From positions 36,394,001 to 36,458,000 of the forward strand of contig OX597828.1 of NCBI GenBank assembly GCA_951406725.2: 64,000 bases of DNA, read 5' to 3'. Below the pieces are notes generated by a model, which ran no database searches, was not told where the DNA came from, and saw only the letters and a list, made by a program, of their open reading frames with translations. Positions 1 to 64,000 of this stretch are shown one piece after another (position 1 is the stretch's first letter; each line of letters starts with the position of its first letter). Origin of the DNA: Octopus vulgaris (lineage: Eukaryota). The translations under genes were made by a program, and so were the position numbers.

Positions 1-321
1 GTCATGACTGACCATGGGATTGCACCTAGAAAGTTACCCTCCAGGGCACAAGTCCAGGCAAGACTATCTATAGAAGACCAGCAGTTGCCCATGCATACCA
101 GCCTCTCCTCTCCATGCAATTGATGTTATCCAAGGAAAAGGCAAAGGCCGATAAAGTTTGGCACCAGTAACATCGCAACTCATTTCTACAGTTGAGTGGA
201 CTGGAGCAACGTGAAATAAAATGTCTTGCTCAAGAACACAACACACAGCCCAGTCCAGGAATTGAACTCACTACCTCATGACTGCAAGCCAGACACTCTA
301 ACCACTGAGTCACATGCCTTC
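1..321 (-). mobile_element. tRNA-derived SINE, family A (cut by the window start)
   Basis: The reverse complement starts GAAGGCATGTGACTCAGTGGTTAGAG (A-box-like) and has GAGTTCAATTCC (B-box-like). The body is homologous to copies at 3091, 51693 and 62874. Confidence 0.85.
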
Positions 322-660
322 ATATTTTGTTTAATATAATATCTATTAAATTATTTCTTTGGAAATGAGAAGTTCTGATCCAATAGACCCATGATTAAAA
401 GAGATTCCAGCCTATGACCAACCAATTCCTTTGTCTGCTTTTCTTTCTTTGCAGGCATAATGTACCCCTGACCACATTATCCAATATGTATTTTTTATCC
501 TGAAGATTGTATTCTGATTTAAGGAGGGATTTAACTGCTATTTCTTGCTAGTCATATGATCTTTCAGTGACATGTTCATTGGCCTGAGGGAGAAGGTGTT
601 CATGAAAGGTGACTCAGCTCGATTGATTTTAAGTTTTCCCTCTTTTATTTTATCTTATTT

Positions 661-738
661 GTGTGCATGTGTGTTGTGTGTGCGTGTGTGTGTTGTGTGT
701 GTGTGTGTTTGTGTTGTGTGTATGTGTGTGTGTTTGTG

Positions 739-823
<85 letters not shown>

Positions 824-865
824 GTGTGTGTGTGTTGTGTGTGTGTATGTGTTGTATGTGTGTGC
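661..865. repeat. (TG)n microsatellite, imperfect at the edges
   Basis: Long GT dinucleotide run, directly visible. Confidence 0.97.
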
Positions 866-971
866 TTGTTAAATGTCATTCGTCTCTTTCTAATAAAGCT
901 TCATAAATAAACTCTTGATATGACATAACATTGTCTTTCAGTTAATTCAAAATCAATCACAATGAAATGCA

Positions 972-1130
972 AGGTGGTGGCGGCGGTGATGGCGGCGGTG
1001 TCGGTGGTGGTGGTGATGGCGGCGGTGGTGGTGGCGGTGGTGGTGGTGGTGGTGGTGGTGGTGGTGGTGGTGATGGTGGAGGCTGCTGCTGTTGTTGCTG
1101 TTGTTGCTGCGATTGTTGTGATTGCTGTTC
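972..1130. repeat. (GGT/GGC)n followed by (GTT/GCT)n trinucleotide tract
   Basis: Directly visible. It reads poly-Gln/poly-Pro or poly-His on the minus strand. Confidence 0.9.
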
Positions 1131-1528
1131 TGCAGTGTATATGTTGCTTTGGTATCTTCTGTCATAACACGCATTCCTCATCCTTGACAAAAAGGAAGTT
1201 TCCTTCCTTTCATCTGCTGCAGGGGACCCCCCAACCACTGAGCCGCAGACCAATAACAGGCTGTGGATCATTTAGTACAGGGGGCCACACAGAAAGAATA
1301 AATTTAAAAATCTTATTTCTATTGCAGTCTGCAGGGTGTTTTTTGCATTACATATGTTTTAAATATGTAATAATTAATTTACATATTGTGCACTGTATTG
1401 AGTTTTTTTCCACATATGACGTTATCCGCTGGTATGTGGAAAAATTATCTTGCCTGAAACCACTTCCATGGTGCAAAAATGGTTTGGGGCAGCTCATTTA
1501 CAGGACTCGCAAGTACCTTCTACTATAT

Positions 1529-1720
1529 TATTCTTTATTGCCCACAAGGGGCTAAATATAGAGGGGACAAACATGGACAGACAAAAGAATTAAGTCGATT
1601 ACATCGACCCCTGTGCGAACTGGTACTTTATTTATTGACCCCAAAAGGATGAAAGGCAAAGTCGACCTCGGCGGAATTTAAACTCAGAACGTAACGACAG
1701 AAGAAATACCGCTAAGCATT
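1529..1720 (-). mobile_element. SINE family B, 5'-truncated copy
   Basis: Contains AAAGGATGAAAGGCAAAGTCGACCTCGGCGGAATT, shared with copies at 12925, 13215, 45882, 50167 and 60303. Confidence 0.8.
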
Positions 1721-1834
1721 ACCTTCTACTATAGGCTCAAGCTAATCAAAGCCTTGCGAGTGGATTTGATAGAAAGAAACTGTAAGAAGCCCATCACATG
1801 CATGTGGGTGTGTACCCATGACTTGGAATCACAT

Positions 1835-1990
1835 GGTGGTGATAATGATGATGGTGGTGGTGATGGTGGTATTGACGATGATGATGATGATGATGAAAAT
1901 GACAACGATGATAATGGTGAAGATGATGATGATAATTGTGATGATGATGATAATGACAATGATGACAAAGATGATGATGATGATGATGCT
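1835..1990. repeat. degenerate (GAT/GAC/AAT)n tract
   Basis: Directly visible trinucleotide periodicity. Confidence 0.9.
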
Positions 1991-2900
1991 GTACTCTACC
2001 CGGCCTTTGTCTTAGACTCACCCACAGAGAAGCACAGTTAGGTTGCCCCCCCTCCGTGGCTAAGGAACCTTTCTCAGCCCCTCTCTCAGACAAATGCTCT
2101 GACAAAAAGTAGGGACCCAGCACTCCTTTCACTATCATCTGCACTGCTCTGTGTCCCCTTCTCACCCTGCAGCTACATTGTTGCTGAACTTATGCTGGGT
2201 GTATGTGTGTGTGTGTGTGTAAGAGAAACTACAATAGAGTACAAAGTGTGAATGAAGAATATATGTGAGACAAAGAGAGGGAGAGAAAGAAAGCAAAAAA
2301 TAAAGAGAGAAATAGATAGAAAGATAGATAGATAGAGAGAGACAGAGAGAGAGAGAGAGAAGGTGAGCTTGAAAGGTGGGATCTATTAATAGATATTAGT
2401 TATTTTTAAAAAATGTCAAACAATGAACTGAAGTGTTGCTTATACTCAACCGAAATGTCACTCCCAGACTCCCACCCACCGCCAAGCTTAGGAACAAGTT
2501 CCAATGTTTCACTTAAAGTCAGCAAATTGCTACTTCAGATCAACTTTGGTCACAGACAGGAATGATGAGGTGGCGACCACGACGGTGCAGGGAGCGGAGG
2601 GGGGTGGGGTGGCGGTGCCAGGAGGTATTTGTTATCTGTTTGCTTCCTGTGGTTGTTATTGTTGGTGTTGTTGTTGTTGTGATGGTTGTGTGGGGGGGAG
2701 GGGGTTCTGTACCTTCCTCCACCCAACTTGTGCTCCTCTTGTGTGTGTGTGTGTTTTTTTTTTTTTGCTGTTACTGCTGTTTTAGGTTTGTTCTTTTTCT
2801 TTGTGTTTTATTTTAATTGATTTACAAGATTAACACTTTATGCTTTGTGATTAGAACTAGAGATCTAGATCTCCTCTAATATTACATTTTCCCCCATTTC

Positions 2901-3083
<183 letters not shown>

Positions 3084-3090
3084 TATACAT

Positions 3091-3424
3091 GAAGGTGCAT
3101 GGCTTAGTGGTTAGAGTGTCGAGCTTACGATCGTGAGGTTGTGAGTTCGAATCCCAGACCGGGCTGCGTGTTGTGTTCTTGAGCAAAACACTTTATTTCA
3201 CGTTACTTCAGTTCACTCAGCTCTAGAAAGGAGTTGTGACATCACAGGTGCCAAGCTGCATCATCCCCTTTGCCTTTCCCTTGGATAACACTGGTGGTGT
3301 GGAGAAGGGAGGCCGGTATGTATGGGCAACTGCTGGTCTTCCATAAACAACCTTGCCCGGACTTGTGCCTGGGAGGGTAACTTTCTAGGTGCAGTCCCAT
3401 GGTCAATCATGACCGAAGGGGGTC
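3091..3424 (+). mobile_element. tRNA-derived SINE, family A, full length
   Basis: A box TGGCTTAGTGG and B box GAGTTCGAATCC, then GTGTTGTGTTCTTGAGCAA body, ending CATGACCGAAGGGGGTC. Several homologous copies in the window. Confidence 0.85.
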
Positions 3425-4581
3425 CCAGCATGCATATACATATTTGTATATATATACATCATCATCATTTAACGTATGTTTTCCATGCTGGCATGTGTTA
3501 GACAGTTTGACTGAAAACTGGTAAGCTGAGAAGCTGCACCAGGTTCAAATCTGATTCGGCATGATTTTTATGGCTGGATGCCCTTCCTAACACACACACA
3601 TGCACACACACATACACACAGATGTATATGTATGAAATGTTTCCACATATAAATTAGATACACACATCACTATCATCATTGTCATCATCATCATTATTTT
3701 ACCATCCATTTTCTATGCTGTCTTGGATTGAACATTTTAACAGAATCTGGGCTGCACTGAGCTCCAGTGTCTACTTTGGCATGTTTTCTATGGCTGGATG
3801 ACCAACTGACCAATGGGAACAGTTCATGACATATCAAGCAGGCAACTTAAACTGCTTTAGCAAATCTTTTTTGTTTCTTTCTTTTATAGGAAACAGATGG
3901 AGATTAGCTCAGACCTTCTATTTAATTTGTTACAATCCAGCAATAAAACATTAAAATTTTCTGATAAGCTAAATATATTCATCTTTGAGACCTGCCAATA
4001 AATGGATCAATTTCAATGACTGACCAATTGATTCTGATTCTGTTGGTGAGTTTCTCTTTTTCAAATCTTAGACATACTAAGATAATGAAGATGTGTTTCA
4101 TTTGTCAGTATGTTTGAATGAATATATGTGACAAATATACCTACTCTTAAAAGTGTTCTCAGTAATGCCAATACAATTTTTATTCAACACCAATAGCGTT
4201 CTCAGCACAGAATAAAAATGTCTTTGTGAATCACTTTCCATCAAGAGGGACGGGTGTAAAATTACTTCTATTGCAATTTCTGTTATTGATCATGGTTATA
4301 ACAGTTACCAAATTTGGGGTACAACTCTGACTTTGAAGATATTTTTATTGAGGGTATGCAAAAAAGATGATTGTGTGAGAAGTGTTTGTGTATATATGCT
4401 ATAGAAAGTTAATGGTTATATTGAAAGTGAGGAATTAGGTTGAACCTTCCAAGCACCATTTTTTCTGCTTTATATTATTTCAATGCTGATATACTCTCTC
4501 TTTTAACACGTCACTGTAATGATCTGCAATACTACTAAAAAATACCACATCTAAAGATATGTTTGAGAGTCATCTATCATC

Positions 4582-4850
4582 CATCATCATCATCATTTAA
4601 GTCCGTTTTCCATGCTAGCATGGGTTGGATGATTTGACTGAGGTCTGGCAAACCAGATGGCTGCACCAGACTCCAATCTTGATCTGGCAGAGTTTCTACA
4701 GCTGGATGCCCTTCCTAATGCCAACCACTCCGAGAGTGTAGTGGGTGCTTTTACGTGCTACTGGCATGAGGGCCAGTCAGGTGGTACTGGCAATGACCAC
4801 ACTCAAATGGTGCTTTTTATATGCTACCTGCACAGGAGCCTGTTCAGCGG
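4582..4850 (-). mobile_element. family D retro-element 3' part with (GAT)n tail
   Basis: (CAT)n followed by CCGTTTTCCATGCTAGCATGGGTTGGA...GCTGGATGCCCTTCCTAA. The same module recurs at about 3458, 14464, 36378, 52700, 53950, 56800 and 58592. Confidence 0.8.
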
Positions 4851-5135
4851 CTCAAATGTTTTTTCATGTGCCAATGTTTCTAAATTGTTTTACATTGATG
4901 TAATGAAATTTTTTTATTAGGTTTTCCATATGAGTAATACATGAAAGTATTCAAGTCTGAAGTTATAACTAGGAAGGTCACAGCTCTGATGTTAGTCGTC
5001 ATGATAAACTTTAAATTAAATGCTCTGGAAGTTTTAATCAAATATTTTCTTAGTCTGTCTGCATGTGTCAGTTCACATGATGAAAATTTCAGCCATCATT
5101 GTGATCTACAATGTAAAAACCTACTTTATTACATG

Positions 5136-5345
5136 AACAGAGCTCAGACGCATGCCTGGGAGGACCCCAATATGGGTTTTCGCGAGGAATACTCACTAAG
5201 AGAGAGAATTCGCCGGAGGAACCTGATATCCGAGCTAAAGATGAGGAAACAAATGGGAGAGAAGGGTTTACGAATCCAAGATGGACAGATAATCAAGTCC
5301 TACCTCTGGTCCCATGCTGTAGTGCTGACAGGGAAAGTGATGTGA
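5136..5345 (+). pseudogene. LINE ORF1 C-terminal remnant
   Basis: REEYSLRERIRRRNLISELKMRKQMGEKGLRIQDGQII resembles the ORF1 C-terminus of CR1-type LINEs. It ends at a TGA just before ORF2. Confidence 0.6.
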
Positions 5346-5409
5346 GGGCAAATCGAAGTGAAGTTGATACCCCCGTCAACGATGCTATCTCTGATGCCCT
5401 TTATTCTGC

Positions 5410-8227
5410 TTGTTCCCCAACTCCGCCCCTCAGACTTCACAGCTCAGCATCGTCTACACCAACTCGTGCTCCTTATTCCCAAAGTTCAGTGAACTATTTA
5501 CACTGGCCCTACGCGACTCCCCTGATGTGACAGCTATCACCGAGACTTGGCTGACTCCAGCAGTAAAGGACTCAGAATCCACCTGCAGGGCTACGTCCTT
5601 TTCAGATGTGACAGAGGAAAAAGGCGAGGTGGAGGTGTTGCTGTGTATGTTAAGTCTGAGCACAAACCGTCCTGCGGTATTCTACCCACAAATGCTCAAC
5701 CTACAACCAAATTCGATGCCGTCTATTGCAAGCTGAGCCTATCTGAGTTTTGCCTGCTCGTGTTGGCTGTCTACAGGCCGCCTCTAGCCGACCCCCAGGA
5801 CGATGCTCATCTACTCGAAGCGATAAGATTCGTTTCAGCTTCGCATGACTGCTTGGTACTAGGCGACTTCAACGCTCCCACGATCGATTGGCCCGCATCA
5901 ATTTGTACAACATCTTCCCGGTTCGGCCAGGCCCTTCTTGACGTGGCTGAAGATTGTTTTCTATCGCAACATGTTGAATATCCGACAAGGCATCGGTCTG
6001 GGCTGCAGCCATCTATGCTAGATCTGGTATTCTCCCGCTATCCAAGATCAGTGTCAGACATATCTGTGTGCGCCCCTCTTGCCAAGAGTGATCATGCGGT
6101 CCTGAAGTTCGTCATGCACACAACTTTTTCCACGCCCACGATTACTTCGCTGCCACGTAGAGTCTTCTCTGCAATTAATCTTGAAATTCTAACCGAGGCT
6201 TCCGCGCTACTGGACTGGCGTTCCCTGATGACGTTGTCCTCAGTTGACGAACTATGGTCATCCCTCAAAGCATATGTAATCTGTTTGACTGACCAGGCAG
6301 TTCCCGTTGGACTTCCCAAGAGGAAGAAACACAAGCCCTGGGTGATGAAGAAGGTTAAACGAGAACGTCGACTCAGAGATATTGCTTGGGCTGAATTCAA
6401 AAATCTGGATTCGACTGCAGCTTTTGAGGTGTACAAAACTCAACGAGACCGAGCCGTGAAAATTGAAAAGAAAGAACGCTTCAGTTATGAATACAAAATC
6501 GCGGCAAATGCCAGTAGCAATCCAAAAACCTTCTTTGCCCATGTCCAGCGGAATTCCCGCTTGAACAACCAGATTGCAACGTTGGTAGACTCAACAGGCG
6601 TATCGATTGAGGACCCTTATCAACAGAGTCAATTATTTGCGAGGCTTTTTCAACTATTTTCAAACAAGATGATGGTCGTGAACCCCCTCCATTTGATAGA
6701 TCGGTACCTCCAATGCTTCAATTGATCATCACGCGGGACCAAGTCAAACGGGTTATTCAAGGCCTCGATGTCAACAAGGGTCACGGCCCTGACGGCATAC
6801 ACCCACGGGTTATCAAAGCGTTGGCTCCGGTCATCTGCGAGCCCTTAACACGACTATTCAATATGTCATTGGCGACGGGTGTTATACCTGCAGACTGGAG
6901 AACAGCGATAATCTGCCCAATTTTCAAGAAAGGGAGCCGCGAAGACCCGCTTAACTACCGACCGGTTTCCCTTACATCAATAATCAGCAAGATGTTCGAA
7001 ACCATCCTTAAGAAAAGTATGATGCTCCACCTCCTAAACACAGCCTCGATCACTGATTCCCAACACGGCTTCGTGCCGAAGAGATCATGCTTGACCAACT
7101 TACTAGTAATGGAAGAATTGGTGACGCGCATCCTCGATGATAGTGATGCTGTTGACATCGTTTTATTGGACTTTGCCAAAGCTTTTGACTCGGTAAACCA
7201 TCGCCTACTACTTGTCAAGCTTCAAGCATATAGTTTCCATCCGGATATTGTACGATGGGTTGGTGCCTTCCTCTCAGATCGCTCCTTCCAAGTTCAAGTT
7301 AATGGTTCGCGGTCCGACGTCTCCAGTGCGAGCAGTGGCGTGCCTCAAGGTTCAGTGCTTGGGCCCTTGTTGTTCTTAGTCTTCATAAATGACTTGCCCG
7401 ACGACCTCACGCAACACACCCTTCTATTTGCCGACGATATCAAACTGGTTGCTCCTCGCGGTAGTATAGAGGATCTCCGTCGATGCCTCCACCAAATTTG
7501 GAAGTGGTCTAACGATTGGGACCTGAGTCTGAACGTGTCAAAGTGCTGTCATCTGCCTGTCGGCTCTACTCCTGCAACTCAACTCGATTTCGAGCCGGGT
7601 CGTCTGCTGCTGGAGAGGACCGATCAGGTAAAGGACCTGGGTATCTTGGTGGATTCCTCCTTTTCGCCTTCGGCCCAGTGCGTCCATGCTGCCAACAATG
7701 CGCGCGGAATTCTGTTTTTGATTCGACGGTCATTCGGAATGCTCACAGCAGCCATATTCCTGCCACTCTATGTCACGCTGGTGAGACCCATATTGGAGTA
7801 TGGGATTCAAGCCTCTTCTCCTTATCTCCTCAAAGACATACAGCACCTCGAAAGAGTCCAGAGGCTGGCTACCCGCATGGTTCATGGTCTCAAAAATTTG
7901 TCCTACGAAGAAAGGCTGAGGACGCTCGACCTTTGTTCTCTTGAAAAACGCCGCCGCCGTGGTGATCTCATTCTCGCCCACAACATCATAAGCGGGAAGT
8001 GTAACCTCTCGAAAGAGCTGTTCTTCACTCCTGCTCCGGAGTGTCGGCTGCGGGGTCATTCCGAAAAGCTCTACCTGCGACGATTTCATCTCAATCGAAG
8101 GAGAGGAGCTTTCTCCATCCGGGTTGCGGATCCGTGGAACAAGCTGCCAGACGAGATGGTGAAGATGTCGACGACCGCTTTGTTCAAAGCCTCCCTGGAC
8201 CTCAAGTGGCCTGAACTCTTTACATGA
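5410..8227 (+). pseudogene. LINE ORF2, APE endonuclease plus reverse transcriptase, split by two 1-bp frameshifts (about 5577 and 6648)
   Basis: EN motifs: IVYTN, AITETWL, RCDR...RGGGVAVYVK, AVYRPP, LGDFN, MLDLVFS, SDH. RT motifs: GPDGI, NYRPVSLTS, QHGF, LDFAKAFDSVNH, GVPQGSVLGPLLF, LFADDIKL. CR1-type C-terminus LRGHSEKL...FSIRVADPWNKLP. Confidence 0.93.
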
Positions 8228-8557
8228 ACACCACCCTGTACTTAACTCCATGTCCCCCTACATGGCCTTGCTATTTGCTTTTGAGCCAAATTAACTAACT
8301 AACTAACTAACATGTGAGTGAGAACACTTTGAGATATTTTTGGTATCTAACATATGTCAGATACTGCGAGCGCTGCTTCTGATTGGTCAATCCATGGTGA
8401 TGACCCAAGGTCACGGTGACAGCGCTGCTTCTGACTGGTCAATTCATGATGATGACCCGAGGTCACTACTTTTGTCATTCATAAGTTACAACTAAACGTG
8501 AAGAATTTAGTTATTGGGTTAATAAAATATGGTCGTTTATTCGCGTGTAATAAATAA

Positions 8558-8658
8558 AATACCAAACTCATTCCCTATGGATACCGTATTTATTACAACT
8601 CGTTTACAAGCCACTCGTTGTAATAAATACGGTATCCATAGGGAACTCGTTTGGTATT
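8558..8658. repeat. hairpin with perfect 29-bp arms (8571-8599 / 8617-8645) and a 10-bp outer extension
   Basis: TTCCCTATGGATACCGTATTTATTACAAC is the exact reverse complement of GTTGTAATAAATACGGTATCCATAGGGAA. AATACCAAAC/GTTTGGTATT pair outside the core arms. Confidence 0.95.
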
Positions 8659-8995
8659 CTCTATAACTCACACAGTTCAGCTCCATCATAGCGACCCACT
8701 AAGATATTAGACCACAGTTCACTTCCATTTTTTTTTATCCAAGGAAAATCACCAAAGAAAAGCAGAGACTTTCTAACATAAATTATAACTTTAAAATCAT
8801 TTTCACTGATAGAGTGGCAAACTGGCAGCATTGTTAGCATGCCAGGCAAAATGCATAGCGACAGTTTGTCTATCTTTACATTCTGAATTCAAATTATGCT
8901 GCGGTTCCTTTCATCCTTTCAAGGCCAGTAAAATAAGTACCAGTTGCATGCTGGGGTTCATTTAATCAACACTCCCCTCCAGAACTTGTTGGCCT

Positions 8996-9417
8996 TACTC
9001 TTTACTCTTTTACTTGTTTCAGTCATTTGACTGTGGCCATGCTGGAGCACCGCCTTTTAGTCAAGCAAATCGACCCCAGGACTTATTCTTTGTAAGCCTA
9101 GTACTTATTCTATCAGTGTTTTTTGCAGAACCGCTAAGTTACAGGGACGTAAACACACCAGCATCGGTTGTCAAGCAATGTTGGGGAGACAAACATTGAC
9201 ACACAAACGTATATACACGCACACACACACACACATATATGTATATAAACATATATACGATAGGCTTCTTTCAGTTTCAGTCTACCAAATCCACTCACAA
9301 GGCTTTGGTCGGCCCAAGGCTATAGTAAAAGACACTTGCCCAAGATGCCATGAAATGGGACTGAACCCGGAACCATGTGGTTCGTAAGCAAACTACTTAC
9401 CACACGGCCACTCCTAC
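8996..9417 (-). mobile_element. tRNA-derived SINE, family C (CORE-like segment)
   Basis: Reverse complement of GGAGTGGCCGTGTGGTAAG...GGTTCAGTCCC...CTTGGGCAAGTGTCTT. Many copies in the window. Confidence 0.85.
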
Positions 9418-10036
9418 AGCTTGTGCCAAAACTTGAAACCTTTATCATTTCCACCAATAGAAATAAAAATATTGACAAACTTAAAAGTATTTTTGGAGAT
9501 GTGAAATTAGATGAATTACTTTCATTATTTTTTTATCAAGTACTAAACCACTTGAAAAGATGTCATTGTACTCTAAGGATAGTCTTGTAGCTGGTTTGAA
9601 ATTCTTAAGATAAAAATGTCTAGTATATGCGTACTTATTATACCTATTTCTATTTTAACTAGGTTAATTAGGGTACATTATGGGTCCGTATGGAAGTTGC
9701 CCTTATGATCTTCAACTGTAAAGTACAGGTTATGCCTGACTATATATTCTGATTTATCATCTATTTTTAGCTGGATTCCAGGTTTCTCTGTTTCTTTGGT
9801 AATTATATTGTATATGTAATAATGTTTTTATTTTCCTTGTTAGTCTTCTGAATATTGTCAGAGAGAAGCTGTGAATAATGTAGAATTACCAATTAAGTAT
9901 AGGATTACATTTGTTTTTGTTGAGGGCTTCATATACATAGCTGGAATTTTTAATTGCTTTTATGTTCATACACACACACACACAAAACAAAAAAACAAAG
10001 ATACATAAATAAATATATAAATAATGTATATGTATG

Positions 10037-10820
10037 TGGTGTGGCTGTGTGGTAAGAAGCTTGCTTCCCAGCCACATGGTTCCAGGTTCAGTTCCATTGC
10101 AGGGCACCTTGTGCAAGTGTCTTCTATAATAGCCTCGGACTGACCAAAAGCCTTGTCAATGGATTTGGTAGACGGAAACTGAAAGAAGCCCATCATATGT
10201 ACATAAATGTGTGTGTGTGTCTTTGGGTCTGTTTTTCCACCCATCACCACTTGACAACCAGTGTTTGTGTTTTTACGTCCCTGTAACTTAGCAGTTCAGC
10301 AAAATTGAGTGATAGAATAAGTACTAGGGTTAAAAATAAGTCCTGAGGTTAATCTATTCGTCTAAAACCCTTCAAGGTGGTGCTCCAGCATGGCCGCAGT
10401 CAAAATGGCTGAAACAAGTAAAAGAATAAAAGCATAAAATAATGTATGTATATATGCAGGAGTGGCTGTGTGGTAAGAAGCTTGCTTACCAACCACATGG
10501 GTCTGGGTTCAGTCCCACTGTGTGGCACCTTGGGCAAGTGTCTTCTACTATAACGTCAGGCCGACCAAAGCCTTGCGAGTGGATTTGGCAGACGGAAACT
10601 GAAAGAAGCCCGTCGTATATATGTGTGTGTGTGTGTGTGTTTGTTCCCCCACCATCGTTTGACAACCGATGTTGGTGTGTTTACGTTCCCATAACTTAGC
10701 GGTTCGGCAAAAGACAACAGCAGAATTGGCTTATAAGAATATGTCCTGGGATCGATTTGTTCGACTAAAGGCGGTGCTCCAGCATGGCTGCAGTCAAATG
10801 ACTGAAATAAGTAAAATAAT
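10037..10820 (+). mobile_element. two tandem family C SINE copies (about 10037-10430 and 10456-10820)
   Basis: Each has a GTGGCTGTGTGGTAAG head, a CACCTTG(G/T)GCAAGTGTCTT segment, an internal (TG)n and a GCTCCAGCATGGC..CAGTCAAATG..TGAAA 3' end. Confidence 0.85.
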
Positions 10821-10884
10821 GAAAGTATCTAAGTATGTATCTGCACACAAATATATATATATATATATAGTTTTATATATATAG

Positions 10885-11085
10885 TTAATCCAAACAAGAA
10901 AACACAAAAAAACACAGCAACGCGAGGACGTGGAACAAATAAAAAATTATTGGACGCTCAGGAAACAAGGAGGATTTAACGTTTCGAGCGGAGCTCTTCG
11001 TCTGAAACAAAGGAGAAGGAAAGATCCCGAGAAGGGAAGACAGAGGAAAAAAATTGTTGGCGGTGCTCACGAGGTCACATGTTGA
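10885..11085 (-). mobile_element. Penelope-like element terminal-repeat fragment with a degenerate hammerhead motif (10975-11007)
   Basis: Minus strand TTT-CAGACGA-A-GAGC-TCC-GCTC-GAAA-CGTT-AAA, embedded between (TA)n runs. A related motif is at 59163. Confidence 0.5.
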
Positions 11086-11208
11086 AAAAAAAAAAAATAT
11101 TTATATATATATATATATATATACATATATATATAATAGCACCAGGTGGTGCTATTAAGTTAGACATGGCCTGGGCCAATAATGGCCGAAACCTATCAAA
11201 GTATCAAA

Positions 11209-11242
<34 letters not shown>

Positions 11243-11463
11243 TGTGTGTGTGTGCGCGCACACAAATAACTTTAGGATGATAGAAGCGTTGCCTCAATTA
11301 GTAACACTTGTCAAGTCGTTGTCGCTCGTCTTTCGTCTGTTATATTTGGCATAGACTACTTAATGTTTGGTAATGCATACTTACTGTAGATAACATCTTA
11401 GTTCATTACAAGACCAATAACAACAACACACATCACGATCGATCGCATACAGACATATGTATA

Positions 11464-11668
11464 CAGGGTGGCCCAAAAGTAGGTTTACAGTGATTCAACT
11501 ATCTCTTTCGCATTCAGGTATTAGCAGTTTAGATCTTAATTATAAAAGAAAATATGAAACCATTATATTCTATGCTAATTTAGTTAATTGTAAGACAGAA
11601 ATTTAAATCTAATAAAACGTTTTAAAGTGCCTAAGTGATAACTGTAAACCTATTTTTGGGCCACCCTG
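11464..11668. mobile_element. Tc1/mariner-type MITE
   Basis: 28-bp TIRs CAGGGTGGCCCAAAAGTAGGTTTACAGT / ACTGTAAACCTATTTTTGGGCCACCCTG with 1 mismatch. TA on the left flank, CA on the right. Confidence 0.85.
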
Positions 11669-12657
11669 CATATATATACATATATAAATATGGGCCAAAC
11701 AGAGAGTTTTTTGACCTGCATGAAATAGTGACCAAATCTTCCTCAAATCACATTATATACGGAACTAGATGTAACAAAGAGACATTATATGATGTGCAAT
11801 ATATGCTTAAAAGGAAGGGATGATCACGGCTAGAATGTCTTTGATTATAGCTGGGTGATCAGGGCTGACCTGGGGTTAAACAACAAAGGTATGTATCTGT
11901 GTGTGTGTGTGTATATTTGGCTGTGTGTATCTGTCTGTCAGAGGAAGTGTGTATTGTATTTGTGTGTATCTGTGTATGTATATTTGTCTCTGTATATATG
12001 TTTGTGTATATATATCTGACTATCCATTTCTGTGTGTGTGTGTCTGTCTGTTTGTCTATCTTTCTGTCCATACGTGTTTATATTTCTAAGTGCGTATCAA
12101 TAAGTCTCTGTGTGTATGCGCTTGCGTGTATCAATGTATATGTATTTGTCTATGTATGTATATGTTTGTATATATATATATATGTGTGTGTGTGTGTATA
12201 GCTGCCTGTCTCTTTCTGTGCGTGTGTGTGTAAGAGTGTGTGTCTGTCTATCTTTCCGTCCATGTGTATATATATTTCTATATAAACCTCTGTGTGTGTG
12301 CGCATGAGGATATGTGTTTATCTGCCCGAGTGTCTGCACTTGAATATGTAGACACAAATAACAATTAGCTGAGGAAATGTCTGGAACAACACCTATTTTT
12401 CTCTTACACTCTCTCCCATTCTTCACTTTCCTCCTATATAGGATTCTGTTGAAGTAGATTTTGTCAAGTTGTCAGAGAAGCAGTTTCACTCCTTTTGGCA
12501 TCCTGTCTTAACAAAGATCGTTTGGATAGATATTTCAGGTGACTGACACGCACACACACACATGTACACCCACTCTCACGTATACAAAGTATTGGTATGT
12601 GACACACACACACTCATATATATATATATATTTATAAGTGTAGGTGGTATACGATAT

Positions 12658-12689
<32 letters not shown>

Positions 12690-12924
12690 CATTATCATCG
12701 TCGTAGGTGCTTTTTACGTGCCACCGGCACAGGGGCCTGTCGGGTAGCACTGGCATCGACCACGTTCAGATGGTTCATTTTTTGTGTCACCAGCACAGGA
12801 GCTAGTCGGTGTGTATGTGGGAGGGGGGCACACCAGCATTAATATATATATATACACACACCCACACACATATACATACATATATATATATATATAAACA
12901 CACTCATAAGTATAGATATATATA

Positions 12925-13137
12925 TCTTTACTACACAGAGGGAACAAACAAGGACAGACAAACGGATTAAGTCGATTATATCGACCCCAGTGCGTAACTG
13001 GTACTTAATTTATCGACCCTGAAAGGATGAAAGGCAAAGTCGACCTCGGCGGAATTTGAACCCAGAACGTAACGGCAGACGAAATACGGCTACGCATTTC
13101 GCCCGGCGTGCTAACGTTTCTGCCAGCTCGCCGCCTT
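12925..13137 (-). mobile_element. SINE family B
   Basis: Ends CCAGCTCGCCGCCT on the + strand. The direct repeat TCATAAGTATAGATATA on both sides (about 12904 and 13138) is a likely TSD. Confidence 0.88.
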
Positions 13138-13214
13138 TCATAAGTATAGATATACATGCACACATATACGTGCATGTGTGTAGGCACATGGCCTAGTGGT
13201 AAGATGTTGTACTC

Positions 13215-13448
13215 TTAGGCAGCGAGCTGGCAGAAACGTTAGCACGTCGGACGAATTGCGTAGCCGTATTTCGTCTGCCGTTACGTTCTGAGTTCAAATT
13301 CCGCCGAGGTCGACTTTGCCTTTCATCCTTTCGGGGTCGATTAATTAAGTACCAGTTACGCACTGGGGTCGATGCAATCGACTTAATACCTATGTCTGTC
13401 CTTGTTTGTCCCCTCTGTGTTTAGCCTCTTGTAGGTAATAAAGAAATA
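13215..13448 (+). mobile_element. SINE family B inserted into an older tRNA-SINE head
   Basis: AGGCAGCGAGCTGGCAGAAACG head and GAGTTCAAATTCC B box. 17-bp TSD GGTAAGATGTTGTACTC at 13198-13214 and 13449-13465. Confidence 0.92.
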
Positions 13449-14199
13449 GGTAAGATGTTGTACTCATGATAACAAGATTGTGGTTTCGATTCCCAGACCA
13501 GCAATGCCAAATTCTCCATTTTATGTTGCTCCACTTGATACGGTTGTAAATGAGTAACTCTGCGATGAACTGGTCTTCTATTCAGAGGGGATGTTGGCCA
13601 ACATAGTCAGTGGGGATGGCACCGTAACTAGAAATAGCATTAATCATCCTGCTTGTGATATACATGGAAAGACAGAGCCCAATCGCTGACTGACATCACT
13701 AAAAGTCAGTGGGTTTATTAACAACTAATTAATTAAAGTAGCAGAAGCAGTTTTAATAGCAAAAGGTAAAACTGATCACCACTTAGTGGCACCAGTGCCT
13801 GATTGGTTTCTCTGATTCTATGCCTGTTGCTAGCAGGACGGTTACTGCTATTTCCAGCAGTCAGATATCTACTATTGACAAGGCCAAGGAAGGCCAAAAC
13901 TACAAGATCTGGTAGTGCTGGCAGTGATTGTCTCCCCTTAGCAGTGTAAACAAGAGTGCTCATATGCACCACAAAACCATATGAGAGGTTCTCTCATGGT
14001 ATATAATGCAGTATTGTGGGTTCTAACACAGCATTCACAAAAAGTGGTGATAAACTTCACCTTTTAGTATTAATATTGCTTCTGTTGCTTTAATTACACA
14101 CACACACACATACGCACGCGCGCACACACACATACGCGCGCGCACACACACACACACACATGATGTTCATGTGCATGAATGCTAGAGTCCAAATTAACC

Positions 14200-14460
14200 G
14201 AGAGGAGAACTGGTTATAAGAGACATCAGGTGTTGTGCACACAAGAGAAGGCTGTACTGATATGAGCAAATGATGTGCATCAAGAGAGAGTTCTGCACAA
14301 AAATGTGCCAAGAACTCCAAGCTGGAGGAACCTGTGAAAGAAGAGGGGGTGCCAAAGGTGGAATGAGATGGCTTCAAGATACTGCATCTCTCAGAGGAAA
14401 TGACTAAGAACTGTACTAATTGATGATATGCAGTGCTGCAGAAGACCCATTCATTCATGG
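14200..14460 (+). mobile_element. degraded RTE-type LINE 3' fragment
   Basis: A broken translation (..LEEPVKEEG..W..L.L.EEMTKN....AVLQKT) recalls the RTE ORF C-terminus. Heavily mutated. Confidence 0.35.
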
Positions 14461-14463
14461 CAA

Positions 14464-14700
14464 CATCATCATCATCATCATCATCATCGTTTAACGTCCG
14501 TTTTCCGTGCTAGCATGGGTTGGACGGTTCGACTGGGGTCTGGGAAGCCAGGAGGCTGCACCAGGCTCCAGTCTGATCTGGCAGTATTTCTACTGCTGGA
14601 TGCCATTCCTAACGCCAATCACTTTGTGAGTGTAGTGGGTGCTTTTTACGTTCCACTGGCACAGGTGCCGGGCGAGGCTGACAACGGCCACGATCGGTCG
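14464..14700 (-). mobile_element. family D element with (GAT)n tail
   Basis: (CAT)n-CGTTTAACGTCCGTTTTCC..GCTAGCATGGGTTGGACGG module. Confidence 0.85.
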
Positions 14701-15214
14701 GACCCATATATTTATTAAGTACTCTCTGTATACCTACATTCGCTTCTCTGACCCCCCCCCCCCAATTCCCTAATAACCATTTCTAGCCTTTCTGTAATCA
14801 CTGTCCCTTTTCCAAATTTACATTTACTATGTACAAGACCTCTCTGAACCATTTAACATGGTGATGTGGTTTGTTAAATTGGCAGAGAATGTGTAGAGTT
14901 ATGAGGTCCAAGGGCCATTCAGCCTCTCTAGTGTTGGTGCCACAAGAAAATACACCCAGAACATTCAAGCATCAAGCTATAGAAACCAAGCCAGATGACA
15001 CATACAAGCACCTACTCATTAGAAATTGTAGCTCTTCATGGGAGATAACTCAGACCATGATGACGTCCAAACCATGTCATTGTGGATGTAAAATGACAAT
15101 GATGCTGATGATAATTATGATGATGATGATGTCATACACAGATATAGTCTTCACTCAGGCATAACAATACTAATAATATGTTACTCTTTTATTCTTTTAC
15201 TTGTTTCAGTCATT

Positions 15215-15467
15215 TGTATGAATAGGAGTTCGTGTGTTGTTTTTATCGAATGGAGCTATGATCAAAGGTGTTCTAGCTTTGGCCATTCGATTTTCAAACA
15301 CAACCTCGCGCGCACTAACCCAGTCTCTCTCAAATTACCATCCCCCACCTAAAGGGGCTGATGTGGCCCCTAATATACACGAAAAAAAAAATGGAATTGC
15401 CAAAGCTAGAACACCTTTGATCATAGCTCAATTCGATCAAATCAACACACGAACCCCTATTCATACA
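15215..15467. mobile_element. MITE with long (about 70-bp) terminal inverted repeats
   Basis: TGTATGAATAGGAGTTCGTGTGTTG...GAGCTATGATCAAAGGTGTTCTAGCTTTGGC mirrors GCCAAAGCTAGAACACCTTTGATCATAGCTC...CAACACACGAACCCCTATTCATACA. Confidence 0.85.
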
Positions 15468-16051
15468 TATTTCAGAGAAACTAAAGACCCAAAATATTTT
15501 CGACGGCGGCTCCAGTATCGATTCTGTCAGCCCATAATGCGCAGATGGTTCTATAACGATTTCTATAGAAGGCAAAAAGCTAGCATTTGTTTTCTTTGAC
15601 ACACTCGGTTATCTCCCTTACTCCGTTGTTGACTAAACACTATTTCGGCTTCTTTGTGAGTTTCTTTCACGATGATGCTTCCACCCCACCTCCCAACACC
15701 ATCGTCGTCGTCATAGTCATCGTCGTCGTCGTCGTCATCTTCTTCTTCATCATCTTCATTATCAATATCATCATTGACTCTACCATCGTTGCCATCATGT
15801 TAAATTTCTTCTGACGACTTCAAATCTTTCAAATTTTCACCAGATTTTTCTTTCCTTCGTTTATTTACTTTTCAAATTCTCTACTCTCTCGTAATCTTAA
15901 TGATAATGAAGATGTAACTTCTTTATTATTAATTTCTTGTTTAAAAAATAATAAACGCGATTCGTCATCAGCAGTAAAACTAATGGAAAAAAAAAGATCT
16001 GGTGAAAAATTGAAATATTCCAAGTGCTTGGAAGAAATTTAACAAGATCCC

Positions 16052-16087
16052 TCCACCACCTCCACCACCACCACTTCCACCACCACA

Positions 16088-16151
<64 letters not shown>

Positions 16152-16152
16152 G
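16052..16152. repeat. (CAC)n(CAT)n microsatellite
   Basis: Directly visible. Confidence 0.95.
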
Positions 16153-19100
16153 TATCATTATTCAGCTAATCCGTTTCCAGACGCATATCTTTCGTTGTAT
16201 AAAACTCGTCGTTGTTTAATCTCGGATCAACCCTAATCCAGCAGATCTACAATCAAAGGCACAGAATGGTTCCAGCAACAACCATTCGTTTTTTTTCTTT
16301 TCTTCCAAACATAATACATCTAAGATTATATTCTCTAATATCACACTTCATAATTTCTCAACACCAGAAATCGCCAAACACATCATTAAAGACAAATTTG
16401 GTGAACTGGGCCAAATGATTACGAAGTTTGCTTCTCGATAACGTAGTTCCGGGAGGAATTCCCTTGCTCAATTCTTAGGCAAGATGTTTTTTACTACATA
16501 ACTTCAGAGTTGACCCCAACTCTATGAGGATAATTGTGTAGATAGAAAATACAATAGTACACGAGACGGATAGTCTGAAAAGTATTGTATAAGATAATAA
16601 GGTTCTGAAATAATTGAAAATGTCGCCGTCAAGAATCTTCAAGTTGTTTGGTGTTAGCACTTTGTTTCGTTTTTCGCCTAGGAATTTCACAATTTAAGTC
16701 TTCACATCCACCAACAAAAGCTCCAGGAATAGACAACTATTTTCAGGAAGGGAGCTGTATGACCCATGATTCAGCAGGCGGCCGCTTTACTTAAGAATAA
16801 TTCATGGTAATTTTTCATTGGTATATCGTTCAGAAAATCCTGCTTGGCCTCACTCTGTCCATGACTAATTCTGTACTTGACCGCAGCACCTTAGAAATAC
16901 CAGCCGAATCTTGACCTATATCTTACTACCTTAAGAAAAAGGATATTGGATGTAGGGCTTCAAGATCCTAGATGTAGGGATTGTCTTGCTTGGATGTCTT
17001 ATGATCGTAGGTGTTTGCTTGATCAGAACTAGCCTTGGACAAAACAATAACACGGTAAAGAAAAAAGAAAAGAAAATCTTCATAATTTCTTCAAAAAAAA
17101 TAACCACAATTGCAAGATAATAAATAATAAAAACCAAAGCACTTACTCTATTTTAAAATTTTAAACCACTGAAAAAAAATAGGGCATATATGAATTAGGA
17201 TGATTTAAATATTTTTAAAATAGTGGGAAGTTGGGGTACAAATCTAGGACCGAAGGCATTCCAGCCGAGAGTACGCTGTCAAATGTATCACTATTTAAGA
17301 TTGTGGGGGGACAAAAATTTCGAGGGAAATTTGTTATTTCTGGCCAATTAAGAGACTATATAGAGAAGGCACAAACGACCTTTTTCAATCAGCGGTCCTT
17401 ATCAAGTGAAACACGTCTTAAACCGGACCTTCACTAAGATAGGAATATTTAACAAACATCACATGAAGTTCCTTTAGCTAATTTAATCAACGTCGCCACA
17501 TTTCCTTCTATTTCTGTGTGCCCCGAACCACCGACTTTGCTTCTTCATAACATTATCTTTTACTCGTTTCAGTCATTAGATGCGGCTTTGTTGAAGAATT
17601 TTTAAGCCCAGGGAATCGACCTCAGTACTTAGGTTTTAAAGACTAGTACTTATTTTATCGGTTACTTTTGACGAACCACTCAGTTACGCAAACGTAAACA
17701 CACACACCCACACACATACGTACGAACACACACCACACACGCACACACATACACACGAACACGCACACACATTATTTAAGAGCTTGATTTGGCTTCATGT
17801 AGGTTCACAGGCGTCTAACGGAATATATACATACATATATATATATATATATTCGACGGGTTTCTTTCAGTTTCCGTCTATCAGATCCACTCACAAGGCT
17901 CTGATCGATCCGTGGCTGATGTAGAGAACACCTGTTCAAGGTGACCCGGATCTATCTGGTTGTGAAGCAAACTTCTTACTGTGGAAAATGCATACTTTTT
18001 AACAAAATTTTCCAGAGATATATTTTAGAGTTATAAGAATTTGTTGTAAAAAACGTTTCCGGAAAGGTGTTGAGGAGTTTCGGATAAATCACACACTTCC
18101 ATCTGTTTCATTTCTGAAAACTGGGTATATTTTAATAACATTTTCCACAAATGTGCTTCAGATCATATGGATTAACAGTTATGTCGGAATTTGATGTGGA
18201 AAATGATTAGGAGTGGAATGTAGACGGATAATTCATACATGTCAATTTTGTCTCCTCATACATTTTGATAAGGTGTTTGAAATATCCACATTTCCTTGGG
18301 GGGTTTTTTCACATCCAATTCCGATATTGTTGTAATCTATACCATCTGAAGAGTATTTGCTGTAAATTTTATTTTAAAATATACATTTTTCAAAAACTTA
18401 TGAGGAAATCAAGTCGGCTGGGACTGAGGACACACACAACTGTAGCTTTGCCAAATGGAAGTCTAAAGACAAACATGTCTAGTGTGCATTCACCAGCAGA
18501 CAATAAATACCAGTCTACTCCAGTCATGGGCAACTTGCAACCTGAAGGACTTTGAATTGTTTTACTAGTGTGGCCCGCTTAATGATGAGCCTTGGCTCAT
18601 GCAGCCCGCTTCTCCAAAAAGATGGCTCATACCTTATATGCACCATTCTACGTTGTCTATAGCCTCAAAATTTCAATCGAGTTACTTCCCTTGTTTGTCT
18701 TCTAAAGTTTTAAACATCGCTAGAGGGAGATATTGTATACTGAATACTTGAAGAATTTCATCTTTCGTCTTTCATCTGTTTCAGTCATTTGACTGCGGCC
18801 ATGCTGGGGCATCGCCTTGTAAGGTATTAGTCGACGAAATCGACTCCAGGACTTATTTTGTTTTTAAGCCCGGTACTTATTTCATCGGTCACTTTGGCCA
18901 AAACGCTAAGTGGTGGTGGTGGTGGTGGTAGTGGTGGGTCAAACACATACACACGCACGTGGGCTTCTTTCAGTTTCCGTCTACCAATTCACCCACAAGT
19001 TTTTGGTCAGCCCAGGGTTATTGTAGATGTCCAAGGTGTCACATAATGGGACCGACCCGAACCATGTGGTTAGGAAGCAATATTTAGAATTTTGTTTTCT

Positions 19101-19280
19101 TTTCAGTCTCACTACATTACAAATGTGAATCCCTAGTGTATTTGTATTTTGTAGGTAGAACCCTTCTCTTAGTTATTTTGATCTCCATCCCTATCGCGTA
19201 TAGACCAGTGTACACCAGGCACGAGTAACCTTTTTCGAGAAGCAGACCACATAAAACATGGCCCATCATAAGGTGGCCCG

Positions 19281-20043
19281 GGATCTTTTCCTTTTGAACG
19301 GCACATGTCAACACAATTTCTAGTTAACTAAACACTTTAAAACTTCGTATACTGGTAGAATGTGTCAAAATAAAACATTTTTTTCTCTTGGCTTTCTTGA
19401 TAAAATAGTAATTCGTTTGTTTAACGTAGTTTAATTTTTCGAATTTTAACCAATCAGTTGCCTCTAATTGAGCTAAAATCATTTATACACCTGAGACAAC
19501 ATCCTGTCACTAACCCTAACCCTAAATTTTAGCCTTTCGTTTTTTTTTCTTAATTGTTAAATTAATTTAAGGATAACGATTAAGAAAAAAAAACGAAAGC
19601 AATGGAAAAATAATTTAAACAATTAACAAAGTAATTTTATACACACACTTTCCGTACGTATACATAACGAAAGGCTAAAACGAAAGCAAGAACTCAAAAC
19701 AAAAACAAAATGAATAATTTTAGACACACGCGTAACAATTAAATTAATTTAACAATTAAGAAAAAAAAAAATTTAGGGTTAGGGTGAGGGTGAGGGTTAA
19801 GGTTAGTGACAGGATGTTGTCTCAGTTTTAGACGCAGCAAATGATTTTAGCTCAATTAGAGGCGATTCATTGGTTAAAATTCGAAAAATTAAACTACGTT
19901 AAACAAACAAATTACAATTTTCTCAAGAAAGCCAAGAGAAAAAAATGTTTTATTTTGACACATTCTACCAGTATACAAAGTTTTAAAAGTGTTTAGTTAA
20001 CTAGAAATTGTGCTGACATGTGCCGTTCAAAAGGAAAAGATCT
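19281..20043. mobile_element. foldback / Mutator-like non-autonomous element with about 240-bp TIRs and a 9-bp TSD
   Basis: Arms GATCTTTTCCTTTTGAACGGCACATGTCA...GACAACATCCTGTCACTAACC and their mirror image. GGTGGCCCG is duplicated at 19272-19280 and 20044-20052. Confidence 0.92.
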
Positions 20044-21543
20044 GGTGGCCCGCACTACTTAAAACATCCAAGGTAGTTTTTCGGGTTAACACGTTACCAT
20101 CGTAAAAAAGTGAAAGTGAATTGTCCTAAAAAACAAAAAATCTGTATCGCCTTTGTTCTCAGCGAGCACCCATCGCCCTTCTATAATCTGTGTATGGATA
20201 AGGGACTGGTTGACAACTTTATGAGTACAGAAGTTGTCGAGACCCACATACGAACCCTATCCATTGACCATCAAACGTGTTTCTGACACTATCTGATGGG
20301 TTATAACGGACCAAAGTGCTTCGCGTGTACGATCGAGAGTAGAGTTATTTATTTTCTTTCTATCGCTGCCATTACTTTTCATTCTTTAGGACAATTTATT
20401 TTCACTGTTTTATGACAGTAAACTGTATGCTAACCATAAGTGTCATAGAAGACAGCATATAGCCCGAGTACCTGACGTGGAGGCACTTTCATTGAGTCAT
20501 TGCTTGCGTGTAGTTAAGATGGCTAACTGGTAGGACCGCAAAGCGTTATTCGTATCGGCTTTGCGTTCAAATCTCCCTGAGGTTGATTTTGTATTCCATC
20601 CTTTCCAGGTTGACAAAAGGACAAAGCAAAAAATCCCCCAATCCAGTATTGGTTAGGGGTCTTTTGATTCCTCCTTTCTCTTTAGATCGTATCTGTAATT
20701 CAAAGGCCTAGCTTTATCACATTACAACACGTTGATTCAGCCTGGTGAGTACGTTATGGACACACGTGTCTGTGGAACACTTGACTTGTGATACGTTAAT
20801 TTTTCTGAATTAGGAATTCAAACTGATCGAACAAATGAACGCTCGTCGTCGCTTCGGACGAAGAATCCTTCTTGTGTGAACTCGTACCGATACATGCAAA
20901 GATAACCCTTTTTCTTTATCTTTTTTTTTTTTAAGAGAATGTATGAAAACCGAAATTGTTTGAGGAAAAGCGAAATTGTAATAAGGCGGAATCTTCTCTT
21001 ATACTTTTCGAGGTGTCACCAAACTCTCAACGTTGAGAAGTGGGAGACGACTTGAAGATGAAATGAAATGCTAGAACTCAATTGATTCATTGGCATACAG
21101 TTACTAACGGATAGAGACTGAAGAAGTAATTAGAACAATGATGCGCTAATTAGTCAGTGTTCTTAATTGAACTGGTGTCATAAAATTCCTTATTGGCTCT
21201 AGGGCCATACGTAAGTAGTTGTTCTTCAAAATAAATCAATTGCCAAACGTGAGAAAATAGAAAGTGAAGAGAAAATCCCAACTAATTTGTAGGTTTAAAC
21301 AAGTTTCTAATTTGTTCTATTACTCAACTCACATAATTAGATCAGTGGAGCGTGAGACTCTTCACATGCTAATTACATAACGAAACTGATCATTTACAGG
21401 GAAAATTCCAGATTTTGGCCAGCACCCGAGCACCACAAATAGGATAGATAAAGAATTTGCTTGAATTCTAGGTGCAATCTTTCGAGGAAGACGAAATAAA
21501 AAAAAAATCTTTTGAATGTTGTACACAATCTTGTAATTCTTTG

Positions 21544-21985
21544 TTAGGGCATGAAGCGAAGCAGGGGGCACCACAGAAATGGAAAATGGTTTACGGCACA
21601 AAAGAAATCATTTTAAACTTGCTAAAATAATATTCGGAATGCCTTTATTTCTATTAAGTATAGATGCAGATGTATTACCTAAGATGAATTTTGAGGATCT
21701 GATTAAAGACTTTGCAATTCAAAAAAGTAGGAGGAAACTTTTCAAATATAAATAAAGTGGAAGTATACAAAAATAAACATTATTTTCCCTCTTACTATTT
21801 TGTTGCGTTTTGATAATACATCTGCATCTATACTTAATAGGAATAAAGGCATTCCGAATATTATTTTAGCAAGCTAAAAATGATTTCTTTTGTGCCGTAA
21901 ACCATTTTCCATTTCTGTGGTGCCCCCTGATTCCCTTGATGCCCTAAGCACGCGATTATTTTGCTTAATGGTTAATCCGGCGCTG
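21544..21985 (+). mobile_element. hAT-derived foldback remnant
   Basis: About 130-bp inverted arms (21544-21677 / 21814-21947). 21651-21755 translates LLSIDADVLPKMNFEDLIKDFAIQKSRRKLFKYK*, resembling a hAT transposase C-terminus. The end GGTTAATCCGGCGCTG is hAT-like. Confidence 0.8.
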
Positions 21986-24112
21986 CTTGTAGCAGACTTT
22001 ATCTACATCTCTTGAGTATTGCCCTGCCAAGAGTTTCCTACCACAATTTTCATATTGTGTAAGCGCAGGTAAATAGTTAGTGAAGCCTCAGTCATTGTAA
22101 AGTTGTAGCTTTTAGAATCCCGAGCAGTATTTGGTTGATTTCTTCCCTGCTTGGAAGCCGTCTTCCTCTTTACACTAAAATTATTTCACTTGTATCTTCT
22201 TAGCATGTAACTCTTGTGTGTTGATGTCAAGCTGAAGTGAAAGTATAAGTGATTGATTGTCACTCATTTTTCTGTATTTTGTAAGATGGAGTGAACTACT
22301 GCTACCTCTAGTGGACGGGCGTCCACCACTGAGGATAGGCAAAAATAGCTCGAAACCATCCTGGTCTGGTGGTCCTGTCAAGTTGCTAGAAGATGGTAGA
22401 TATTCGCTCCTCTGCTTGCAATGTATATCGGGTTCAGATTGCATCAATAACCAACTAGAGGAGGCGTCCTCTTGGGGTTAAAAATAGTAGTAAAATGGCG
22501 ACAAACATTACTTCTCGGTATAGTTGCTATTTCCATCTATAGATGGTGGTGCGTAGTGTTGATCATCAAATATTGGCTCATATCAGAAGGCTGAAATAAT
22601 GCATATTATGTGCCAGTTGGAAAAGAGAGACACAACTGAGTAGAAGGTTTATGAAAGATTTATTGATATTTTTACATGCATCTATGTGGGTTGTATGTTT
22701 GCTGTTAACCATGGTGAGGTAGCTCACGAACAGCGCTATATTAGAACCTGTGCAGTGTGGCTGGTTCTGTGTAGGTAGAGATGTTGTTGACGACGTTGGT
22801 GAGAGACATGAAGGTGGCGACGAAGATCGAGGTCACTGTAATGCTGTTGGACGGGTGTTGCCTGGCGTCGTCGCTGGAACTGGCTGTGTCGTGTGGTCAG
22901 TGTTTAGACCTTAGAAGGTCTGGAACCAAAGACTTTGAGACAAGGAGAAGTTAAGTTTTTATAGGTAACGGTAGACTCAAATTGGAGTTTAGAACAGACT
23001 GTCTCACGTGATCTTATTTAGGGACTTCGATTGGTTAGGTTGCATATTGGCGCGATAGATTAAGAGACAAATTGCGCCAATACCAACCAATCAGAGTGGT
23101 GGACACAACGGGGTCCAGATAGCGTCGAAAGGTTAGCTGTTATCTGCTACTTTCGTATGTACGTATATATAATAAAAAAAAAGAGGGATTCCACTAGAGT
23201 ATACGCTACACATCTTTTACAGAGATTTTTGATAAGTGAAATTGTTTTGGAGAAAAGGATAATCTTCCAATGTGAAACTGTTGTCTGAGGTACGAAGATG
23301 TATGAACGCCATTAAATTTACATTTAGCAAAAGAGATCAATAGAATAACTACAAGGTTTAAAACAATTACTTAAGCCAATTTGTTCCCCTAAAGCCTTTA
23401 AGACGGTATCCCGACATGAACAGGTAAAAAAATGGTGACCTTTGGCATTAACACAGAGTCGATAACCAACTAAAAGACAAGAAACTGAACGACACTGATA
23501 ATGGACAATAAAATGAAATCCAAAGATTTCTTCACAATTACTGGCCGTCCAGCTTCTCTCGGGCATTTATACAAGATGCTTGTATCTGTGATTTCTATTT
23601 TCACCCTGTTGGATGATTCGTTCGGTATGATCGAATGTTCTTTATAATTCGCATTCATGATTTGTATCAGTCATTGGTCTGGTTTATCGATTGCAGAAAT
23701 GTGCGTAAGAGATGTGGAATAAAAAAAAAATTGAAATTCATACTTCATGTTTTCCTTTCATAATAAATGTGCTCTTTCTATTAAGTACTGGCCTGATATT
23801 GATCGGAAAGAAACCCACTGGGTCATGCAGCAGAGGGAGTTTAACGGGAATACTACGAAGGAATGACTGAACGCGGGAAAACCGAAAACTCTTGTAACAG
23901 CCGTGGCGATCATTAGTAGTCAAAATCTTAACTCCAAGGAATTTCTTTCTTCAAGATGTTCACCCAATAATTCATTATATCGACTGTACAACCGAGTCTC
24001 TTATGTCCATCGGTTTAATTTCACAATTCAGTGACGTGTTGTAATGAAAAAAGTTTTGCCAATAGATTGAAAAAAAAAAAAAATTTTCTTTCAATATCTG
24101 GATTTTAATAAT

Positions 24113-24697
24113 TACCTCCGTCAAGGAAGGAGGTTATGTTTTTATCGACGTTGGCTTGTCCGTCTGTGTGCAAAATAACTAAAAAAGTTGTGAACGGTAT
24201 TTGATGAAACTTGTAGGAAAAGTTGGTAATGACACAAGAAACAGATGATAAAATTTTGGTAGTGATCTGGGAATTTTTATGGATTCTTGAAGGATTTTTC
24301 ATTTGTTATATTTACTTTACATGAAGTATTACGTTACGTTCTTTGATTATCTCCCTTGAAAACACGTTCATCGTTTCCACGTAACGTATGGTGGCGTAGC
24401 TGTTTCCAAAGTTTATTTTCGTTTCTCTATTAGTAATTTTACTCGCGTATCTATCTTAAAATGAACTGCTTGGCAGAGGTCTGCGGAGGATGACATGACA
24501 AGCCTTGACTATTGAGATGATTCCTGTTTTTAAAGGGTTTTTTAAAAAAAAAATCATATGGCTGTGTTTTTTTTTTTTGTACCCCCGCCAAGGTGGTTAT
24601 GTTTTTGCGGAGTTGGTTTGGGAAATTGGCGATCTTCAGCATGCCTGTATATGGATGGAAATGAGCTGCTTGGTGGAGGTCTGCGCTCTCCGAGTGC
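24113..24697 (+). mobile_element. two tandem Helentron/DINE-like non-autonomous elements (about 24113-24486 and 24580-24697)
   Basis: 5' TACC(T/C)CCG(T/C)CAAGG..GGTTATGTTTT, subterminal inverted repeat CTTGG..GAGGT, and 3' stem-loop GCGCTCTCCGAGTGC followed by a T run. Confidence 0.75.
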
Positions 24698-24909
24698 TTT
24701 TCTAGTTTATAAATATATAACCAAAAGAAAAAAAATCATTCGTATTTGAGCGTGATATCAAGTACCTAAAACCAATACTTCTTCCTTTATATTCATCTAA
24801 AATTGTTTATTTGATAAGCTAAAAAAAAGAAAAATCCAGTTACATTTTAGCGTCAGCCATTTTTATGCTGCGTTCAGAAATCATTGGTGAAGCAAAATGT
24901 CTCTAAAAT

Positions 24910-25065
24910 CAGGCCCGTCGCCAGACTTTGGTGCCTAGGGGTACTTCAGAATATTCTGAGTCGGCACTAAATTGTAATAATGCTAAAGTGGAGTAAAGTT
25001 GAGCGTGCACCATTGAATACTGAGGGCGCAGTGCCGCCCCAGTGCACCTTATTAGCGACAGGCAA
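24910..25065. mobile_element. small degenerate hAT-like MITE
   Basis: CAGGCCCGTCGCCAG start and TAGCGACAGGC end (imperfect TIR), with GC-rich internal GGGCGCAGTGCCGCCCC. Confidence 0.4.
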
Positions 25066-28000
25066 GCCTAGAATCAAGTTTGAAGTTGAAATATTGTAGG
25101 ACTTCAAAACAGCCAAGTGAAAATTTTGTCTCGGGGTATTATCATGGATGAGCACTAATGATGTAAATTTTCGAAACTATTATTTGTACGTTCATCGGAG
25201 GCAAAAGCGGAAACTGCTGATGAAATCAATGGAAAACAAAGTCTGTTGTGAAAAAGAAAAAGAGAAAAGAAACGAAAAACATTTGACAAGTGAAGAGATT
25301 TAGAGCTGTATAACAGAAAGAAAAGTGAAGTAGAGAGGAATTGGAGATATTGAAGGATATATAGGAAAGTGGTTTTTGAAATCAACTAATGCCTAAGAGA
25401 GTCTGTTTGATCAAAACATATTCAGCAACGTCAACCAAACCGGAGTGTGGTGGGGCAACGACTAGTGAGGCAAAGACACGAACTATGCCCAAAGAAAACG
25501 GATTCAAACTTTGGCACAATGCTAGTTATTTCAAGAAAGGGGCTAGGTTGATTGCATCGACGCCAGTGTTCAACTGGTACTTACTTATTTTAGCGATTCC
25601 GAAAGGATGAATGGCAGCAAAGTCAACCTCGGCGGAATTTGAACGCAGAACGTAAAGAAATGGAAGAAATGCTGCTATATATTTTGTTGATCCGCTGACG
25701 ATTTTACGAGCTCACCGCCTTATGGCCAAGTAAAATAAAACATGAGCAAGTTCTTACAAAACGTCCTGGGACGTTGGAAAGAATACCCGCATTCTGAGCT
25801 TTACCTCTATCAGATTTTATGTAAATCAATAATCCTGGTCTTTTTCCTACACTTACGATAACAGCTCTTTTCCCTGGGTTGGCATTTGGACTTTCATTAA
25901 TAATCACCTAGAATCAGTAATCAATTAGAATCAATCGAATTCTATCAGAACTGGTTGTTGTTTCACTCCAAAAGAACTGACGTATGATCAGCGGCATTTC
26001 AACTACATTTATATTTTCTTATTTTTTAGACATTGTATATTTAGGCCATTCTGTCTGCTGATCTCCTGTAACTGTAACAGATGGAATTAATTAGTAAACA
26101 ATAATATGAAATGTCGGAGTCGTAATCAGTTTGTAAGGATTGGTTCTTCGTTGATTGCCATTATGTAAAGGTGAAAGATGAATAATGCACGAAGTTTTAA
26201 GGAAATATTAATTTTTACCCGTTATATCTAATATACCTTGCCTAGAGCGTGCGAAGTAAAAAAGTTAATTTCGGCCTGTGTGTTCGAATTGTAGTAGTAA
26301 ACCATAGGGAGAGATATGGTAATGTGCAGAGTAGATAAAGTTAGTGAAAGTGAGAGGGTGTGGGAAGTTGGGTCTCATAGCTGCTGACAGTAAATTTCAT
26401 TTCTCCATTTGACCATTGTCTTTAGTAGCTGCCTTGCTTTGGATCATGATTCTAGCGTTCTGCTCCCTAGCTGATGGTGGCTGTCTAACGGATTGAGTTG
26501 TCATGAGCCGACTAACCCAGTTGTCACCAAGTGACTGATTTTTGCTTGGGGTTCTTGCTTTTATAGCTATCCAGAAGGATAGACATATCGTTGAGAACAA
26601 TAGATTTAGTTGGTTGTCTTGTTATCTTAATTCTAGCTTTTGGTGAAATAGAAGAGGTTAGAAAGGTCAAGTGATGAAGACCTAGCTAAGGCAATCTGGC
26701 AAATGTAAAACTGCTGTCACAGAAAAATGATTGTTCCACCGTGAGAAAATTTTTGTTGAAGTGTTAATTTAAATTTGGCTATGGTGGATCGAATTCCGCT
26801 TCATGCCTGCAAGATTCACCACAAAACAATAGGCTATGATTCAAAGGAGATTCGGTTCTGTTACTAGCAGGTAAAACAAGCGACCTCTTATAGTTTCCGT
26901 CTTTGGATTTGAGGCCTCTAGCAGAATTAGAAAAAAAGCTAGGAAGTGAAACAACGATCAACATACCTACAATGATTTTGTGGTAAGAAAAGTTGCCAAA
27001 GCTGTGAGTCTGTTTCTCAGTAATCAAACCCCTTCAGAAGGGCTGCATATAGTTATATAACAATTATTAGTCTAGTTTGTCGTTCCAGCAATGTCATGCT
27101 GAGAATCATAGTCAACGAACTTTAGCTATAAAAGGAAAGCCTTATCGCTGAAAAATAGGCAAAATTTCGCCCAAAATGACACTTTAATAAACAAATTGAC
27201 CTTTAAATCTCTTTTGGAAAGGACTTAAAGTATCAATGAAATATGTACCGTGCCTTCACATATATTAAATATGTTTTCTGTAGGGTTTTAAATGTCTTCA
27301 GATAAGCCTTACGAGTAACTATAAGCAAATATAAGATCGGAGGAGAACTTCTTTGGTCATGAATGACCATGGGATTGCACCTAGAAAGTTACCCTCCGAG
27401 GCACAAGTCCAGGCAAAGTTGTTTACGGAAGACCAGCAGTCGCCCATGCACACCAGCCTCCCCTCTCCACACCACTGCTGTTGATCGTTCCTTCACCAAT
27501 GGGAGTCAAGCACGGCATCACCGATGGAAGAAGTGTGTGAAAAGTAGGGGTGGGTGGGGTGGGGCCTTAGCTGAAAAATAATACCTCATCTGGTCACATT
27601 CCATGAGAATATCTTGGTCAGCCTATGAACTTTTCAGCCGACCCTGCTATGTATGTATGTATGAGTACATAAACACACACACACTCACAGACTTCTTTAC
27701 CCCTATTCTTTCTCTCTGTTCCCCTCTTAAGCTTTATCCTTTGACATTTTTTTTTCTTTCACGCTTCCTTTCAAGATTTCCATTTGATATCTGGCTATAA
27801 TTCGGTATGGCTTCACTCTCTCACTTGTTGCCAAAATGAGATGGTCAAACACACAATTAACGTCTTGGTATTTTCCGAATCAAATATTAAGTTTTAAATT
27901 TTAAGTTTTTAATTCACCCGAAAAAAAAAACCGGTTTTTCGCGATGTAATCAGTTTATTCATCTATAAAAAAAACACGTTTGAAACAGCTGTAAAGAAAA

Positions 28001-28096
28001 ATAACCCATTTGTGTTACCACACCTGGAACCTTCCCAATGTTGGATCTGGAACTCACAGTAGGTCGTGAAACTGTGTACCGGCATGCATGTGTTTA

Positions 28097-28420
28097 TATG
28101 GTACTTTTTGGTTATCTCACCCCCATTAAAAAATTGTCATTAAAATTGGGTTATCTCCCCACCAAAATATTGAGTCTATATGGCGACAAGAGATTGAATT
28201 AAAAGGATTAGATCCTGTTGGTTCACTACTTCAACACATTGTTGACGTTTGGCCTCTTCAATAGGCTGGTATGATTTCTTATAAAGATGTTTAATCTTTT
28301 CGCTTTTCATGTTTATTAATTTTTCATTTTTTTTTTGTTTTATTGAGTTATAAACAATTTTTTAATCAGGGGAGATAACCTAATTTTTTAATGGGGGTGT
28401 TATAACCAAAACATACCGTA
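28097..28420. mobile_element. MITE with about 35-bp imperfect TIRs and internal sub-repeats
   Basis: TATGGTACTTTTTGGTTATCTCACCCCCATTAAAAAATT mirrors AATTTTTTAATGGGGGTGTTATAACCAAAACATACCGTA. Inner pair GGTTATCTCCCC / GGGGAGATAACC. Confidence 0.8.
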
Positions 28421-28821
28421 TATAATTTCATATAGATGTATATTTATATGAATGTGTATATTCTTTTCTACTCTAGGCACAAAGCCCGAAATTTTTGTGG
28501 AAGGGGACAGTCCATTAGATCGAGCCCACTACGCAACTGGTACTTAGTTTATGTATGTATATGTTTGTGTCTGTGTTTGTCCCCCTTCGCTTGACTACCG
28601 ATGTTGGTGTGTTTGCTAGCGGGACAAACACAGACACAAACATATACACACATACATATATATATACATATATACGACAGGCTTCTTTCAGTTTCCATCT
28701 ACCAAATCCACTCACAAGGTATTGGTCGGCCCGGCGCTATAGCAGAAGACACTTGCCCAAGATGCCACGCAGTGGGACTGAACCCGGAACCATGTGGTTG
28801 GTAAGCAAGCTACTTACCACG

Positions 28822-29159
28822 AAGCAACAGAGTGACTCAAGGTCCGAGAGTTTCGTGTGTTGGTACTTATATTTTAAATTATATTTTCTCTGATTGCATC
28901 ACCATGCATGCATGTGTGTGCGTGCCTGTGTATATATATCGTTTGAAGAAACAAATCCGAAAGAAGCTCACTCTAAGATGTAGAGCAGTATATGATAAAA
29001 ATGAGGAAGGCCGGTTTATGGGATTACCTTAGGTTTCCCGTCCATAAAGGGTTTAGCTTTATGGTGCATCATCAGATCCCCAAAACCTATATCTTTATCA
29101 GATGTGGCAGAGTGACTCAAGGTTCGAGTGTTTCGGACCTTGAGTCACTCTGTTGCTTT
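28822..29159. repeat. segment bounded by 26-bp inverted repeats (Penelope-like fragments), enclosing a hammerhead motif
   Basis: AAGCAACAGAGTGACTCAAGGTCCGA...TCGGACCTTGAGTCACTCTGTTGCTT. The same repeat forms a hairpin at 53798-53910. Confidence 0.8.
29013..29087 (-). ncRNA. type I hammerhead ribozyme-like motif
   Basis: Minus strand GGTTTTGGGGAT-CTGATGA-TGCA-CCATAAAG-CTAAACC-CTTTATGG-ACGG-GAAA-CCTAAG-GTA/ATCCCATAAACC. Both core boxes, stems I-III and a GUA cleavage triplet are present, but the base of stem II is mispaired. Confidence 0.7.
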
Positions 29160-29166
29160 TGTTAAA

Positions 29167-29565
29167 TCTTTATATATAAAAGAGAGGTTGTGAGCTGTCT
29201 GTCTCCTACGATTTAGATTCCTAACTTCTCTCACATTTTGCGGTGCAGTTTAACCAAAACCGGGTATCTTCTAGTCGTTATTTATATCGAGCCCATCTGG
29301 GTATTAGCGCGCGTCTACGATGAGTCTGCGGTTTAAAAAGAAAATTTACCATCAATTTTTCCCATTTATAATGCAATTTTGGCATATATAAGGGAAGTAA
29401 CTCTCTAAAAATTTATTATTAAATCTCAGAACGTAAAAAGCTACAGTAACATCCCCCCCCTTTATGGTTAGCCATATTGAGATGGCTATTATACTTTACA
29501 TCTCTAAAAATGCTTATATAGTTATTTCCCTTACAAACCCGAGCAACGCCGGGCGACACTGCTAG
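29167..29565 (+). mobile_element. non-autonomous Helitron
   Basis: 5' TC start after A. 3' GC-rich hairpin CCCGAGCAACGCCGGG then CTAG. A second copy is at 48394-48756. Confidence 0.85.
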
Positions 29566-29921
29566 AAATAGGTAAAACATTCATATACCCATAGTTCGAG
29601 TTCTATTTTGCCTGTTTGCATCAACCTACCTATGTGTGTATGTATTTTTATTGTTTTAAGCGGCAGGAAGCTGTAGGGATGGATGGGTGGGTTGTTGGAT
29701 GGATGGATGTATGGATGGCGCTTACCGAAGTGGCTTGAAATCTGAGAGCCCGTTTTCTTCTGTTGGTTCTATAAAATAGGATCTGTTCAAAATCTATATT
29801 GCATGTATGTATCTATATCTATATAAATACGTACATGCACATATACAAACGTACGAACACACACACATATATAGTCACACTTGTTTTTGTGTCTATATAA
29901 GTATATGAATGTGCGCACACT

Positions 29922-29956
<35 letters not shown>

Positions 29957-30014
29957 CATACATATAAGACGGGATGACCACTACGTGGACAACCATTATG
30001 CTAGAAGTAGATCA

Positions 30015-30043
30015 TAGCTATATGTATATATATATACATATAG

Positions 30044-30078
<35 letters not shown>

Positions 30079-30131
30079 GTTATATATATATATATATATA
30101 TACATACATAGTTATATATATACATAAAGTG

Positions 30132-30166
<35 letters not shown>

Positions 30167-30190
30167 CATAGTTATATATATATACATATA

Positions 30191-30237
<47 letters not shown>

Positions 30238-31024
30238 GCCTTCCACTTTTTGTATCCAAAAATTTTTATCCCAATATTTACACACTTTTATCTATACCCT
30301 TGGTTTGCTTCGAGATCACCATTCCTAAAAAAAATGTATGTATGTATGTATGTATGTGTGTGTGTGTATGTATGTATGTATGTATGTATGTATGTATGTA
30401 TGTAGTGTGTGTGTGTGTGTGTATGTGTGTATGTATGTATGTATGTATGTATGTATGTATGTATGTATTTATGTATGTATGTATGTATGTATGTATGTAT
30501 GTATGTATGTATGTGCATAAATGGAATGAGAGCGAGTGTTATGTAATATATATGTATATATTCTGCCCTCGGCAATTAACGTAGATACGCTTGTTGGTTT
30601 TTTAAAATTTTCATGAAACTCAAATCACAAAAATACTGCATAATAAATACACACACACACACACATTGTTGTTATATGTGTATGGTGCCATTGGGGAAGT
30701 CAACCATTACAACGAACTATATAGCTTCTTGACCTTGCTAAAAATAGGATCTAAATGCCTCTCACATCAGGCAGCGAATGCCTTAAAAAGACATTATGTA
30801 ATGTTGTTCAACGACATATTATGTCCGAAATAAAAGACGATATGGTCATAGCTGGAACGCTTTTGATCATGGCCTTAATTCGATGGAGGTTGACCTGGGG
30901 CTACAAAACAACAACTGTTACACAAAAGTCTATGAAAGTAAACACACATTCACTATATATATATATATATATATACACAAACACACATACATGTATGTTT
31001 GATATATATATATATATGTATGTT

Positions 31025-31062
<38 letters not shown>

Positions 31063-31362
31063 GTGTGTGTGTGTGTGCGCGTGTGTGTGTGTTTGTGTGA
31101 GTGTGTGTATGTATGTATGTATAAATTGTTTTAATCTATGGAAGGACATAAGCCTATTTAAACACACGTTGACACGTAACATACTATACATAAGTGTGGT
31201 CTGTGTGTATATTTACTTGTTTATAAAGACATGTATACAAACAACTTAACCCATAAAGCTATCTAGCACATATATGTTTATATTTTTTACGCACGCACAC
31301 GCATATATAACATGTATATACGCGTTATGTGTATAACAAACATTATAGTTCACTATCCATAT

Positions 31363-31444
<82 letters not shown>

Positions 31445-31507
31445 CGTACATATCTATATGTATGTATGTTTACGAACATAATGCATGTATGTGTGTATTT
31501 ATATACA

Positions 31508-31594
<87 letters not shown>

Positions 31595-31651
31595 TTGTAG
31601 TTATATGAAAATATTCCCCTATAATTGTACATGAGTATAAGTATATATGTA

Positions 31652-31727
<76 letters not shown>

Positions 31728-31750
31728 GTGTGTGTGTGTTTGTGAGTGTG
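30015..31750. repeat. dense field of (TA)n, (TATG)n and (TG)n microsatellites
   Basis: Directly visible runs at about 30020-30230, 30335-30514, 30953-31120 and 31365-31740. Confidence 0.95.
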
Positions 31751-33599
31751 TGTATGTACGTATATATGTATTTGCACTTGTAATTTGTAACAGGTATAAA
31801 GTTATTTTACTGATATTTAGAGTAAGATATACATACATATATATTGTATATATACAGTCGTGAACACTGAAAATATATATACGCAGTTAACTTCTCTCAG
31901 CTATTATACACATAAACATGTACTTGATCTAATTATTTTTTTTTCATAGCAATACATGTGTAGGAATATTTAAGTGTTATGAAACATTCCAACATTTAGA
32001 AGTTTATAAGGATTGTATCAATAAATGAATAAGACAATGAAACCCTGTACATCGCTGGAATGAAAGTTTGTGTTAATCACAATTTTAGACACCATAACTA
32101 ATAAAATGTCCGACTTATTCGTTGTTAATAGTTTGAGTTGAGTTTTCTCAATGTTTATTCTTCTAATCAGATGAAGTATATCACTAATGTTAATTAATAT
32201 ATAGATATATAATCATAAATAGCCGTATGGTTAATATATAAATGATATATTATCGAATTGGCAGCTTTCAAACTGAAACTAAACGAGACACCATGAAGCA
32301 TTTCGTTTACTTTCATTTACGATACAATGTATTATAAGATGTGTTTTTTTTTATAATCTCCTTTCGTTAGTAATTTATACTTTGCTTAGAATAAAAAAAA
32401 AAAATGAATTGTTTGTAGTCGTAGAAATTTTTATCAAGAAATATTGATGAAATAATAATATCAGCTTATAACATTTTGTGTATTTAGGGATAATTCAATC
32501 AAACACACTTTCGTCTGCAAGAAGTTAATAGTATGTTCGGTTTATTAATTTTAGAGGTGACCATTTCGCATGATTTAAAAGTGTTTGTGATCTAATGTTC
32601 CTGAGAAGTGCAGGAAAATGACAAAATATGTCATGTTTTCGTGTCGGCTTTAACTCGGTAGCCATTTGCATTGATGCAAGTTCATATTATTTCTAGTATT
32701 TTAAGACTATTCGTTTATAAACACTGATGATTAAGTTTCATACATATTTATTCATTAGATTTTAGTGGGGTTGCTTCTTGGTATTAATATTTAAGGGATT
32801 TTAATAACATAAAGTATTCGATTGTAGATGACTGTCTCACGAACACGCACTCACACATCTGCACACACGCATCTATATTCTTCGTTATTTTCTCGCATTA
32901 AAATAACATTAAATTAGACACATATGAGAAAAGTAAATAATTTTTGATGCTTTTAACTTCAGTACTTTCATAAATCAGTCTTAACATCATAATAAACCCC
33001 GTTTCTGCATATACTCGTATATTTCCAAATATTTGAAGATATACGTTTTTGAAACGAGTTCGGCATAGATGAAATGAATTTTGGTAAATCATTTGAAATT
33101 TTTAAAGGTTTTATTGCTGTATATTTATTATTATTGTGTACAATGTATAAAAACAAATAAATAAATAAAAACTTCAATTTTATCAAACCTTCCTCCATGT
33201 TAATTTCTTTGTATTCATGTTACCAGTCCTGCAGAAATATCACTTATTCAGACAGTTATAGAAACAAAAATTAATAATTTTCTATAAAAATTACAATGAT
33301 AAGTTACAAACATTATAACCATGTACAAAGTTTTATGAAAAAAATTGACCATTTTGTGATTTTACTTAAAAACTTGTGAACATTGAGTTATGCATGTTAC
33401 AGGGCACATCAACAACATGACGTCATATAGCTTGAGGTAAAATGTTGTCGAATTTGAAAAAATTCAAATATTTTAAAATCAAACTGAAGGAATTTCTATA
33501 AATTTCATTAAAATATAATTCTGAAGTATTGATAGAACATTTATTGAGAGAAAAATAAAAACTAAAGCTGTAAAACAATTGTTCGTGAGTGAGAGAGTT

Positions 33600-35898
33600 A
33601 TCTCCCGTTGTTGGTTTTCTATCCAAGACTTGCAACTATCTCATTCTTTTCAGGCGGCAACTCGGAGCTGTGAGGACATGTATTCGATTAACTGCTGCTC
33701 GCTTTACCAGCTTTCTTCGACGGACAGTGCGGTAAGAGGCAGAAGAAAACCAAGAACAAACATATCGCCTCTTCTTTTTATTATCCATTGCAGTTGTTAT
33801 ACGAACAAGTGGCTGTCGGTTGAATTTTACACACATCCGCGATCACTTGTTGTATGAAGGCAAACGCGTGGAACTTTCGTCTGGTTTTAAATTTTAAAAT
33901 GAAGAAAGAAACGAATGGAATTGCATACAGGACACAGTCAAGAAATTTGGGTACATTACGTATGTATATCTGTACAGATCCACTCGTAAAGGTTCACAAT
34001 GTTTAATTCTTACCACTCCTAAATTTATCTATGTATTATAAACACTTAGCTAACATCTCAAACTCATTTCAACAATAAACTAGGGGCGACTCTGATGAAG
34101 AAAGAGCAAAGAAAATGGCGATAATCTTCATTATTTCATATTGTATTCTTTACTTTTTTCTCTCTCACACACACGCATCTATATATGCATGTATGCATAT
34201 ACATATATACAATCGTACACATCTGATTTAAACGTCCGATGAGACCTGATCATTTAATGTGGGTCTTGTTTTATAAAACTATCGACATTTATAATAGCTT
34301 TACTGAAACTTATTTCCAGAAATTTATCATAATTTGCATATTTTTAGATAAGTCGAAATTCCTCGTCGCCTTTTTTTTTTTTTAACATTTGGTATTTTCG
34401 GTCTAAAGATTAATAATTTATGTTTTCAGATAGAAAATTAGTTCGATTTATTCGTCCGTACTTATATTTATTGTATAACATTGAGAGAGACGAAGATTTG
34501 CAGTGATCAAGCTACCATCGTCAGAAAGGAGGAAGACATCACAAATATGGCGCTATGACCTTCATTTGTCATTGACTTCTTCCGTCGTAAGATTTCTAAT
34601 TTTAATCACTGCTTTATTATTCATAAATAGTATATACTTAATTATATAGCATTTTGCTAATTAATTTTTTTAGAGGCTTTTTAAAAAAGTTTTTAGCGTT
34701 TCTTTAATTTTTGCAATTTTTCGATAGAGAAAAAATGTAATTTTTTGTACAAAAAATATATTTTTTTTATCGATTTCATAGATATATAATTATATATAAA
34801 AAAATTAAATCATGAAGCCATACATCTCGTATATATCATTACTATATTATTTAAAGCGAAAAAGGTCCAAAATTAGTTCTAAATCTATTAATGAATTCCT
34901 TATCCTGCTGGTGGGAAAGGCATGAACATCACAGCATCACATTTTACATGCGTTATTAGTAAATGTTGGGTTATTGATAGTTCTCATGAAATTATATAAC
35001 AATACAGTATTTTCTCTAATTGTAAATAGACGTTTTAATTTAAAAATTGCGCATGTGTGTGTGTATTATGTACATATAAGCATATATTTCTGTATATCGG
35101 TGTATATATGTGTACGTATGTTTATTTGGTTAAATAGGTGTGTTTATATCTTGTTGGTATTAACTCGTTAATTATTGTATTAGTCTACTGTTATATATGT
35201 ATGAATGTGTTGGTATTTAGGCATATATAAGTATCTATTTGTAATATTTCAATGAACGGTCGTAGTTTTGAAATCGCGATCGTGGAATCGGGCGTTCGAT
35301 TCCTGAGCAAAGCGTTGTCCTTGATCAAAACTCTTTATTTCTTGTGGATCCTATCTTGGTCACTTCAGAAAGAGTATCTGTCAGGTTAACTTACAGCTGG
35401 AATGAAGGACTGGCGTCCTGTTCATGGCGAAATGGTGTTCTTAATTCGCTTGGCGCATCAGAAACTGCCCCAATGAATCCGGGTTCGAAACGATTGTGTT
35501 AGTATGGAATTGAGTGTGCTCGTAAATTCAAGTATATGTATGTATATATATATATTTCGATCCGTCGCTTCGTTCCATTTCTTATGCTCCCAGTACTGTT
35601 TTATATATATTACATATATATATATACATACATATTGATGTATTTGTGGATATAATGTGATATGTGTGCATCTGGATGTGTTCGCTTGTGAATGCTAATG
35701 TACCTGTATATATGTGCGTGTCTATGTATATGTGTATATACATGTGTGTGCCTTTGTTGCGCTCCAAAAGTTTGTAATTTAAAACTATAAATGTAGCATT
35801 TTACACCAATATACATCACTGATAACAAATAGTGATATTGAGGTAAATGCTGACAGAATAAGATTAGAAAATAGGAGTAAAACCAGTGTGTGTGTATC

Positions 35899-35944
<46 letters not shown>

Positions 35945-35972
35945 CATACATACACACACACTGGTTTTACCC

Positions 35973-36005
<33 letters not shown>

Positions 36006-36294
36006 TATACATTTATATATATCTGGTTAGATATGTGTTAATTGATCATTTCCGAGCTTTCCAGAGAATATGAAAAAATTGTTAATATTTATATTTGTGT
36101 GTGTGTATACTTGTAAGCATCTAGTCATAAAAACGATGCCAAAATAAGTCTGGTGCAGCCTCCTGCCTGGCCAGCATATTTCAAAACCGTCCAACCCATG
36201 CCAGCATGGAAGGCGAACAGTAAACAATGATGAAAGCTAGTGTTTATGTGAGTTGTGAGATACCGATGTAATTATAATTTTATATATGCGACTA

Positions 36295-36349
<55 letters not shown>

Positions 36350-36514
36350 GTGTGTGTGTGTGTATATATATATATGTGGCGTTAGGAAGGGCATCCAGCC
36401 GTAGAAACACTGCCAGATCAAACTGGGCCTGGTGCAGCCTTCTGGCTTCCCAGACCCCAGTTGAACCGTCCAACCCATGCTAGCATGGAAAGTGGACGCT
36501 AAATGATGATGATG

Positions 36515-36550
<36 letters not shown>

Positions 36551-36784
36551 GGTCCCGGGTTGATTCGGGGTTAACCACAGTAAATAAGGTACTCAATACA
36601 TAGTAGAGTAAAATTAATTTATTATATAGAAGGAGCTTCTACAGGACTAGAACTGTTTCATTCATTCTCTTGAATGAAACAGTTCTAGTCGTAAACTCCT
36701 TCTATATAATAAATATATATATATATATATATATCTAAATCAAATGTGAGGATAAAATTCTTTTCGAAAAATTTTTTATCGATG

Positions 36785-36838
<54 letters not shown>

Positions 36839-38300
36839 CCACATCTTAGGAACTGTAGTGCTTGTATTGAACTAAAATATTGCTTCTATTCATCGTTAAT
36901 AGGTTTTGATCGATTTACAACTTTGTATTTGAGTTGATTTTGTAGAATTTTATACACTGTATATATACCCTTGTTATATGCATCGGTTTCTTGTGACATT
37001 TGTATTGTGTAATGTAGAGTGTATATACACTAATTTTCTGCATTGAATTAGCTATTGTATGTATATAGCTTGTGCGAATTGCTTTTGTATAGGGAATTGT
37101 TTCTGCTGTGAAGAAACACGAGTGTGTGTGTATGTGTATATATATATATATACTTACATTGTGTATATACGCATATATACACACTTTAGTGTATGTATAT
37201 GCATATATATCCATCTTTACATATATAAATCATGTATATATAATATATGCATATATTTACATGTCTTTAATGTGAGATTATGTTATGTGATGTATTGCAT
37301 TATTACCATTTGTTGCATATGTTGTTGATATTCTATTAACCCACGTGGTTACTTGCTTTGTTTATTATTTTTTATATAAATAAAAACATTTTAATTGAAG
37401 AATATTGTCTTTTAGTTTCTTTTTACATTTTATTATTGTGTTACATGCTTTTGTATTTCAGGATTGACAATTTTGTGTTCAATTTTTTCCCCTTTTCCTG
37501 AAATATAAGGAAGTGTTGAAATTATCGGATCTAGGCTTCTAAATAAATTCCAGTTTTATCCCCACATTTAGGGTAGCAAGTAATTGTGATGACTTGTGTG
37601 TTTACACTACATACATAGTAATTGTTGATTATACGAATAATACTTCCCTTCAATACATTCCTAGTGATTTTTTTTTACCATAAACTCGTCTTCTGTTCTC
37701 CTTTACAGGCATTTGTGTATGTATACATACATTCTTATGGAATTCTGGACATGGTTTAAAACTATATTCATGTCAGTTTATAGGGGAGATGGTTTAAAAC
37801 CTATCGTTCATATGTTCACTTCCGGGTCCATACCTTTAGGGTAAACTAGCAATTATCTAGTCACCCTCTGGTTGTACTTGGGTTGCAGGGCCTTTGGTCC
37901 AAAATGGGTTTTCTGATTCCATTATCATGGCACTTTTGGTATTTTCAGACTTCAAATGTTGATGATTGCATATTTATTCATTGGGGACCATTTCATGATT
38001 CGTCTTGAATGAGTTTGTCTCCTTCAAGCAATATACACTCAGAACATAACTTTAAGGATTTATTAAATTGAGTCTCCTATTTGTTTTGCCATTGATCTAC
38101 ATCTACTCTCTGGTTGCACAACCTCAACTGACCAAAAGTACATTTAAAATATGTTGGATAAATGCTTCTGCTTGGCTCTCTGGCCAGTGGCATCAATCAA
38201 CAAGTTGGATTTTGCTTGTGTCTAATGGAGAATGTACAAGAGTTGCTTCTTGCTCCACTATTGATGGCAAGCAGCAATTATTGTCATAGTATGTGCTAGA
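33600..38300 (+). ncRNA. candidate spliced lncRNA upstream of the CHD gene (Chaserr-like position)
   Basis: Non-repetitive segments with + strand splice signals: donor GTATGT 33960; acceptor TGTTTTCAG|34430 to donor 34587 GTAAGA; acceptor TATTTCAG|37462 to donor 37580 GTAATT; strong acceptor TTCTGTTCTCCTTTACAG|37709. ATGG cluster downstream and no convincing ORF. No transcript evidence is available. Confidence 0.35.
36617..36714. repeat. about 45-bp-arm hairpin in (TA)n context
   Basis: TTATTATATAGAAGGAG..GACTAGAACTGTTTCATTCA mirrors TGAATGAAACAGTTCTAGTC..CTCCTTCTATATAATAA. Confidence 0.8.
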
Positions 38301-38399
38301 CAGCCTAGTAGTGAATTCTTCACTATACACTACGTGTGTGCATGCATGTATTATTACTATTATATATGACTGAAAGCAAATACCACGTCACAGTCATAG

Positions 38400-39490
38400 C
38401 TAGGCAGAGGGCTCCCCTGTTCAAATATACTAGCTTCTATCCCACAATTCCTTGGCTATTATCGTCGGACTGCTCGCCTGAAAGACAAGACGACTGAAAC
38501 ACACTAATACGTATACACACACTCATTACATACACATACATACATTCTAAAGATGGCCGCCATATTTCAGCTTGCATCGACACGACGCTGCCTTACGACC
38601 GACACTTGCTGCTAAAGAAATACACCAACTTGAGCCGAAAATCTTAATCAACATTACTTCCAGCATCCCTATCTAGCTGATCGACTAACTTTTAGACCCA
38701 TTCCAGGTAAAAATTGTGAAAATCTTAACATTTTATTCGCCATTGTGCAGTGAAAACTAGAGAAAAAAATGGCTATTGTATTATAACATTGAAATTCAGA
38801 GCCCATCTTTCTTTTTCTATCTTACCCTCTCTATTCCTCTTTTCCACCCTCTCTCTATCTTTATCTCTCTCTCTGTTCCTATTACTCCATGTAAAAGCTT
38901 GTTGAGTGGCTGTACGACGTGGTAGTGGTAGTAGTTACAGTAAACCGTGCGTAGGAAGGGAGAGGTAATCGTTGCGTTACTCTCATGCTTCTTCCTCCCT
39001 CCTAAGCTAGCAGCAGTGAGAGTTGGCCTCTCCTTCCTCCTCCTCCTTCAGTCAAGCCAATGCGTATGACGCCTCACTCATACTTCTACCCCCCTCCCAT
39101 GGAAAATCTATTGATAACTCATGATTTATTTATTTATTTTTAAAAAAAGCTTGGATTTAATTACAATTAATTTTTATGTTTTTGACATTCCAATTGAAGA
39201 AGAAAACAATCTTAGAAATAATTTGCTCATCCACGTTTTGAGTATTTTGAGGATCGTTTGTGGGGGGAAAGAAAAAAAAAGTGTTTGCTGCTATGTGTGC
39301 CATTGTTCCGGTCGGTAGTTGTCGGCCATGATGCCTTTGACTACTGCAGTCGTCACAGTTTTTCATGTAATAATGTCATCATCATAATAATAATAATAAT
39401 AATGATGATGATGCGATTATAGTGAACTCAACGACACCGAACGAGAGAAATATTGGAAAAAAAAATTAATCAAAAGGTCACAGAAAAGGT
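38400..39490 (+). promoter_or_regulatory. candidate promoter / non-coding first exon(s) of the CHD gene
   Basis: CpG-retaining unique sequence with YY1-like AAGATGGCCGCCATATTT at 38550, donor CCAG|GTAAAA at 38707, CCAAT near 39057 and donor AAG|GTTTGT at 39489. The first coding exon begins with an acceptor, so an upstream UTR exon must exist. Confidence 0.45.
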
Positions 39491-41668
39491 TTGTTTTGTA
39501 TTTCTAGTTATGGACTTCACCCATTTTTTAAAAATTTGTACTACTACCACTACTACTACTACCGTTATTACATTTACAGTCGTTACTACTACTACTTACT
39601 ATAGCTTTTCTTCGCACAACCCCCGGTCACACCGGTCACCATTCATTCTTGGGGAGTTTCATTCATGTATTTTAAATGTATTAATGTACACCGCTTCCTG
39701 TTTTCACCCTTTTTTATTTATTGCTGCTCCTTGAAAATGTCGTTTCGACCAGTCCAGCTTTTCTTGTTACGTGCTGTGTCTGTCTTACACGTGCATCTTC
39801 TCAGAGCTTTATTTCCTTCTGTTCAATGTTTATTATTTTTTTCTCGGCCTTACAGGTGGGTGGGAAAGACCCCTTATTTGAAATAAGTATTTAAAGATGA
39901 AAAACACGCCATAGTTTTTTGTTTTTTTTTAATTTAGCTCCACCTCAACTTCATTTCTATCATTCACTTCGTTTTAGCATGTAGGTGGAACGTTAGAGCC
40001 CCTTATATATATATTGTATTTATCCATTTTAATTAGGCTGGGTAGCTTCATTACAATTAATTAAGCTCGTATATTATCACGGGTGTTGCTTGTCTAATTA
40101 TTTACCGAGCGCTGAGCTAGTCAGATGACTTTCATTCGACCTTGGATTTACATGTCTTTTACACGTGGGACATTTTGAGTAATTTTAAATTTAATGTTTT
40201 CGGAAAGTTTTTAATTTAAAACTTCACACCCAAATGAAACCTTTTTGTAATTTAATATTTCGTTGGGAAATTTAACTTAGCCTTATACAATTTTAATTAA
40301 AATTTTTTTTTTGTCGAATGTTCGACAGTGACTTTTATTTAAAATGATTAATTAGTTTAAATTTTTAAATTATGAAGTATGTTTTTCTAATTTAAACTAT
40401 TATTTTTTATAAAATATTTTATACCTACTTTCGAGTCACCCAAAGTTTATGAAGACGTATGGTGTTCGTCTTTTATTTAGTAATGTAGTTTCAAGTGCCT
40501 TGTTTATATTTTAAGGTATTTTGTATTTCCCGGTTATTTTATCCACGTGGTTTTGTTGATGAAAACATTGCCGTACATATGCATCTGGTTTGGTAATTAT
40601 TCCGCCGAATGCAATCATAAATTATTACAATTTATTTTTAATTTTCTCTTCTTTTAAATATACAAAATAAATAGCTAAATTTATATTCATTAAATCCTGA
40701 AATGCACGAATTTTTAAATATTTATAATTGGTTTAAAAAAAAATCCTACTGGAATTTTAGCTGATTGTTAAATCTGTTTAACAACAAATATTGGCTATTA
40801 AAATAAACAGGAATTGCTTTAGCTTTATAAGGCACAAAAAGAAAATGACTTTAACTAAATGTTTTTGCTGAATAAATTTGCTATATTTTACATGAAGTTT
40901 AAAACGTAATAGCTAATATTTTATTGAATTTACTTTCATTTTGAATAGTCTTGGGCGTTTTCATATTTGTAAGATATAAGTGGAAACGAAAGTTACGAAA
41001 TTTTAAGAAAATAGTGAAATAATTCCGATATGTTTAGGTAAACCACTTAAAAGATTTGATGGTATAGATGCAATACATGATGACATGTGTTGCCAGTTTT
41101 CATGTATGCAAAAAAAAAAAAAAAAAAAACAACTTTTGTCTAGGACCCGAGTAGTGTGCATGCAATAAAGAAAATGTCGGGTATTGTAACTATTTCACTT
41201 CAGGGAAATTTGAAATTGTTTCATTTTTTTTTTTTTTCTTGTGAGAAGTAAAATTTATGTATACACTATGTTCCGAGACAATTTTTTCTTAAAGTTGAAA
41301 TTCGGGGAAATATCGGGATGGTGTGAAAACGAAAGTAGTTTTATACGCGAACCTTGAAGATCGAATACTAGAAGCACAATTTCATTTTACTGGTTCTGTA
41401 ATCTATTGATATTTTTACCAGACACGATCAAAGACTGTACGCTGTACGTGTGATTTCTATAAAATTATTAATCACATCACTGACGTAATTTTTTAAATAC
41501 TTTTATGGCCTAGGCAATGCAAACGCTTAATCTATTTGTATGCTTTTAGTTACTCATATAAAGTAATAGAGCAATTACAGTTTCAAAAGTGATACAAAAA
41601 TTATGTTCGACTTCAAAAAGAACTTGCAACATTTAATCATGCTGCCACGTATCTTAATTGGATTAGCG

Positions 41669-41754
41669 GGCGGAAGTAAAGAATACGCACACCACCCGTT
41701 TTCGGCGTAACCCTAACCCTAAACACCGCGTGTGCGTATTCTTTACCTTCGTCC
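41669..41754. mobile_element. miniature palindromic element with a TAACCC core
   Basis: GTAAAGAATACGCACAC / GTGTGCGTATTCTTTAC perfect 17-bp inverted repeat around TAACCCTAACCCTAA. Confidence 0.7.
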
Positions 41755-43468
41755 AAAGTTATTTCACAGTGGTGGTGGCATCGCAGATCGAATTTCCAAG
41801 ACCGACCGTATGAAAAGTTACACAGAAAACGTTGAAAAGAAACACAAAAAATGTTTTACAATGAAAATAAACTCTGCCTTAACACGTAAAAGCTGTTTGT
41901 TGACAGTGAAACTCGAGGATCGGCCATATGTGTTTCAGAAGATAAGACAAGCTAAAGCTTTCTGTGCTTTTAGTACGGAAATGCACATAGCATGCAAAAA
42001 GAAAAAGAATGAACACTCCTTTATTTGCATAAGTAATAATAATAAACAAGCCCAATTGTAATAGCAACTCTAAAGTGAACTACTGGCTATAATCGTGTAA
42101 TTAACGGAAGTCTTATGAAACGTGTATAGCTTGGATACTTAATGACGAATTTTGCATTTGTACAAAAGTACCAAATTTTAATGTTTACAATAGCTGATAT
42201 ATTGAAAATAGGTGTCTTTCGGAATTGTTTTGTACAACACATTTATCAACTCTGGAAATAGTACTTCCATAATGATGTGAAATTGTACGGTCTGTAGTAA
42301 TTCAGGTTTTCGCTATGATGATAACGACCTCCAACTTCCGGTTTGAGTCATGGAATAAAATAACACTGAATCATAAGAGTTAAAAAGCAACAAAAACAAA
42401 TAGTTTATGCAATGGAAGGAAGTCCAGATGTTTTCTGTGACTGCTAGGTCACATTGATTTTTACGTCAAACCAGGAAACGTTGCCGATTTATTTGAAGGA
42501 GTTAGCTTCGTCAAATGTGTGTTTTCTTAATAACCAGGAAATGCTCAAATAGGTTTAACCGATTTTACATAATGTGTGCTGAAACGTGATTTGACTTTTG
42601 AAATCACCTCATTTGTATGGAAAGAAATAAAATTCTCAACATGTAGAGAGCCTGTAATTTGGTAGTCAGGTTTGTTTTCAGTGAGACCTAACTTTAGATG
42701 ACGGAAAAACCTTGCAAGACACGATGTAATCTATTGGCCTGTCTTAATAGATAAGGACACAAATACTGGGTATTTGTACAGATACAGAAAGTAGCAAGTT
42801 GTACTGTACTACTTAATCCATTGGAAGTTGTCTTCAAATAATGTAATTAGTTGCATTTCTTGTTTGCCTTAGATTCGTCAACCTTTTCGTCGTTAAGCAT
42901 GTGTCCATACGTCTACAACGTATGACACATGCAATTTCCGTCACGGAGCCTTTTTTTTTTTTATATTTGATAAATCAGAAACCGGTTATAACTTTCTGTG
43001 TATTTGGAATTGTTACTGATGTTACCTTTCTTAAAGGTACATGTCATCGACGTTTAAGGTCCTCTTTTTGCACACTTGCGTGGGTCATACGGATTTTCTT
43101 GAAGCAGAGTTTATATGGCTGGATGCCCATGTTGTCACCAACTCTTCCCTTTTTCCAAACAGGGTAATATTTCCCCCATTGCTAGACATGTTTCCACGGA
43201 ATATTGGAAATAGATGCCATTCAGTTACAACTATCATATGTCAAGACAAGGAGACACACACACACAGGACGGGTTTCTTTTAGTTTCCGTCTATGAAATC
43301 TACTCACAAAGCTTTGGTTGTATTGGAGCCAGAGCAGAAAACATTTGCCCATAGTGCTGTGGAGGGGGACTGAACTTGAGACCACAAATTTAGGATGCAA
43401 GCTTCTCAACCACAGCCATATCTCAAATGTAAACCATTCAACCAGTTTTTAACAATGTTCAAGCATAG

Positions 43469-43770
43469 GTGCAGGAGTGGCTGTGTGGTAAGCAGCTTGC
43501 TTACCAACCACATGGTTCCAGGTTCAGTCCCACTGTGTGGCACCTTGGACACGTGTCTTCTACAACCGCCTCGGGTCGACCAAAACCTTGGTGGATGGAA
43601 ACTGAAAGAAGCCTGTCGTATGTATATATGTGTGTGCGTTTGTTTCCCCCACCCCAACATTGCTTGACAACCGATGCTGGTTTGGCAAAAAGAGACCGAT
43701 AGAATAAGTTCTAGGGTCGATTTCCTCGACTAAAGGCAGTGCTGCAGTCAAGTGACTGAAACAAAAGAGT
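43469..43770 (+). mobile_element. SINE family C, internally deleted
   Basis: GCAGGAGTGGCTGTGTGGTAAG head and CACCTTGGACACGTGTCTT segment. Confidence 0.8.
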
Positions 43771-45106
43771 ATAGCTGTGAGGTTAAGAACATGTCTATCC
43801 GAACACTTAGTTCTGAATTCAATCCCAACACACAATTCCTTGTGCAAGGGTCTTCATTTTCAGGTGGATAATAGAACCCTGTAGTTGTTATGCATGCCAG
43901 TGCTTATCTTTGCACCAATCGAAGAACTTTTGTTATGTTGTGTTCCTTTGCTCTGAAGCTTAGCTGTTGCATAAACAGAGATCAATAAAATAAGTGCTAA
44001 AGTGAAATGGGGTGATTCATATGAGAAAGTGAAGCTCCAGCAAGACTGCGGTCCAATGACTGATACCAGTACAAGGAAAAAATGTACGTGACCAAGCAAC
44101 GTTTCAAAATAGGATACGTGGGTGTCGTGTTCAAATATTACACGGAACTGCCAGTCATGTAGTAGAAGCAGAGTAGAATTGTGGCTACTGGTCAAGTTCT
44201 AATTATTCTATAAGTTTTAATTGATAGTCTCAAGGGTCCTTTGAAGTACTCAGAAAACATTTTATAGGAAAACATTAGTCCAAAGTCAATTTTCAGAGCA
44301 ACGTGATTATTTTTAGCTTCTCTCACATAATTGTGTCTTGCAGCTAGTCATATCACCTTGGAAAAGTTGATTTACTGGTTATACTGTTGCCAAATAATCT
44401 ATAATAGTATCATCACCAGATTTAACATTTTAAAACACTTAAAATGTGGCTGGTGTTTAGTGACATACCAATTCATTGATTCTACCTTAAACACAGAATG
44501 TTCTATGTGATCTAAAAGCACTTTAAATAGGCCATTGTTTTTGAATTCTAGAGCTTAACTTTACTTGGAATTATCGGGGGTGGGTGGGTATGCTCTCAAC
44601 AGTAATAGTAAATTACTATAAATATTCAAAATAGTTTTAGTTAATTGTTTTATAGACTGCTGACAGAATTCAGATGATTGTAGAGTAAGAATTTCATTAT
44701 GAATGCATGAATTCTTTTGCATTATCCCTTTTCATGAGGTCTAGCTTTTGGGAGTGTTTGTCTGCAGGCAAGGCTGCTTGGTAAGAAGTTTGTTTTCCAA
44801 CCACATGGTTCCAGGTTCAATCCCATTGTGTGTCACCTTGGACGAGTGTCTTCCACTATAGCCCCAGGCAGGCCAAAGCCTTGTGTGTGGACTGGGTAGA
44901 TGGAAACTGAAAGAAGACTGTCTCTCTTTCATAATTCATATCCTTTTCATGTTGACATTGATTGGACAGTTTGATAAGAAACTGCTAAGTGGCAGGGCAA
45001 TGTCAAACTCTAATGTTCTCTTTGGCTTGGTTACTATGGCTGGATGCCCATCCTAATGGCATATATATATTCTAAACAGTGCCATATATATATACACACA
45101 CTAAAC

Positions 45107-45152
45107 AAAACTGTCTGATGAACAAGGACATGAAATTCTGAGTAACAGTTTT
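45107..45152 (+). ncRNA. minimal type I hammerhead motif with decayed stem II, in a Penelope-like fragment
   Basis: AAAACTGT-CTGATGA-ACAAGGACAT-GAAA-TTCTGA-GTA/ACAGTTTT: 8-bp perfect stem I and both core boxes. A more degenerate inverted copy is at 54158-54204. Confidence 0.6.
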
Positions 45153-45881
45153 TGTCATATTTTTCCTGCTTTATAATAAAACATTACTCTACTTCTGGTA
45201 TTCGAATACTATTTTTTCCACCTTGTTTCACATTTATGTGCTTACTCTGGTGTATATATATATACACACACACATTTATATATATATATATATATATAGT
45301 GTGTGTGTGTAGTTTGTCCTACACTACCATTGGTTTGTTTACATCCCCTGTAACTTAGCTGTTTGGCTAAGAGTTTGATAGAATAAATACTGGGGTTGAT
45401 TCATTTGACTAAATAAAAACATACCTTTCAAGGTGGTGTCCTCAGTAAGGCTGTAGTACAATGACTGCAATAAGTAAAAGATAAAAGCTGACATCACACT
45501 TCTTCAGTCGGTGTGCACTTGTCAGAGCCCTACTGTTGAGTGGGATTTCGTGCTTTACTGTCCCACTAGCCCATGGTATGTTGGCACAAATTGTCAGTTG
45601 ACCCTAGACTCGAGTGGTACTAGGTCTAACATGAAACGGTGAAAGGCACAGTTAATCTTGGGTGTGATTTGTATTTAGGACAAATACTGCAAGGCATTTT
45701 GTTTGCTGTCCTAGATTTGACTGCAGTAAAAGAATACAACTGAGGAGTAGGAAGAAATAGTCCTTGTTGCAAGAATATGTATAGTATAATTGATAGTGGT
45801 AATGGATAACCAATTGTGGAGAGACAGATTGTATATTCCAGGCATGAACAACTTTTTCGGGAAGTAGGCCACAAAAAACCT

Positions 45882-46068
45882 ATTTCTTTACTACCCACAA
45901 GGGGCTAAACAGAGAGAGGACAGACAAACGGATTAAGTTGATTATATCGACCCCAAAAGGATGAAAGGCAAAGTTGACCTCGGCGGAATTTGAACTCAGA
46001 ACGTAGCGGCAGACGAAATACCGCTAAGCATTTCGCCCAACGTGCTAACGTTTCTGCCAGCTCGCCGC
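45882..46068 (-). mobile_element. SINE family B
   Basis: Homologous to 12925-13137, flanked by the near-direct repeat CACA(A/T)AAAACCT. Confidence 0.85.
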
Positions 46069-47703
46069 CACATAAAACCTGTCCCATCTTCAGGTAGGTC
46101 ACTACTAAGAAAACTGAAGGTAATTTTTCATTAAGCGTGCTGTTCAGAAAGTACCATAAGCTGCAGGTTGCCCATAAGTGGTTTATACCTTAGCACTGCA
46201 TTATGTCTGTTTCTTAGACAACTCTTAAAAGCTGAGGCTGATCAGAATATGTTTAGCTTCTACATGCTTGTATATACTGGTCAAGTCTGCTATTCACCAT
46301 CTTTCTAAGTGTCTCATCTGTGAGCTTCATCTTTTCCTGATCTGTTCTGATTACCATATCTTCTTCCAACACCTGCTGTGGTGGTGTAGGTAAAACGTTT
46401 GCTTCCCAACCACATGGTTCCAGTTTCACTCCCACTTGTGGCACCTTGGGCAGGTTTCTTCTACTGTAGCCTTGAGCTGACCAGAGCCTTGTTAATGGAT
46501 TTAGTAGATGGAGACTGAAAGAAGCCCGTGTGTGTTTGTGTCTCCTTGGCATAGCGTGACAGTTGTAAATGTCACCATCATACAAGCGATGAAATTCATT
46601 TCCAATATTTGTGGACACTTGTCTAACCATGGGGAAATATTACCTTGCTTGGAAACAGGTGAAGCTTGGGGACAGGATGAGCATCTTTCTCAGTAAATTC
46701 CATCTGACCCATGCAAACATGAAAATGTGGATGTTAAAAGAGTGATGGTGATAAAATGTATAAAAAATAATGGGTGTATAGTGAAATGCAAAAACAAAAA
46801 GGCATATTAGTTAGAAGAAAGGTTAGCTGGATGGGTCAGGAGAGTTTGCAGCAATTAAAGCTCACAAAAGGTAAATGAGCAGAGATAACGATGTTATACA
46901 GATCCAGTGCTATGTAGTAAATCCAATAAACAGATGATTAAGGTGATCAGTAAATTTGCTTAAAATTAATTCTGAAGTTGATGTACCATTCCACTCAATT
47001 TTGGATGCACATTACAAAGTTCTGTTGCAGGTCTTGGACACACCTTAAATCTTTCTGATAAAATGGTGGATAAGTTTACTTCACCTAATTAGTTTTATTT
47101 AAAACTAAGAAAATACTGTACTTGATGTCCTATAAGATGCACTAAAACCTTTCCTTGAATAATATGCTGTTGAAATTGGGGTGTGTCTAATATGCCTGTG
47201 CATTTTATGCTATAAAATTTGACAACTGTAATGCTTAGGAAAATCTCTGCTGTTACCATTTTGTATTATTGTATGTGTGTGTGTGTATGTTACTGTCTCC
47301 TTGCCTGGACTTAATTTAATAGTTGTAAATAAATGTCATTGTCTTGCAAACAGTGTCATTCGTTTCCAATCTTCTGTGAAAACATGTCTGGTCATGGGGG
47401 AAATATTACCTTACTTGGAAACAGGTGAGGGTTGACAAGGGGTAGGGCATCCAGCTGTAGGAAATCTGCCTCAGCAAATTCTGTTCAACCTTAGAAAAAT
47501 AGATGTTAAAATGCTGCTGCTGATGATATATAACTTAGACATAAAACTGCATACAGAAGACTAAATTCTCAAGTTGCTATGTAAATTGCTCTGAGTACAT
47601 TGAATTATCTGCATTGAAACAATTTTTTTTTTTTACTCACTGACTGCTCTTGCAGATCTTGTTTAACTAGAAGATTCTAGATGGATAAAAAAAAAATATC
47701 AGG

Positions 47704-48063
47704 TGCAGGAGTGGCTGTGTGGTAAGTAGCTTGCTAACCAACCACATGGTTCCGGGTTCAGTCCCACTGCGTGGCATCTTGGGCAAGTGTCTTCTGCTAT
47801 AGCCTCGAGCTGACCAATGCCTTGTGAGTGGATTTGGTAGACAGAAACTGAAAGAAGCCTGTCGTATATATGTATATATATATATGTATGTGTGTTTGTC
47901 CCCCTAGCATTGCTTGACAACCGATGCTGGTGTGTTTACGTCCCCGTCACTTAGTGGTTCGGCAAAAGAGACCGATAGAATAAGTACCGGGGTCGATTTG
48001 CTCGACTAAAGGCGGTGCTCCAGCATGGCCACAGTCAAATGACTGAAACAAGTAAAAGAGTAA
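47704..48063 (+). mobile_element. SINE family C
   Basis: Full head-to-tail copy ending GACTGAAACAAGTAAAAGAGTAAA. Confidence 0.88.
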
Positions 48064-48393
48064 AGCAAGAAAATAGTAACCACCAACTTGTGTTAATGTT
48101 TATTGTCTTCTGGTTTGATCTAATCCTGTTTGTAGTTGGATATTTTCTCTTACATAACACAAACATATTCCTTTCTACTCTAGGCACAGGGCCTGTAATT
48201 TTGGGGGAGAGGGCCAGTCGATTAGATCGACCCCAATATGTAACTGGTACTTAATTTATTGACCCCGAAAGGATGAAAGGCAAAGTTGACCTCAGTGGGA
48301 TTTGAACTCAACGTAAAGACAGACGAAATACTGCGAAGCATTTCGCCTGCCATACTAATGTTTATGCCATCTTGCCACCTTTATGTATATAAA

Positions 48394-48756
48394 CTAGCAG
48401 TATCGCCGGCGTTGCTCGGGTTTGTCAGGAAATAACTATATAAGCATTTTTAGAGAGTTATAGCCAAAAAATAGGAAAAAAAACGATGGTAAATTTTTTT
48501 TTAAATTGTTGACTCATCGTAGACATTTTTAGAGAGTTACTTCCCTTATATAATAGCGAAAAATGCATTAAAATGGAAAAAAGTGATGGTAAATTATTTA
48601 AAAAATCGCAGGCTCATGCTAATACCCAGAAGGGCTCGATATGAATCACGACTATAAGATACCCGCTTTTGGTTACACTGCACCGCAAAATGTGGGAGTA
48701 GTTAGGAATCTAAATCGTAGGAGACAGACACACAACTTGACTTTTATATATAAAGA
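48394..48756 (-). mobile_element. non-autonomous Helitron
   Basis: On the minus strand A|TCTTTATATATAAAAG ... CCCGAGCAACGCCGGCGATACTGCTAG|T, with canonical TC/CTAG ends at an AT site. Homologous to 29167-29565. Confidence 0.88.
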
Positions 48757-49886
48757 TAAATTGTCAAAGAAATTTTCACTTTTGTCTCTTTTTCCGTTAC
48801 ATCTTGATAATTTTCTCTAACAGCTATATTCATTATGATATTTGTAAAATGCACTTAGTTTCAATGAATTTTGAAAAATAGAAGCTATTGTTTGGAACAT
48901 AAATCAACATGAAATTTTGATGGAAGTTTTTAATTTCGATCACTTTGTAACAAGAAATGTGTATCACAGGACCAAGGGTAGTGTGGGTGGTTTGATATCA
49001 AAAGGGTTAATATATATATTATTTAGAAATGAAAAAATAACCTAAAATAGTATAATGATTATACAACTTGGAAACCCCTTACAGTTAGTTGAACTATGAA
49101 GCTTACATTTGGAATACTGAGGGCATTTTTTAAGAGAAGAGAAACATTTGTTCAATTCGAGGCCAGCATTTCTTTGCAGTTTGAGAAAATGTTTATATAG
49201 ATGTGTATATATATATATATATATATACTTCCTGCTGCTAAAACCGCAGCTGTTAAGCGGTGGTAAGCAAGCAAGCAAGCACATTTGTGCTTATGCTCAC
49301 AGTGTCAATAATTGAATTCCTGCTTATGTGTCAATGCTTCATTGTCTTAGACTTACAACCATTATGTTTTTGTGTGACTAGTTACTTGTTTTATTTATCT
49401 CAGTGGGTTTGGACACAAGGTTAAGTAGAATATTAAATAATGTGCTACAAAGATATTTGTAAGGTGCTTAGCTCCAGTTTGTCCTTGAGTGAGCAGACTA
49501 ATTATCAAAGGTATCCCAGCTGGAATCGTACAATCTTTCATTCATACTTAGTGTATCTTTGACTACATCATCCATATATCCTTCCTTGTGAAGAAAGTGA
49601 GATGAGATTTGAGAATGGTTTGGTTGCTAAATCTAACAGAGGTTCATTCCCTTTCTAGCTTGTAAATTTGTGGGTAGATACTTATTGGCAGACTCCCATT
49701 GCAAATCATTGTCTTAGTATCAAAATGGGCTAACTAGTCGTTCCAGCATATTGAGATAATTAAGGTATCAAAAATGAGTTATATGTAATATTCTTCCTTC
49801 CATTGCATACTGGAATTCTCTCAATAACCTAGAATAGGTCTCATATGCAACATTAGCGTACCAAAAGTCTTTTGTTTATGAATAGG

Positions 49887-50505
49887 TGCAGGAGTGGCTG
49901 TGTGGTAAGTAGCTTGTTTACCAACCACATGGTTCCGGGTTATCCCACTGCGTGGCACCTTGGACAAGTGTCTTCTACTATAGCCTTGGGTCGGCCAAAG
50001 CCTTGTGGGTGGATTTGGTGGATGGAAACTGAAAGAAGCCGTCGTATATATGTATATATATATGTGTGTGTGTGTTTGTGCCTCCAACATCACTTGACAA
50101 CCGATGCTAGTGTGTTTATGTCCCTGTAACTTAGTGGTTCGGCAAAAGAGACCAATAGAATAAATAAAGGTGGCAAGCTAGCAGAAATGTTAGCACACCG
50201 GGTGAAATGCTTAGCGGTATTTCGTCTGCCGCTACGTTCTGAGTTCAAATTCCGCCGAGGTCGACTTTACCTTTCATCCTTTTGGGGTCGATTAAATAAG
50301 GACCAGTTACGCACTGGGGTCAATGTAATCGACTTAATCCGTTTGTCTGTCCTTGTTTGTCCCCTCTGTGTTTAGCCCCTTGTGGGCAGTAAAGAAATAA
50401 GAATAAATATTAGGTTTACAAGGAATAAGTCCTGGGGGCGATTTGTTTGACTAAAGGCGGTGCTCTAGCATGGCCACAGTGAAATGACTAAAACAAGTAA
50501 AAATA
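49887..50505 (+). mobile_element. family C SINE interrupted by a nested family B SINE (about 50167-50399)
   Basis: The family C sequence stops at AGAATAAATA and resumes after a second AGAATAAATA, with a full family B copy between them. Confidence 0.85.
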
Positions 50506-51692
50506 GAATATTTTATAAACCTTGTACATTTTGTAAAATAACTAAAATCAGTTAACCTGATTTATCACTGAATCAATTTTGAAACCAGAATCAAATAAGG
50601 CTAATTGGATGGACTTGGACATGTTGGGTCCTGTCAAGCTATCCAGCCCATGACAATGTGGAAGATGGAGATTAAAATATTGTGATGATGATGTTGATAT
50701 ATGTGTGTGTGTCTGTACCCTCACAAGGCTTTAGTTGGCCCAGGGCAATGGTAGATGATACCTGCTCATGTGTCACTCATTGGGACTGAATGTTAAACCG
50801 TGTGGTTGGGAAATGAACTTCTTAACTACCTAGTCATACCTGCACCTATAGTATCAGGAAATACTAACTAAAACAAAATAGTTATTGTACAGGAAGGGTT
50901 AAACAAAATAGGCTTGTATCAATGAGTAATGTCTGTGTAAACATTTGTAATTTGTTTCAAAGAGAATCTGTGGCCGTAACTTCTTAGGTGCTAGGATTAC
51001 AGACTGAAAGGTCAAGTGGTTACATTTTGCTAGAGTCATAGTGTTGCAACCTTTTCTTTTTATGCATTACATATTAATCTTTCTGCTGCATTCAATTGAG
51101 CAGAAAATTCATGCAATTCTCATTTCACAGACAAGTGGATTATGGTTGCCAAGAGATATGCCGTGGTGTAAAAATTTTTGTGAAAATATCCAAATTTGCA
51201 AGTACAAAATCTACAAATCTCAAGTATCATTACAAATATTGTCTTTATAAAAACAGGTACAAACCTTGATGTATGATTCAATGAATGGTATTCTAAAAGG
51301 TCAGCATTTGTCGAAGTGTTAAAGGTCAAATTAGTAAACCCTTTAACACTCTCATACCAGCATAGAAAAACTCAATCAGCTGCAATTGAATAAGATGACA
51401 ACTCTTTAGACCAGGAAAGAAGCCAGTTTTTTTATTATTTCTGTGCATTTAGAACATCTGTGTGTTTATTCTTTGAAATTTATGTAAATAGTGAGGTCTC
51501 TAGGTTTCAGATGATAGTGTGTAGTAAGTAGTAATGCCATAACACAGTGGTCCCCAGATTTTTGCACCACAGACAGGTTTCATGCAAGGCACTTTTTCCA
51601 TGGACTAGGGGATTAGACGCATACAAAATGAAAAATATATATATATATATACAAAGTACGTAATATATAATTTAATTTTTAAAAAAAGTAAA

Positions 51693-52010
51693 GACCCCTT
51701 TTAGTCATGAATGACTATGGGATTGCAACTGGAATGTTTCACTCCAAGGCACAAATCCAGGCAAGGTTGCCTTTTATAGAAGACCAGCAGTCGTCCATGC
51801 ATACCAGCCTCTCATCATGCCAACAATGTTATCCAAGGCAAAGGCTGATATAGTTTGGTACCGGTGACATTGCAACTCATTTCTACAGCTGAGTGAACTG
51901 AGTAACATAAAGTAAAGTGTCTTACTCAAGAACACGACACACACTCCAGTCTAGGAATTGAACTCACTACCTCATGAGTGTGAGCCCGACACTCTAACCA
52001 CTGAGCCATG
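51693..52010 (-). mobile_element. SINE family A, diverged copy
   Basis: Homologous to 1-321 in the same orientation. Confidence 0.8.
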
Positions 52011-52565
52011 TGGATTTGTATTAGTTATGTAATTTAATTATTGTATATATGATACAAATGTAATTGTGACATTGTATATTATATACTTTATTTCTACAAT
52101 TACACACCTCAAAATTATGAAATGGTATGAAATGATTCATGGTCCAGTGGCCTCTATCCTAATGGATCTTGTCATGAACATTTGTAATGATTTGCTCCTT
52201 GGATATTTCTTTCAGAACAACACAATCATCTTTCTAAAGGATACCATTTTCCAGAGTTATTCTATGTTTAAAATGCTTGCAGGATTTTACATCTTTGAAG
52301 CAGCATCTCCAGGCATTCTTTTACATTCTATGAATGATTTTGCTCAGCATCAGATCACATAATATTTTTGACAATAAAAGAATGAGACTTCGATATAGGA
52401 GAAGTAGAGGATTATTTTATATGTTATAATTTAGAAGAAACAGTGAAAGGTTGTCATTGTAGTATTCCTGCATTCACAACATCTACACACATACTCATTC
52501 AAACATGTATATTTACATACACACACATACAAATATGTGTGTACGTACTCATACATACACATATC

Positions 52566-52636
<71 letters not shown>

Positions 52637-52881
52637 GTATGTATGTATGCAACCTCATCCTCATATACACATAGTTACTTACATGCAAACATGTAACACC
52701 ATCATCATCGATTAATGTCTGTTTTCCATGCTGGCATGGGTTGGATGGTTTGACCAAGGTCTGGAGAGCCAGAGGCTGCACCAGGCTCAAATATGGTCTG
52801 GCAGAGTTTCGACAGCTAGATGCCCTTCCTAACGTCATATATATTTAGTTATTTATACATGTAAGTGTGTGTGTGTGCGTG

Positions 52882-52917
<36 letters not shown>

Positions 52918-53298
52918 GATATTTGCACTCCCTCACACACATATATGTATATAATGACAACCTTTTACTGTTTGTTCTAAATTATAACGTGTGTGTGTAT
53001 GTATATATAAATATATATATACCTATACACGGGGCTGGCTTGTGGTACTGGCAACTTCGGCAGTCGCCCAGGACACCATATGCTTTTTAGTCTATATTTT
53101 CAGTTTTTCTCCTTATGAAAGTTTTAAAAAATTATACTTGTAAGGACGCCGATGTTCAGCTTGCCTAGGGCACCAGCAACCCTAGGGTTGGCTCTCTCTC
53201 CCTCTCTCTCTCTCTATATATATATATAATATACACTATTAAGCTTAAAACACTTTTCCTTTTCTTATTGCTTCAGAAACTAATCAATTGATGGACAT

Positions 53299-53480
53299 AT
53301 GAACTCCTTCAAATCAGGCTTAATAACTACTTCAGCACTTCCAGCCTCTGACTATGAAAGAGATGCTGGTTACCAGCAGTACATTCCACCCCAGCACAAC
53401 AACATTAAAGTAGAAATGGGCTCCAATAAGTCAGAAGAAGAAGAAAGCAGTGCTTCGGATTCAGGCTCTGGAAATTCCAG
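53299..53480 (+). CDS. CHD1: CHD1/CHD2-family chromodomain helicase, first coding exon (exon starts at 53277)
   Basis: Acceptor TTTTCTTATTGCTTCAG|53277, in-frame TAA before ATG 53299, MNSFK...NKSEEEESSASDSGSGNS, donor AG|GTAAGA (phase 2). The phase matches the next exon. Confidence 0.8.
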
Positions 53481-53797
53481 GTAAGATTTAGTCCATTTCT
53501 TTTTTCATTTTTAACATCTTCAGCTGATGGCAGCATTTATTCTGAATGTAAGGTTCTGTTGTTAATAATTTGAAAGGCCTTTCAAAACCACAGTTACTGT
53601 CTTTGATATAATTGTGTAAAGAAGTTTGCTTTGCAACTGAGTGGTCCTTGGTTTTAATCACTGAGCAATGCATGGGGCAAATGTTTTATACTTTATGGCC
53701 TTGTATTGACAAAAGCCTTATAAAAAGGGGACTGCAGAAACCCATTTTCCATGTATATATATATATATATATATATATATGTTTGTTAATATTTAGC

Positions 53798-53910
53798 AGA
53801 AGCAACAGAGTGGCTCAAGGTCCAAGAGATTTATGCATTGGCCCTTACCGAACTAGTTAATAAGTACCAATGCATGAAACTCTTGGACTTTGAATCACTC
53901 TGTTACTTCT
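53798..53910. repeat. hairpin of the same repeat that bounds 28822-29159
   Basis: AGAAGCAACAGAGTGGCTCAAGGTCCAAGAGATTTATGCATTGG mirrors CCAATGCATGAAACTCTTGGACTTTGAATCACTCTGTTACTTCT. Confidence 0.85.
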
Positions 53911-54610
53911 AAATATTAATAAAAATATGCATATATACTCATATTTTGAGTTTCCATGCTGGCATGGGTTGGACGGTTTGACTGAGGTCTGGAGAGTCTG
54001 ATCTGGCAAGGTTTCTACAGCTAACGCCAACCACTTTGAGAGTGTAGTGGGTGCTTTTTACACGCCACTGGCACTGGAGCCAGTCAGGTGGGCCTGGCAT
54101 ATATATATATATATGTGTGTGTGTGTACTTCATTATTAAAGCTGCAAAAGCATCACAAAAATCTGTTATTCAGAGGTTCATGTTCCTGTTTGTTGGACAG
54201 TTTTGATGCTTACTCTGGTGTGTGTGTGTATATATATAGGTAAAAGATTTGCATATCTGCAAAAAAATGCATTTGAAAAAGAAATTACCTTACACATACA
54301 CTACTTTCTTGTAAACCGTGATTGTCCTGTTGAAAAGCTGTAATGATGCCAAAGGACAAAAGGCAAAAACTGGCTTCAGCCTGATAAGTTTAGCATCACA
54401 AGCTAATAAAAATGCTGTTCTCTTGCTGCTTATTGTTCTGAGTGTAACATATTTCCAGAATACCTGTTTAGAGTTTTAAACTGGGAAAGCAACAAGTGTT
54501 ACTTCAAGAGATACAGCACAGTAACTGTAGGCTGACTGTTCATCATATCAATGTATTGTGTCTCTCTTCTCAGAATAGTTATAGAGCATCACAGACGTTA
54601 GTTTATTATG

Positions 54611-55001
54611 GGTGGAGGCGCAATGGCCCAGTGGTTTGGGCAGCGGACTCGCGGTCATAGGATCGCGGTTTCGATTCCCAGACCGGGTGTTGTGAGTGTT
54701 TATTGAGCGAAAACACCTAAAAGCTTCACAACACTCCGGCAGGGGATGGTGGTGATCCCTGCTGTACTCTTTCACCTCAACTTTCTCTCACTCTTACTTC
54801 CTGTTTCTGTTGTACCTGTATTTCAAGGGGCCGGCCTTGTCACTCTCTGTGTCACGCTGAATATCCCCGAGAACTACGTTAAGGGTGCACGTGTCTGTGG
54901 AGTGCTCAGCCACTTACACGTTAATTTCACGAGCAGGCTGTTCCGTTGATTCGGATCAACCAGAACCCTCATCGTCGTAACCGACGGAGTGCTTCCAAAA
55001 A
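54611..55001 (+). mobile_element. tRNA-derived SINE family E
   Basis: A box TGGCCCAGTGG, B box GGTTTCGATTCC, short A tail, TSD AGTTTATTATG. CpGs are retained, suggesting a young copy. Confidence 0.9.
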
Positions 55002-55882
55002 AGTTTATTATGTTAACAACTGTCAAAAAGAGAGCGCCTCATTAATTAGCAATTGAATTATATTGGGAAATGTTGAGAGGAGGTTATTTAAAAAAAATTT
55101 ATATGTATTCTGAACGTGGTTGATGCCAGGCCCCTTGCCAATGATGATGATGATCCATATTTATGAAAAAAAATTTAAGAATCTTTCTTCTTCCTTTCCT
55201 CTGTAAATTCTATTGCTAATTAATGACCTGCTCCTTTTTCAATAGTACACTGCTGGGGTTACAACACAATAAACTGATGTTTGTGCTATTCTATATCTCT
55301 CCTCATTGAATCGCCAATCTATAATTATTATAAGGTGGTAAAGTGGTAGAAATGTTAGCATGTCAGGCAAAATGCTTAGCAGTATTTCGTCTGTCTTTAC
55401 AGTCAGAGTTTAAATTCCACCAAGGTTAAAATTCTACAAAGGGTTGGTTTACTATTTGATTCTCCTGGTTAATGAAGTGAACGTTAGTAATATCATTATG
55501 TAGAATGATGTATTTTATGGTATCCAGCAAATTTGTCTACAACAATCCATCTACAGCAATTTACCTATGGATACAATTCATCTACAACCACACACATAAC
55601 ATACACATACAATCACAAGCATATACATACAACCACACACATACGCACATATACAACAACATACATACACACATATACAACCACACACGCACACCTACAA
55701 CCACACATTGTTGTAGACGAATTTACCTGAAACCATATTTTGTATAGATTAGTATACGGACACTTAAATTAGCTCAAGATCACTTACATACATGGACGAA
55801 GGGGTATTGTTTGGGTGTGCCTGTTAGGTGTGTACTTTACCTGTATCTGTTTTTGAATTCTGTCTTTTATATCTCTCCACAG

Positions 55883-56600
55883 TGGCTCTGATTCTGAATC
55901 AGAATCTAACTCTGGCAGCAGCTCTGACTCTGATTCCAGTTCAGCAGGCAGCAAAAACTCAGAAAATGAAACCAAAAACCATGATGCCTCAACTGGCACG
56001 GCACGTTCTGATTCTGAGAAATCTGCCAAGTCTGATGACGATGGCAATGCTGATGATGGAGATGATGATGACGACAATGGTGATGATGAAGATGATGACA
56101 ATGATAACAAAAGTAATAACAATGATGAGGACGAGGATGATGATAATGATAATAATGACGACGATGATGATGAGAAACATGATGAAAATGATGAGGAAGA
56201 GGAAACATCTGCTACCGCAGCTGCTACTGGAGTAGAGCAAATGGAAGAAGACGACGACGATGATGATGAAGATGATGACAACGATGGTGGTGGTGATGAT
56301 GATGATGATGATAACAACAATGATGATGAGGAAGATGAGAAAGTAGATGTTGATAATGATGGCAATGATGAAGATGAAGAAGGTGAGGAGGAGGATGATG
56401 AGGATAACAAAGCAGAAGCTGATTCCGATGAGAAAGACAACAGTGGTGATGAGAGTGACGATCGGAGCAATGACAACAGCAGCGAGGAGGACAACAGCGA
56501 TGACAACAGTTCAAATTCTGATTCCTACTCTCATGATACCAGCGGTTCTCCACAGCAACCTGCCCGGACAAAACGCAGTTCCAAGAAAGAATTAAAAGAT
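55883..56600 (+). CDS. CHD1: CHD1/CHD2-family exon encoding Ser-rich and long Asp/Glu-rich low-complexity region
   Basis: Acceptor TCTCTCCACAG|, phase 2 in (AG+T=Ser), open frame GSDSESESNSGSSSDSDSS...RTKRSSKKELKD, donor |GTGAGT (phase 0). Confidence 0.85.
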
Positions 56601-56752
56601 GTGAGTTTTTGACTATTTTTGTTTTCATTTTGAGTTCAAAACGCACAAAGAAAAGCTGATTGTATGAATGGACATATGAAAGTGTACTTCATTCTCTTTG
56701 TCTGTCTCTTCTTCTCTCTCCATATATATGTGTGTGAGTGTGTGGTGCCCCA

Positions 56753-56792
<40 letters not shown>

Positions 56793-56799
56793 AATTGAA

Positions 56800-57138
56800 C
56801 CAGCCAGGATCCCTGGTCTGGTGGTACGTAAAAAGCACTATCCGACTCGTGGCCGATGCCAGCGCCGCCTCGACTGGCTTCCGTGCCGGTGGCACGTAAA
56901 ATACACCAATCCGACCGTGGCCGTTGCCAGCCTCGCCTGGCACCTGTGCAGGTGGCACGTAAAAAGCACCCACTACACTCACGGAGTGGTTGGCGTTAGG
57001 AAGGGCATCCAGCTGTAGAAACATTGCCAGATAAGACTGGAGCCTGGTGCAGCCTTCTGGCTTCCCGGATCCCCGGTCGAACCGTCCAACCCATGCTAGC
57101 ATGGAGAACGGACGTTAAACGATGATGATGATGATGAT
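56800..57138 (+). mobile_element. family D element with internal direct repeats and (GAT)n tail
   Basis: Three GGTGG(C/T)ACGTAAAA repeats, then GGCGTTAGGAAGGGCATCCAGC, ending GGACGTTAAAC(GAT)n. Confidence 0.88.
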
Positions 57139-57176
57139 ATGTGATGCTCCAGCATGGCTGCTTTGATACATATATA

Positions 57177-57425
57177 TTGGGTTGGTGCATAATTATTGTG
57201 GCTTTTTTTCAACGAATTCTATTAAACAAAAACAATAACAATATTTAACAAAAACATCTTTAAATGATTATTCTGACCGTCTGCCAAGCAAATGGGAAGC
57301 AGTAATTGAGGTAGATGGTGAATGTGCTCCGGAATAATCATTTAAAGATGTCTTTGTTAAATGTTATTGTTTTTGTTGAATAAAATTTATTAAAAAAAAA
57401 CCGCAATAATTGTGTACCAACCCAA
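57177..57425. mobile_element. mariner-derived palindromic MITE
   Basis: TA-flanked, about 95-bp inverted arms starting TTGGGTTGGTGCATAATTATTG. The centre encodes RLPSKWEAVIEVDGECAPE*, resembling a mariner transposase C-terminus. Confidence 0.88.
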
Positions 57426-57441
57426 TATATAAATATGTGTG

Positions 57442-57493
<52 letters not shown>

Positions 57494-58074
57494 AAGTAAA
57501 GACATTGAGGAAATGAACATGTATGAGCAAGAAATTCAGAATAATGGTGGAATGAACGATCAATTTCAAATGAATAAACTGCCATATGTATTGAATATAT
57601 TTTCTCTTATTTGTACACCCAAATGTGTGTATTGTATAGATCTCTCTCTCTCTTTAGATGTGTGTGTGTGTATATGCAAACTTAGGTGATGAGGTAGGTA
57701 AAGATAAAAGAGTACTCTCTACTAAAAATGGAGTTATGTATTATATTTTACTACAAGCTGATATTTCACAAATTCTTACCCTGAATTTCTTGGAATAATG
57801 GGTTTTGAAGTGTCAATAGCATATAATAGCTATATCTGTCTGCCTCTCTGTATGTATGTGTGTGCATGAGAGTAAGAATATTCCTTCCATTGGTTTAGTG
57901 TTATTCTAGGAGCATATGTTGAAGAAACATGATTTTGTTCTTCGGGTAAATAGTTAATTAATTTCCTCGAAGGAAAAAAAATAACGTAAAAATGTCTAAA
58001 TTTTTATATTTATCAATCCTTGGTTGTTACAAGAAAAAAAAAATGTAAATAAATAAAAGGGAATTTATGTAAAA

Positions 58075-58435
58075 TCGTGGCACTCCGTTGGTTATGATGA
58101 CATGGGTTCCAGTTGATCCAACCAACGGAACAGCCCGCTTGTGAAATCAATGTGCAAGTGGCTGACACGTGTACCCATAACGTAGTTCTCGGGGTGATTC
58201 AGCGTGACACAGAGTGTGTCAAGGCTAGCCTTTTGAAATACAGGTACAACAGAAACAGGAAGAAAGTTGTGGTGAAAGCGTACAGCAGGGTCCACCCCCA
58301 TCCCCTGCTGGAGCCTCGTGGTGCTTTACGTGTTTTTACTCAATAAACGTACACAACACCCAGTCTGGGAATCAAAACTGTGATCATATGACCGCGAGTC
58401 CGCTGCCCTAACCACTGGGCCATTGCACCTCCATG
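58075..58435 (-). mobile_element. SINE family E, inverted relative to 54611-55001
   Basis: Reverse-complement homolog, flanked by the direct repeat ATGTAAAAT. Confidence 0.88.
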
Positions 58436-59030
58436 ATGTAAAATATTACAAAAGAGAAAACCATTGAAAGAGGAACATGGAATGTAATTTATTTATTATA
58501 ACAATGTGAGTGTGGAAGTTGATATAGTTAACTTTTCTTTTCACTCTCATTTAATTTGAGTCACATTGCAGAGACTGAATTTTGTGTTGTAATCATCATC
58601 ATCGTTTAGCATCCGCTTTCCATGCTAGCATGGGTTGGACGGTGCTACTGGGTTCTGGGAAGCCAGAAGGCTGCACCAGGCCCAGTCTGATCTGGCAATG
58701 TTTCTACGGCTGGATGCCCTTCCTAACGCCAACCACTCCATGAGTGTAGTGGGTGCTTTAAGAAGCTTTATTATTTGATTTTGCATTGCTCCAGTCCCCT
58801 TGGTTGAAATGAGTACTAGCTCAGTGCTGGTCTAGCTCCTTTTTCTTCCAACTGTCACATCCTGGGTGTTTTACTGGGATGGGAGGGTGTCTTTGTTTGC
58901 TCAAAGCTATCTGGCATCCTAAAACAATTAGTGAAAGCATGTGCCAGGCTACCAAGTTGCCTTGATTTCAAGTGGCAACTGTAGTATATATATGCTATGC
59001 TAAGTGTGTGTATGTATACATATATATATA

Positions 59031-59078
<48 letters not shown>

Positions 59079-59162
59079 GAATTTACAAAAGAACAAAAGT
59101 GGAAGACGGGTGTGTAAACAGCAGGCAGATGTATTAGTTTAATGCTTGGGAAGTGAGAAAGT

Positions 59163-59198
59163 CTTTTACGTTTCGAGCCTACGCTCTTCGACAGAAAG
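59163..59198 (-). ncRNA. minimal hammerhead-like motif with variant core
   Basis: Minus strand CTTT-CTGTCGA-A-GAGC-GTAG-GCTC-GAAA-C-GTA/AAAG: stems I and II and a palindromic ACGT stem III. The core reads CUGUCGA instead of CUGANGA. Confidence 0.5.
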
Positions 59199-59281
59199 GA
59201 GCACAGAAATAAACTGGGAGAGAAAATAAAAATGGTTTAGTGGCTAGCAATCCGTCATGGCGATGTATGTGTGTGTGTGTG

Positions 59282-59325
<44 letters not shown>

Positions 59326-59701
59326 GTATAAATGTGTGTGAGTGTATGTGTATATATATGTATATATAAAAATATCGTGTACATTATGTGAATAACATAT
59401 AGTCTATTGACTGTTCTTTTTGTGCTAGGCCACTAGTAATAATAATTTCGATAATTCTTATTACCCTAATATTATTTATATATATATATATATATATGTA
59501 TGTATACACACACACACTCACATGTAGGTATTATCATCCATACTTTGGACCTATTGGAATCCTTACTGTTTCAAGACAGAATTATCCTCTCAGTTATGAA
59601 ATATAAAGATTCTTCTTTGTATATATTTTTTTCATCATTTCTTGCATTTGCAAGCTGGAAATTAATTTAGTTTACTTTTTATTTTTCTATACAATGTTTA
59701 G

Positions 59702-59785
59702 CTGTGGGAAAAAACTCCTGATTTATATGGTATTAGAAGATCAGGCAGAGCACGCAAAGAACCTACAAGATATACACAGACACGG
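59702..59785 (+). CDS. CHD1: CHD1/CHD2-family exon with the conserved N-terminal motif
   Basis: AG|LWEKTPDLYGIRRSGRARKEPTRYTQTR|GTGAGT, 84 bp, phase 0/0. It matches the recalled vertebrate CHD2 motif [21 protein letters not shown]. Confidence 0.9.
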
Positions 59786-60302
59786 GTGAGTGATTTCATT
59801 GTTTGTCAAGGTCTAATATACGATTATATATATATATATATATAATCATGGTAATGACTAGTCTATTGGATGTTGCTATGTATCGCTGGTCACAATGTGC
59901 TTCACATTGTTTTAGCCTTCAAAGGATGCTACCCCACTTGATAGGCAAGCAGGTCAATATTCTCCCTGGCTGGAAGACTATTCTGTTGCAGGGTTATCCA
60001 ATTAGCAGTTGAGTGAACTTGAGCGATGTGAAATTAAGACGTTTTGCTTGCAAACATAATATGTTGCCATGTCTAGAGATTGAACCCACGATCGAGCAAT
60101 TGCGAGTGTAACATCTTAACTACTATGCATATATAGTTCTATACATATGTCTGAGTATATATGTCTCTATGCATATTCTTGTTGTTGGGCCTTTTTGGAA
60201 TTTTCACTGTTTGACGATTTTGTCTTCAACAATCCCCCCTGCCTCCTGCTACCATTTGCTGCTCTGTCCCAGTGTCTGCAACGGAATCATTGTCATCTGT
60301 GG

Positions 60303-60517
60303 CAAGCTGGCACACCGGGCGAGATGCTTAGCGGTATTTCGTCTGCTGTTACGTTCTGAGTTCAAATTCCGCCAAGGTCGACTTTGCCTTTCATCCTTTC
60401 GGGATCGATAAATTAAGCACTAGTTACACACTGGGGTCGATGTAATCGACTTAATCTCTTTGTCTGTCCTTGTTTGTCCCCTCTATGTTTAGCCTCTTGT
60501 GGGCAGTAAAGAAATAA
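60303..60517 (+). mobile_element. SINE family B with 19-bp TSD
   Basis: GAATCATTGTCATCTGTGG is duplicated at 60284-60302 and 60518-60536. Confidence 0.9.
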
Positions 60518-61064
60518 GAATCATTGTCATCTGTGGTGTTGTCTGCAAACTTTTCAAGATGTGTCATGAGGCCAGGGATTGAAGGTACCAGAAAGTTTGT
60601 TGCGTGTTTTTTTTTTTTGCTATTGTATCAAACAAAGAATTTTGTTGGGTGCATTTTCAACATACATTTAGCCCATCCCAGTTCTAATGCCCACCTACTT
60701 ACATATCTACCCCCTCTATACCAGTGATGTCAGTAATTATAACATCTAATCTTTTGTTATTGCAACTTTCAGATTGTTTTATTTATTTATTGGCATTACT
60801 GTTAGTGCTGAGGGCGTGTGGCATAGTGGTTGCGCTCATGATTACAAGATCATGGTTTTGATTCCTGGATTGGGAGGTATGTTGTGTTCTTGAGCAAAAC
60901 ACTTCATTTTATATTGCTCCAGGCCACTCAACTTTAAATTGGTAACCTTCTGATCAGTGGGGAATGTTGTGGTTGTGTGATGACTTATAAGCCACGGAAA
61001 CTGGGTAACAAGTGCAGGAAACCCAGGACTGGAAGCAGTACTTCATTTTCCTCTATTTGTTTCT

Positions 61065-61385
61065 GTCATTAGAATGAGACCATGCTGGGGCACTTGAAGA
61101 ATTGACCTCAGTACTTTTTTTTTACCACTCCCTTTTGCCAAACTGCTAGGCTACAGGGACATGAACACACCAATACTGGTTGTGAAGTGGTAGTGGTGGA
61201 CAAACACAGACACACATATGTATGACAAGCTTCTTTCAGTTTCTGTCTGTCAAATACCCTCACAAAGTTGCGGTTGGCCCGAGGTTATAGTAGAAGACAC
61301 TTACCCAAAGGGCCATGCAGTGAGACTGAACCTGGAACCACATAGTTGGGAAGCAAGCTTCTTACCACACAGCTGCGCCTGTGCC
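61065..61385 (-). mobile_element. SINE family C, diverged
   Basis: Homologous to 8996-9417. Confidence 0.75.
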
Positions 61386-61515
61386 TACTTACGGTCTTAC
61401 TGTTAGTGAGACTTAGGGATGGCAGCGAAAGCAAGTCGAAAACTCACCAGAAACTGTCTTTACTTTTGGTTTAAACTTGTGTACACTCCTTAACAGTTTT
61501 GCTTTTCTGTTATAG

Positions 61516-61580
61516 AACACTGACAGTGATGAAGGAAGCAGCGATAACAAGCGGAGGAAAAAACGTTCACGGCGCAAAGA
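61516..61580 (+). CDS. CHD1: CHD1/CHD2-family exon with basic NLS-like stretch
   Basis: TTTTCTGTTATAG|NTDSDEGSSDNKRRKKRSRRK(E)|GTAAGG, phase 0 in and phase 2 out. Confidence 0.85.
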
Positions 61581-62580
61581 GTAAGGATCTGCTCATATCA
61601 TTTTCATATTGTTGCTTAGCCCCCAGGACAAACCCAGAATGAAAGACATTCCAGCTGTGATCGTTCTGTTCCTTTTTTGAAGATTGTAGGGGGAGATTTG
61701 GCTGCTACTTCTAGTATGTTAAACAACCATGTAGAGGTTTGTACTTTGGCTTGAATTGGTTTTTACCTGATGTCAGTGGTTAGTGCAACAGCTATAGGTT
61801 ATAATATATTCGGAGAAAGCTTCTTGTTCTGTATTCTTTCTATCCTAACCATAAATAGCAAAGAGTGAATTTCTCTGATTAATAGTTTGCCAGGTTTTGG
61901 AGGCAATATATCATTTGGTAATTATCACTATGATAATTGAACGATTTGATTTAAAAGTTTTATCAATTCATTGCTTAACCTATGATGCCTTTCTTAAACA
62001 GATCTGTCCTTCCCTGTGTGTGATGGAATGAAAGCGGAAAAGGAATATTTGATTCTATTTCATATATTCATTGTATTTCACAATATTTGATTATATTTCA
62101 TATATTTATAACAAAACAAAGTTTAAGGTTCTAGGTGGAAAAAAAAAGGTTATCTGACATATCTAGGTGTATGGTGGTTTTAGACTTGTTTGTCATCCTT
62201 GTGTCTTGTATATTTTTCATTTCTTTTTTCATGTTTCAATATTCGATCAGGTTATTGATTGTTTTCAGGCTGTAGAATTCCTGTTGTCCCAACAGAGGAA
62301 AATGCATAAGATTGAGACTTAAATAATGTTAAACCATTTTTTTCAAATGCTATGTGTTCAATCCCATAACACGTATGACTTGGAAGCATAGCAGTCGTTC
62401 AGGGAAGAGTTTGCACATCATGTACCTAGATGCATAAGTATCAGTGTTTTAGTTGTTTCCAGTTTACTCCTGTTTGGCCTTTGCAAGCATCATTTCTCCA
62501 TCGAATTTCTTCACACACATGTACACAGTTCACTGACAGTAATGTTGCATTTAAAGACATTGCTGTCTGTTGTTTCTCAG

Positions 62581-62736
62581 GTCTGAAGATTGGCAAGGTA
62601 GTGATGATGACGATGATGATGATGATGACGATGATGATGACATTCGTAAAAAAAATAAGAAAGAAAAAGATAGCGATGATGATGATAGCAGCTATAGTGA
62701 TGATTTCAAACCACCCGCTCGTCGTTCACAAAGCAA
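62581..62736 (+). CDS. CHD1: CHD1/CHD2-family exon (gene continues beyond the window)
   Basis: TGTTTCTCAG|(E)SEDWQGSDDDD...KKNKKEKDSDDDDSSYSDDFKPPARRSQS|GTAAGC. Phase 2 in matches the previous exon, and EDWQ recalls vertebrate CHD1 DEDWQ. Confidence 0.85.
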
Positions 62737-62873
62737 GTAAGCACAAATCATATATCTCTATATAAAATTGCGATCCATCTGTGTCTACCCCTCCACCGGA
62801 AGTCTATACTGCACATCCATATTACTTTTCTCCAATTGTACTTGTGGCTGTGTATGTATATGTTTGTATGTGT

Positions 62874-63209
62874 GAAGGCACATGGCTCAGTGGTTACAGC
62901 ATTGGGCTCACAATCATGAGGTAGTGAGTTCAATTCCTGAACCAGGCTGTGTGTTGTGTTCTTGAGCAAGACATTTTATTTCACGTTGCTCCAGTCCACT
63001 CAACTGTAGAAATGAGTTGCGATGTTACTGGTGCCAAACTTTATCGGCCTTTGCCTTTTCCCTTGGATAACATCAATTGCATGGAGAGGAGAGGCTGGTA
63101 TGCATGGGCAACTGCTGGTCTTCCATAAAAAACAATGTTACCTGGACTTGTGTTTCAGATGGGAACTTTCTAGCTGCAATCCCATGGTCATTCATGACCA
63201 AAGGGGGTC
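62874..63209 (+). mobile_element. SINE family A, full length
   Basis: GAAGGCACATGGCTCAGTGG head, GAGTTCAATTCC B box, ending CATGACCAAAGGGGGTC. Confidence 0.88.
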
Positions 63210-63449
63210 TTGTGTGTGTTTGTTCATTGTTTTAACAGAAAATTATGTATTTGTTCTTGTATCAGTGTGTGTATCTATGTAATTGTTATATTGTAACTCG
63301 TTCAGAAATGGAATATAAGGATAAAAATCACTAACATGATTAATCATGTTAATGATTTTTATCAGGTAGTCGGCATGCAATGAAAATTTATAGGTAATTT
63401 ATACATTAAATTGATAATATATATATGTATATAATTATATTAAGGGAGC

Positions 63450-63621
63450 AAGGGCGAAAACGACCTAACTCCGACATGCTTTAAGTGCTGAGACCTTCAA
63501 AAAACCACCAAAAACTCCAGACTAACTATACACATGGCTGAAAGTGGGCTAGTGAATTTTGTTAGTTTTTTTTAAGGTCTCAGCACTTCAAGCATGTTGG
63601 AGTTAGGTTGTTTTCGCCCTT
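63450..63621. mobile_element. MITE with about 55-bp TIRs near TTAA sites
   Basis: AAGGGCGAAAACGACCTAACTCCGACATGCTTTAAGTGCTGAGACCTT mirrors AAGGTCTCAGCACTTCAAGCATGTTGGAGTTAGGTTGTTTTCGCCCTT. Confidence 0.85.
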
Positions 63622-64000
63622 AATCGTTAAGAAATATCTTCAATTGTATCAGTTTGTTCCATCAGTTGAATCCAACTCATGATAAATAAAATAACAAGCA
63701 AAACAAAAATATGGAAAAGAAACACCACCCAGTAAAATAACTATTATGTATCATTGAGAAAACCTCTCTGTAATCACTTGACCTGCTAGAGATAGCAGCC
63801 AAATCCCCCTGCAAGTTACCACCTATACTGTCTTAAAAAAAGAGAAGGATATATTTGACACTGTAGTATTAGATGTACACAAATAAATGAGGTCATGATT
63901 GGAAAACCTTTGATCTGGGGCTAAAAAGTACCCCCTTGACATGCATTCATTTAAAATTAATTAGAAATTACAAAATTATCAGAGGATCAAAATATTAAAC

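Follow-up and report, generated by a model that had tools for sequence, protein, structure and literature searches.

The 5' region of the octopus CHD1/2 gene

The window, a stretch of 64,000 nucleotides of Octopus vulgaris DNA, has CHD1/2 (CHD1 below) as its downstream gene, to which a CHD1-like protein (P0001) aligns exon by exon from 53299. The protein has the Pfam chromo, SNF2, helicase and PF13907 domains; PF13907 is matched once in genome G000, and CHD1/2 of octopus is a single gene. At least two CHD1 first exons, 1a and 1b, are supported by RNA contigs (Table 1). The left end of exon 1a is the start of a contig from sequencing run X5 and not a mapped TSS, and that of exon 1b is taken from a piece from run X19. 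An acceptor at 39856 (10.5 bits) was rejected as the start of CHD1 exon 2, as contigs of runs X1 and X19 read through it; strong acceptors in this region thus need not be used. We also dismissed a metagenome contig (L025) matching a 22-nt pattern of exon 1a as a chance match, because there was no similarity beyond this pattern.

Table 1. Features upstream of and at the 5' end of CHD1 (positions in the window)
Feature	Position	Strand	Evidence or remark
CpG-rich promoter-like zone, single-copy	33401..35600	.	base composition; CpG o/e 1.27
Palindrome TGACGTCA	33418..33425	.	sole copy in masked 264 kb; shuffle P=0.029
YY1-like AAAATGGCG	34112..34120	+	ATG starts 38-codon ORF
Candidate upstream exon	34430..34586	+	good acceptor, weak donor; not above chance
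YY1/TISU-like AATATGGCG	34544..34558	+	ATG starts 3-codon ORF (MAL*)
Acceptor	37462	+	8.7 bits
RNA-covered unspliced stretch 5' of exon 1a	37485..38398	. (probably +)	X1, X7 and X19 contigs
Proposed intron	37580..37708	+	unspliced in contigs: X1, X19 over both ends; X7 over acceptor
Five ATGG, two being RRATGG (37787, 37902)	37737..37930	+	motif count
CHD1 exon 1a, non-coding	38399..38706	+	donor 38707 to 53277 in 4/4 runs
Back-to-back YY1-like motifs AAGATGGCCGCCATATT	38550..38566	. (both)	+ strand ATG starts 20-codon uORF
CHD1 exon 1b, alternative first exon	39203..39488	+	donor 39489 to 53277 in 2/4 runs
CHD1 exon 2	53277..53480	+	start codon 53299, MNSFKSG...

The main CpG-rich zones in the surrounding 264 kb are two, one at 32-36 kb and the other at the 5' end of CHD1, with no sequence in common beyond short AT-rich matches. 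The tandem promoters of the first-pass annotation find their counterpart in a second promoter-like zone upstream of the CHD promoter, at ~33.4-35.6 kb as judged by CpG content and YY1-like sites, and from these features of the sequence we infer that 33401-35600 is an upstream promoter. Its matches elsewhere are short and of low complexity only. It carries a palindrome, TGACGTCA, which we take to be the CRE consensus, and the YY1-like sites noted earlier at 34112 and 34544 are present and above chance (two on the plus strand versus 0.096 in shuffles, P=0.003). The 34544 element has AATATGGC in common with the TISU-like 5' element of CHASERR (bioRxiv 2025.05.28.656657). YY1 sites in human promoters lie just 3' of the start site and are strand-biased, according to bioRxiv 2024.05.28.596138.

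The first-pass annotation had proposed that a spliced plus-strand lncRNA resembling Chaserr lies directly upstream of CHD1. The splice dinucleotides of its exon chain exist (GT at 33960, 34587 and 37580; AG before 34430, 37462 and 37709), and long ORFs are indeed absent, since in 33401-35600 the longest ATG ORF has 61 aa, and in 37462-38706 it has 51 aa. With matrices trained on CHD1's own 37 donors and 38 acceptors (one training acceptor being off by one base), the acceptors scored well (9.4 bits at 34430, 11.1 at 37709; for 37462 see Table 1). Two donors are poor: that at 33960 reaches 4.4 bits, which puts it in the 8th percentile of real sites with 3.9 decoys of equal score per kb, and that at 34587 has 1.6 bits and 11.9 such decoys per kb. 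The 96 kb of CHD1 introns contain 30 pseudo-exons as good as 34430-34586 and 5 as good as 37462-37579. An exon scan from -100 to 38.5 kb put no candidate coding exon with more than 12 points in 28-38.5 kb among its top 45 per strand, and none of the 93 Rfam matches at E<=1 in 28-43 kb, nearly all on TA repeats, reached the gathering score.

RNA cover and sequence composition upstream of exon 1a

Assembled contigs of four public sequencing runs (X1, X5, X7 and X19) were compared with 37261-40260; TA arrays occupy 35.9-36.8 kb. Among the 24 runs listed, 20 contain part of 37420-38720, four were compared in detail, and none of those with sequence from this stretch is on record as RNA. The comparison drew on 40 of 134 substitutions, 12 of 39 gaps and 18 of 19 loose ends, with 11 pieces outside the listing; from the order of the entries, the X7 substitutions in 37593-37968 were assumed to be the full set, and those specific to X19 fall outside the entries listed. 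The contigs are unstranded and cannot reveal RNA ends, and minor forms can drop out of them.

In three of the four runs, representing three organisms and three studies, unspliced cover leads to the donor at 38706 and then to the CHD1 coding exon at 53277. X7 has one contig over 37593-38706 (1514 nt), X19 one over 37534-38706, and X1 two overlapping ones (37485-37986 and 37958-38706); the X7 and X19 contigs and the second of X1 continue with the letters of 53277 onward. Unspliced cover upstream of the CHD1 first exon thereby extends over ~1.1-1.2 kb, with no internal joint listed between its start and 38706 in these three runs, though one contig may span two RNAs that overlap, and then does not represent a single transcript. 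Contigs of X5 begin at exon 1a, and 37261-37484 has no continuous cover in the four runs (one 35-nt partial piece, X19); such gaps in cover are given no weight here. The contig starts in X1, X19 and X7 lie 23, 72 and 131 nt inside the 37462 acceptor, a weak hint of splicing there; no junction at 37462 was seen in the contigs of the four runs, nor a loose end there among the 18 of 19 shown. Unspliced RNA is present in the X1 and X19 libraries, since both also have contigs in intron 1, over its initial 1.2-1.4 kb.

RNA directly upstream of the CHD1 first exon, as predicted, is thus present in three organisms. The predicted splicing at 37580 and 37709 was not seen: no joint occurs in the four runs, X1 and X19 cross 37580, and X1, X7 and X19 cross 37709. 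Nor do the contigs end before the CHD promoter; instead, they run on into the CHD1 first exon in all three organisms. Since the upstream RNA is continuous with this exon, the result is near the outcome that the first-pass annotation had itself named as counting against a lncRNA, namely exons serving as CHD 5' UTR. Two poly(A)-type signals overlap at 38059..38067 (ATTAAA at 38062 on the plus and AATAAA at 38059 on the minus strand), and contigs cross both. No poly(A) loose end is among the 18 of 19 seen, and no A-to-I difference able to reveal the strand is among the substitutions listed.

Base composition offers evidence on the strand. The stretch 37462-38398 has 8 CpG versus 29.9 expected (CpG o/e 0.27) and an AT skew of -0.156 (z -3.8), compared with -0.057 in the CHD1 body and +0.041 in the body of a minus-strand PDZ gene. 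A CpG o/e of 0.27 or less occurs in 48% of 336 CHD1-intron windows versus 5.5% of 109 windows in 4-33 kb, and also outside known genes, in 21% of 228 windows from -68 to +4 kb; a skew of -0.156 or less occurs in 11% of CHD1-intron windows versus 0 of 122 windows in the minus-strand body. Methylation in octopus is described for gene bodies and hardly for promoters in PMC9476566. This CpG-poor, T-rich stretch between two CpG-rich zones looks like a plus-strand gene body in its composition, and because of the T>A skew and CpG loss the RNA of 37.5-38.4 kb is probably plus-strand. The same-strand evidence is mixed: skew and CpG favour the plus strand, but the minus strand has a YY1-like site and poly(A) signals, with AATAAA at 38059, 37973, 37429 and 37361 (plus-strand AATAAA: 37379 and 37542), and the contigs do not tell strands apart.

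The candidate last exon of the proposed lncRNA has ATGG at 37737, 37751, 37789, 37904, 37927, 38225 and 38264, a direct repeat ATGGTTTAAAAC at 37751 and 37789 and ATTAAA at 38062, all as annotated; the repeat copies hold two minimal uORFs, ATG-GTT-TAA. Five ATGG in 37709-37958 compare with 2.19 expected (P=0.046 in 3000 shuffles, for a window picked post hoc), the excess fading when the window is extended to 38082 (5 versus 3.0, P=0.17) or 38300 (7 versus 4.48, P=0.13). In favour of the annotation, at least five ATGG occur in only 22 of 3672 overlapping 250-nt plus-strand windows of the 264-kb region. RRATGG occurs twice versus 0.29 expected (P=0.03), yet at least two are found in 189 of the 3672 windows; likewise, the 12-mer repeat is seen in 0.3% of shuffles, but in 29 of 581 real repeat-free 250-nt windows. 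Neither AAGATG nor AAATGGA is present in the reference sequence of this exon.

Conservation of the cluster in a relative was not borne out: X7, the one relative compared, diverges at the local rate, and no constraint was detected. Over 260 nt of the candidate exon it differs by 25 substitutions (9.6%), compared with 45 over 738 nt downstream (6.1%), and it keeps four of five ATGG, the chance expectation (P=0.46). Both RRATGG are kept, a change at 37786 turning one into AAGATGG, and the 37709 acceptor tract has four substitutions in 23 nt plus deletions. We regard the ATGG cluster as weak, marginal evidence. The upstream stretch as a whole is no more conserved than nearby intron pieces, with substitution rates of 7.3% versus 4.7% in X7 and 2.1% versus 1.8-4.8% in X19.

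Origin of the upstream RNA

Our tentatively preferred explanation, which we hold at somewhat below an even chance, is that a second, upstream promoter drives a 5'-extended, uORF-laden CHD1 RNA that likely damps CHD1 output as LUTIs do. Transcription would begin at ~34.1-34.55 kb, within the CpG-rich zone that carries the YY1-like sites, and a short first exon would be spliced to the 37462 acceptor. The long leader would then run unspliced from 37462 through the exon 1a donor at 38706 to 53277. This long form may be poorly translated or removed by nonsense-mediated decay, and polymerase crossing the proximal promoter may interfere with it as in LUTIs, with an outcome like that of Chaserr. Single contigs of X7 and X19 link 37.5-38.7 kb to coding exon 2, although a contig is not a molecule. 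The predicted 1244-nt long leader has 24 ATGs versus 2 in the 330-nt short leader; all 24 close before the main start or are out of frame with it, so that by its sequence the long leader would have the uORFs that mark extended LUTI leaders. Against a 5'-extended transcript stand the weak 34587 donor, the unseen 37462 junction and the ordinary conservation of the upstream stretch, as well as the unspliced RNA in X1 and X19, the CpG-poor windows outside genes and the minus-strand YY1-like site and poly(A) signals.

The same tandem-promoter evidence would serve a separate plus-strand Chaserr-like lncRNA that starts in 33.4-35.6 kb, ends in a single large exon running from 37462 to a poly(A) site near the ATTAAA at 38062, reads through into exon 1 at a low level and would repress CHD1 in cis. 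Such an RNA would suit the two RRATGG kept in X7, one as AAGATGG, and the AATATGGC and 3-codon ORF at 34544, which recall the TISU-like 5' ends of CHASERR and Cyrano; mouse Pol II crosses the Chaserr-Chd2 gap too, and RefSeq once drew both genes overlapping. We nevertheless consider it unlikely, as contigs from three organisms have no splice at 37580/37709 and no break at 38062-38400, where the only plus-strand signal in 37709-38400 is the variant ATTAAA. The missing AAGATG and AAATGGA, the altered 37709 tract and the divergence of the candidate exon in X7, with ATGG retained at the chance rate, also speak against it. A divergent antisense RNA from a bidirectional CHD1 promoter, starting on the minus strand at ~38570-38600, overlapping exon 1a with its own 5' end and ending at a minus-strand AATAAA, seems rather improbable to us. 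An unspliced RNA of about 1 kb would suit this class, the YY1-like motifs at 38550-38566 lie back to back on both strands, and four AATAAA lie on the minus strand; between the ends of the contigs and the 37429 signal there are 50-160 nt, and the two X1 contigs meet beside the one at 37973. Such signals number 8 in 1.4 kb of intron 1, however, and so follow base composition, and the T>A skew and strong CpG loss reach right up to the promoter. Because CpG is retained in the first 4 kb of CHD1 itself (o/e 1.01), a short divergent RNA is not expected to be methylated; a poly(A) loose end is likewise missing among the 18 of 19 seen.

It is doubtful, finally, that the RNA is a plain long first exon from a weak CHD1 start at ~37.4-37.5 kb, or promoter-proximal RNA that is still unprocessed, and plays no part in regulation; the 32-36 kb zone would then belong elsewhere, for example to the minus-strand PDZ gene. 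The 5' end of that gene is unplaced, with its first coding exon 68 kb to the left of the window; at least two first exons are already known for CHD1, and the lack of a 37462 junction and of extra conservation would fit, as would TATA-like hexamers at 37373-37375. TATA-like matches are common, however (235 in 264 kb), and the DNA around a start at 37.4-37.5 kb would be poor in CpG, which is not the case for the first exons that RNA supports. Both YY1-like sites of the upstream zone face CHD1, and the cover recurs in three organisms.

Relation to Chaserr and other upstream transcription

Promoter-divergent antisense transcripts are known as PROMPTs or uaRNAs. The octopus RNA resembles them in being unspliced, ~1 kb long and next to a promoter that carries a motif on each strand, but skew and CpG loss indicate plus-strand elongation from further upstream. 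With LUTIs, such as those of NDC80 in yeast and MDM2 in human (bioRxiv 2023.04.27.538572), it would share a distal promoter and a 5'-extended RNA with downstream coding sequence and 24 ATGs. In octopus, unlike in LUTIs, both the distal start and continuity within single molecules are predicted, and low translation and proximal repression are putative.

Vertebrate Chaserr is made up of five exons and is polyadenylated ~2.2 kb upstream of the Chd2 start (PMC6841665, PMC7798263). As with Chaserr, a CHD1/2-family gene in octopus has non-coding transcription immediately 5' of it, likely on the same strand and from tandem promoters; RRAUGG hexamers occur, as does a TISU-like 5' element. Unlike Chaserr, the octopus contigs show no splicing in the last 1.1-1.2 kb and lead straight into exon 1, no spliced multi-exon form with a motif-bearing last exon was found in the four runs over 37261-40260, and conserved AAGAUG/RRAUGG motifs were not found, AAGAUG being absent from the reference and no constraint on the ATGG cluster being detected in one relative. 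In a Chaserr-Chd2 fusion making up ~1% of Chaserr, a Chaserr exon is spliced directly to exon 2 of Chd2, so that exon 1 is left out (bioRxiv 2025.05.28.656657). Both there and in octopus an upstream unit is joined to the full CHD coding sequence via a uORF-containing leader, but the octopus contigs use exon 1a's own donor at 38706. Thus, of the proposed Chaserr-like lncRNA, the gene identity, the upstream RNA and the second promoter-like zone stand, while in the contigs splicing of 37580-37708 was not seen and no separate end is visible, and constraint on ATGG was not detected in the one relative. Reports of invertebrate Chaserr homologs, which the annotation had mentioned, were not found, and no literature was found that treats octopus, lncRNA and CHD1 together.

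CHD2 is dosage-sensitive in people, and in the literature examined Chaserr is described only in vertebrates. Should the octopus RNA be just a divergent transcript or a spare first exon, it would count among the ordinary features of promoters. It is improbable, but of wider consequence, that a mollusc CHD1/2 with a tandem upstream unit (TISU/YY1-like opening, RRAUGG) has a Chaserr counterpart, mostly as a fused read-through; dosage control by upstream transcription would then be bilaterian-ancestral or have arisen twice. Upstream transcription into octopus CHD1/2 would make the age of this cis feedback, ancient versus convergent, testable, and would also test whether cis feedback on a remodeller needs a separate RNA.

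Gene structure and RNA upstream of CHD1

The downstream gene had been correctly recognised as CHD1/2. The O. vulgaris protein P0001 (label: CHD1-like) matches 53299–53478 at 100%, an exact-match walk that included neighbouring stretches placed the whole protein (1952 residues) on 38 coding exons that span 53299–140554, and the single PF13907 match in the 2.8-Gb O. vulgaris assembly lies within this gene. A 244-aa O. vulgaris protein on a different contig (P0009; label SANT-helical linker) clusters with CHD1 and is perhaps a partial duplicate. Leftward, the closest coding exon identified belongs to a PDZ-domain gene divergent from CHD1, and the DNA from that exon to about +4 kb is CpG-poor.

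Features of the CHD1 5' region and its surroundings (window-relative; negative, left of the window)
Feature	Position	Strand	Remarks
PDZ-domain gene, first coding exon (L021)	-68235 to -68951	minus	labelled PTPN13-like in Octopus sinensis
ORF resembling mariner-type transposase (L016)	-19580 to -19275	minus	by eye
LINE-like element	5526–8227	+	endonuclease-like and reverse-transcriptase-like ORFs, 399 and 538 codons (by eye)
Two-codon ORF ATG GTT TAA	37751–37759, 37789–37797		opens the 12-mer repeat; both kept in X7, one via a synonymous change
CHD1 exon 1a	38399–38706
YY1-like motifs, back to back	38550–38566	both	within exon 1a; + ATG begins a 20-codon uORF
Unspliced contigs, first 1.2–1.4 kb of intron 1	38839–40107		X1, X19; stop at 39930 and 40107
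CHD1 exon 1b, alternative, non-coding	39203–39488		spliced to 53277 in X1 and X19
Third CHD1 exon, 718 nt	55883–56600		very Asp/Glu-rich; long acidic N-terminal tract

We compared contigs from 4 of 24 listed public sequencing runs (unstranded, from four studies; X1 and X5 from organism A, X7 from B and X19 from E) with 37261–40260; such contigs lose minor forms, give neither strand nor ends and can fuse overlapping RNAs. The contig match ended at 38706 in all four runs and the letters then continued as 53277 onward, which proves the splice, and hence the RNA origin, and defines exon 1a. A second donor, at 39488, was likewise continued with 53277 letters in two of the four; the leader of this form has 10 ATGs. 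The unspliced intron 1 pieces also carried by X1 and X19 possibly reflect premature termination or exon 1b promoter RNA.

Leftward cover ran without a joint in three of the four runs: a single contig reached 37593 in X7 (1514 nt) and 37534 in X19, and in X1 a pair of contigs that share 37958–37986 reached 37485. Upstream RNA is real in three organisms. No joint was listed anywhere in the contigs of the four runs over 37261–40260, and no loose end lay at 37462, 37579 or 37709 among 18 of the 19 loose-end rows. The first-pass annotation had proposed a spliced, + strand, Chaserr-like lncRNA (33600–38300) with a separate last exon ending before CHD1. Given the cover without joints, its intron 37580–37708 is unspliced in the dominant form and its last exon is continuous with exon 1a.

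Sequence signals of the upstream stretch

All motifs named for this lncRNA are present where they had been placed, and long ORFs are indeed lacking (maxima of 61 codons in 33401–35600 and 51 in 37462–38706). Scored with matrices built from CHD1's own sites (1 of 38 training acceptors off by one base), the three proposed acceptors fell inside the real-site range and donor 37580 was ordinary (7.9 bits), but donors 33960 and 34587 were weak. Since 96 kb of CHD1 introns contain 30 and 5 pseudo-exons that score as well as the two internal exons, the sequence alone does not lift the exon chain above chance.

In a scan of 264 kb (2.2-kb windows, CpG o/e of 1.1 or more), CpG-rich windows formed two main runs, with starts at 31.0–34.2 kb and 39.2–40.4 kb, the second being CHD1's 5' end; two further windows, near -91.6 kb, were marginal. 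The upstream zone, a single-copy sequence, carries the sole TGACGTCA of the 264-kb region and contains the previously noted pair of + strand YY1-like sites near 34112 and 34544, which is above chance (P=0.003). YY1, CRE, TATA and PROMPT serve here as names of motifs and classes. Between the two runs, 37462–38398 has 8 CpG against 29.9 expected and a + strand T>A skew, a sign that the CHD1 body shares and the PDZ gene body reverses. Octopus methylation lies on gene bodies and is scant at promoters (PMC9476566); therefore, on statistical grounds, 37462–38398 looks like the methylated tail of a unit that is transcribed on the + strand from 3–4 kb further upstream. The unmethylated lead-in of CHD1 itself measures about 4 kb. 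Equally CpG-poor windows make up 5.5% at 4–33 kb and 21% at -68 to +4 kb. In human promoters the YY1 motif is placed shortly after the start site and shows a strand bias (bioRxiv 2024.05.28.596138). A second promoter upstream of CHD1 is plausible.

The ATGG cluster is marginal. Five ATGG occur in only 22 of 3672 overlapping windows, but P was 0.046 for the best 250-nt stretch and 0.13–0.17 in longer windows. Chaserr motifs are given as AAGAUG and AAAUGGA with the common core ARAUGR (PMC7798263, section 7) or as RRAUGG clusters (bioRxiv 2025.05.28.656657); the candidate exon of the reference contains neither AAGATG nor AAATGGA, and two RRATGG (P=0.03; two are present in about 5% of windows). 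Conservation was judged, at low power, from X7, the one relative with visible substitutions, which differs at 81 positions over 37593–38706. Substitutions numbered 25 in the 260 nt of the exon start (37709–37968) versus 45 in the 738 nt downstream (Fisher P=0.066, towards a less conserved exon start). One of five ATGG was lost, retention of four being expected by chance (P=0.46), both 12-mer repeat copies were altered, and the 37709 acceptor tract had four substitutions in 23 nt plus deletions. Counting for the earlier reading, both RRATGG were retained, one turned into AAGATGG, and both ATG-GTN-TAA mini-ORFs were intact. The upstream stretch was not more conserved than neighbouring intron pieces.

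Readings of the upstream RNA

We tentatively propose, at somewhat less than even chances, that the upstream promoter gives rise to a CHD1 transcript with an extended 5' end. Its first exon, a short one at about 34.1–34.6 kb, would be spliced to acceptor 37462, which would explain why contigs fade 23–131 nt inside that acceptor, and the RNA would continue through exon 1a into the coding exons. This RNA is likely poorly translated, because its leader has 24 upstream ATGs versus 2 in the short form. Its elongation over the proximal promoter would probably reduce the short mRNA, as described for LUTIs (bioRxiv 2023.04.27.538572). In this proposal, what was seen directly is limited to cover, junctions, ATG counts and composition.

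A separate Chaserr-like lncRNA bridged to CHD1 by read-through has a precedent in mouse, where Pol II is described as crossing the corresponding gap, and is unlikely here. Divergent antisense RNA, to which a minus-strand YY1-like site at 38558 and minus-strand AATAAA at 37429, 37973 and 38059 would point, is about equally unlikely, and slightly less likely again is an ordinary long first exon, or else unprocessed RNA.

Chaserr has a spliced last exon, whereas the octopus contigs lack such a splice, and a conserved AAGAUG cluster, which the candidate exon does not share; for these two reasons we do not class the octopus RNA as Chaserr. Of the lncRNA claim, the upstream RNA itself, seen in three organisms, and the plausibility of a second promoter remain, but not a spliced, motif-rich lncRNA. 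The invertebrate Chaserr homologs mentioned earlier were not found in the portions of the non-subscription literature covered; a vertebrate-only claim could be affected by the Chaserr species lists that supplement PMC7798263 and PMC6841665. The boldest reading, in which protostomes have a Chaserr counterpart that operates in a fused state, is improbable. The octopus upstream RNA may act in the manner of Chaserr or of a LUTI.
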